Positions 1 to 64,000 of a stretch of DNA of 64,000 bases are shown here, piece by piece. The position numbers and the translations under genes are program-made. Source of the stretch: Lama glama (lineage: Eukaryota); assembly GCA_028534125.1 (NCBI GenBank), contig CM052816.1:38566001-38630000 (forward strand), in the 5' to 3' direction. Position 1 is the first letter of the stretch; each line of letters opens with the position of its first letter. The notes under the pieces were generated by a model. That model was not told the origin of the DNA. It saw nothing but the letters and a program-made list of their open reading frames with translations, and did not search any database.

Positions 1-224
1 AAACTGCAAATATTACCCAAATATTAATTGTTAGTTTAAACAAGTAACTAACACAGGAGAATAATTACTAGACTAAGAGCCAAAACGTGAAATGTGACTC
101 CTTTCAACTCCTTATTGTGAGTCTGGGAAGACGAATTCCCTGAATATCCCATTCTTCACTGCAAAATGGTGGTGATACCTTTTTATGAGAATTCTACCAC
201 TCATCTAGACAACTGTAAATCTCA

Positions 225-760
225 TGTGTGAATATGGACAAAAAGCTGCATAGAGTGGAATCAGACCAAGACAGCCTTAACTTCCCCTCAGCTTGACTAA
301 GTAGGGTGAGTAGCGAGGGATCTCCCTGACCATACATGCCTGGTCTCCTTCTCAGTGTTTACTTTAGAAAACTTGAAATAGTAAGTACTTTCTCCACCCC
401 TTTGCAAAATAAATCTTCTCTGAGCCTCCTGCCACCAAGAATGTCTCCCTCTAGGACCTGGGACCTATCTTTTTGAGATGTAATAGTCAAGAAATATTGT
501 ACCCAATCTCTGAGTCTTTCTGAGAAGGTAGAAGCTGAACTTTGATAAGCAACAATTAGCAAACACAATTGGTCTAATCACACTGACCAGTGTTCTCCAG
601 GACTTTTCTACCAAATTATCCCAATGCTAAAACTCTTCCACCTTTTGTTCTAGCACAACTGAATTCAGTCTCTCCCCTACAACAATAAGCACAATTACAA
701 TAATCTTGAATAAAATTTTCCTTGCCAGTTTAACTTGTCTGGTGCAATTTTTCTTTGGCA
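225..760 (+). mobile_element. ERV1-class solo LTR, MER34/MER39/MER31-like
   Basis: TG...CA ends and AATAAA at 709-714. Motifs 'ttcccctcagcttgactaa', 'tttactttagaaaacttg', 'ggacctgggacctatctttttgagatgtaat' and 'aattagcaaacaca' resemble the MER34 group. Confidence 0.7.
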
Positions 761-889
761 AATTATAGGAGGGAAGACAATGACACCTTTGAACTGGGCT
801 GAGCTCGCTGCAACTCCATCAAGATAATTTGGATCAGACTAACAACCCTGACTATCCCCCTCAAATTTTTCTATCCTCTTTTTCTTAGG

Positions 890-1850
890 GACTATATTTT
901 AGAGAAGTTTTCCATTCCTAGCAAAAATGAAAGAAAGGGAGATTTCCCATATACTCCTTGCCCCTACATATGAATAGACTGACCCATTATCAACATCTCC
1001 CAACAGAGTGGTACATTTGTTATAATCGATGAACCTATAATAAGACATCATAATCACCCAAAGCTCCATTTCTTTTAGGGTTTACACTTGGTATTGTACA
1101 TTTTATGAGTTTGGACAAATGTATAATGACATATATCCATTATTATAGTGGCATACAGAGTATTTTCAGTGCCCTAAAAATTCTCTATGCTCTGCCTATT
1201 TATCCCTCCTTCCACCATGGCCACACACCCTCAACCCTCAACCCTCAACACACACACACACAAACCCCTAGCAACTTGGGTTCTACTGTCTCTATAGTTT
1301 TGCCTTTTCCAGAATGTCATATAGTTGGAATCATGTAGTATGTAGCCTTTTCAGATTGGCTTCTTTTACTTAATAATATTCCCTTTATACTTCTCCATGT
1401 CTTTTCAGGACCTGGTAGCTCCATTCATTTTAGTGCTGAATAATTTCCCATTGTCTGAATGTACCACAGTTTATATAGCCATTCACCTACTGAGGGACTC
1501 AGAGTTGCTTGCATGTTTTGACAATTATGAATAAAGCTGCTATAACCATTTGTGTGCACGTTTTAGTGTGGATATAACTTCTCAACTGTTTCGGGAAAAT
1601 ATCAAGGAGTGCAACTGCTGGATCACATGGTAAGTGTATGATTAGTTTTGTAAGAAACTGACAGTCTTCCAAAGTGGCTTCACTTTGCAGTGAATGAGAG
1701 CCCCTGTTGCCCTACATGCTCTCCAGCGTTTGGTGTTATCAGCGTTCTGAATTTTGGGCTTCCAAATATGTGTATAGTGGTATCACACTGTAGTTTTCAT
1801 TTACATTTTCGGGTGACATATGATGTGAAGCATCTTTTCACATGCTTATG
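890..1850 (-). mobile_element. Old L1 3' end (L1MC1/L1MC2-like)
   Basis: Antisense L1 3' motifs: 'cagagtggtacatttgttataatcgatgaacc', 'ccagaatgtcatatagttggaatcat', 'gctggatcacatggtaag'. Confidence 0.85.
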
Positions 1851-3274
1851 GTGCCATCCTTCCTCTTCTTTTTACTTTCTCTTATCTTTTCTTTTCTATG
1901 TCAAATACATTGGAAAAGACTATTACCTTTAAGTTTCTGCCTATAATTGATGTTCACATGTAAACAATTTGATGATAGTGACTGCTTATCTAATTTGACA
2001 GTACAAACTTTGCAACACTTGGCATTGTTGTGATTCAACGTAAGTCACTTCAAGCCTTCAGTTTCTGCTTCGGTGAAACGAGTAGGAGCAGGCAATCCCT
2101 TTCAAACCCTGTTATTTGCTGAATCTAAATGCTTTTCAGAGGCCTTCTTTATTATCTTAACACTGCATCTATAATCCTTTTGGACATTTAAGGGAGGATA
2201 CAAGGATGATAAACCCTCTACCCAGAATGCAATGTAACTATGCCACATAATTTTTTAAAGTTTGAAATGTATGGATTTTTATGTTTCCTTCCATCATCAC
2301 TACTGTACTGACACTGTATTTACCAGCAATTTACTTCAACCTCCATGGGATAAATTCAGCTCTGAATGACACATGTTGAAACCAATTTTAGATACCCCAA
2401 GCCAAAATTAAATCAATATTTATTTAGCAGGAAATTGTGACACTGTTTTAAATTTCTAAAGATTGTTTTAGTTTTGTTGCTCTTTTTAGAAGTTAACAGT
2501 CCTACGAAAATACTGTATTATTGAGAAGATTTTTCCTGGGTACATTTACATTTGTATATCTCACACCTTTGCCTGTGGATCTCCCTAGTTCCTGAACTTC
2601 CATGTTGAGAGTATCCCTAAACTCAGAACCATTAAAGCATCTGCTTTCAATAGATACATTCGGAATTTCCAGACATAGACATACTCATGAGAGTCAAATC
2701 AAACTTGAGTATCACAGTAAATCAGATTTCTGTTTGACTCAGTGACTGATTTTCATTTGATCAACTGCCTGATTTCTTTATCATCCTCTTGCAGGTGGGT
2801 CACTGTTAAATGCTGTGGTTGCTTTATGTCAAAACAAAGTGAAAATTTGAAATGATCAATCTGTAGACATAAATTCAAATTTAGTAAGAATCTCCTTGAG
2901 AACCTATGATAGAGTCTTCTTTGCTTTTCAAAGAACTAATCAGTGCCTTCCATGTTTCATTTGGTTTTCCATTTTGCTACCATCTGACAGTGACTCATTG
3001 ATACCATAAATAGGCAACAGATGAGTAGAGGAGAAAAAGCTATTTTTCAGAAATAAGAATTATAGGTTAAGCTTTCAGCAAATCAATGTAATATAAGAAT
3101 CTTAAAGAAATATACTAAAAAGAGTTCCAAAAGAAGCAAACACTTGATGTGAACCATAGTATAACATTTAAACAATCTCAAAATGATTCTTGATTTCTTT
3201 TTCCTGAATAATTCTAATTATAAGAATATTTTCCAACATATCCTAATAATTACTTCTGTTTATTCATTAGGAGT

Positions 3275-3511
3275 CAGAAAGAGGAAAAGAAGTCTAGCAT
3301 TTATTAAACACATATATTGTCTCATTTATTTCACACAACAAGCTGTACAAGGGAAGAATTGTTATTTCCATTTTATAGATAAGAACACTGAAGCTCAGCA
3401 CGCCTAAGTAGAATTTATTCAAAGACATATAACAGAAAAGTTAGGGCCAGATTTCAAATTGGTTCTGTTTAAATCAAAACCTGTACCTTTTCCCTTATAC
3501 TACACTGCCTC
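3275..3511 (-). mobile_element. MIR SINE
   Basis: Core 'ccattttatagataagaacactgaagctcag' and terminal 'tactacactgcctc'. Confidence 0.7.
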
Positions 3512-4844
3512 TGGCATTAAACGAACATTCAGGAGGCTAGGAACAATGTTAAAAAGAAAACAGCCAATCTTGATGATATATGTGCTCTGTCCTCAGTCCC
3601 TGCAAAATGGGAGGAACAGAGTGAAGCACAGGGTTGATTTAGAGCCCTTGCTCTTAGTGTTTCATTAGACAGGGGACCCATGAAGCAGAATGTTACATGG
3701 TTTCTCAGAAAAGGATTTGAGGACTTGATAATGGAAGTAATTTTGCTTTAAAATGTTCTGCAGAAGATTAAAAGAGATAATAGTGAGAAATCAAACATCT
3801 CCATGCAAACATAATGAGCAGCACATATTCCCTGCATAAATTTTTCTTAGAGGCTTGTAAAGCTATAACTAGAATTCAGGACCAGAGATAATCATTTAAT
3901 TACAGATGCCATACAAATTTCTTTGTAGCCACACTGATGAAACGCAGTTGTAACGTTGCCCATACCCCTAGAAAAGGGACCCACTGTCTTACCTGGTTGC
4001 TTTTCTTAAAGCAGTGTTCTAAGTTTATTGCTCGCAAATTCAATGACCTCAAAGAGAAACTCCCAATGCTGCCTGAAACTAGTGAAAATTCAAATGAGAT
4101 GCTGTTACCACAGAACTTTTTCTGTATTTCAAGATTGACTGCCTACAGCTCTATCACATGGACTCTGGTCCAGCAAATGGAGGTTAATAGCTATCTTCTA
4201 AACCCAACCCATTCTTGAATTTCTTCATGCTGTTCTCCCTGCCTTAAATGTTCATTTCTAATTTCAATACTACCACCAGTATCACCTAAGGAATTCTAAG
4301 ATTATCTTCTATTACTTGCAAGTCATGGAAAATCCAACCAACAGTGAGCAAAACAATAAAGATTTTAAATATTCCTAAATTCTGTACGTGCAGAGGAACT
4401 TAAGTTTCATGTTTGGTTAGTTTTCTGTCACAAAGATTTTCAAGGAGCTAGTGTTTTCCTTCTGCAGTTGTATCATCACCAATCCCTTTGGTATTCATTA
4501 CATAGTGTAACAGTCAAGACCACAGCTAGTGGAATTACACTAACGCATTTAAAATCTACTTCTGTTTTGTGATCTTCAAAATGTACTTATATTTTCCAAG
4601 CTTTGGTTTTCTTCATCTATAATAGAGATAAAAGTGGTATCTATAATTTAATGACAATATAGATAAAGTGAAGATTTAATATTCTGACATGAAAAACTGC
4701 AAAAATCTTAAAATAGTACCTGGGAAATAGCATTATATAAATATTTTCTATTATTTTTGTGCTCATTGGGAAGAGTAGTTTCTTTCTCTCTCCCTCTCTC
4801 TCCCTCGCTCTCTCTCTTGCTCTCCCTCCCTCCCCCTCCTTCGT

Positions 4845-5050
4845 CTCTGATAATCAGGAAGAAAAGGTCTGCTAGAAGCCCTCCAGGAGTGCACTGGCTA
4901 GGATTGTACCACATGTCTACGCCTGCTGCAAGGAAAGCTGGGAAAGTGAGCTCCTGGTCTGGGGCTCAGGGCTCTGCCAGCAAGGAAGTGGGGAAGGGCT
5001 AGAGTGGGGAAAGGAGTGACTGTTGTATATTCAACCAAAGGTGTCTGCTC
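4845..5050 (-). mobile_element. Ancient MaLR LTR fragment (MLT1K/L/N-like)
   Basis: 'cactggctaggattgtaccacatgtctac...ctgcaaggaaagctgggaaagtgag' resembles the reverse strand of old MLT1. Confidence 0.5.
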
Positions 5051-5817
5051 TCACTCTCTGTACCCATCAAAAAATCACTAGTTCTCCAAGGGTCTCTCTC
5101 AAACACTCCCCCTTCCCACGAAGCCCGTCCTGACATCCAAACAAGGAATTATTTTTCTCCTTTTTCAGAATAGTCAAAATAGCCGTGGAAAGTGTCAAAA
5201 TTGATCATGTGTTATACATTAAAAGTGTTTAAGATCAGAGAATTTAAGTCTGAATAAGGCTACAAACATACCCTTGTCCAAGCAGCCTTGTGATGATCAA
5301 ACTATTGCCACAACAAAAAAATCAATTAAAATAACAAAAAATAGTTACCATCTGAGTGTTTATCCTGTGTCAGGTATGATAATAGGTTATTCATCTAGGT
5401 ATTTTATTTACTCTGCAAAACAGTCCTACAATACTGAAGTTATAAATTGCCTTAGAACATATTCCTTACAAACCTTCTCTCCCTCAACTCCTTTAAAAAA
5501 ATGTAGCTATTCCACTATTCAATTTAATTCTCACAGTAAAAACAAATCTTTAAGCACAGACACGTAATTAAAAAGACTTAATATGGAGAAAATCCTTTAG
5601 GCAAGCAGAAACTTTAATAATTACCTAACTTTCCATTTTTCACTGGGGATTGATAGCCATTTAAAAAAAATAGTTGAATGCACAGATATTTGCTTACAGA
5701 CTTTCTTTTTATTCTTTTATTTAGTCCAGTTCAGTTATTGCCAAAGTTTAGCATGTAAGAGCTATTGCACAGTTATATATATACAAAACTGTGGACTAAG
5801 TATTTCATAACAGAAGG

Positions 5818-6064
5818 ATATGTAGCTTGTAATAAATTTAGAGGGGAATTGTAACCCCTATTAGTCTGACCTAAGAGTCAAAGTGGTCAACGGCTACACT
5901 GCCTGCTTATTTACCTCCCACTTACAGTGTTATTTCTTTGTGTTGCCCTGAGTACGTACTTAGCCCAGTGTCTTATGAACAGGAGTGGACTAAGCGTTAA
6001 AACATGATAAACCTAACTTGTGAGTGAGACTTACCCTCTTTGGCATTCTGCCTTGTGTTTAACA
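5818..6064. repeat. Left arm of ~247-bp inverted repeat
   Basis: Reverse complement of 6755-7000; about 18 differences by manual alignment. Confidence 0.95.
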
Positions 6065-6359
6065 CTTAGTCCACAAACCTGAGTATGGAAAATGAAACAC
6101 ATGTCCTTATTTTCTTTGAATCAACTTAAAGCCAATTCTAAGCCTTATCTTTCCAGGCAATTGAGAAATCTAATAATCTTCACTATTATCTCCAAGGTTC
6201 TATCCATACCCTCAACAAGGGTTATGACAAGACTTGTGCAGCCCCAAAGTCAAGGTGTGCTCCTCTGATCATTATCATCTGTCTCCAGCTGTTACTGGAG
6301 ATTCTTCATGCTTGGCCTACATGGTCTCTTCAGGGCTGGTAGAATCCAACTTCCCTATG

Positions 6360-6752
6360 TGTGATGCTAAATTTTATGTGTCAACTTGACTAGGCCAAGG
6401 TACACAGATATTTGGTCAAACTCATCTGGATGTTGCTGTGAAGGTATTTTTTTTAAGGAGACTAACATTTAAATCAATAAACTTTGAGTAAAAGAGATTA
6501 TCTTTTATAATGTGGGGGGGGCCTCGTTCAGTCAGTTGAAAGTCATACAACAAGGACTGACCTCTTTTAAGTAAGAGGGAATTCAGCCTGCAGTTTACCT
6601 TTGGATTCAAGTTACAACATCAACTTTTTCCTGAGTTTCCAGCTTGCCGGCCTGCTTAACCTGCAGATTTGAATTTGCCAGCCTCCACAACCGTGTCGAT
6701 CAATTTCTTAAAATAAATCAATCTCTCTTCCTATTTCTCTCTCTCTCTCTCT
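6360..6752 (+). mobile_element. MLT2 (ERVL) LTR, 3'-truncated
   Basis: Canonical start 'tgtgatgctaaattttatgtgtcaacttgactaggcc' and 'ctgcagatttgaatttgccagcctccacaa'. AATAAA is followed by (CT)n, and the usual terminal '...ctaataca' is absent. Confidence 0.9.
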
Positions 6753-6754
6753 CA

Positions 6755-7000
6755 TGTTAAACACGAGGCAGAATGCCAAAGAGGGTAAGTCTCATTCACA
6801 AGTTAGGTTTATCATGTTTTAACACTTAGTCCACTCCTGTTCATAAGACACTGGGCTAAGTAAGTACTCAGGGCAACACAAAGAAATAACACAGTAAGTG
6901 GGAGGTAAATAAGCAGGCAGTGAGGCTACTGGCCACTTTGACTCTAAGGTCAGACTAACAGGGGTTACAATTTCCCGCTAAACTTATTACAATTACATAT
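6755..7000. repeat. Right arm of ~247-bp inverted repeat
   Basis: Reverse complement of 5818-6064. Confidence 0.95.
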
Positions 7001-7359
7001 ACTGACTACTATACCACACTAGGTATATCACACACTACGCGGAAGAAATCTTTGATATTTGACAATACATGAACCTTCTTCCTCTTTTGATTTCCCAGGA
7101 TACTCAGCCCTCAACTGGTCAAATGAACACAAGCTAAGACTCCAGTACTTATGTTCTTGTTCCCATAGAGAGCTTTTGAAATAATTAACCACTTTCAATG
7201 CTTAGTTTCATTCCTCCATCCTTCCCTTCCTTTATTCACTTAACATGAACTTTAAATTATATTTGAAGAAATAAAGGTAGACTTCACCATTTCTTGCTCA
7301 AATTATTACAAGAGTGACTTCACTAATTTCTTTGTTTTAAATTTTCCGTTCTTCATAAA

Positions 7360-7963
7360 TCACTCAACGTGGTATTTTAAAATCATAAATCAGTTCACTC
7401 TATTCCTCTGCTTAAAATCTTCTAAAGGTTTTTCCACATTTATGGTAAAATCTAAACTCATTGTCATCATAGCCTATAAGACCCCATCTGATCTGGCCTC
7501 TGCAATCTCTTCAAATTCTTCTCATATACCAGCCATACTGGCCACATTTCTGTTGTTCAAGCAAGTGGAGCTTTATAAGCAAATGTCATCTTAGACCTTT
7601 GGTAATCGCTATAAAATAGGCTTGGGATGATCTTCCTCCAAATTATCTCTTGCTGGCTCTCCATTTCAATAGTCACAGCGAAACAGTCCCATCCACGGAC
7701 AAAACACCTCTGCCTGCCTAGTCTAACTCCAACCACCCATACTATTCCTTGCTGTCTTGTGACACTGGTTTACTTTCTTCACAACACCTTCTATTATCTC
7801 AAACTATATTGTTTATTTGTTTGCTTATCTTTTGCCTGTTTCTTCCCCTAGAATTTAAGTTATATGAGACTTAAAACTATCTGTGTTGTTGATCCTGAGT
7901 TTCTAGGGCCTGGCATAATAATCATTTCATAATCATTTAATAATCATTATCTGTTGAATGGAA
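7360..7963 (+). mobile_element. L2 3' end
   Basis: 'attcctctgcttaaaatcttc', 'ctagggcctggcataata...tgttgaatgga' L2 tail. Confidence 0.75.
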
Positions 7964-8024
7964 AAATCCAAAACAAGGTACTGTCCAGTATTTATGGACA
8001 CAGATATGTGAATTTCCTATAATT

Positions 8025-11000
8025 TTTCTAACTTTCTATTTTGAGATAATTGTAGATTCACTGAAGTTGTATGCAGTAGGAGAGATCATATATACCCTCT
8101 ACTCAGTTTCCCCAGTGGTAACATCTTGTGAAACTCCAGCAAAATATAACATCCAGGATATGGATACTGATATACTCAAGACACAGAACCTTTCTATCAC
8201 TACAAAGAACCCTCCTGTTGTCCTTTTATAGCCACACCAACTTTTCACACACATACCCATTCTTAACTCCTAACAAACACTAATCTCTTCTCCATTTCTA
8301 CAATTTCGTCATTTCAAGAACGTTATACAAATGGCATCATTTAACTTTTGGTATTGGCTCTTTTTATTTAGCGTAATTTTCTGGATATCCATCCAAATTG
8401 TTGAATGTATCACATCTGCTCAGTGGTATTCCATGTTATGGATATTACTCTATAGTTTCTTTTTTTTTCTTTTTAATTGCCTTTGATTTTTGTATCCAGG
8501 AACTACTAGTTTCATAAACTGAATTTGGAAATTGTTCCTCCTTTCTGTTTTCTGAAAGGGATCGCATAAAGAGGCATTCATTTTTTAAACGTTTGGGAGA
8601 ATTCTCCAGTGAAAGCATCTGGGCTTGGGTATTTTATTTCAGAGACTTTTTAAGCTAAAATTTTAATTTCATTATTTATAGGGCTATTCAGATGTTCTCT
8701 TTCATACTGGGTGAGTTGAGGAACTTTGTGCTTTTCAAGGAATTTAAATCATCTAGGTTGTCAAATTCCTGTGCATGCAAGTAGAATCGCTTCGTTATCT
8801 TTTTGATATCTCAAGTGTCTGTCGTGACAGTCTCTATTTCATTCCTGATATTGGTAATGTTTTGTCTTCCCTCTTTTTCTTCTGTCAGTCTTGCTAGAGG
8901 TCTGTCAATTGTATGGCTCTTTCCAAAGAACTAGCTTTTTGTTTCATTGATATTCTCTATTGCTTTCCTGTTTTCAATTTTCTTGACTTCTGCTCTTCTC
9001 TTTATTATTTCCTTTCTTCTTCATGCATTGGGTTTAATTTGGTCTTCTTATTCTAGGTGCTTGATAAGAGAACTTAGATTACTGATTTGAGATTTTTCTG
9101 CTTATCAAATTTAAGCATTTAGTGTTATAAATGTCCTTCTCAAAGCTGCCTTAAGTGTGTCCCACAAATTGGTTGGTTATATTTTAATATTTATTTAATT
9201 CAATGTTTTCTTTCTAATTTCCCTTGAGACTTTATCTTTGACCTATAAATTATCTAGAAGGATGTTGTTTAGGACTGTGTATGTTTCCAAGTATTTTAAA
9301 ATTTTCCTGTTATCCTTCTGTTACTGATATCTAGTTTAATTCTATTGTGGTAAGAGAACAAATTCTGTATAATTTCAATCCTTCTAAATTTTTCAAGGTT
9401 TGTTTTAAACCTAGAGAGTGTTCTATCCTGGTATAAGTTCTGTGGACACTTGAAAGGAACATTTACTCTGCCTTCGTTTGGTGTAATAGTCTGTAAATGT
9501 TGATTACATCTCACCGGTTGATGGTGTTACATTGAGTTATTTCATCCTTGCCAATTCTGTATTTGCTGTCAATTGCTGATAGGACAGCTGTAATGGGTTA
9601 AAAGGCAGCCTCCAAGAAAAGGTGTCTTCACCAAGAAGCAGTAAATGTGACCTTATGTTTTAAAACGAAGGGATAGTCTTTGAAGATACAATTAAGTTAA
9701 GGATCTTCAGACGAGGTGATGCTGATTTGAGGATGGGCCCTAAATTCAATGATATGGGTCCTTATAAGAGAAAGGCACAGAGAAGGATCTGAGACACAGA
9801 CACAGAACAGAAGGCTACCAAGAAAATGGGAGTAGAGATTGGAGTGGCAGGTCTATCAGCGAAGGAATGTCAAAAATGCCTGGCAACCACCAGAAGCTAG
9901 AAGAGAGACATGGAGCAGACATTCTCCTAGAGCCTCCAGAAGAAATCAGTTCTGCCAACACCTTGATTTCAGACTTCTGGTTCCAGAACTGAAAGAGATT
10001 AATTTCTGTTGTTGTAAGCTACAAAACTTGTGGTATTTTGTTATGGAATCCTGAGGAAACTAATACAAAGTGTTGAAGTCTACAATTATAATTATGGATT
10101 TGTCTGTTTCTTCTTTAAGTTCAATCACTTTTTGCTTCATTTATTTTGTATCTCTGTTGTTTGGTTTATACACATTTAGGATGGAAATACATCTGACATT
10201 AATATACAAATGTTTTGCATGATGTATAAATATGGACTTAGCTTTTTGTTATATTTAAAGTGAGTTTTTATACAAAACATAAAAGCAGGCTCAACATTTT
10301 TTTTAACTTTTTGTTTAATTCACTGTGCAAGTCTCTGTCTTTTAATTGGTATTCTCAGATCATGTGCATTTTATGTAACTATTATTATGTTAGGGCCTAA
10401 GTCTGCCATTCTGTTTTTTGGTTTCTGCTTGTTCATCCTTTTTTCCTGTCTTACTATTAGTCACTTTTGCATGCTTTTAGAGTTCCATTTTGATTTTTCT
10501 ACAGTGTTTTTCAGTATGCTCTTCGTATTGTTATCAAGTAATAGTTCTATGTATTACATTATGCATAAATAACTCACCACAGTCTATGGTATTAACATTT
10601 TACCAGTTTGAGTAAAATACAGGAAGTTGAGCTCACTTTTCATCCCTCAACCTTCCTTCATTATAAGATAATTACCTTAAATATTTCCTATATATACCTG
10701 TAGAACCATATCAGACAATACTACAATTTTTGCTTTAATCATCAAACATAATTTAGAAACCTCAAAAGGAGAAGGAAAATGTATAGTTCTCACCCATATT
10801 TTTGTTTTTATCATGTTGCTTATTCCTTCTTGGTATTCCAAGATTTCCTTCTCTTACCATTTATTTTCTGTTCAGAGTTTTCTTTAGCTATTCTTTCAGA
10901 ACAGGTCTGCTGTAACAAATTATCCTAATTTTCTTTCATCTGAGAATATCTTGACTTTCCCCTCATTTCTCAAGAATATTTTCACCAGACATAGAATTCT

Positions 11001-11412
11001 ACATTGACAGTCCTTTTCTTTTAGGACTTTAATGATGTATGCTATGTCCTTGTGGCCTCTGTGGCTTCTGATGAGAAGTACACTGTCATATGAATTGTTT
11101 GTTCCTATTCTTAAGCAGTCCCTACTGTCACTGCTTTCAAGATTTTTTTCTTTGTCTTTAATTTTCAGAGGCTTGCCTATAATGTGTCAACATGAACTTT
11201 GGAGGGTTTTGAGGTTTGAACAACTTCTTCAATGACTCTTAACATATTTAGGAAGCTTTTAGTCATTATCTCTTTGACTGCTTTTTTAGGCCCACCCTCT
11301 TCCTCCTCTCCTCATGAAGGGACTCCAGTGACATAAATGTTGAATCTCTGGTTGTCCCACATATCCCAGAAGCTCTATTTATTTATTCTTTTCAGTCAAT
11401 TTTACCTCTGTT
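8025..11412 (-). mobile_element. Old, fragmented L1 (L1MC3/L1MD-like), interrupted by an MLT1 LTR
   Basis: 3' end 'ttgagataattgtagattcac'; antisense ORF2 segments. The 9296-9514 minus ORF 'KTNLEKFRRIEIIQNLFSYHNRIKLDI' matches the L1 endonuclease C-terminal motif. Confidence 0.85.
9589..10067 (+). mobile_element. MLT1B/C MaLR solo LTR nested in L1
   Basis: 'tgtaatgggttaaa' start, 'ccaccagaagctagaagagag', 'ctgccaacaccttgatttcagacttctgg' and 'ggaaactaataca' end. Confidence 0.9.
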
Positions 11413-13129
11413 GTGATTCCTTTTGCTGCCTCGGCACAACAGTCTAAAAAAGGGAGGCAGATAAGGTAGACATTGGAAAGGAAAAAATGGCTATTCTCTT
11501 TTCTAATATTTGGGAATTGAGAAAGAAGAGGAAATACTGGTTGGGAGAATGAACGGGCAGGATCTAATTAAACTTATAGAAAAAATCCTAAATGTCACAA
11601 GAGACTTCATAGTTCCCTTCAGATATAATTCCAAATAAAAACAATCATAAAAATCATAAAAGAAGTATAAGAAATGCCAACAATAATTTTGATTTTTTTC
11701 TAACTATGACTACTTTTATGTTTAATTGTGAAATATCCATGACTTCAAATAAATATTTGAATAATTTCCCTTCTTCGTTTTTGCTCTAAGTATCTCTCTC
11801 ATCTGCTTGTGGAATAAACCAACTTGACAAATTAATACATAAATGTAGTAATTTCCCCTTATATACAGACATTAATTGTATTAAAGAGGTAACAGAACAC
11901 ATTCAAACAAATAATAGTCCAAATAGTAAAACATGTTTAAGAGAGTCATAAACAGGAGAGAGTGCTTGAAAGTAGCTAATAATAACTGTTAAGATAAAAT
12001 GAAAAGATTATATATCCAGAAAGCTGAAAAACATCAGGGAAAGTAAATTCCAAGAACTAAAGATGAAGCTGACTTTAGAGGAGAAATTCAGACAGAGTCT
12101 TACAATGGAAAAGTCACACAGCTGCAGAACATTTCCAATGAAAGCTGGGCAGGGTGTGGGGCAGGGGAAGACAATGTTGAACTCATATGGGAAATGAATG
12201 CACTGCCACATCCTATTGTTCAACTGAGCCAGCCTGAAAATTTATGCGAAGTGCAGAGTTAGTATACATAATTTTATTCTAAAGCTTTCTTCCTTGAATT
12301 GCTATTAAATTTTAAATAAACTCAGACATGAGCATTTACTAAAATCATTATGATTCCATTACCCATGGCATGCAGATCTTTATCCATCATGCCAGATACT
12401 CTTTGCACTGAATTCTGTTCAAAGTTTCTCTTCTGATTTTTATTTATTTAGTTTGCAGAGCTTCAGTAAGAAACACCCAGTGTCATCTGAAAGGACACAT
12501 ATTGCACAAAACTAATTTCCTCCCTTACTGGAACTATGTGATGTGTGACTTTCCATTGAGTACAACTGCCAACAAGGCACAGGTGTGCACCACATGAGGA
12601 GGTGAAAATGTGATTATAGGAAGAGAAATGTCATGATGCTGTCCCTATATCCATAATGTAATCAACCCCAAATGAGTTCCTGCTTTGCTTTCTCATAGTA
12701 AACACCAAGCCTGGGAAGCAAGAAAACCAAAAACGTTGCCATACCCAGATTCATAACTACTGTAATTGGATTTAGAACTAAGAAGAAAAGCCTCTTTTTT
12801 CCCACTTCATTGATTCTTTGGTTTACTACAGAAAATTATCCTGGAAATCCTTTTCTTTCTAATTTTTCATGCTACACTAATTGAATTGGCAAAATTCAAC
12901 ATCAAATGGGTTTTCTTTATTCTTAAATTTAAGTAAATCAACCATTCAACACTTTTTCTTTAAAAAGTAGTTCAGAAAAATTACAGCTTCCTTTTGTTTT
13001 TAGTGACAAAAACGTTGTTTCAATTGGAAATGCTTATAAATTTGACTCAGTTAAAATAAATGAACTTACCTAACCTAAATAAGGCAAGACAAATACTATT
13101 ACACCAGTCAAATATTATTCATTCAATAG

Positions 13130-13550
13130 CTACTTAATTCAACTTAGATGGATAAAAATAACTTATATACAGGGTTATTCAATGTAGAATTACTTGCACT
13201 AGCATGTTTGGAAAAAAACATAAATATTCATTAATAGAGGACTAATTAAGTAAAAGGATAACCAAGATCTTTATGTTCTAATATGAACTAATGATCTCCA
13301 ATACATATGACTATAATATTCTACCCTTTGTTTTAAAAAGATAAACAAGAATGTATGCATTTGTCTATAAACACATACAGTATTTCTATAAGAATACAAA
13401 CAAATGGATAACTTTGGTTGCCTGAATGGAGAAAAATCAGATGGCTGAGAAATACTGGTTTAAGGGAAACTTTCTTTGTTCTCATTTTACAGTTTTTGAA
13501 TGTTTGAGCCATGTAAATGACTATTCAAAATATATTAAATTTTAAATTTT
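13130..13550 (+). mobile_element. Ancient L1ME 3' fragment
   Basis: Degenerate L1 3' motifs: 'aaatattcattaatagaggactaattaagtaaa', 'gagccatgtaaatgactattcaaaa'. Confidence 0.5.
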
Positions 13551-15095
13551 AAAATTTTAGAAATAGTGATTAAGTTTATAGCATGTTAAAATGTGATCAA
13601 TGAAGTCAATAACTATATCGTACTCTGTAGATCGATTATCACTAATTTTGTACTGAATGCATAATACATCATACTTATATCAAAGCAATTAAAATCTCAT
13701 GAGATAAACATGATCAGGTTCAGTTAATCCAGATGAGCCCCTAACACTGAAGTCTACTTAGTAAAACTGATTTTACCTGTGGGAAAAACAGGCAACAAAG
13801 ATGCATTCTGATGTAGGAAACATATATCAATATGACCAAATTTACCTCTTCTACCATTAAGTCTGTTTTATGAAATTCCCCCTATTGGTAGACACAAGAA
13901 GAACTATTTGGAGAGAAGTTTACAATATACTGGCTAGCTTACACATTAACATAAATTAGATCGTATAATTGAACACAATCTACTGTAGCCAGGTTTAGGG
14001 AACCAAAGGAAAATAACACGGGAAAGTTTTATTCTTGCAGAAAGGAAAACTTTGGAACCATCTAGAATCTTTCCTGGATCTACTGAATACAAGAAATGAA
14101 CATGCCTAGTACCTGATTACTAAGTTGTTAAATATCCAAAAGGAATGGTTTAAACGGACATAAAAACCCTTAAAAAAAAAAACTTGGTTTAATTTTAAAT
14201 TTTGGATAAGGCTAGCTCTAGGCAATGGAAATACAAGTTTTATTAAATATAGGCAGTACCCATTTACCCCAAGGAATTAAGAAATTCAATGTCTGATTAT
14301 AAGTCTCTGATTGAATAACTACCATTGGTATTATTAAGATCACAATATGCTAAAAGCGCTTTACCCATTAGAAAACTTTTCGTTAAATTGGTACCCAAAG
14401 AAGCCAAATGAAAATAATAATCAATAATGGCAAGGGCAGATAGTAATTAAAAGACACCATACAGTAATTATAATGATAAATATAGAGCAAGACTAAGATT
14501 AGTGACCATCTTTGTGTTTAAATCATTCCTGGAGATGTCCCCTTTCCAAAAGTTTTCTTTTCCTTTAGAATTTGTTGATGTAGGAAGCAGACCCCCAAGT
14601 ACTTTAAGTTGGGATTTTACAATTCTCAAGTATATACATTATGTCTGATGGAAGGATGCCATTTTCAGATGGCAATATTTTTTTAAGCACCAGTAAGAAA
14701 GTAATAAAAAGGAGCTTGCAATAGGCAAAATTATTCCGAATGGTTGGCCCAAAAAAGGTGACTGCAGGTGCAACTAAAATTTTAATGCTGGAAATATTTT
14801 AATATAGTCATTAGGTATTTTGAAAATACATGTTCTTTCTAAGAAAAAAATTTCTCATAGAGAAAAATTATGTCATAGGATCAACAATAAACACAAATAT
14901 GTTTATATGAACATCAAAAAAAGTTTAGAAATAAGTATTATGGTCAAAGTTAGAAAAAGTTCAGTAATTACAAACATCATTTCTAAATTACCCAAAGTTA
15001 TTTTAGAGTCCCAAAAGTATAGAGCCTCCTCTCTTATGCTAAAATAATTATTATAAAAGTCAAACAAATCAATTTTTCTCAAGAAACACAGTATT

Positions 15096-17740
15096 TGAGG
15101 GGCTTGAAGATGGCAGAATAGAAGGACATGGAGCTCACCTTCTTGCACCAATACAAAAAAAAATACACTACATGTGGAACAATTTCACAAAATACCTACT
15201 GAACTCTGGTAGCAGATCATGTACAAGTAGAACTATAAGAAAAATCTTCATGAAGCCTACCAGGAGGAAAAAGAGAGAAATGAGACAGGACCTGCACCTG
15301 GGGAGGGAGCAGCAAAAGAAAAAAAGCACCCTCACCCTGGGAAGTCCCCTCTCTAGCAGGGAGGTCAGCTGGGACAGAAGGGTAGCTTCAGAGGCTCAGA
15401 GGGGAACATGGTAGCTGCTCTGCGGCAAACAGAATGGAGAAAAACCGGCATAGAGGATGTGAGTGGTCCCTAGCCCAAGTCAACCAAAACTGAATCAAGA
15501 AGAAATAGATAATTTGAACAGACTGATCACTAGAAGTAAAATAGAATCTATAATTAAAAAAAAAAAAAACTCCCTGCAAACAAAAATCCAGGACTGGATG
15601 GCTTCACTGGGGAAGCCTATCAAACATACAAAGAACTTGCATTAACCTTTCTCAAACTCTTCCAAAAGATTGACAGGGAGGGAAACTCCCAAACACAGTC
15701 TATGAAGCCATCATCACCCTGATACCAAAACCAGACAAAGACACTACCATAAAAGAAAATTAAAGGTCAACATCTTTAATGAACATAGGTACAAAAATTC
15801 TCAACAAAATATCAGCAAACCAAATCAAACAACACATAAAAAGATCACACACTGTGATCAAGTTGGATTCATCCCAGGGACACAAGGATGGTTCAACATA
15901 CATAAATCAATCAATGTGATACATCACATCAACAAAAGAAAAGATAAAAATCATATGATCATCTCAATAGATGCATAAAAAGTATTCAACAAAATTCAAC
16001 ATCCATTCATGATAAAAATAAATTCTTAACAAAGTGGGCATAGGGGGAACATATCTCAACATAATAAAAGTTATTTATGACAAATCCACAGCCAACATAA
16101 AACTCAACAGTAAAAAGCTTAAAGCTTTCCCACTAAAAACTAGAATAAGACAAGAATGCCCACTCTCACAATTTCTATTCAATAAAATATTGGCAGTCCT
16201 AGCCATGGCAATCAAAGAAGAAAAGAGATAAAAGGGACTCAGATTGGAAGAGAAAAGGTAAAATTATCACTACATGGAGATGACATGATACTGTATATAG
16301 AAAACTCTAAAGACTCCATGCCAACAACTACGAGAGCTGATAAATGAATTCAGCAAGGAGGCAGGATACAAGAATAACATACAGAAATCTGTGGCACTTC
16401 TTCACACTAACAATGAAATATCAAAAAAAGAATGTCATAATGCTATCCCTTTTAAAATCGCATCAAAAAAATAAAATACTTCAAAATAAACCTGACCAAG
16501 GAGGTGAAAGACTTATACATGGAGAACTATAAATGACTAATTAAGGAAATTAAAGATGATTTAAAGAAGTAGAAAGATATCCTATGCTTCTGGATTACAA
16601 GAATTAATATTGTTAAAATGGCCACACTACCCAAGGCAATCTACAGATTCAATGTAATCCCTATCAAACTACCCAGGACATTTTTCATAAAACTAAACAA
16701 ATAATCCAAAAAATTATATGGAATCCCACATAAATCCCAATTCAAGACCCAAAATTGCCAAAGCAATACTGAAGAAAAATGAAACTGGAGGAATTACCCT
16801 CCCAGGCTTCAGACAATATTACAGAGCTACAGTAATCACAACAGCGTGGTATTGGCACAAAAACAGACATATAGATTAGTGAAACAGAATAGAGAGCCCA
16901 GAAATAAACCCACACACTTATGGTCAATTAAGCTTTGACAAAGGAGACAAGAATATAAAATGGAGAAAGACAGTCTCTTTGGCAAGTGGTATCTGGAAAA
17001 TCATACAGCTGCATATAAACCAATGAAGTTAGAACACTCCCTCACACCATACACAACAGTATACTCAAAATGACTTAAAGACTTAAACATATAAGACAAG
17101 ACAACATAACCCCCCTAGAAGAAAACACAGGCAAAACATTCTCCGATATAAATTGTAGCAATGTTCTCACAGGTCAGTGATCAAGGCAACAGAAATACAA
17201 ACAAAAATAAACAAATGGGACCTAATTAAACTTCCAAGCTTTTGCACAGCAAAGGAAACTATAAACAAAATGAAAAGACAACCTACAGAATGGGAGAAAA
17301 TATTTGCAAATGATGTGACTGACAAGGGATTGATTTCCAGAATATACAAACATGGAATACAATGAAATACTTTGGCCATTAAAAAGAATGAAATAATGCT
17401 ATTTCCAACACTGTGGATGGGCCTGGTGGCTGTCATACTAAGTGAAGGAAGTCAGAAAGAGAAACAAAAACTTATATATGGAATCAAAAAAAAAAAAAGA
17501 CAAAAATGAAGTTATTTACAAAACAAAAAACAGACTCAGAGCCATAGAAAATAAACGTATGGTTACCAGTGGGGAAATGGGATGAGGAGGGATACATTGG
17601 GAATTCAGGATTTACAGATACTAACTACTGTATATAAAATAAACAAGTCATACTTTATAGCAGAGGGAACTATATTCAGTATCTTGTAATAACCTATATT
17701 GAAAAAGAATATGAACAGAAATAAATACAGATGTTAAAAA
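15096..17740 (+). mobile_element. Cetartiodactyl L1 with intact 5' end, two internal deletions and a shortened 3' UTR; 15-bp TSD
   Basis: TSD aagaaacacag(t/c)att at 15081-15095 and 17741-17755. The 5' UTR starts 'gaggggcttgaagatggcagaatag'. ORF2/RT fragments present ('PKLNQEEIDNLNR', '[16 protein letters not shown]'). Confidence 0.95.
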
Positions 17741-18984
17741 AAGAAACACAGCATTAAATACAATGCTCAAGATTGAAATAAAGAAAATATTCCAATCAAT
17801 TCTATCCACAACTTTCTAGTGCACAAAAATTTTCAATTCTACAATTATCAAATGATAAACAAGAGAAAAACTGAAACATTTTAAAAAATAATTAAAAAGA
17901 CAAATCACCATTGGTGCATTTTAAGAGAAAACTGCAATTTCTTCACATTTTAATTTTGGTTAAATAGAAAAAAAGTAAAAGAAGTACCACAGATACGGCA
18001 CATTCTGATTCTGGTAACATTGTATTTGTATATCATGAAATCTTATTCAAAAATTAACTTAAATTGGCCTCCATAATATATTATAATATAGAATAAAACA
18101 CATTCTAACAGCTACAAAAGAAAGGAAATAATAATGAAAATACAGCCCACTGAGGAAGCAATTAAAGGCCTGAAAATGAATCTGTCCCATTTAACACCAT
18201 CAGTAACGGTTTGGAAGAAAGATTATGAAATTTTCAATTCATGATAAGTTGATGGTATTGCAAATTCCAGTAAGGAAAGAGAAGCTAGACAAATGGACCT
18301 AAATGAAAAGAAATAAAATTAGATTCAGTTTAGCAAAATTAAATTTAATATTGTACATTATCAGAAACGTAAATCATCAGTGGAAATGTAAGAGAGAAAT
18401 GTCAAATTAAACCCCTAGAATTAGATAAAAATTTGAGATGAGAGCAAGATGTGCCTAATAATAACCAAGTACAGTTCAAATTCACAGTCCTGAGTTTCTA
18501 TAGAATATACTTTTTTCAATCAAAAGAGTTCATTATGTGCATACTGACTGCTGTCTGTCAAACTCAACGAAGGAGTGAAATGATGAAATACCATTTTTTT
18601 TAGTCTGAGGTATCATAAAATTGAATTACACTTGCATACCTCTACCCACTTTATAAACTACTATATTAAAGTTATTTAATTGTTTTTTATGTCTGGATTA
18701 TAAGTGTTACATTTCTGAAAGGCAGGCAGGTAAGAATGAAGGAAAGAAGGAAGAGAAAGAAAACTTAGGAACCTGGAAAGGAAGAAAAATATTTAATATC
18801 CCCAAATGAACATTTGGTTGCCTACACGTTTCTTTTTATCTTCCACTTCTCCAAATACCTCTAGGTAGCACTGATCAGACAAAAAATTCTCACTTAGAAT
18901 CACGATACAAGTTCACATGACCCAAACAAATAATTACGGTCATCACAAAGTCAAATAACTAAAATAAAGATGAGAAGAAGAGAT

Positions 18985-19190
18985 AGAACATGGTTGAGTA
19001 CATTCTATATGACAGACAGGTTGTGTACATTATCAAGTTTAATTTTCACAATGACACTAAAAGGTTTATCATTTTAAAGAGGTCACTGAAAAATAAAAAG
19101 AAACTAGCCAAAGATCAAAGAACTAGTAGGAGGCAGAAAATTAATTAAAAGCTATATCTGTCTGAATCCAAACCTTTCAACTGTACCGCA
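18985..19190 (-). mobile_element. MIR SINE
   Basis: 'ttgagtacattctatatg...cattttaaagaggtcactga...tctgtctgaatccaaacc'. Confidence 0.55.
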
Positions 19191-19448
19191 TGTTCCTCAA
19201 ACTGTATTAAGCACCTTATAATACAAAACACTGAACTTTATCACTGGGTCGGCAGTCAAATGAAATAGAAGAAGAATAAAAAAAGAAGGAAGAAGAGAAG
19301 ATAAAAGAGGAGGAAGAAATGGCACTACTTATTTAAAATCCTAGTGAGGAATGGCATAACTACAGCTTAGAGGTCTGATCTGTAATAAGTCTCCCAGATT
19401 TTATAGAAGAGATTTCTCAGGCTAAATTCTGACAGATAAGGCTTCCTG

Positions 19449-19546
19449 GAGAAGAAAACCTTTAGTATGGGTAAAATTTGAATAAGAAAATCAGGGAGAG
19501 AAGAAAACCTTTAGTATGGGTAAGATCTGAGTAAGAAAATCAGGGA
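19449..19546 (+). repeat. Tandem duplication, 2 x 49 bp
   Basis: 'gagaagaaaacctttagtatgggtaa...aagaaaatcaggga' occurs twice with 3 mismatches. Confidence 0.9.
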
Positions 19547-21860
19547 GGGAAGAATTCCAAGGAGGGAAGCAGCACAATTTCAGGCAGGAATTGATGAGCA
19601 GCATAGAGGAAGAAAGGACCAAGTTCAGAACACCACATCTGCTCATATCCCCAAGTGAACTTTCATTTTTTAACATCTTTTTATACTCTAACCAGCTTAG
19701 TTTTCCCCCTTTTTTTTGTGGTTTATTTACTAGACTTTAAAATTCACAGGAGTTTGCAATATTTAACTTTTGAGATAAAATCATGTCTCATAATCTAAAA
19801 TCTTTCAAGTGAGGCTGAATGTTCCATTTGACCAATTATTCCTACACAGCTGATGTTATTTGTTGCATTTTAAATTCTCATCCTTAAATTCACCCTGATT
19901 GAGCAATGATCTCCCTTTTGTGGTGATAGTTTTTTTTCTGTTAAGTGGTCATGCTATTTATTTCCAGAAAGTCTGCATAGGACCCACCACCAGGAGCTAG
20001 TTTCTACTGGGACTTATGGTGCAAAACACGGCTAAGTTTTTCGTATATAACATTATCAAGGTCTTAACCCATCGATATTTTGTGCCCAAACAACAGGTGC
20101 ACTGTTGAACAATAGAAGTGAATAGCTTAGGAATAAAGCAAATCTATTACCCCTACTCACTTATGTTACCTAACATTACTCTCCAAAAGGACATCTTTTT
20201 CCTTAGAAACCAGTTTTCATCTTCCACTTTTTCTTGCTTCCTTGGAAGACAGACAATATTTATGCAGAGTTAAATTATCAAAAGAGGATAATGGGTAAAA
20301 CATGAAACTGTTCAGCTAAAATAACTTATGGGACAACATTTTTATAAATCTTAAGAATGCAATTTTGTCTCCTATTCTTATATCTGCCTCCAAGACCCAT
20401 GAATCCCAGTTGAGTGAAATCTCATTGTCAATGAATATCCCTAATTGCAGAGATGCTTCTGTAATGAGGCTCTTAACTCTCAAAACTCAGCCCTTCATGC
20501 AATTAGTCAATAATTCGACTACTGTTTACTTAACACTTATATTAGGAGATGTTCTAAGCACAGTAAACTACAGTAAACAAATTTTCTGTTCTAAAGGACC
20601 TCAAGTGGAAGGAAACCAATATAAATAAATATACAGTTAAATGTACCGTATGTCAGGTGAGAAGTGCTACAGAGAAAGTCAAAGCAAAGTAAACCAGCAC
20701 AGAAAGCTAGAGGCAGTAGAGAAAGAGGTTGCCAGTCTATATAGGATGGTCATCGGGGCAGTAGTATGGACAACCCAGAGGAAAGTGAGGCTCATCTTGA
20801 ATGTAAAGAAACAGTACGCAGACAGAGACAGGATACAAACACTGAGACCATGCCTGGATAGTAAGGTCATTTGTGTGATATCAAGGAACTCTAAGCTGAT
20901 GGCCATCCAAGCCCAGAGCCCTAAAGGATTAACTAAATTGTGAAGAAGTTTCCAGAGCTACAAATTTCAGGCAGATAAAAAGGAGCCAAAGTCACATCAT
21001 AACAAAGAAATTTATCAAGAAGTGGAAATTCATAGAAACATAAGACCTGGAACTAAATGTGGTTCAGGAAGTGTAAACAGTAGCTACATTACATGATGCC
21101 CAGAATTAAAGCAAATCTAGAGCTTGTGACTGATGTCATGGTCCTGACACTTTATCACAGGATTTTTTGGGACTTGGCCCCAATTTCTCAGAGGAAATGA
21201 AGAGATTACATGATCTTTCCATGAATAATAAACCCTCAGTGCCTTAAAGTGTATAATGGGGAGGCCTGGTAGATACGGAGTTACACGACAGCTGAATGAA
21301 AGCCCTGGATTCCCCAACTTTTACCATAAGGTGGTTCTAAATTTCTCAGAAAATGATTTTATATATATACCAAGTGCCCTTGGATCAGAAAATGGAAGTA
21401 GAAATTATGAGACAGATTGTGAAGTATAAATATAGGTTAAATCACGGAATAATAATACACAGAGAGAAAGACAGTAACAATAATCTTTCTTTAAAATGGT
21501 CATGAATAATATGTAACTTCTGGGAAAATGTTAATGAGTCCACACCACACCTCTTCCTTCCTCCTATGATCATCTGTCTAGATACTTCCATTAACATCCT
21601 TTTAAGGTAATTGTCTATACACTTCCTTTACCATAAAAAAAGAGCAAAAAGGAAAAAAACTTAAAATGAACTCCTTAAACTCTAATCTCTTGTATCAGTA
21701 GCCCATAGACTCCTACACAAAATATCGACAATTTGATTAAAAATACATATATTGTTTAACAACGATTCCTTAAAACTATTTGTTATTATGATAGAAAACT
21801 GTGGGCATATTTAAGTTGCAGTCATAGATTTGGGGTTTTGCTTGGCTAAATTCTAGACAT

Positions 21861-22016
21861 TTAAGCAGCCATCCACGTATATTCTTCAAGTCGACTTCCG
21901 CCAGGAAAAGCAAGCCACTGGGAGTTGGTGGCAATGCTCCAAACCATGATGAACCGAGGCAATTTCATTTTTGTTGACCATTGCTTCAGGTCATTGTAAT
22001 TTAATGAGTAGTAATC
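21861..22016 (-). other. Candidate (last) exon of an unidentified minus-strand gene
   Basis: Acceptor 'catatttttaaatag|GATTAC'. Phase-0 frame is open for 51 codons (DYYSLNYNDLKQW...TWMAA*); phase 1 gives xLLLIKLQ*. Repeat-free and retains CpGs. Confidence 0.3.
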
Positions 22017-23779
22017 CTATTTAAAAATATGTTGCAGGCAGCAAGATGCCTGCTGGGAGAAAGTGGCTACGCACAAACAAATCAATATGCGTTGTGTGCT
22101 CTCAACCATTCAATAATCGATTCACCCTTGTTATAAGAAAATAGATGTCAAAGTCCCCAAAGTTAATTTCTGAAGAAAGCATTTACAAGGCTATCACATT
22201 ATTAAAAGTTTCCATGGGTTATCTTCTGTTTGTTTATTTGTTATTGAAATCTCTGTCCTGCATCTCACAATATCCCATTCAAGAATTCTAAGGAAATCCT
22301 AAAAGTAAATTCCAGCAGGAAGACTGGCTGCACTTCCTTACTATCACCAAAGTGTTACAGGCTTATTTGGACTAAAGCATTTTACAGACTCAACTCTTTT
22401 TTCCCCTCTAGTCTTACTTTTAAATATACCAGCTGCATTTAATAAGCTATCAAATAAGGCTTTCAGCAAGCTTAACTATAAAATGTCAGATCTTCTGCTT
22501 CATGGGTTATTCAGTAATTTTCAATTTCTCAAAATTTGTGCATTAAAAGAAGATAATGTATTCTTTAGACTAGTCAGAATTTGCAAAAGTCTTAGTTATA
22601 TGCTATGGGCTTTCAACATTTCCCTGTTGCCATAGAAATGGGTTTATGAAGGACTGAATCTGTGCAGCATAATCACAAACATTAAATTGGCATATAAAAG
22701 CATTCCAGCCTAGCATCTCTACTGTCTATGCTAATGGTTTCGCTGCTTTTATAGCAGTATCTCACCAGGCTGTAATTCATTCAAGAAGCCTTAAACACTC
22801 TGTCTCATTGAACTGGATTTCAGAGTGTCTTACACACTGTGTACCATTTTTCTTTTAGCTAGCTGAGCTCTCAGCACACCATCTTGCCACATCAATGAGT
22901 TCTCTGGACAAGAAATCAAACCAGAGAACTATACACATCAGAGTACCAAAAGCAGTGCATGAGTCTTACTCATCTGACTTCAATTAGAAGGATAATATGC
23001 GTGGTAAACGATATTCATTTTCTTTGATCCCAATCACACTGTCATTTAAATGAAACTGATTAAAAGTTCACTTCAGTGGATAAATATACTTGGTCATCTA
23101 CATCACTAAACTTAATTTCCTCTTATCTTTTTATCTCTAAGATGGCTACCCATCATTTTTAATGGCATGGCACTTACACATAAGAGTTGAACATGTTTAG
23201 GGTTTTGCCAGATTAATAACAAACTCCCTCTGCCATTAAACCAATCCAAAAAAAAAAAAAAAAAAAACTCAAGCTAGCCATCCAGGCAGCTTTGGAAAAG
23301 TAATAGTCTTAGACTTGTTCCTCAGCTATAAAGTTCACTCAGGATTCCCAACCCTTCTATTTTAATGGCTCAAAACTGATTTTAACTCCCTCTAGATCAA
23401 GAAAGCAGGTGTTCTCTTCTGCTATGTACCTAAACTGAAGTTAATTACATTCTTCCCTGTAACTAAAACTAGCAAGAATCAGAAATTAACAGCTACTTTA
23501 ATTCTTCTGTGAGTCATCTGTCAACGTAATGTGCTTTTAGAAGGGGCACCATTCAGCAACTTTTCACTTGATTATGGAGAAGTAGTTTCATTTGAGCTGA
23601 TGTCAGTAGTGTTACTTTTATCTTTACAAAGGTCAAGTCACTTCCATAATCCCCAAAGGAAACACTAAATTCAACTCATCCTAACCAGGTGAAGAAGAGA
23701 GTGCCATTTGTCAAAATAATCAAGTGTAACTGTTTTCCTCACACTTTGGTTGTAAAGCAAAGTCAAGAAAAATAAGACC

Positions 23780-24240
23780 TAGCGATTATTTGTTGGTTTT
23801 GCAGCCTAGCATCTGTCCCCGATTCTGGCGGTAATGACGCCCCCATTCTTACTCTATTTGATCTAGTGAGGCTGAATCTATTCTCACTAATGAAATGTAT
23901 AACTTTCACTTAAGATTTTCCACTGTTCAACCACAGGATCAGTTAGGGGAGGGCAAAAGATCCACATTAAACCAGTTACGGCAACAGATCTCAAATGCAG
24001 AAAGCAGGCTCTTTCCTCTGAAACTGATTTTGTGATGATATCAGTTTGATGCTCTTGGAGGAACAGAAGCCAACAAAGTAGAAAGCAGGGCTAAAAGATG
24101 GGAGAAACTAGAATTCTTATCATTGTTTCAGACTATGAATTCAGCTGTATGCTAGGACTTTCCAGTTACGTAAGCCAGATTGGGTCAGATTCTGTTTATT
24201 AAAAGGAAAGAAACACATTTGGGCTTCACAATTGGAAAAC
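23780..24240 (+). mobile_element. Ancient ERVL LTR (LTR16-like)
   Basis: 'gcagcctagcatctgtcccc..ttctgg', 'gactttccagttacgtaagcca'. Confidence 0.5.
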
Positions 24241-24496
24241 AAAGATTCTTGAAATCTACTCTGCTCTATCTAAAGATTGAGACATCACCTACCAGATGCA
24301 AAATATCACCTTTAACACAAGACATAAATAAAATATTACAATATTCAATAAAAAAGAGGGGAAAAAATGACAAATAGATGTCTATCAGAGCAAGTTAACT
24401 GCCTTTCTTAGTTTTAGTCAATTCTCTTTTTCCCCAGAATCTGAACACTTTCAGAAGTATCAGTTATAAGTAACATGAAGTTTACCTGATAACTGC

Positions 24497-24799
24497 TGTA
24501 GAAAAATTACTAGAAGCCTTAATTAAATGGAGTCAGGAGACCAGAAGGGGGCGCTTTCATGTCCTATAACAATAGCAGGGTCCAAGTGGAAGAAGACTTC
24601 TTTCCTGGCTAGGACTCAGCCACTGAAAAACCATGGACTCTTTGTTTATGCTAGCCCTCCCAACTTCCTTTTCCCCTCTATTAAAGTGTTCCCCTTCTTT
24701 GCCATGGTTGCAGGACCCAAATTGCTATTCTCTGCTGATCCTGAATAAATTTACCTCTGTTGGAGAAATATTTGGCAATCTATTCATTTTGGGTCAACA
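24497..24799 (+). mobile_element. Short ERV1-class solo LTR (~303 bp)
   Basis: TGTAG...CAACA ends, 'aatggagtc' near the 5' end, AATAAA near 24744, imperfect 4-bp TSD ctgc/atgc. Confidence 0.8.
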
Positions 24800-25749
24800 A
24801 TGCATATATTTATTTACCATAAATTGTAGGTCCATTGTGTTTGGTTTTTTTTTGTCTGAGAATAAAGAGTTAATGAGACATACCCCAGCATTTAAGGAGA
24901 TTATACTCAAATAGGAGATAAGGCAAAGAATAAAATAGACATTCTATTCATGGTTCCTCATTGCTTTTAAAATAAACTTGAATGGTAGGAAAAAAAACAA
25001 AGTAAAAAATAGTGTAAGAGGCTTTTAGAATTAATTAGTAAAGCAGATTCTCCCACGTTTTGTTTTATTAGCAAGTCCTGATAATCTAGTTAATGTTGGG
25101 CAAAAGGAAGTTTCATTTGAGCCAATACGATGGCTAGTCTTGTGAACTGCTTAGAGCATTCCTTAATTTCTCTCCTAGCAATCTTACATCCAGACTCATA
25201 TTTTTATCAGGACCAAAATTACAACCAACATAAGTTAAGGTCACAACTTCAACTGATATAAAAATTTCCTTTTAAATGTAAAATAAAATGCCAACAAAAG
25301 CATGAAGCAAGAAAAGTCACAACATTTCACCCATGTAAAATATGTGTTTTTCAGCACTTGCAGTACTAGCACACCAGGAAACATGTAACATATCTCTTCA
25401 AAAATATCTACCCAGGTTATAATATGATAAATGATACAAGTAAACTTTTTGAACCTGGAGGTCTCCCTTTATCTTCTTTGGCCTGCCTATCCTTGAGAAC
25501 GGTTTATCCCTTCCCCCTACAAAGTATATTACTTATTTTAACTATCTAATGAAGTATAATAGAATACTTAAAACTTTTAAATTCAGATAGATCTGTTTCA
25601 CTTTTCAAGGATGGGCAAAGTAATTCATCTCTCTGAGACTCAATCTCTTTATCCATGAAGAGAGAATAATAATAACTGACATAAGTGGTTGGGGAAGAAA
25701 TGGAATGAAATACATAAAGCACTTATTAGCAAAGGACTCACTCTGCCAT

Positions 25750-25872
25750 ATAGATGGACAGATAGATGGATGGATGATGGATGGATGGATGGATGGATAG
25801 ATGGATAGATAAGATAGAGGGATAGATGATTCATAGATAGATAAGATGGATAGATAGAAAGATAGATAGATA
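25750..25872 (+). repeat. Compound (GGAT)n/(GATA)n microsatellite
   Basis: Directly visible tetranucleotide array. Confidence 0.95.
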
Positions 25873-26036
25873 GTTAGCCCCCCCAAAAAACGATGCTAAA
25901 ATGTAAAATTGCAAGCCAACACATTATCTTAGAAGAGAGAAACTTTAGTCTAAGAATTGAAAATCTTTTGTGTTATGCGAATGATACGTCTGTACTGGTT
26001 TCCTCTTAATGCTCTAGAAAATTACCAGAAACAATA

Positions 26037-26536
26037 NNNNNNNNNNNNNNNNNNNNNNNNNNNNNNNNNNNNNNNNNNNNNNNNNNNNNNNNNNNNNNNN
26101 NNNNNNNNNNNNNNNNNNNNNNNNNNNNNNNNNNNNNNNNNNNNNNNNNNNNNNNNNNNNNNNNNNNNNNNNNNNNNNNNNNNNNNNNNNNNNNNNNNNN
26201 NNNNNNNNNNNNNNNNNNNNNNNNNNNNNNNNNNNNNNNNNNNNNNNNNNNNNNNNNNNNNNNNNNNNNNNNNNNNNNNNNNNNNNNNNNNNNNNNNNNN
26301 NNNNNNNNNNNNNNNNNNNNNNNNNNNNNNNNNNNNNNNNNNNNNNNNNNNNNNNNNNNNNNNNNNNNNNNNNNNNNNNNNNNNNNNNNNNNNNNNNNNN
26401 NNNNNNNNNNNNNNNNNNNNNNNNNNNNNNNNNNNNNNNNNNNNNNNNNNNNNNNNNNNNNNNNNNNNNNNNNNNNNNNNNNNNNNNNNNNNNNNNNNNN
26501 NNNNNNNNNNNNNNNNNNNNNNNNNNNNNNNNNNNN
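26037..26536. other. Assembly gap (500 N)
   Basis: Run of exactly 500 N. Confidence 1.
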
Positions 26537-26677
26537 ACTACTCAGCCATAAAAACCAACAACATAATGCCATTTGCAGCAACATGGATGCTCCTGGAGAA
26601 TGTCATTCTAAGTGAAGTAAGCCAGAAAGAGAAAGAAAAATATCATATGAGATCGCTCATATGTGGAATCTAAAAAA
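26537..26677 (+). mobile_element. Young L1 ORF2 C-terminus, emerging from the gap and ending at the stop codon
   Basis: 'YSAIKTNNIMPFAATWMLLENVILSEVSQKEKEKYHMRSLICGI*'; about 95% identical to the 29096-29237 minus copy. Confidence 0.9.
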
Positions 26678-27055
26678 TTCCAGGGATTCAAGAGCCCACT
26701 AAAATCCAAAAAAACTTTGATTGTAATCTTTTGTCAAATGTTAAAAAACATTCTCAGAATATTAACACTTTCAAATAGACATACTTATCAAAATTTCCCC
26801 TTATGTTTAATGTTTTTAATATCTTATTTAAGAAATATTTTCCTACAAGAATATCCTCCCATAATCTAATTGCTTGAAACTTTTATGTTTTTCATTAGCT
26901 CTATAACTTATACAATTTATTTTTGTATACGGTAGTAATGGGTTTTTTTTTCCACATTAAAGGAAAGGGTATTAACAACATTTACTGAATAATCTGCCTT
27001 TCCTTACCTATCATACACCAAGTACATAAAGTTTCCATTTAAGAATGAATTTACT

Positions 27056-27341
27056 ATTCTTATGGTTACCAAAGGGTGAAGGGGAGGGGAAGGGATAAAT
27101 TAGGAGTTTGAGATTAACAAATAGCACACTACTATATACAAAATAGATAAATAATAAGGACCTACTGTACAGCACAGGGAACTATATTCAATTTCTTGTA
27201 ATAAGCTGTAATGGAAAAGAATCTGAAAAATATATGTGTGTATATTATACAGTGTATATAACTGTATAACTGAATCATTTTGCTTCACACCTAACTAACA
27301 TTGTAAATCAACTACACTTCAATAAAAAATAAAATGAAAAA
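27056..27341 (+). mobile_element. 5'-truncated L1 3' UTR with perfect 15-bp TSD
   Basis: TSD aagaatgaatttact at 27041-27055 and 27342-27356; TT/AAGA target; AATAAA plus A-rich tail. Confidence 0.95.
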
Positions 27342-28776
27342 AAGAATGAATTTACTTCTGAGTTCCTGGTCTGTTTTATCAACCAATCTTTTTGTTACAT
27401 TTTCTTATTGAACTATCATTGGCCCATTACTCTTCCACACGAATTTTTAAATCAGTTAGTAAATATCTACAGAAAAAATACTTTTGGATTGTAATTGGAA
27501 CGGCATTGAATGTACCAACTGATGTGAAGGAAAAATATTACCTTCATAAAATTCACAATCTCATCAATAAGCATAATACATTTCTCCATTTTTCAACTTT
27601 GATGTCTTTTTATAAATTTCTTCCATTTTTCTCAAATGTTGCTTTTATATACAGCAACTTTGTGGAACTCTCTTAATGCTTCTGACATCTTAAATATTTT
27701 TCTTGATTTTGCATTTAGATTATTATGTTATCTGCAAATAAGAAATTACCTTTGTCATTTTTTTCAGTTCCTTAAACTAAACTTCATTTATTTTTGGTGG
27801 CTTAGTGCATTTTCCAGATTCTCTAATATAATAATGAATAGTGGGTGTAATGTGGGGATAACTGTCATATCCCCAAGCTTCAATAAAAATTACTAAGGGA
27901 TAACTGTCTCCCTCACTCCTCACATGTCTGTAGACTTAAAGTTTACAACACTATGTGGCTATTGCCAATGATGAGTTTAGAAGGAACTGAACATGCTGTA
28001 ATCAACCTCTTCTGGGCTATTCTTCCTCAAAACCACCTTCCTTTGCAATGCTGGGTTCTATGGTCATCTTTGTGGCACTCATATTGAGACATGCAGAGGA
28101 AGGGCCCTATTTGAGCAGCAAGTTCAAAACCGGAGTAAAGACTTACAAAGCCAATGTGGCTGCATACACAAATCATGTTCTCTAAGAATCTTTGGCAGTA
28201 AGAAAGCTACTGTATTTTAGTTTTATCTTTCTGCTTCTTGTATCAACTTATCATTTGTTTTTAAAACTAGGAAGAAATAAAAAGGCTGCTTTCATGTCCC
28301 AAAAGTAACACTGTACTCCTCCCCATTAGTTATGATTTTAAATATAATGCATACCTTTATCAGATTAAGAATGTTCCCTTCTATTCCTAATCTGTTAAAT
28401 CTTTATCATGAACAAATGTTGAATTTTACTAAGCGGTTTCCTACATTGACTGAAGTATTCATTTGTTTGTTATATCTCACTGTGCATAGGAATTTACATT
28501 GCATTCCCAATATTAAACCCTGCATAAAAGCAAATAGCCAACAGCAGTAATAGTTCGTCTAAGATGAGACTTATTGTTCTTTGAGCTTCTGAATAAAACT
28601 ATTTGTAAAACTGTTTGGGCCTGGTATCCTTTTCAGATGGCTCATTCTTACTACTAATTCAGTATAAACTGGGACTACTGATTATACACTTGTATCTAGA
28701 AAGCCCTTACAATTCATGTCAATTTTTGATGCACAAAGCTTTGTTGTATTTCTTTTTAAACACCCTATCTTTACTT

Positions 28777-29759
28777 TTTTTTAAACCTTTTTTATTGATT
28801 TATAATCATTTTACAATGTTGTGTCAAATTTCAGTGTAGAGCACAATTTTTCAGTTATACATGAACATATATATATTCATTGTCACATTTTCTTCTCTGT
28901 GAGATACCATAAGATCTTGTATATATTTCTCTGTGCTATACAGTATAATCTTGTTTATCTATTCTACAATTTTGAAATCCCAGTCTATCTCTTCCCCACC
29001 TCCCGCCCCCTTGGCAACCACAAGTTTGTATTCTATGTCTGTGAGTCTATTTCTGTTTTGTATTTATGCTTTGTTTGTTTGTTTGTTTATTTGTTTTAGA
29101 TTCCACATATGAGCGATTTCATATGGTATTTTTCTTTCTCTTTCTGGCTTACTTCACTTAGAATGACATTCTCCAGTAACATCCATGTTGCTGCAAATGG
29201 CGTTACGTTGTTGGGTTTTATGGCTGAGTAGTATTCCATTGTATAAATATACCACCTCTTCTTTATCCAGTCATCTGCTGATGGACATTTAGTCTGTTTC
29301 CATGTCTTGGCTATTGTAAATAATGCTGCTATGAAGACTGGGGTGCAGGTGTCATCCTGAAGTAGGGTTCCGACAGAGGCTTGATCTCCAGAATATATAA
29401 GCAGCTCATACGACTCAATAAGAAAAAAATAAACAATCCAATCCAAAAATGGGCAGAAGACCTAAACAAGCAATTCTCCAAGGAAGACATACAAATGATC
29501 AATAGGCACATGAAAAAATGCTCAATATCACTCATTATCAGAGAAATGCAAATCAAAACTACAATGAGGTATCACCTCACACCAGTCAGAATGGCCCTCA
29601 TTCAAAAGTGCACAAATGACAAATGCTGGAGAGGCTGTGGAGAAAAGCGAACCCTCCTTCACTGCTGGTGGGAATGCAGGTTGCTGCAGCCACTGTGGAA
29701 AACAGTATGGAGATTCCTCAAAAGACTAGGAATAGACTTACCACATGACCCAGGAATCC
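28777..29759 (-). mobile_element. Young camelid-type L1 with 5' inversion (twin priming)
   Basis: TSD cac(c/a)ctatctttactt at 28761-28776 and 29760-29775. Minus-strand 3' end at 28777-29371. Inverted plus-strand ORF2 piece at 29370-29759 with the CCHC region '[19 protein letters not shown]'. Confidence 0.95.
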
Positions 29760-30709
29760 CACACTATCTTTACTTATATCTATGTTTTATTTTAAAATAT
29801 TTCATTTAAATTTTTTTCTGTCTTGCCGTATTTGCACTTATTTTACTAGTCTTTCAAGGAACACGCTCTGGTTATGTTGGCTCATTTTTTTCAATCTGGT
29901 TGATTGTTTTCCATTTTATTAAATCTTGAAAATTCATAATTCTTCAGCCAGAGGAGGACTTTACATTTTTATTAGATATACATAAATTTAAGAAGAAATT
30001 TTCCTTCAAATCACTCTTTACATCCAATGAAATTTCAATTCTAATTCCAAAAGGATTTTTCTGTAGAATAAACTCTGAAGTTTATAGAGGTATAATAAAA
30101 TGACATGAACGCCAAGAAGGCTCATATTAGAGGGATTAAGATTCAATTAAGTGATGAGCTAGACAATAGTCTGCCCCTCAATTAAGATAAGCAACAAGTA
30201 AAGGGATTCCAATTAACATTTCACATCCAAAGTGAGTGAATGAAATAGAAAATAATCAACCAGCTATTTAGAATAACATACACATAGAACTTGACCTGCA
30301 GCCAATCTTTTCCTCCCCAAATGTCCATCAAAAAGGTATGTGGTCTACCAATATGACTGAAGCATGCATGCATCAGACTTCATTATTATGTTCATAGACT
30401 GACATTCCTCTTTCAAAGACAAGAATTTGGGGGGGAGGGGGGAGAAAGAACTACAGTTTAACAGTGATTGTCCAATGGGCCTTAGAATTTTAAGTTAAAT
30501 TTTACTTCCTAATATACACATACTGTTCTCTACTGAATGGATTAACCACAAAAACATGAGACTACTTCATAGTAAGAAGCAATAATATGTATTACCCACG
30601 AGCTATAAACCCTTATTTGTTTTTTGAATTGCTTTTGATCTTCTCTCCCTAGAGTTAAAATTCTATTCTTCTGATCCAGATTATATTTCTGCACAATATT
30701 TTTAGTCCA

Positions 30710-31207
30710 TGTGGTAAGCATAATAGTGCCAATGATATCCACATTCTAAGCCCTGAAACCTGCGACTATGTTACCTTACATTATGACAGAGATTTTCAAA
30801 ATGTGATCAAGTTACGAATCTTGAATTGGGGAGATTATTCTGGATTATCCAGATAACCCAATGTAATCACAAGGATTCTTATAAGGGGAAGAGGAAGACA
30901 AGAAAGTCAGAAAAGGAAATGTGACAACAGAAGATGAGAGAAAAAAGAGAGAGAGAAATGTCAAGATACTACCCTGCAGGCTTTGAAGATGAAGGAAGAG
31001 ACTAAGAAGCAAGGAATACAGGCCACCTCTAGAAGCTAAAAATGAACGGAAACAAACTCCTCCCTAGAGCCTGCAGAAGGAATGCAACCCTGCTGACACC
31101 TTGCTTTAAGGACTTCTGACCTCACAGCAGTAAGAAAATAAATTTGTGTTGTTTTAAGTTACCCAGTTTCCAGTAATTTGTTACAGTAGCAATAGGATAC
31201 TAATATA
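30710..31207 (+). mobile_element. MLT1D MaLR solo LTR
   Basis: 'tgtggtaagcataatagtg' start, 'gggagattattctggattatcc', 'gcaataggatactaatata' end; 5-bp TSD gtcca/atcca. Confidence 0.9.
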
Positions 31208-31374
31208 ATCCAAAACATCAGTTGTATAAAGATTATCAAATTTCTTCACATTCTTTAATTCACATTAATTTTGACTATAAGTCCATCTCTCAACTAGGTA
31301 GGCATGAAATTCAACATCTGGAATTCTTGCTGTCTGTGGCATCTGTCCCCACACGATGCTTCATGGTGTCCTAT

Positions 31375-31935
31375 AGAACACTGACAACACCAAATTCTAG
31401 GAAGGACATGGAGAAACAAACTTTTCTTCATTGCTGGTGAGAATGCAAAATGGTACAGCCACCTTGGAAGATAGCTTGGCAGTTTCTTACAAAATTAATC
31501 ATATGCTCACCATATGATCCAGCAGTCACACTCCTTAGTACTTCTCCAAAGGAGTTTGAAACTTATGCCCACACAAAAATAGGTACATGGATGTTTACAG
31601 CAGCTTTACTCACAATTACCAAAATCTGGTACCAGGATGTCCTTCATTGGGTGGATGGATACATAAAGTGTGTACATCCAGACAATGGAAAATAATTCCG
31701 TGCTAGAAAGGAATGAGTTATCAAGCCATGAAAAGACATGTAGGAACCTCAAATGCATATGACCAAGTGAAAGAAGCCAATCTATACAATCATACAAACT
31801 GTATGATTCCAATTATACAATATTCTAGAAAAGGAGACTAACAAGATCAGTAGGTGCCAGGAATTTGGGTAGGGAGGGGTGCATAGATGGAGTACGGAGG
31901 ATTTTAAGGGCAGTGAAAAACTCCGTATATAAACA
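31375..31935 (+). mobile_element. L1MC-like ORF2 end/3' UTR fragment
   Basis: 'ctgacaacaccaaattct', ORF 'MVQPPWKIAWQFLTKL...PYDPAVTLL', 'aagccatgaaaagacatg'. Confidence 0.85.
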
Positions 31936-32299
31936 TAAAGATATTTTCAATAGGGCAATTTCTTTGACACATAACATTCTGTCAGAGAATTTCCTGTTTA
32001 ACACAGCGGATTTCAAAGATCTATTTATGTTTATTCCCTTACCAGGGATGTATGGTATGACGATAACAAGATAATCAAGAGTTTTAAATCACAAGGGAAA
32101 AAAAGAGGAAACAACAGTGGACAATATACGTCAGTAAGTGTAAGGATATGGAAAGGAAGCGAATGTGCTGTGACATACTTAAATGTGTGGAGAAAACTAA
32201 AACGTCAGCATACGCAATGGGGCACACCAGTGAGACAACGTCAGCTTACGCTGAAGAATTCTGGACAGCCCTAGGAAGGCCTCTGCAAGTGGTGCGCTA

Positions 32300-34420
32300 A
32301 AAGCAGGAGTGTGCACCAAAACATCCTGCCCTTCAGACAGCCCCTCTCCTCCGGCCCAGACCCCCTACTCCAGACAACCAGGCAACCACTCCTGTTGGGA
32401 AGAGATGGAAAACTTAAGTCTAAAGGAAGTAACCAGAAAGGATAAAAACATGGGGGAGGCAGGGGTGAGGAGACTAAAGTTAAATTCTATGTACTGAACA
32501 ATGAGTTTCCAGCCCTCTCTCCCACCTAAACTCTCGTCATGCCAGCAGCCAGACACACTATCAGTGGAGTGAATTAATCTCTGAAGAAAATGCTCCCAAA
32601 AAAAGGCCAACAAGACACTTGAGGGGCCCAGAATGAATCTTCTGGATCTCTGTTAGATACACTTTGTATAAATAACACCTCCTCCACACACACACCATAA
32701 AGTTCTTCATCAGTTTTTTAGTCCTCGCTCCTAAATTTGAATCACTGCCAAAAACCAAGAGATTTGGGGGGAGGGGGGGAGGCCTTCAACATGAGAAAGA
32801 AATAGCCGATAAAAGGAACGTGGCAAAATAGAGAATGTAATGATTGAAAAAAAAAATGAGCGATAAGAGAAGCTATTTCATCCTTAAAAGAAAACAAAGT
32901 AAAAAAGGTGCAAGTATTTTTTTTAATGGGGTATACCAAACAGGAAGAGCACATAGAAATATTACAACAGAATAGCTTAAACGTAAGTTTTAACAGAGTA
33001 TTTGGAAGATTTAAATGAGTCTACCTTGCCAAAAGAGAATTAAAAAAAAAAAAAACATCAAGAAAAGAGAGAGGAAAAAGAAGCAGCAAGGATAAGAAAA
33101 TTAGATCAGAGCAAGAAGCCAAATATTTACCTAGCAAGTGTTCTAAGTTAAAGAGAAAAAAAGAGGAAACATTATTTAAGAAATAATAATATTTTCCACA
33201 ATTGAAGGTTAGTTATTAAGTTGAAAGAGACTACTGAATACCAAGCACAATGAACTGAAAAACACCCACGTTATGGCACATTACCACAAAATTCTAAAAC
33301 ATTGGTTTAAAGAGCTTCCATAGGAAAAAGTAAAAGAATATACACAAAGGACTGAGATATACATGACAAAACAATTCTCAATATCAACAAGGAGAAATGC
33401 CATAAAAGTCTGAGGGAAACATTTCAAACTATAGCTTTATAACCAACCAAACTATCAAGCAAGTCTGAGAACAGAATGAAAATATTGTTAAACATGCAAG
33501 CTTTACATTCTTCGCATGCTTTCCTAAAATGTCTACTAAAATGAGGTAGCGAACCAAGAAGAAGAAAGCCTAAAATCCAGGAAACAGGAAGCAAACAGAG
33601 AGATAAAGGGAATGTTCACAAACTACCGTAAAGCAATACACCCAGGTAAAGCAAAGACCCAGGACAAGACATGAATCAGCCTGAAGAACAACTAGTGCAG
33701 CTTGGAACAAGTAATAAGGTTTTCAAAGGAGTTCAAGGCTCCTGCACTATATGACTTGTTTGGAGTGTGGGCAGGGGCTGCCACTTACATCATCGTCTGT
33801 GTAAATGCATAGTCCGGAGTTGTGCAGCACAAGCCACGTTGTGCGTGCACTGAGCCTGGGAGGGCGCCAAGTAGGATGTTTCCTGGTTTAAAAAATAAAA
33901 TAAAAAGAAAGAAACTGATAAGATTATCTGATGAGTTTTACCATATAAAAAGAGATACCCAGAGGTGTTTCACATGTTCGTGGAAGAGTTTGGAAAGAAT
34001 CAGTGATAATTAGAGAGAAAATTTTTAAAGAGGCAATTTTCAACTCTAGGAAAACCAACAAAATCTACATTAATGGACAGGTGAGCAGAGTGTACAAGTG
34101 GAGTACCCTACCTAATGCATCAGTTCATAGCAATTACATAACCATTAATACAAAGACTGAATATTAGTTTAACCAAATATTATGATATAACTTTGCTGGG
34201 ACAATACCAAAAGAAAAAGAACACACATATACAAAACCCATTTAATTTAGAAATATGGGGTAACTATTAGGAATAAAACAACTGAAAGCATGGAATGTAG
34301 TTCCTCCAGGAACAAGATCTGGGGTGTGGTGCAGGCGAAAACTCATTCTAAACTTCATTTTATAAACCCATTTTACTTTTTTAGTAAGTAGATATTACTA
34401 TTACTTGGATTTTAAAAATA
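32300..34420 (+). mobile_element. HAL1 (half-L1; decayed ORF1-like region plus 3' tail)
   Basis: A-rich ORF1-like segment ('ataaccaaccaaactatcaagcaagtctgag') followed by HAL1-type 'cccaggacaagac...cagcctgaagaacaactagtgcagcttggaacaag'; no ORF2. Confidence 0.6.
33772..33870. mobile_element. MER91-like hAT MITE fragment inside HAL1
   Basis: GC-rich insert 'caggggctgccac...gttgtgcagcacaag...gtgcactgagcctg'. Confidence 0.45.
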
Positions 34421-37319
34421 TATTTGGAAAACAAGAATGTCAGACATCAAATGCCAACTGTTCCTGTTTTGATTGCAGATTGTGCAAGTAATATCTTATT
34501 CTGTTGATACTGCTTTCATGATGTGATCTGTGACATGGCACAGATTTGATCTGGTAGAGATTCATGATGAGGAAGCTATTTTTCTCAAATCCTAAATACG
34601 TCTTTTATTTTGTCTTTGTCAGTTTCTTTTAGAAAAAAATCAAAAATAAATAGGCCTGATTACAGTTTATTAAGAGCAGATGGATAATGTTCCCATTAGG
34701 AAGTGGATCAAATGGACGTAATTTTTTTCTCCCTTTTTATGTCCATCATCTGCAATGGATACTAGAACAGGCAGATACGTATATTCATAATGTGCACATT
34801 GAAAAAACAAACATTCCTAGACTATAGGTTCAAAATCAAAAAGAAGGGATTTTATTTTCCTTCCAGGGACAATAGACAAACGACAAAGCAATCTTCACAG
34901 TTCTTAATGAGATCCCAAGGTAATTGTGATGGTCTCAAAAGTGAAACAGTTGAATACCTGAATTTATATTAAATGTTTTTCCTAGAATCTTCTAGTTGTT
35001 TTTAACAAAGTGTTGCATACAGAACACTGGACAACACAGAAATAATGCATTTTTGCATTCTTGGGAACATCAAGATTTATTATCAGGCGTTCAGCACTGA
35101 TTAATGGTATCACAGTGAATACCAAAAGGGAACAAGGAGAGATTTGTCACTTATTATAAAATGTAGCCACATTTGTTTTAGTTTCTCACTGAGCGTCCAA
35201 GGAACCAAAGTCATTATTTTATGAATGAAATATCGAATGCCAGATATTAATAACAGGGCATCTAGAGCTCCCCAGTTCCCCTGGATTATCATCTATGCAT
35301 ACAATTTTGGAAGGGAATTGAATGAACTGTTTAGGGCTTTGGAATACTTGAGAGTGATAGCACTGCCTAGGGCAATACACTGGCCCCTTTAGGCGACAAG
35401 GTAATTGTGTAACTGGCAAATTCCCTCAGCTCTAACCTGAATTCCTCTCAATCCCAGAATTATTTTGCTCCTGCCTTCAATGAGCCAAAGGATAGTTTTG
35501 TTATGAGTGTATATTAATTTCGGTCTTCTGTATGACTCATTTTTGGTGCATTAAATCCTATACCTAGATTTCATCAATTAATTATATCTACCAGAGTGTT
35601 TCACTCTCTGATTCAAGGACATAAACTTCAATCGGTCACCACTAACTGCAGGTTACAGACACTGCTAACAGCTAAACGTAAGGAGGATGGTTGCATGCCC
35701 TTATTCAACAGCTGGTACTAACACAGGTTTTCCTTTTAAGTGTCTGATGTATGTTACTTTCTTAGACAAGAACTTGAAATGAAATGCAACTTTGTGGGGT
35801 TAAAAGATAGAGCTGTGCTTCTAGACCACATACCATAAACTGTTTTTTAAATTAAGTTTTGAAAGTGTTCCTGTTTGACTTCATAGATGTTTGAGTTGAC
35901 GTTTCAAAATGTTTATTTTTCTAGCCCTACTAAGGGTAAGTTTTCACAGCCTTGCATAAACTTACTTAGTAACTTTGTTTCTGTAAATATAACAGAAAGT
36001 CACATGGCTAAATTCCCACTTTTCATGCTAAAATCTTTAAACCAAATCACACACAACGAAGTAGTTTAAAAAAATAGCCTTATCAGCCACATATAATGAC
36101 ACAAAAAGAATTATTCAGAGTTTTTAATTACTTGTGGTACAATATAATTATTCAGCATATCTTTGGAAATAATCAGCAAGGAAATGAAACGATCACCTAT
36201 TTTTCAGAACGAGCGAATTCTCTATAGGGCATCACGACACTGAGTATTGGTTGCTACAAACACTGGGACCCTGGTAATTTCCATGATCTCAGTAGTCGTA
36301 TTAAATGTCCCCCAGCAACTAAGAAAAGCTACTACTCTTTGATGGTAAGGAGATCTCTGAGTTTGTGATAGTACTTTGTGACAGAAACTGACATTCACCT
36401 TGAGTCTCTAAAATTTTGCTGCTCTACCCCCCATCTAGTCCTAGAAAATTGCCCATCCTAGGTTGAATCTGTTGCTGCCAGCTTTGTACTCAGGAGTAAC
36501 TGAGATAGATGTACTTAACCATCTTCACTCCATTCATCTGAATATATTTGACAATGGGATGTGACCCAATGTTTGAATTTGTCTTTACTTTCTTTCTTTT
36601 ACTTCTTTTATACATAGAGAAGTACACTGACCTTTCTGTTTCATGTGTATTATTGCTGCACACATGCACGTGTGTGTGCACACACACAGTTTTACCATGC
36701 TGCTAATCTCAGACAATAGAGAGTGCTATGTGCAAGAATATAAACCAGCCCAGCTATCTGCCCAGCCAACTTCCTATTCTGCAGGGCCCATCCCCTTCGC
36801 TGTGAATTTGTTAAGAGGCCGGTAGGATGGTAAAAAGGGCACTTCATTCACTTGCTCTTGTTTATCACTAATTCAGTGATGAAAGGGAGGCTCCATAAGA
36901 GAGTCATGGTTACTTAGTAGAATAGATGAGAGTCCATATGGCAGAACATGAAGGGCACCATAATTTGGGGAGGAACTAATGCCTGCTGAAGATAACTCAC
37001 AGAGGATCAGGGCAAGAGGGAGCCTTAAATTTAATCTGGTCAAACCCACCATCTGAGAGTTCAATTCCTTCTGGAACTCCCTGTCAATAGTTGTTTACCA
37101 TCTTCTTAAAAATCTCCCATAAATTTGTGGGGGCTGAAATTGAAATACAGTGGGTTTAAGATTAATAAGAGATATAGGAGTTGAGGTGATAAATTCTACG
37201 GGAAAAGGAAAAAAGAGAAAAGATAATCTAAGGTGGAAAGACCGAGTTCACTAGCTCCTGAGGGAGGCCTTCTTCTCTGAAGTCTAGTTGTTAGTTCAAT
37301 TTGATACAAATTCGATCTC

Positions 37320-37720
37320 CTTGTTACTTCATTCTACACACATTGCCAAATACCTAGTATTTTCTAGGATTTGGGGATACAGAAACAATCAATACATGGT
37401 TTCTTTCCCCTTTAAGGAGCTTAGACTCTGACTGAGACAAATGCTGCATAAAAAATCATCTTGCAATGGGAGTGATAAGTGCTAAAACAAAGTGCTTACT
37501 CTTACAGGAGTAAGACAAAGGGAATTCCCAGCTAGGATGATTACACAGAGGAAATGAATCTATGAGCTGGAATATCTGAGGAGAATTTGCTAGTGGACAA
37601 AACAGCGGGATCAGGTAGGTGAGAAGCTGATGGAATTTCAAGCAGTGTGACCAGAGGCAAAAAGTCTATGACATGATTAGTGAATAGAAGTCAGAAGCCT
37701 GATGCGGCTATAGCTTCAGA
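37320..37720 (-). mobile_element. L2 fragment
   Basis: 'tttaaggagcttagactct', 'gataagtgcta', 'tgagctggaatatctgagga' antisense L2 motifs. Confidence 0.55.
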
Positions 37721-40700
37721 TGTATGGGGGAAGGTGGGGGAGGGTGCTGCGAAGGGAGCAGAAGCGCCATTCAAAGGGTATAGTACCCTAGGGAAATTCA
37801 GCTTGAGCAAGCCAACAATGTGCTTCCTGCTGTCGGGATCTGGGCTAAATAAGCAGCAGAAGACAGTTACTTGGACCAAAGCATTCACAGTAGACAGTGT
37901 AGTATGTTAGTTACCTAGAACAGTGATCGGTCCTATAATTGAAAAAATAGGAAATCAAGGAAAATGTACACAATATCTTAAATATTTCATTTTATACAAA
38001 AAAACACATATAATCACTATCTAATATTTTTGATGCAAGACAAGGTCTTTTCTTAACAAATGTATGGATCTGATTGTAATTCCCCATTTTCCTTCTTTCA
38101 TCTGACATGTTATATAAATCATAATAACCGATTTCTACTTAGTGTCGTTTAAGTGAGAATTTTTAAATGTTATCAAAAAACTCTGTATTTTAACAACATT
38201 TCCTCCAATTGTTTATATTTGGCTTGCTCACACCTAATTTGACAGCAAACACAGCATTTTTAGTAATTCACCTTTATCAAGCCTTTCCAGAGCATTCTAA
38301 TTAGTTATCATGGAAACAACTCTCTTTTCACACTCACACTACATTAACTCACAGATCATCAAGTAAATTATGTAATTATAATAATAATTAACACAATTGG
38401 TTTGGGAATACACTGTGGTAAGCATATAAACCAACTAGTAGTAGAACTATACAAACATACCAGAGAAGTCGAGCAGCTTAGTAGTCTGTCAGCCCTGCAT
38501 GTTCAGTAGGTCCGGGACAGAGGATAGCATGGTCTGTGGCCAGAATGGAGAGTGTTAGCTATTCTTCTGTCGGTTAAGTGCACAAGGAAGAATGTAGAAT
38601 CTGCCTTGAAAACCATTTTCTTATCTCCCCACCGTACATAGTTAGACATTTCAAAGCCTGGACCAGCCTTTTCAATCATGTATTCACATTACGTTTCTAT
38701 CAGCAGAAACCGTAATTTCAAAGCTTTGAGGCTCTAGAGATTTTTCAGACATCCTAGAAATGCAGCATTAGATCCCTAACATACAAGAAATGACATCTGG
38801 GTTCAGGTTAGAGGACTTGTTGTCCAAAGGAGTTCCATGTCAAGGAAACTAACTCTCAGTTTTAAAAAAAAATAAAAAAATTAAAATAAAAAGTAAATTT
38901 CAAAGGATTTATGTAGGATGCAAGGCAGGCAATCAGATTTCGAGTGAGGCAGAGACACCCAGGGAAAAGCCACTATCGCAGTACATAAAGGCTTCTCGTT
39001 CCTGTGCCAAACTACCTTTGAAGCCAAATTTATACCCCAGAAGATCACAGACTGATAAAGAAGGTATAAGTATTAACACCTTAGACTTGATAAAGGCCAC
39101 AAAGTTCACATGTGTTCCAAATCCAACCCCAACCACAATGACAATTCTTCACAATCTTAGAGTGTACACCAGTGGAAGACTTTTGTGGCAAATGTAACTT
39201 CATTATCCCCACAAATATTTTCACTAGGTAGGGGATAACAAATCCAAAATCCATAAAGAAGTTTTATGACTTGTACACTGGCACACACCAGCCTCAAAAT
39301 AATTTGAATAAAAATAACTCATATTTCAGATTCTTTACGATCCACAATGTAACTCTTGAAGCTTTGTTTCTTTCCGAGTTATTATGGAAAGCATCACAAC
39401 ATATTGTTATAAAATAGACTAAGATTTTTTACTATTCTGTGAGAAGATACTGTGCATTTAAAACTAAACTCAACTATTTTTAAAGAGTAATAAAGGATAA
39501 AGCAAATTATATATGCACATATATTAAAATATATAATGTATAAAACAGGTATTTTTATGCTTCCCTGTAAGGAATGCAAGAAAACTTAGGTCAGCGAGTT
39601 TGTTGTGTATAGAACTTGATTACATCAAAATAGCATTTTTTTTTTTTTAAATCATTTTAAGTTACCGGATAAATTAATAGTAATTTTTTCACAAAGAAGT
39701 GTAGCTGAATTTTAAGGAAAAAACTTAATCTGCCTTGCTATGCACTGCAATCATTTAGTGAGTGTTCCTGTTTCTTCATGAATATGATGCCCTGATGTAA
39801 CATTACATATTTAACCTACCACAACATCTGAAAGCAACAATAATCTATTAAAGAAATAGGGAAACTATGTATTTGGGTAAACACATTTCATTTGAGGGAT
39901 CCTATGTTTGTATTTTCATCAGGCAACAAGGTAAATATGTATCTAACATATTTTCTTTACAGCATACGTGATTCTCTTACTGAAAACCTTTAAATAGGAA
40001 AGGATACGATTTTGATTTAGTAAGTTTAAGTTATAAAGTAATTATAAACTCACTAACATGGATTTTCCATATTCTGGAATTGGATAAGGGGCAGTGTATC
40101 AGAGAAAATAATTAAATTTCACATGCTGAGCCAAAAGTGTCACTAATTTTGGTTAAAAAAATTTTGCCATGATTTTGGGAATACTAATAAAGCATCTATT
40201 TCACCCCCATGAGTAGGAGTATTTTAATTTTAAAGAAGTAACTGTATTCCAACTTGTCAAATATGCACTGAAGCTGGGCTTAATGCCCTAAATGCATAGG
40301 CTAGCTGTGAGGTTCTTTTGGGCAGAGACTGTTTTTCCATTTAGGCAATCCCTGAGCCTAGCTCACTTTAGATAGCTGATAGCACAGACCAATATGCTGG
40401 GCACACCTCATCTGGAAGTTAATGAATATTAGCTTTTCCCTATCAAAGGAAGAAAATCTTTCAAAGTAAGCAGTTAATATTTCTGTCCATCACAGATACC
40501 TGGAAATTTTAGCAAACACTTTGTGGTAGCTTCTAAGAGTATCTTTTCCCAGCAACAGAAATTTTAGGTGGTAAAAGGAATTCTAATCATGGGAACTATC
40601 TCAGCAAAGTGAGCAAATTAGTTGGAAGGAGCACAGGATCCCCGCTGGGATGAGGTAGCAGATAAGGTAGGTGAGCTCAGGTAGGTAGTTCCCGTAGGAA

Positions 40701-40839
40701 GGTAGGAAAGGCCAAGACTGCTGCCCCTGATTGTAACGTTTAGAACTTTTCCTGGTTTTCGAGCATCACAGTGTCACAACAAAGCACTACTGTAAAGATG
40801 ACTCTCCTAATAGTATGTAAGGTCTCTAAGCAGATGCAA

Positions 40840-41900
40840 GGTAAAAATACACTAGGCACGGGAGTGGGGAGTTGAAGGAAAAGTGTATGTCTAAGAAAAA
40901 CGATATTCTCAGGGTGTTGTAGCAAAGGGAAAAAGAATTTTAATGACAAAACAGCAAATGAAACCAAAAGTTCACAGAGTGAAAAGGAAGAAAAAGTTGC
41001 TGAATTTGGCAGTTAGGATCCTCTCAGTGAATTAAGGAAAGGGTTTCAGTAGACTTAAGATAGCAAAGCTAAAAAAAACAGTGGTTTAAAGTTAGAGTAC
41101 ATAATTATGAAGAGACAATGGTTGTTAATTCTGAATCCAAAATATTGGCAAAGGTGAAAGGGGGACAGGGAGGCCTTTGGACATTTGCAATTGCAGGGAA
41201 GAAAAGTTTGGAAGTAGAAAGACTGAAGATAATGTAGATCAAGAAAAGAATGAGTGAACAGGGTCTTTGAGGAGCAAATGGATTATCACTGGCCCTAAAA
41301 GGACAGGGCATATTTTCCTCAAACAGGAAAGGAAGCAAGGAAGAAAGACGGATATCAACAAAGACACTTGCGAGTAGTGAAGAGGGTAGGTGGGCAAAGC
41401 TTTACTGAAGTGGTGGCCTCTACTGTTCTTGTCAAACAGTGGGTAAGATTATTTGACAAGACTGGGACTGGTACAATGAGATTAAAGGATTGAAGCAATA
41501 GAAATTGAGAAAAACTGTTACTAGGAAATACATGAATAAAAAGTCCTGCTATTCACAGTACATTAAAAAGTAAATTAGAGGTTGCAGCAAGTCAAATCAT
41601 CCCATTTAGTCACTATAGATATTTGATAGCCTGGGAGCGTAAAGATGGATAAACTGGCCAGGAGATTGTTCCAGACATAGCAGATCTGGCTATAGGTTAA
41701 AGGTTTAAGACAATCTAGGGTGTAAAGACTGTATAAAGGTGACTGAGGAAAATTCTAACCTGGGCCAGGATTTAACTGCAGGCAGAATGAACAGTGACGG
41801 AGGGAAACAAGGAGCAAGGCCATTAGAGGTCTCTGTAGGGCAGAACCCAGTCAATGAGTGTAGGAGAGGATCTGAAATAGCGTGCAGCAATATTACAAGG
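40840..41900 (-). mobile_element. Old L2 fragment(s)
   Basis: Purine-rich antisense L2-like text: 'tgaatttggcagttagg', 'gggtttcagtagac'. Confidence 0.4.
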
Positions 41901-42946
41901 TAAAGGCATGGCAGCCTTCTCTTCCTAATCATCTCCCCAGAGTCTCATAAACTTTTAAAAAAATAGATGAAATAATACAATAACTTGTACTGAAAGATAA
42001 ACAATTGCTTGCCACCATAGGAAGTCTCATTGTTTGCTCTTAGAGCATTTGTAAGGAGACCTAACCTCACTAAAAAGAGAGATATATCTGCTACTACATT
42101 CCGAACAGCAGCGAGTGATTCACAGGCAACATCAAAATTAACTATATGTTAAAGGCAAGATTAATAAACTCACTTCTCTCCTGATCTAATCTGCTCACTG
42201 AGCATAAACCAGGCAGCTTTGAAACACTAATTTTCTTAGAACTCTAGAATGCTATTTTAATAAGGTAAGTTTATATTAATACAGTAAAATTACTGAATGC
42301 CTACTATGTGTGGACACACAATACTAGAAAATTCAAACACACCTTATTCCACAAAGCTCCTTTCCCACATGCATCTCTTGGAAGACACTTGAAGACTGAT
42401 CGAGGGAAAACGAAACAGGAGGAAGGGGATCAACAAAGTGCAGCTGTGACAAAGAGGTAAATTAAAGATTAGCAGTTAGGGATATAGTACATATAAGGGA
42501 AAAGGAGCTATAAGTAAATAAAATACATCCAAAGCAGAAATCCAGTTGTAAAAAAAAAAAAAGAGACAGAGAGAGAGAGAGTAGGGAATAAAATATTCAA
42601 GCCACAGTTTAACCATGAATTGAGAGGAGAACCGTAAACTGAGCACAAAAGAACACTGTCAGCTTCAATGATAAAGGGGTTACAGGTAAACAGGATAATA
42701 AGCTAACTACACTGGTTTAAGAGGACATGATTGTTCGTATCCAATCTGAAGAAAGTAATTGTCTGTACTCCAAGTATAATTTATATCACGTTTATTGAAT
42801 ATATGATCAGTATTCATGGTGCTAGAGCATTTGTGGATAAGAGAGGTAAATGAGCTGGAGGAAAATTATATTGCATTTTATATACATATGACAAATAGGT
42901 AAGTAAAGAATTAATCAGTGGAATGTATATTCCCATAAGTCATTTC

Positions 42947-43500
42947 TGTATTAGTCGTGATGTTTTTGCTTGCAATGGAAAGAAAGCAAACTCAGTTCAT
43001 TAAAGCAAAAAAAAAAAAAAAAAGTGGAGACGGCATTAATTTGCTATTTTCTATGACTAAAACTTTCAGAAGAAATGTTAGTTTCAGGTACGGTTGAACC
43101 CAGAGGCTCAAACAATATGATCAGTAGTCCATCATTTTCCATCTCTTGGCTCAGCTTTGCTTTGAGATAGCTATAATTTAAGCATAACCTCTCTATACTT
43201 TGAGTACTGACATTTCCAACTTTGTATTATCCTAACAGAAAGCATTCCACAAAAGAGAATAAATAAATAAAAAGAGTTTCTTCATTTCATGCCAAAGTTC
43301 TTCCTGGAACTGAATCTTGGGCATCTACTTCATGTACCAATCCCTAAACTGCAACTAGGAACAAAAAAATCTGCAGGAGCCACTCCCAGCTCCCTAGGTT
43401 AGAATGGAATTAGCTCAACCAAACTGAATGGACTAAATAAAGAGAAGAAGGTAGTTCCCAAAAGAAAAACTGGGTCACTGTTTTCAGAGTCACATTCTAA
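42947..43500 (-). mobile_element. Ancient MaLR/ERVL LTR (MLT1J/K- or LTR33-like)
   Basis: 'tgtattagtc...ttgcttgcaatggaaagaaa', 'tttcaggtacggttgaacccagaggctcaaaca', 'catgtaccaatccctaaac'. Confidence 0.6.
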
Positions 43501-45462
43501 ATTAGTGTTTCTCAAGATAGGTTGGAGGGGAAAGAAGTGTATCATAATCTGGGGGATCAGAGGAACAATTTCATGACAACAAATAAGGAACATGGACAAA
43601 AGGGGAAGCATGGATTGAATGAAACTAAGAACTACTTGAGATACCATCAAGTATGCCTAAATTTCTCTCAACAGTGGTATCTCAAGTCCATTTACCATAA
43701 AATAAATTCCAGGCTTAAGATATTCAGAACCAAATTAAACTACAGATTTTAATAAAGCTCTATTGCATTGTGTTACAGAAGACTCTATAGCACGTAAGAA
43801 TCACATTGTTTATACATTAATTTACTTAAGATATAATTGCATGTCATATATTGTTTACAAAATGTATTAAATAAATGTAGAATAAACATGTTTTCCCACT
43901 GAAATTGTACCTCAAGCGCTGACATTACTCATCCCCCGCCTTGATGCTGATATATGTTACATTGACAACCTACTACAATTCCTCGTCTTCTCTTACCTCA
44001 GATATAAAAGATAAATTTTCCCTGCTGATTCTGGGAAAATATCTTCCTTAACCTAATTCATCTTTCCAAATGATGTCACCACTTATTTTTAATATTAATA
44101 CTGCCATGTGTTCAATCACTCTCCTTTCCTCCTTCTGAGGGGGACTGAATACTCAAGTGCTTCTGGATCAAAGCTTATGTGCCATGGGAAAACTCACACA
44201 ACCTGGCTGTTGTGATTTTCCTGGCTTTATTTGTCCACTTTTCAATATGAACATTGTCGCCAGTGACATTGCTTACTCACATGGTACAGACGAGTGTGAA
44301 ATGAAGCCAATCCTGATCTGCTGTAACCGGTTCAATCTCCTTGTGGGAATTGCTAGCCTGTGAAGATATCTCCATCATTATCCATTTGCATCTTTTTTCT
44401 AAAGACTTACATATTCAATGAATAGAGTGTGGCTTGCACTAATTAACTTGTTATTTTATAATTATTCTTACTCTTTTTTTTTTTGGATCTATGTTTTGTT
44501 TTGTTCCTACGAAACTTTAGGCTCTTCAAGATCAAGCTTTATTTCACTTGTGTTTCTATCAGCACCTAAGAGTTCCATTCTTAATGTAAAGTAAATAAAT
44601 TATTTTAAAATAAAAAAAGAAAATGTATTAAATCATGCCTTTATAAGACTTTGGCCTACTTATGAAGATAAATCACAATTCAACTTAAGAATATTAAAAA
44701 ACCAACAGTCTTCACCATAACATCACATATAAAGTCAAAGTATATTGCAATGCAGTGAGAAAAAGGTATGAAAGATTGTATAAATGTCATCCCACATGTC
44801 AAAAAAGTGGAACATGCAATTACATGTAAGAGTTAACTTTAAGTTTTCTATATTCCATTCTAGAACACTAAATGATTTTTAAAATCATTTAAATTATGGT
44901 TATGAAAAAGGTGCAGAGTAAACTTTAAAAAAATGTTTGAGGAAGCATGAATACTTGGGAATTTTAACACTGTTCTTTTGTGTTCTGATTCAGCCATTAT
45001 TTTGGTATTTATTTGAACATTTGACTAGGGTCTTTTTCCGAGGCTGGTTTAACTTCATCAATGAAACCATCAGAAAAAGAAGTACATTAACTTTTAATAA
45101 GCTTAGATGTTATAAAGTCATATATGTACTTCACGTTTCATTTTGGAATTCTTATTTCTCTAGCCTTTTCTGTCAGGTAATCTCCAGCCTCATTTTTTCC
45201 AAGCCAGGCTTTTTCCAATCATATATACATTGTTAAATTTTGGTCATTAATATATTTGCCATAGTTATTTCCTGTTGACTTGCTTCTAGCTTCCGTTGGC
45301 TACTTTTCTAATTTTTCATGATCTGTTCAATTTAACACATCTGTCATCCAAGTGGTTAACAATGATGAACATCTTGATTTGCATGCACCAAATTTCATCT
45401 CAAAACTCACTGATTTTTTTTAAATTGAAAAGAATCAAGCATATTAAAGATTATCCCTACTT

Positions 45463-45539
45463 GTTGGTTTCCTTTTTTTTATTCAAATAGAGTTGATTAC
45501 AATGTTGTATTAGTTTCAATTGTATAGCAAAGTGATTGA

Positions 45540-45576
<37 letters not shown>

Positions 45577-47059
45577 TTTTATATGTAATATATAATATAT
45601 ATATTCTTTTTCAGATTCTTTTCCATTATTAGTACAAAATATTGAATATAGTTCTCTGTGCTATAGATTAGGTCCTTGTTGATTATTTATTATATATATA
45701 GCAGTGTGCATATGTTAATCCCAAACTCCTAAATTATTCTTCCCCTGACCTTTCCCCTTTGATAATCATAAGTTTGTTTTCTGGGTCTGTGAATCTGTTT
45801 CTGTTTTGTAAGTAAGTTCATTTGTATCATTTTTATAGTTCATTTGTATCACTGTTATAGATTTCACATATAAATATCATATACTTGGCTTTCTCTGTCT
45901 GACTTTACTTAATATGATAATCTCTAGATCCATTCATATTGCTGAAAATGGCATGGCATTTCATTATTTTTATGATTAATATTGCATTGTATATATGTAC
46001 CACATCTTATTTATCCATTCATCTGCCCATGGACATTTAGGTTCTTTCCATGTCTTGACTATTGTAAATAGTCCTGCTATGTAGATTGGGACGCATGTAT
46101 CTTTTCAAGTTAGAGTTTTCTCCGGATATATGACCAGAAGTGGGATTGCTGGATCATGTCGTAACACTATTTTTAGTTTTTTAAGGAACCTCCACACTGT
46201 TTCCATAGTGATTGCATCAATCTACATTCCCACCAATAGTGTAGGAAGATTCCTTTTTCTCCACATCTTTTATCCAGCATTTACTATTTGTGGACTTTTT
46301 AATGATGGTCATTCTGACTGGTGTGAGGTGACACCTTATTGTAGTTTTGATTTGCATTTCTCTAATAGTTAGCAATGCTGAACAACTTTTCACGTGTCTG
46401 CTGGCCATCTGTATATCTTCTTTGGAGGAATGTCTATTTATGTCTTCTGTGACTTTTTCATTTGCTTGTTTCCTTTTTTGAGGTTAAGCTGTATGAGCTG
46501 TTTGTGTACTCTGGAAATTAATCCCATGTTGGCTGCAAGTGGGGTGTTAGTCCCCACTACTACCATGTTACTGTCAATTTCTCCCTTTATGTCTGTTAAC
46601 ATTTGCCTTATATATTGAAGTGCTCCTATGTTGGGTGCATATATATTTATATCTTCCTGGATTGATCCCATGATTGTTATTTAGTGTTCTTCTTTGTCTC
46701 TTTTAATAGTCTTTATTTCAAAGTCTAATTTGTCTGGTGTAAGTACTGTTACTCCAGCTTTCTTTTGATTTCCATTTGCATGGAGTAACTTTTTCTTGTT
46801 TTTGCATTTAGCCAGTTTACCTCTTTTGGTTGGAACACTTAATCCATTTACATTTAAGGTAGTTATCGATATGTATATTCTTATTGCCATTTGGTTAATT
46901 GTTTTGGATTTGTTTTTGTAGGTCTTTTTTCCCCTTTCTTCTTCTGTTCTCTTGGGATATCATGACTACCTTTAGTGTTATGTTCGGATTCCTTTTTCTT
47001 GAGTATATATTTATTATAGATTTTTGGTTCACAGTTACCATGAGGTTTTAATATAGCAG

Positions 47060-47091
<32 letters not shown>

Positions 47092-47439
47092 CACATATAC
47101 ACACATAATTAAATTGCTGATCTCTTAATTTCAAATGCATTTTAAACACCTTGCATTAGTACTCTCCTCCCCTCATGATTACTGGTTCTGATATCGTATT
47201 TTACATCTAATTGTTTTGTGTATCCCTTAACTGCTTATTGAGGATACACACTGTACTACCTTTGTCTTTTAATCTCCCTACTAGTTTGTGTGTGGATGAT
47301 TTCCTACATTTACTGTATGTTTGCCTTTACCAATGAGATTTTCCATTTTTTAATTTTCTTCTTTCTACTTGTGGCCTTTTCTTTTCTGTGTAGAGCAGTT
47401 CCTTTAGCATTTGTTGTAAAGCTGGTTTGGTGGTATGAA
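45463..47439 (-). mobile_element. Cetartiodactyl L1, 5'-truncated in ORF1, with most of ORF2 deleted
   Basis: 3' UTR and ORF2 C-terminus (45470-46533) are joined directly to the endonuclease domain ('NIYAPN', 'TLNVNGL'), then the inter-ORF region and the ORF1 end. Probable TSD ta(t/a)ccctactt at 45452-45462 and 47440-47450. Confidence 0.9.
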
Positions 47440-48089
47440 TAACCCTACTTTTGAGGTTGAGATAGCATGAGTTCTTTATGTGGTTTTCTAGTTATAAGCA
47501 AACCCACGCACACTATGGAGACTGACACCTGATAAGGTATATTGACTATTTTTTTTAATTATTCAAGATACTACTCATTCATAAGAGAAAAAAATGGTGT
47601 CACCGTCTATACCCAATGGAAGGGATTACATTGACCATTCCAGTATTTCTGCTACATTTTAATTTTATTCTAATTCATCTATGCTTACAAGATTGTTTGT
47701 CCTTTTACAAACAAATTTTCCCTTGGACAATTTTGAAAGGCTTCACTATCCTCAAATAAATCCTTCAGGATCATTCCTTAATGGCTGTGCAGCAATATTT
47801 ACCTTGTCTCAGGCTTCCCAAGTGTCATTCACCAGACCCCTCTGATCTGACTACAGCCAATAATAAATGCACATCACCTATTTCCTCCCTATCCTTGAGA
47901 ATGTCTGTTGCTGGGCCTTGTTTAGTTGTCCTTCACAGATACATGCATTAAGACAAAGGACAGTAAGTTTTCTTCTAGAAAACTGACTCTTATCCCTCTA
48001 ATCATGCAACAGTACTCTCTATCTTCTTAATCAAACATTCTGAACCCAGTTTAACATTTTCTTGATACTCAGAGTCATCAAAAGAAAGC

Positions 48090-48320
48090 TGTTCAGTAGA
48101 GCATAACATAGCTGTAGGAGTGTATATTCTGCTTTTGCCTTGTTTAACTGTGTGACCTCATGCAAATGGCTTAACCTCCCTGGCCCTCTGTTACATCATT
48201 TATAAAATGGGAGAAACAGCAATAGGTACCTCGTAAATTTATCATAAATATCAGGTATGAACATTCACATCCAGCAAAATTCTACAACATATAAACTATT
48301 CAGAAAGTTACAGACGTTAC
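48090..48320 (+). mobile_element. MIR SINE
   Basis: 'ctgtgtgacctcatgcaaatggcttaacctccctggccctctgttacatcatttataaaatggg'. Confidence 0.75.
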
Positions 48321-48859
48321 AATGACTACCACTTTCATCGCCATCACTGTTATCATAATCATCACTTTTATTGCTATCATCAACACCATCACTGTCCTGA
48401 GTTGTGCAGTGTTGCCCCCAGGATAGCAGAGGTTTATCAGCCTGTATCCTCCCTCACCTGCAGACTGTCAGTGTCCTTTCAGCTCACCTGCATATATCTC
48501 TTTATCTCCCCTTCCACCTTCTTTTAAAATATTTTGAGACAGTAGACAAGGTAATCAGAAAACAACCTGTTCAATTTCTAATAATCCAATAATAGAAACT
48601 TAAACAATTTATGTAAGAGGACCTAAGATGCTTTCCCATGAATACAGTTCATGAGCTTTAGTACATGAACATATACGTTGGCAACCCAAAGGCCTTATTT
48701 TTTCACTTCTTGGTTCTGCATTATGATCCACACGGAGGAGATGCTAAGGTCATTTATCTCCCTGATAAGTAAGGGAATAATTGCTTGTCTGCTTTAGTTC
48801 ACACTCTGCTCAAAATATGGTACATCAAACCTCTTCTGCAATCCTAATTGTATTCCATC

Positions 48860-49400
48860 TGTTAGACAGTTAGGTAAGTGGGGACACCAGGCAGATAAGG
48901 TGAAGGAGAGGAAGGATGGTCCAGAAGATGGTGATATGCCTGGCTGCGGCATAAGGGGCTTTACTTCCACTAAATGAGTGCCAGCTGGGACCAGAGAGCT
49001 GGGACTACGCAATAGAGACAAGGACCTAACAGGACATGACCCAGTGCTCATTGTAATATAATTAGGACTTCTACTTAGGACCCCCACCTCGTGGTCTTTT
49101 CTATGTGCATCATGGGTAAGGACATGCGCAAAAGGGGATGGACATGACTAAGCACTCCAGGGGCAAGGCTGTCAATCAATCAAGAGATCACCACTAAGTG
49201 AGAGTATGAGACAGAAGGGACAAACAAAGACCAGGGCTGCCAACCTCTCTTGGATCAGCCCACCTTCTGCTCTTGGAGGTGTACTTTCACTTTGCTAATA
49301 AAATCTTTAAAAGCTTAGCTATACAGCACTTTTGTCTCCCACTTGAATTCTTCTCTTTCAAGTGAGACAAGAACCAAGGCCTTCCACTTTTGGCGTAGCA
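48860..49400 (+). mobile_element. ERV1-class solo LTR (~541 bp)
   Basis: TGTTAG...TAGCA ends, AATAAA near 49297, U5-type 'gaattcttctc...gagacaagaacc', imperfect 4-bp TSD catc/tatc. Confidence 0.8.
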
Positions 49401-52400
49401 TATCCATGCACAAAAAGGCATTACTAAATAGAAAAAAGAAACTTCTAAAAAATGAAATTTAGCTCTTATATTGGGATTGTCTTAAGCAGAACGGTTGCTC
49501 TAGTTAATTCATATTAACCCATCTGGATCAACAAAGAAGTCTTTGGTTCTCTTGAATCAAGCAGACAAAGGATAAGACCATGGAGAACCAAACTCAGAGA
49601 GTGACTCAAAATTCTAAAATGCTGAAAGGAATCCTTAAGAAACATCAGTATCAGGAGTCTCCAGGCTGTTTTAACATCAATTCTTGAACGCGTTTTCCTT
49701 TTATGTCTTTGAACAGGCTCTAATCTCTCAGGTATCACTAATTCCCACATACGTATCACACACAGAAACTAATAAGAGCATCCATAATAGAGAAACATCT
49801 TACAAACAAAATAGAAAGTGCCTTGTTTTAACTACTCATAAATTTCCCTCCAAAGTAAGCAAACAGACAATAACTTTAGGTAGCATCTCATGAAGTTTTA
49901 CATGCATTTGGGGATAACAAGAAGAAGGCCTTTTACAAAATAGTTTGTACATTTCTTTTTTTTTTTTTTTTGCCTTTTAAATACTCAGTGCAATTCTACT
50001 TAGTGTATGTCATAACGTATAACCCTGGCAGCTGGTTAATGCCTGCAAAGTCTCTTTAGAGCCACAAATTAAGAAGAAAAAAAAATCTTATGTATTCAAA
50101 GGGATGAAACAATTTTTCAATGAAATACAGGAATTAAAGTCTTGCTGGCATTCATTAAATAAAATGTCATTTCAAAAATGATATATTATTACTGATCTGT
50201 GTATACTATGGGTGTTACTTATGCCAGGATATTGAAGATTTAAACTGTTTTTTCCCTCTTGCGTTGCTAGCAATCACTTCACCATGCTTGTTTCTGTATG
50301 CCAAAAGAACTGTGCTAGATTTCTTAGCTTTGTCAGAGCTGTCCTGAAACAAACTCACTTTGCCTTTTAATGTTACTCCAAACAATGCAGTAGGTCAAAC
50401 ACATAAAGCATATATATCAAGAGAAAAAATATGAGATTAGGTGGGTATTATATAACCAGTTATATAGAGGGGCAGCTGCATTTGTGAATGCTTTGAGCTT
50501 TTTCCCTGTATTGTCCAGTGTGGGAGGGAATGTTAACATAAATATTCTAGGAATAATACATCAAATATAGGAAAAACTGAGAAAAATACCCAAATTTATA
50601 CTGTAATATTTTGGGAGCACACAGGAATAAAAATGTGCATGTGTAGTAGGTGAAACAGAACCAAATCCTCACCTTTCCTTGAAAATTCAATAAATAATGT
50701 CTTAAACTGAAATGCGATATACAGTTGTTCTTTAAAGATATGGAGGCAGATACCAAAGGAATCAGCTTGAATCATTTCAAACTGAAGAGGAGGGACTATG
50801 TGAGAATGTGAATTAATGGTCAGTGATGGTTTGACAAAGGAAACGCTAGATGATCTAATTTTTTCTTGCATCTATAAATAATTTAAAAAAGCACCACTCT
50901 ACAGTAAGTCAGTAAGTTGGCAAATTCAAATCACCAATATAAGTATGTGTTTTGCAGGCAAACAACTTCTCAACTGTGTTCATAAAACCCATAGTTAAAA
51001 CTTCTTTGCAAGTGAAATATAGTATTTCTTGCTTAACTTGGCTAAATAAGAGACTTTCGGGGTCAAATTCAAAGTAGCAATTCAAACCACTCAGTTTTTT
51101 GTTGTTGTTGTTGCATTTCACACCGTAGGTATAATTTTACAAATGGTCAAACTCCCATTTGTCACTTAGATACTGGACAGGTGAACCAGTAGTCATGTAT
51201 GGGCCATAAAAGTACAATCTTGTATGAGTCACAATGAGAAACTGTGCATCTGTGGTTCATGTAATAGCCACCCTGGGCACACTGAGGACAGCATTAATGT
51301 AGGTACAAGACCAACCAGTACTGAATGAACATTCTTTTCTGTCTTTCCCTCAATTCAAATGTTTCACCAACATCCTCAGAGCATATGTTCTTCCAGTGTT
51401 CACCAAATATATTCTTTCTCATCTTCCATAAGGTCTATCCTCAACATTCACCCACTAGCTTTCTGCTCCCATTTAAGTGTTATCTCCACCACCTCCAAAA
51501 CTTCACCATCATTCATAATGTAAGAATCACATCTTTCACCAGACTTCGTCTATACACCTATAACCAGTTTGTTTTCACTTCTCAGAAACTCTTTAGACTT
51601 TTCCACTCTTTCAATTCCTTTTGTAAAAGCAAAGCCACTTCCTTTGAGTGAGAGGTTAGGGTCTAGAGGCTTTAGGACATGGGAGTGCTAAGTGAGAGCC
51701 CTGTGAACACAGCACATTCAGAATTGAGACAAAGTCTTTAGGAGACTGAAAGGAAAGAGGGAAGGTGAGAGGAAGAAGGTCTAAGTTGTAACTGTGACAA
51801 TAAGGGGAGAGAGAAAAGCTGAAATATTTGTCAATGCTCTCTATGTTGGTTTCAGAATGGACTTTCATATCTACGTAAAAATGGCTATATTTTCCTGGCG
51901 TCTTTTCTTTTATTAAGAATGTTAAGTCAGTGACCTGTATATTCATTGGCAGTCATGTGATTTCTATTTGTGAGGAAAGTTTTTGACCTTGCAAGACTTA
52001 GAATTTTATAATCTGAATGTATTGTGTCCTCTAGCAGGGAAAAGAACACATTGCCACAACAGACCTCTTGAGTCTCATTTTCAAACTATTGCATTCAATT
52101 TCTAACAAAGAGCAAAGGATAAACAATTAAACATTACATGTAACAGAACTCTTACCCACCTGCCAACAATTAAACCCTGTAATTAAAAATTGTTGGAGAA
52201 TACACATAAGCACATCCTCAGCAGCAGTCATACCACGGTCAAAGAGAGGAAAAAAATCTTTCCCAGTAAGTTCCTTCCCTATTTCTCAGGCTGCTTTTCT
52301 TGACATTAAACAGACATGAGACTCTGTCAACTATGTTTCACTTTTTTAAGAAGAGGGAAATCCCATTCCATATCCCCTGGGAGGACTATTATATACAGAT

Positions 52401-53294
52401 GAATGTATTTTGTTATTTAGTTTAATAAATGTAGTGTTCAGAACAGATGTGAAAGCTTGAAATTGTCCAGAGAAAGGAACAGCTCAGGTGGCAATAATAC
52501 AGCCTTCCCGCCTGCTGCGCTTTCTTCGTCTTTGGAAGAGCTACATTCACAGGTGAAAAAGTATTACAGTATTTACAACCACTTTAGTCCTCACCACTGG
52601 ACTGAAGCTGACAAACGGGGTGCTAATTAGTACCAGGAGTGGAGGTGGTGATGGTGGTTTTATGACACAGTCATCTGGCCAGTAAATTGGACAAAGAGAA
52701 ACAGCACATTTACAGAAGCACTGCAAATCCAGCCATGCAACGGGAAGAGGTGACTCTGAGGGCTGGTTTAAAAAAAAAAAAAAAAGATGGATTTTCTCAA
52801 AACCAGCCTATTTGGCCTTCCCATGGCTAAGCTCTTCTGTGGATTTTCTCATGCACTAGCTACTCATATCACCATAATCCAAAAGGTTTTATTTAGAGTA
52901 CACCTGTGAACAACGGTATGCATGGGATAGAGAAAAGATGTTATTTGGTCAGAATAAATATTTGTCCTCTGAGATTACAGTTTATAAAACAACAAGTCTC
53001 AATGTAAACAATAGTCCAGTTTTGCAAGCTAAGAAGCAGTAAAACAGTAAAATCCAATCAACTAATTATTTTTGAGTATCATTAATAAAATCCATTACAC
53101 AATTCATTTTTGTAGACATGTTATAATGCTTTACTTAGTTAAACTAAAACAAATCTACAGTTTACAAATGTGGCCAGTACGTTTACATTGTCTTCATTGA
53201 TCTGGGCTCTCTAGTAGCTGTGATAAAAAGAAAGTATAATAGGGGAAAATGAATTCATTATTAGGAAAGTTGCATTCAGACTCCAGGAGCAAGT

Positions 53295-53480
53295 TACTGT
53301 GGTTAAGAACAAGAACTTTCAAATGGATTCGAGGCCAAACTCAGACACCTGTTGTGCCTGAGCCTCACTTTCTCCATCATAATATCTACTTTTGGGGGTT
53401 GCTGTGAGGATTAAATGAGATAATATATAAACCAATCAGCAGAGCTCCTGATGCATTACAATTTTTCATTAAATGATAGA
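53295..53480 (+). mobile_element. MIR SINE
   Basis: 'ctgagcctcactttctc...gttgctgtgaggattaaatgagataatatat'. Confidence 0.75.
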
Positions 53481-54816
53481 AATTTTAATGGCTGTAAGAA
53501 AGACATAACACTTTCTCCATTATTTAATCTTTTGATTGTAAAGTTTGAAGTTTATCCCTGGTTGTTCGAGGATGAAACATGATATTAAACATGATAAACT
53601 ATGCAAAATCATTTAAAAATTATTAAAAAGCTACTTATATGCTACTGCTAAAGAACATGTGTCTTTTTTTTTCTGTTAAAAAAAAAGCTTTTCAAGACAA
53701 GCTTTCCAAAAATAATTTTTATTTTCACTCTCATTCACTTCACACACATTTAATTCTCCCAAACCATCTTTCACAAAGGGCAAGATGTTTTTCCAGAGTA
53801 ACCTATATGAATCCTGACACCAGAAAATATAAGTGCAAAGTGGCTTATTGTATTGTGAGAAGCAGGATAGTGATGATTTTAATAAATCTGTTCAGCTCAT
53901 GAATATAAACTGATGAACATATCAAATTCAATGCTTAAAACTACATCTCCAGGAGGTACTGCAATGTGAAGTAACAAAGGGAACAGAGTGGGGAACTCAG
54001 TTCTCAGTGTGTATGTTTCTACATGCTCCAAAAAGTACTAGATGGTCACAGTAGGTATTAAAAAGGAAAAAAAAAACTACTATAATAAAACATGTCACAC
54101 ATTTCTATCAGGCCAGAAGCAGAGTAACCGAGTAAAAACTGGGTAGATTTGGGGAATGTACTCATTCAGTAGATATTAACATCCAAACATCCAGGCAATG
54201 TGCACAAAGACACTGGAGTTCCAGAGGAAATAGTGAGCTAAATAAATATAACTGGATACAGAGTTGTGAGCAAAACACAGTAACTGTCCTCAAGGAACTA
54301 CAATTGAAAGTAAGATTAATGTAACAGATTCTTCGTTCTAAGATTTTAAACCTCGAAATTAGCAAATAACCTATGCAAGATTTTAGAATCCAATAGATTC
54401 TAAACAAAGTTTAAATTACCACAAAAAGGTAATCATTTACACCCTTATTTTTGAATCGTAAGTCAATGATGTCTATAAAATTGAACATTAAGAAAAGAGC
54501 ACTCTTTAAATGCTAATCAGTTTGTCAAAACCAAAACTGAAATGTAGCTCAGAATTGGTTTACTAGATTTCCTCTAAAAGGAGAGCTTTTCCAAGGAATT
54601 AGTCTATCTCAAGCTATGGAAACAGAGAGGTTCCCTGTTACAACTTCCTTCTTTCCTTCAACACTGGATTTGAAGCTCTGTGCAAAAGCGCTATCCACGA
54701 CAGAGCTTGTTTACTGTGTACTGGATACTACATCAATTCCTACTCTATCCTTCAGGTCAAAAGAAAGTTACAAAGTGACTGCTCGGATGTTTTTCCCAGC
54801 AAAACTTCATCATATG

Positions 54817-54998
54817 TGATGGTTGTTCAACCTAAGAGTGCATCAAAATTACCAATGGACATTTTTAAAATTTATACATTTCTGTTCCCTACCCCCTAGA
54901 TTTTCTAACTTATTAAATCTAAGATGGAGCCTTGGCATCTGGATTTTTTAAAGCCCAACAGATGATTCTGATGCACATGCAAAATTAAGAATCTCTAT
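54817..54998. mobile_element. MER5A-like hAT-Charlie MITE
   Basis: 'tggttgttcaacct..gtgcatcaaaattacc...ggcatctggattttttaaagc...gatgattctgatgcac...taagaatctct'. Confidence 0.75.
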
Positions 54999-56044
54999 AA
55001 AACAACCAAAGGAAAACAAGTTTAAAAGTCTTCTGCCCTCCCACTACTTTTCCTGGAAAAACAGCCTATATGGAAAAAGATGCACAGCTTAACCTTGGAC
55101 AAGAATACCATTAATACATTGAATATCCATTTATATACCAAAGAGATATGTAGTTTCCTAAGCATTGAACTGAGCTGGTCGAAGCAAACTGAAGCCAAAT
55201 TACCTGACAGAATCTTCTGTGAACTGTCACATCTATCATATCCTGCCTTCATAGATAGCTGGATGATTCATTAGTTTGCAGAAAACAGAATATTCCAACG
55301 TTATCATTAAATAGTGATGATGTTCATAATAAGAGAGAATAGCACACACAGACACACACATTTTAATTCAGATAATTAAATTATTTACTTTTCCTGAGAT
55401 TCAATCCAAGAATCATAGTCTTCAAAAGTCCAAGAGCCAACTACTTTGAATAATTTCTGAATTATAAAAGAGAATCAATCCCATGTCTTGGTACATTCCA
55501 CTTCTCAGCCCGGAAACTTGCATATTGCTTTGCTGATCATATGCAATGAAAACAGCTACAGAACTGTGTCATAAAGGAATATACATGACTTTGTGAGCAT
55601 ATTATTGGGCATATTGAATAAGAGCGTGACAGTGATTGATAACACAATCATCTGAGATCTACTTAATGGAGAATAAGGTTGAAAAGAGAAAACAGAAGGC
55701 AAATTCTCAGTAAAACTGGAGTGAGCTGGGAAGTCTGGCCTGTGACTCTATCACAATTAAGTGTTTACTGCCATTAACCAACTGATCTTAAATGGGGAAC
55801 AGTCCAGTCAATTAAGTCATTTGGCCTGGTCCTATGGGAATATGAATAAATTCTTTGAAAATCAGGTGCTTGATAACTGATTGGTTCACAATATTATTCA
55901 TAAAAGGGGGCACTTTTTAGATATCATGACACATAACAGAAAGAGGTTGGTGGTCTCATATCATTTGTTAGTCAAATGTTCTTAAAAAAATTACTGTCAG
56001 TGTGTCTTTTGATAGGTATTATGCCAGTTCTGTTACGAGATAAT

Positions 56045-56280
56045 TATAAAAACAATAACAACACAATAAACTACATTGAGTACTTACATACAAGCACTAT
56101 GCTAAACAATTTACATGAAATTCTACCACTTAACCATCACAATCATATGACATGTACACCACTATTAGACCCACTTTATAGAGGAGGAAATTGAGATTTA
56201 GACATCACCGTGTCCAAGATCATAAAACTTATAAGTAATGAGGCTGGGGTTTGAACCCAGATGTGCAGAGCTGAGACTAT
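56045..56280 (-). mobile_element. MIR SINE
   Basis: 'cccactttatagaggaggaaattgagatttaga...gctggggtttgaacccag'. Confidence 0.8.
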
Positions 56281-56641
56281 AAAGTACATTTTACCTGGGA
56301 ATGTAACTCAAGGATGATGAATGTATCACAGAAACTAACTCCAATATATCAGGGGGAAAATGGAAAACATACCACAAACAAAACACAGGAAACTGTCACT
56401 TTATAAATTAAAAATTAGTTTCCTAAGTACCAATGAATTAAATGGCAACGCTATGATTGTTTTATACCCATAATTCTAACAAAAATTGTTAGGCAGATTC
56501 AATTGTATACAATATATTCTTCCTAATAAAGCCTTGGGTGTATTTCTTTTATGATGAGAATATTTTTCACACTTATGTGGGAAAAGCAAGTTAAAAGTCA
56601 AATTGGACCAAATTATAACATTCATGAATATGCAATGCCCT

Positions 56642-57319
56642 TGTGGTGATTTTAAATTATGCCTATTTTTTTTTGACATTACTCCCTTTGAAAGGTGGAG
56701 CTTTCTAGTCAATATCTTATAATAACCTATAATGGAAAATATTCTGAAAATATATATATAACTGAATCACTTTGCTATACACCTGAAACTGACACAATAT
56801 TATAAATTAACTATAAAACTAAACAAGAAAAAAGGTGGAGACTAATTGCCTGCCCTTGAATATGAGCTGGACTTAGTGTCTAACTTCTAACAAGTGAAAT
56901 GAAATTAACAAATTAACAAATAAATATGGCAGAAGTGACGGAGTATGACTTCCATTTCTAGGGCATAACAGGTATTTTTCTCTCCTTCTCTCTCCCTCCT
57001 ACTTGACTCTCTCTGAAAGCCAACTATCATATAAGGAGGAAGCAACTTCGACAGCCCTGTGGAATGGCAAAGAACCGAGGCCTCCTGCAAGGAGCCAGAA
57101 CAACGTTGCCAGACAGGCGAGTAACACACCCAGGATGCACACTCATCGGTCCCAGTCAAGCCTGCACCATAACTGTAATTTGATGAAAAACCCTTAGCCA
57201 GAACCACCTAGCTAAATTGCTCCCAAATCTCTGACCAACAGAAATTATGTAAGACGTTTACTGATTTTAGCTGCTAAGTTTTAGGGAAATTTGTTGTAAA
57301 GTAACATATAGCTACTACA
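56642..57319 (+). mobile_element. MLT1E/F MaLR solo LTR containing an L1 insertion
   Basis: 'tgtggtga' start, 'cccttgaatatgagctggacttagtg', 'agccagaaccacctagctaa', 'ctaagttttaggg'. Confidence 0.85.
56701..56830 (+). mobile_element. Extremely 5'-truncated L1 3' end with 10-bp TSD
   Basis: TSD aaaggtggag at 56691-56700 and 56831-56840; 'ataactgaatcactttgctatacacctgaaact'. Confidence 0.9.
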
Positions 57320-57859
57320 ATGATACTGTCTACATGGCCAGTGCAGTGTGACATTGTAGCAGGTGGCAGTATTGTCTCTCTCTCTGTGCATCAGTGATCC
57401 TCGCTGTGCCTCTGTTCCCCTCATCAATAAAGTGAAGAAAATATATATACCCCCAGAGTTGTAAGTATTCAATGAGATAGTTCACAAATACTTATTAGAG
57501 GAGTTCCTAACAGAGTAAGCCATAAATAAAACTTAGCCATTATTATTATTGTTGATACATTTCTCTCTTGTCTTTGGAGTCTGAATGCAACAATGGCATC
57601 ATGGAAGAAAGGAAAGTTTAACTATCTACCCACTAGTCTTGGCTCTGCTTCTTGATTACACTCCCTTTTTTCATCTCTGCAGCTCATATTTTTCATCTTT
57701 ACATAAGAGGTGGTAAAAGAATACGAAGTGATTGTGACATTTCTTCTATTACATGTTACTTCTTAAAACTTTTCCCAATTGGGCAGTTAAACACTTGGCA
57801 TATATGAAAAGTTTGGAAGAGCAGAAGAACACAGAATAAACTTTGAATTGTTAAAAACC

Positions 57860-58585
57860 TAAGGTGTAGGAAGCTTCAAGAACATAAAGAATATAGAAGG
57901 TAAAAGTAAAGTTTCTATTTCCATTAAGAGGAGAAGCAAAGATAGATTAGACATTGATGTGCGCCTAAGAAAGATGCCTGTGCACCAACCACGCGCTTTA
58001 ATGTGGACCAGCCATACAGAATGGGAAAAACAATCCCAAAGAGTTGTAGGGAAGTCCAGATTACAGAGGAACCACCTCACTTCCCAGTAGAGCCCAGAGA
58101 GGTGGAGAGGCTTCAGAATTTCCCTGGACGTCACACATGACACCGGAGCAGAGGCTGCATGGTGGGTTTAGGACAATCCGCCTCAGACAACCTCGTAGTT
58201 TCTGCTACGCAGCAGGATGATGTAGGAAGACAACAAATACAGAATGGGGACTCAGCAGACCTTAAGAGACCTATAAGCCAAAATCAAGACATAGCACAGG
58301 GACAGCAATGATCTAAAAAAAAAAAAATGCAAAGACCAAGGACCCAATGAGGTGATATACAGCTCAGCAGATACCACGCATCAAAGGATGCTCCAGTGTC
58401 AACACGTTGCCTGGACTCTTCAAAACCCCCTAGAACTCAGACTCACTTCAGGCAAGAGGTGAAAACTGCATTGACTTAGATTTTCTATTACTCAGTAAAA
58501 AGGAGGCTTAAGGTAGGTTAAAATAAGTAATAAAAAGCCAAGTTACATTTCCAGCATAACTGATTTTGTACACTGAAATTTTACA
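57860..58585 (+). mobile_element. Possible ancient Gypsy-type LTR (MamGypLTR/LTR87-88-like)
   Basis: GC-richer block ending with AATAAA and 'gttacattt...ctgaaattttaca'; resemblance only. Confidence 0.35.
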
Positions 58586-58949
58586 TCAGACTAAATGGCA
58601 TAAAATGACTTCTAACCTTCATTTAAACACTTCCGTCCTCTCACACATCTCAGAATATAAGCCACCTTTTGTTAGTCTTTATTCTAACTACTCAAAGTTC
58701 AGATTCCCTCAAATTCCTTGAAACTACTAGTCTCCCCTTCAGTTAAATCCCCTCTTTAGCAAGACTCTAAAAATATACTGATTTAAATAGCCTTTTGACT
58801 ACTACTGCCACAACCTTATACTCATGTTTCTTTTTATTAAAAGTCTGACGTGTTATTTGAAGGGACCAGGAATACTATTTACATGAAGCATGGAAAATGA
58901 TGGCAGAAAAAGAGAGACTAGGTTTTATACTTTCCTCTACCCCCAGGGG

Positions 58950-59140
58950 GCCTAGCATGGTTCCTAGCTCTACCACTCACCAACTGTGTAATTTAAGGCA
59001 AATTAGTGACCTCTCTGAACTTCAGTTATTTCCTCTGTAAAATCAAGGCAACGAATTGGTTCTCGTGACAATCCAATGAGATGCCATACGTAAAATTACT
59101 GTATGCTCTCCGATTTAGTTATTTAATAAATGGAAGCTAT
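58950..59140 (+). mobile_element. MIR SINE
   Basis: 'cctagctctaccactcaccaactgtgt...ctctctgaacttcagtt..ctgtaaaat'. Confidence 0.75.
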
Positions 59141-61230
59141 TTTTGAGCTAACACAAAGGTCTGGATGGTCAAATCAGACACATGAATCAGAGATTTTACC
59201 TAGAGTCAAGAGGCAAAGGTGAAGCAGGGAGAGCTCTGCGATACCCCACATGGCTCTAGAAGCCCTTCCTTTCCATATCCCACAAACGTTCTGGTCCACA
59301 GTAATAGCTGAGATCCCAGAGAGGATGTGTCATGAATCCACAGATTCTAGATCTGTCTGTCTTTGGCAATCCTAAAACAAAGACATCATACTACTACCAT
59401 TCCATGGATAAGGACTCCTGCTAGCAGTGTCAGGAGGAAAGTTACCAGCATTTTACAATGATGTTTACACCGGACTCCTTTCTCTGGGAGCAAATCAACT
59501 AGTCTGGTATTCTGGTAAATAATCACCAGGAGAAAAATGGGTTACAGGCTACTGGTTTTAATCCTTCCCATTTTGTACTATCCTAGTCAGTGATTACTGA
59601 ATCAATGTTGAATTAATGTTCAAACTTTATGCAGCCATAAAGTGATCTGTGACTGGAGCCCCTGACTATTCAGTCCAAATGAATCCTTCTTCGTATCTGG
59701 AGTCCTTCTCTCCTTCCTTCTCTGCAAATAATTATGAAGGTTTGGGGTTTTTCTCTCTGAAAATATGTTTAGGAAAATATTTATAACAATCTCACACACA
59801 CATACACAATGACTATTTTCCTTGTGAGCTTTAAGATATATGTTATTCATTCTTTTGCTGTGTCATATCTAAATCCAGTTTTGCTGCATAAATGTAAACA
59901 ACTATGGGTTTATGAAAGTATATAATTACTACACATTTAATGGTGAAAGAAAAAAGTGGGATTGAGGAGAAGCCATGTAAAGAAACTCATGGGAGAGACA
60001 AACTTTGAATTGTTGTTTTATGTTAATAAGGCATCAAAAGATCTGATTTTTAACAAAATCTTCCTTAGAGTAGAGAGATTTGTTCACTTCATTCAGCTCA
60101 AGTCTCTTCCCCTTGGTGGTTTGAGTGGCTCTGATGGCCCTTTAGTGTTCATGTAATGATGCCAGAGAGGAGCGTGTGTCTGAAAATGAGTACATTTCCA
60201 CCCGAGGACTTTCAAAGTACCTTTTTTCAAAAATATATTTTTAAAGTATTTTTTCTAAAGTTTTAATGAATTTTCATTACCTTTGTTTGCCCCTGGAATA
60301 GTCTTTTTTTATAAAGTATGCTAATTTCTCTCCCCTAAAAAATGTCACCCAATTATACAGTTAAGCATTTGTCCAAAAGGAAAAAAAAAAAAATCCTGAG
60401 TACTGAACATCATTATAAATCATCTTAGCTTCTTTTCTGTCCTCAGGCATCAAAAACGCAAATGGGAAAAGTCTCACTAGTTCACAGACATCTCTCACTA
60501 GTGGCATGTTATCAAATATTGTGGCAAAGAAAATGGTTAGATATCCACAGGGTTTGCAAATCCAGGCATTCCCCAAACATATTCTAACAACAACAACAAC
60601 AAAAATACAAATACCAAAGAACTCTTCTATACTTGAAATATTTTCTAAACAATTCTTATTTTCATTCATAGTCATGAATTTCACCCAGGGTAGAAGTCAG
60701 AGCCCTAGAGATCAATCAGTTCACGGCTATTAAGAAGACAAACCTCCTAACAAAAAAGAAAACTAACCCAAAGAAAAATTCAATGCCTCCAAATTTGGCA
60801 TTCATTTTTACTTCCTGTTCTACTCCTCTCATTTCATCTTTTCTCTGCTTCCACTGTAAATTATTTCTAGGAAGCAAAGGAGACATTATTGGATTGTTTT
60901 TTCTTTAAAAAAAAAAAAACAACGGATCCTTAATTATGAGAGCTAGCTAGGCTGGAACACATTGTCCACATATGTACAAATTCTTGTGTTCAGCACAGTG
61001 TGTACTTCTCTTATCTTCACAAAGGTGTGCATTTTCCCTGACTCTTTAGGCTCTAATAATAGAGAGACGGGAGGACAGGATATGCAAACAATTATATGGA
61101 AATATATCCCAAGGGTTCTTTATCAGTCTTAACTATGTGTCATTTACTAAAAGAATAAAAGCAATGCATAATAAATCTTTGTTGCTTATCCAGATTGTCT
61201 ACGATGAAAAAGTTAATATAAATTACAATT

Positions 61231-61354
61231 GGGGGCGGGGGGTAATTAGTTTTGTTTGTTTGTTTGTTTGTTTATTTAATGGAGGTACTGGGGATTGAAC
61301 CCAGGACCTCATGCATGTTAGGCCTGCACTCTACCCCTGAGATATACCCTCCCC
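61231..61354 (-). mobile_element. Camelid tRNA-derived SINE (Vic-1-type)
   Basis: Minus strand reads GGGGAGGGTATATCTCAGGGGTAGAG...CCTGGGTTCAATCCCCAGTACCTCC (Pol III A/B boxes), then (AAAC)n and TAATTACCCCCC. Degenerate TSD taaatta. Confidence 0.9.
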
Positions 61355-61616
61355 ACTAAATTATATTTTTTAAATCATTTGTTTAAAATTCTATGTTTGT
61401 ACACTTTGAAAGCATAGAACTACAAGGAATAGAAGCTAGCTACTATGAGAATAATAAATGGGGGTGAGTTATGTAGAAAATCTAGAAGAGAATTAATAGA
61501 AGTACACAGAAGTAAAGGAAAAATAATTTCCCAGGGTTTTTAAACAGATTAAAATATTGCATATACTATCTTTGCACAAAACTTTAAAAAATCTAACTGC
61601 TGACAAGATACCTTAC

Positions 61617-61651
61617 CTGGTCTAACAGTTTTCATTACTTTCTTTTTCTTC
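61617..61651 (-). other. Candidate 35-nt alternative microexon of an unidentified gene
   Basis: 'tgttctactag|GAAGAAAAAGAAAGTAATGAAAACTGTTAGACCAG|gtaagg': strong donor, purine-rich body, upstream CTACTAAT x3 and GCATG. Confidence 0.6.
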
Positions 61652-61685
61652 CTAGTAGAACAGTAGCATGCCTCGTGGTGATCGT

Positions 61686-61719
61686 ATTAGTAGATTATTA
61701 GTAGTAGTTACATTAGTAG
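61686..61719 (-). promoter_or_regulatory. Cluster of three QKI/branch-point-type CTACTAAT motifs
   Basis: Plus-strand attagtag at 61686-93, 61697-704 and 61712-719, 35-68 nt upstream of the 3' splice site. Confidence 0.6.
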
Positions 61720-63121
61720 GACAAAATACAGCTTCAATATTGATGGGCTAACTTTTGATTTTCGTAATGTTATTCATTTACTTTTCCGTGTACTGTTTCA
61801 TTTCAGGTCAGGCAAATATCTTCCTAAATCTAGACTTATGGGCCCTTTTAATCAGCAAAATAATCTATTATATAAATAAATGCATTAAATATACCACCTA
61901 GTTCACATTTAGTGGATGATTTAAACTAGAGATAAGACACTATCTTGTTACATGTTTGTGTGCGTATTATTTTCGTCTTTTGATATCTGTTATTCTTTAG
62001 AAATGCACTTATTGGGGTAATGTACTGAAAACATCTCCCAAAAGTGAGTTTTGACAAGAGATTTGGGAAAGAACAGGGGGCCTTCTTGCCAGATTGCAGG
62101 TGCAAGGAAGAAGGGCCAAAGTTAGGTCAGAGTCAGGGGAAGTAGGAGGCAGGTGTGAGAGACAGGACAGCAGCAAAAAGCTCACTAGGAGGAAAGGGAT
62201 AGACATGGAAACAAAGAGAGGAAGCAGGTGTCAAGAGAGCGTCGTCAGTAAGAGTGAGTGCCTGCTGGGAGACATCTGCAGAAAACATCTGCAGATACTT
62301 CTCCATGACTGCCAGGAAGGAAGATCCCTGCCACAGAGACACACAAAAGGCTTAACGACCTGTGGTATGTGGTTGAAGGGTATGCACAATGCTCAGTGCA
62401 CCAGCCTCCAGTTACTCTGTGACAACACCAGTTCCACATCCCCACCACTTCCCTCCCTCGTGGAAAACATTTGTTAAAGCATTTAGTATTGATCAAAACA
62501 TAAGGAAATTCTTTGATTCATCTCCTTCGCCAAAACAAGCCGGCCTTATTTCACCATCAGTTGTCTCAGAAAAAAAGAAAAAAAGATTCCTTCCAGAGGG
62601 AGACAGAAAATAGCTCTGATCCATTTATCAAGTAACTGTTTTGCTTTGCTTTTATACCCGAGGTTAGAAAAATTCTGCCAACGCTGCCCTGTCAGACTGG
62701 CATTGAATCCAACAGTAGGTATGACAAAGGTACTAGTGGCTGGAATGGTTCACTGTCTAAAGTGCTACTACCGATGATGGCACCAGCCACCTGGAAGACT
62801 GAACAAGTCATTAGAAGATCAACTGTGGAAAGGACACCCCGCCCTGCTTTGTTCCCCTTGAACATCTGATCCTTCCCGTGTTCCACATTACCCCACTTAC
62901 AGCTCATTCAGGGCTAATGTAGCAGAGAAGAAATGTGGGGAAGTCAGAGACAGAGAGAGAAATCTTTCAAAAAAACATTCTCTATCCTGATAAGTGGAGT
63001 TCATAGTTTTGAAAAAGAAAAACATGACACAGATTTCTGTGTACATATGACTACCCTTGGCCTATTCAAGTCATTCAGTCAAATACAAATCGCTCCTCAG
63101 GGACTGAGTGCTTTTGGTGGG

Positions 63122-63258
63122 TCAATCACAGGTACGTCTGTGTGGATGGGCTGCTATATAGAGCCAGGGTCTCCGGGTCATTGATGAGCCAGATGCTGCC
63201 AATGGTGCCACTACCGGGCTACCGCTTCTGAGAGCTGGTGTTTTTGAAGTGAATACAG
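63122..63258 (-). other. Candidate alternative last coding exon
   Basis: Acceptor 'ggttgcatgcttctttcag|CTGTA' with TGCATG in the tract. The phase-1 frame reads xVFTSKTPALRSGSPVVAPLAASGSSMTRRPWLYIAAHPHRRTCD*. Locally GC/CpG-richer, non-repetitive. Confidence 0.4.
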
Positions 63259-64000
63259 CTGAAAGAAGCATGCAACCACAGAAAACATAATGGAGCCCAT
63301 AAGAGGCCTGGGCAAAAAAATGTGCGCATACAATTTGTCTGATTGTTAGGCTTTCCAACCAGTTTCAGAAGTCTGCATTGTCTTGATAGTGACTTGCTGG
63401 GCAGTGCTGGAAAGTCACCAGACTTTCGGTGCTACTTAGTTTTTCAATCTATAAAACAAGCTAATAAAAGCAATTTGATAAAGAATAGTGTTCCATATAA
63501 GCAGGTGTCCTTGAAACCATTCACTTTATTTAAGAGATCAAATAGATTAGCTTCCTATTGACAGCTTCACATGCCATCACAGGAAGTATCTATGAAGGAC
63601 AACAGTCAAATACCTCGGGCATTCATAAAACCAAAATTTAGAGTTAGTTGGAATTTGAGGAAGCCTCTTCTCTTTGCCCTTGGTTAGGCCCTCAAAATAC
63701 AGAAAATCAAGTATTCTAAGCCCTTAGACAAACAAAAGAATCAAATTCCCCTTTCTACACACAGGCAAAACTAGTCACAAAAAAGGTGAATTCAACTGTA
63801 ACTAAGAATTGAGTCAAAAATTGAGGTCAATAGAAAAGAAAACCTCAAATGCTGACCCATAAGTAATTCAACCAAATACACCTTCCACTCAAACCACTTT
63901 GGACTCAATGTATAAGTATCTGGGAAATACAAGAAAAGAAGAAAGTTTTTTTTCTTAAAAAAAAAAATAAAAGAAAGAAAGACGAAACAAGACCAAGAAG

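Follow-up and report, generated by a model that had tools for sequence, protein, structure and literature searches.

A candidate frame-breaking 35-nt exon behind three QKI/SF1 elements in a very long llama intron, probably of FER

Results

Splice signals and sequence of the candidate exon

We analysed a window of 64,000 nt of Lama glama DNA (contig CM052816.1, positions 38,566,001 to 38,630,000). On its minus strand a TAG, 35 nt and a GTAAGG follow one another, exactly as the original prediction had it, with the acceptor TAG at 61654-61652 and the enclosed exon at 61651-61617 (Table 1). What is observed is a set of motifs, and the exon is a candidate exon throughout this text. Splice sites were scored with a matrix of our own that uses general splice-site frequencies. 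By this matrix the donor reaches a score of 12.5, joint top among the 3,486 GT sites of the minus strand, and the probability that a donor scoring ≥12 lies 40–130 nt downstream of a randomly chosen position is about 0.004. The acceptor is weak by the same matrix (rank 271 of 4,115). A second AG between the branch elements and the TAG may serve as a weaker acceptor, which would give a 55-nt form of the exon (61617-61671, minus strand) with one open frame. The predicted RNA fold at the exon (z = +0.90) contains no stable structure and leaves the branch region unpaired.

The three translations that had been proposed were reproduced: EEKESNENC* in phase 0, xRKRK* in phase 1 and xKKKKVMKTVRP followed by a frameshift in phase 2. 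Whatever the incoming phase, inclusion disrupts the reading frame, by in-exon stops in phases 0 and 1 and, after eleven residues, by a frameshift in phase 2.

Table 1. Features at the candidate exon, with positions counted from the first letter of the window.
Feature	Position	Strand	Remarks
CTACTAAT copy 1, QKI/SF1 element	61712..61719	-	candidate branch A 61713 (-62)
TAAC QKI half-site	61707..61710	-	-59 from acceptor
CTACTAAT copy 2, QKI/SF1 element	61697..61704	-	candidate branch A 61698 (-47)
CTACTAAT copy 3, QKI/SF1 element	61686..61693	-	candidate branch A 61687 (-36)
Flank with retained CpG in AT-rich DNA	61641..61800	.	four CpG in 150 nt, 33% GC
Second AG (GAG), possible weaker acceptor (55-nt form)	61672..61674	-	between branch elements and TAG
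Weak 3' splice site, ends TAG	61652..61671	-	pyrimidines 11/17, purine-interrupted tract; holds GGCATG, TGC
Candidate cassette exon, 35 nt	61617..61651	-	direct sequence reading
Strong 5' splice site CAG/GTAAGG	61611..61619	-	splice matrix score
Downstream intron of host gene	1..61616	-	no coding exon recognised; host may be FER intron 13 or 17

Motifs upstream of the exon

Three exact copies of CTACTAAT, starting at 61719, 61704 and 61693 on the minus strand, share a span of 34 nt with one TAAC half-site, so that both tandem elements and a UAAY half-site are present; this cluster, too, was seen where it had been predicted. In the 64-kb window the minus strand holds these three copies, all at this site, and the plus strand one. 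Relative to the acceptor the ACTAAY motifs lie at -66, -51 and -40. Enrichment of ACUAAY is described in PMC13004596 for the zone 63–20 nt upstream of exons; the motifs at -51 and -40 fall inside this zone and that at -66 just outside it. The candidate branch adenosines at -62, -47 and -36 fit the published QKI/SF1 positions.

An RBFOX-type module had also been proposed, and a GCATG is indeed found at -20 to -16 of the acceptor. The base before it is a G, however, which yields the non-optimal GGCATG, and the pentamer is common (49 occurrences on the minus strand of the window). The hexamer TGCATG is absent, so that the exon lacks the upstream UGCAUG of the RBFOX-repressed class, and no (T)GCATG occurs within 300 nt downstream of it. 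A TGC at -17 to -15 lies in the weak pyrimidine tract, weak evidence as a mere trimer; UGC in a weak tract is a feature of SRRM3/4 targets (PMC10551640). The TGC within the non-optimal RBFOX pentamer could equally be an SRRM3/4-type enhancer.

Intron context and neighbouring DNA

No coding exon was recognised in the window among 231 long frames or 199 splice-bounded candidates, which places the candidate inside an intron. The nearest exon on the upstream side is thus at least 2.3 kb away, and the next one downstream more than 61 kb. Kinase and SH2 motifs were likewise absent from all six frames of the window. The minus strand shows a T-A skew of +0.042 and a G-C skew of +0.031; it carries more T6 runs than the plus strand (253 vs 129) and fewer AATAAA (62 vs 100) and GTAAGT (11 vs 23). 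An excess of T, G and poly-T together with depletion of AATAAA and GTAAGT is expected on the sense strand of an intron, and on account of this asymmetry the minus strand was taken as the sense strand.

Rfam, run over about 97% of the window, returned nothing beyond one tRNA-like SINE. This tRNA-derived element (61280-61351, minus strand, Rfam tRNA 44.8 bits) has an A-rich tail with ATTAAATAAA, which lies on the sense strand 340 nt 3' of the donor and is a possible cryptic poly(A) site. Three further exon-like patterns were noted. At 1.2 kb upstream (62901-62913, minus strand), a 13-nt candidate between TAG and GTAAGT stands behind a long tract of pyrimidines; it may be due to chance. A 67-nt candidate at 33789-33855 (minus strand) has two open frames and the top combined splice score (18.9) among minus-strand candidates of ≥45 nt, and lies in the region of the CpG-richest 2-kb bin. 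The top plus-strand splice score (21.5) belongs to a 105-nt candidate at 32360-32464, antisense to the presumed gene and probably a chance pattern. The window also contains an assembly gap of 500 N (26037-26536), a 49-bp unit in 2.2 copies (19449-19554) and, at 15000-17450, 29100-29800 and 46000-47100, what we take from the plus-strand translations to be L1-like fragments.

Projection onto human 5q21

The window is presumably preceded by CYFIP2, CSNK1A1, ABLIM3, CD14 and SLC22A4, at distances of 35.2, 29.8, 29.6, 23.3 and 17.0 Mb, respectively; these placements are provisional, as is the hg19 coordinate of the SLC22A4 anchor. The other anchors were compared with the hg19 spans of PMC6028027 (Table EV2), positions inside genes being approximate. 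The anchors are collinear with hg19 in reversed order, with segment ratios of 1.32–1.44, and the site projects to chr5 108.0 Mb, or to 107.1 Mb when the provisional SLC22A4 anchor is left out. An exon on the minus strand here implies a human gene on the plus strand. FER (hg19 108.08–108.52 Mb, plus strand) needs a ratio of 1.35–1.38, CAMK4 one of 1.22–1.26, which is lower than in any of the segments measured. The distance would suit FBXL17 (next to 107.1 Mb), but this gene presumably lies on the wrong strand. FER introns 13 and 17, each of which we take to be near 80 kb (78–80 kb), would need below-average compaction to exceed 64 kb, which counts against FER. Taken together, the synteny inclines us, at slightly better than even confidence, towards FER at human 5q21 as the host gene. 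No FER exon or FER isoform tail was mapped in the window; of two tail matches, one belongs to a fragment of L1 and the other is weak (45 vs 39 shuffled).

FER proteins and their isoform tails

In FER proteins the SH2 domain ends at K552 with a phase-0 junction, followed by a 19-codon exon, and the junction at residue 683 is in phase 2, both phases being judged from isoform tails. The proteins compared numbered 356 (150 representatives, 100 matches, the best 120 of 1,218, and 15 members per cluster, e.g. 15/32, 15/73 and 15/101). Neither exon peptide was found in these FER-family proteins among the matches listed (0/356, two of the 356 being unrelated), and a stop just past an intact SH2 domain by way of a cassette exon was absent from the same matches. 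As decay substrates often have no protein annotation, the peptide result carries little weight. The phase-2 frame was also compared with cluster representatives of 78–2000 aa, none of which had three common 5-mers. P0479 and P0482, listed inside the FER cluster, are succinyl-CoA:3-ketoacid CoA transferase-like, so that this clustering holds errors. After residue 683, isoforms of FER from cattle, buffalo and pangolin (P0441, P0456, P0467, P0502) have a similar alternative tail, which suggests that intron 17 contains an alternative last exon that is conserved. This shared tail was not found in the window, which speaks mildly against intron 17 as the host intron.

Searches in splicing tables, literature and sequence collections

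A 35-nt exon of FER or CAMK4 was not found in the supplements of PMC13004596 (11 of 20 files and part of file 15), PMC5989265 (12 of 15 files), PMC7782589 (4 files), PMC4317164 (4 of 5 small files) or PMC6028027 (12 of 19 files). For mouse Fer, the same files of PMC5989265 list four cassette exons, with lengths of 174, 175, 193 and 50 nt; the 50-nt exon was considered as an orthologue and rejected on its length and its likely position in intron 10. The files covered of PMC7782589 and PMC6028027 hold no splicing row for FER or CAMK4, which is to be read in view of partial, annotation-dependent tables and a host gene deduced from synteny. Neither a description of the 35-nt exon nor a link between QKI and FER splicing was found in the full-text literature searched, which includes few subscription papers, and the available parts of the QKI papers PMC4821877 and PMC4872085 state nothing on CAMK4 splicing.

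In metagenome contigs the exact exon pattern gave 0 matches and a degenerate one 28, none of them alike beyond the pattern, as is expected of chance. A list of sequencing runs contains 15 rows in 5 studies that hold part of 61450-61900. Six RNA or probable-RNA runs among them hold 0.22–0.37 of the words of this segment, which is word content and not splicing evidence; such a share is expected when the whole segment is present at about 3% divergence, and the exon by itself would account for about 0.01.

Discussion

A putative target of QKI/SF1 branch-site competition

With moderate confidence we read the locus as a minor, regulated, QKI-repressed and frame-breaking cassette (poison) micro-exon in a very long intron, probably of FER. 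The candidate is probably real, and would then be a previously undescribed target of a published class of mechanism. A motif cluster and a donor strength beyond simple chance, a spacing like that of RAI14, a branch region left unpaired in the predicted fold, the position on the apparent sense strand and CpG retention in the flank favour a regulated exon; the extra AG between branch elements and acceptor counts against it.

[quoted passage not shown] According to PMC3983035, a branch point becomes repressible by QKI, through competition with SF1, when it has an ACUAAU and a UAAY half-site close to it. According to PMC6028027, QKI-driven skipping maps to binding ≤100 nt upstream of the acceptor. 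The original prediction of QKI repression at branch-like ACUAAY agrees with the sequence and with the mechanism as given in these three papers. The candidate resembles RAI14 exon 11 in its tandem ACUAAY at branch-point distance before a cassette exon, any of which could be the branch site. It differs in having three ACUAAU and a UAAC half-site instead of two ACUAAC, and in being a frame-breaking exon of 35 nt. This layout matches the QKI/SF1 branch-site competition of RAI14 exon 11, of whose class the candidate is a putative member.

NUMB exon 12 is reportedly in-frame, unlike the candidate. The systems of PMC3983035 (the MINX ACUAAU reporters, NUMB exon 12) have in common with our locus an ACUAAU close to a UAAY half-site; NUMB itself uses AUUAAC and an exonic site. 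Non-symmetric micro-exons and poison exons (PMC4317164 and PMC10551640) are alike in having ≤51 nt, a length that is no multiple of three, a stop or frameshift and a weak tract with UGC; in the candidate a stop or frameshift follows inclusion in all three phases. With 35 nt it falls within the 51-nt definition of a micro-exon and outside that of 3–30 nt (PMC9929638), being longer than the 30-nt class.

In the mechanism we propose, exon definition would come from the near-optimal donor. In tissues rich in nuclear QKI (muscle, mesenchyme), the tandem elements would be covered by a dimer of QKI that blocks the entry of SF1 and U2, and the exon would be skipped. In cells with little QKI (most neurons, some epithelia), one of the elements would act as branch point and the exon would be included, possibly aided in these cells by the UGC in the weak tract. 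The transcript with the exon would then be degraded or yield a truncated protein.

Chance, slippage and other readings of the locus

The exon could instead be a pseudo-exon, that is, a decayed CTA/TAA slippage repeat upstream of a strong donor that arose by chance, unspliced or spliced as noise and with no selected function; we consider this rather unlikely. Among 300 order-3 Markov simulations of the 64-kb strand, three ACTAAY within 30 nt appeared in one and three CTACTAAT in none, under a null that takes no account of slippage. The real window contains three exact 8-mers over a similar span at 5 loci and three exact 6-mers at 19, and all four 8-mer loci other than the candidate site are simple repeats; with slippage, triple k-mers are thus commoner in real DNA than the Markov null suggests. 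CTACTA occurs five times within 70 nt, acceptor included, the acceptor is weak, and the exon is missing from every protein set and table searched, among the matches and files listed above. TRF reported no tandem array at the site. A slippage origin demands, moreover, that the repeat unit exactly equals the QKI/branch motif, on the sense strand and at branch-point distance, that a joint-best donor lies 35 nt after a YAG, and that CpG is retained. The CpG count of the flank is reached by only 0.35% of 3,397 overlapping low-GC 150-nt windows (the candidate locus included), an indirect hint at constraint or low methylation. As a rough estimate the product of these would be about 1e-4 per window, which is unusual, yet not negligible for a genome-wide scan, and such coincidences are expected when many windows are scanned.

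The consequences for the transcript bear on whether a QKI-repressed exon would act through decay. In intron 13 of FER, EEKESNENC* would be added directly after the SH2 domain (residue 552) and the whole kinase lost; inclusion from intron 17 would truncate the kinase midway. For intron 13, the 5 nt to the donor and the 57 nt of exon 14 would place the stop 62 nt ahead of the next-but-one junction, with more junctions after it, so that decay would be expected by the criterion of a stop >50–55 nt before a later junction. The first proposal, that the exon changes the C-terminus, is weakened: the frame is broken in all phases and several junctions follow in the best-fitting gene, so that nonsense-mediated decay is likelier than a C-terminal switch. 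A swap of the C-terminus needs a next exon that is last or nearly last, and the candidate genes offer none. A QKI-repressed exon that escapes decay, either a penultimate C-terminal-swap exon or a 5' UTR or non-coding RNA exon of another gene in the interval, is improbable in our view. The motif evidence would be equal for it, the host gene is placed by synteny, and the purine-rich sequence gives plausible short tails; on the other hand, the plus-strand genes near the projection with long enough introns (FER, and CAMK4 with intron 1) have many downstream exons, and the comparison with representatives of 78–2000 aa turned up none that has the phase-2 tail.

Least probable is an alternative last exon that starts at the acceptor, runs on across the donor and stops at a poly(A) signal close by, such as that of the SINE tail: ATTAAATAAA lies on the same strand, and FER isoforms truncated at the K552 junction through species-specific last exons are common among the matches listed (a short novel ending in 14 of 174 tails, and 7 more that stop there), but a donor as strong as this one, unsurpassed on the strand, speaks for an internal exon and for suppression of cleavage by U1, and none of the FER tails listed matches the exon peptide.

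Possible meaning for FER and for QKI-dependent splicing

Alternative FER products with domain loss are known. Mouse Fer isoform 3 (P0164, P0333), which we take to be iFer, diverges inside the SH2 domain. FerT keeps the kinase and drops the N-terminus (PMC10832218).

As the mechanism class has already been published, a regulated poison exon at this locus would add a new target and no new principle. With its three identical elements the exon would, if real, be an unusually clean natural reporter of SF1/QKI branch-site competition. Should FER be its host, the exon would switch on and off, by splicing, a kinase that serves cell adhesion and migration (PMC13272830). It is doubtful, though conceivable, that the kinase output of FER is under direct QKI control by way of a conserved, undescribed micro-exon and its triple branch-site switch. 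Were this true, QKI-low cells (neurons, epithelia, germ cells) would destroy their FER mRNA or make a kinase-less F-BAR-SH2 scaffold ending in EEKESNENC, and the rise of QKI in EMT and muscle differentiation would be tied to FER activity.
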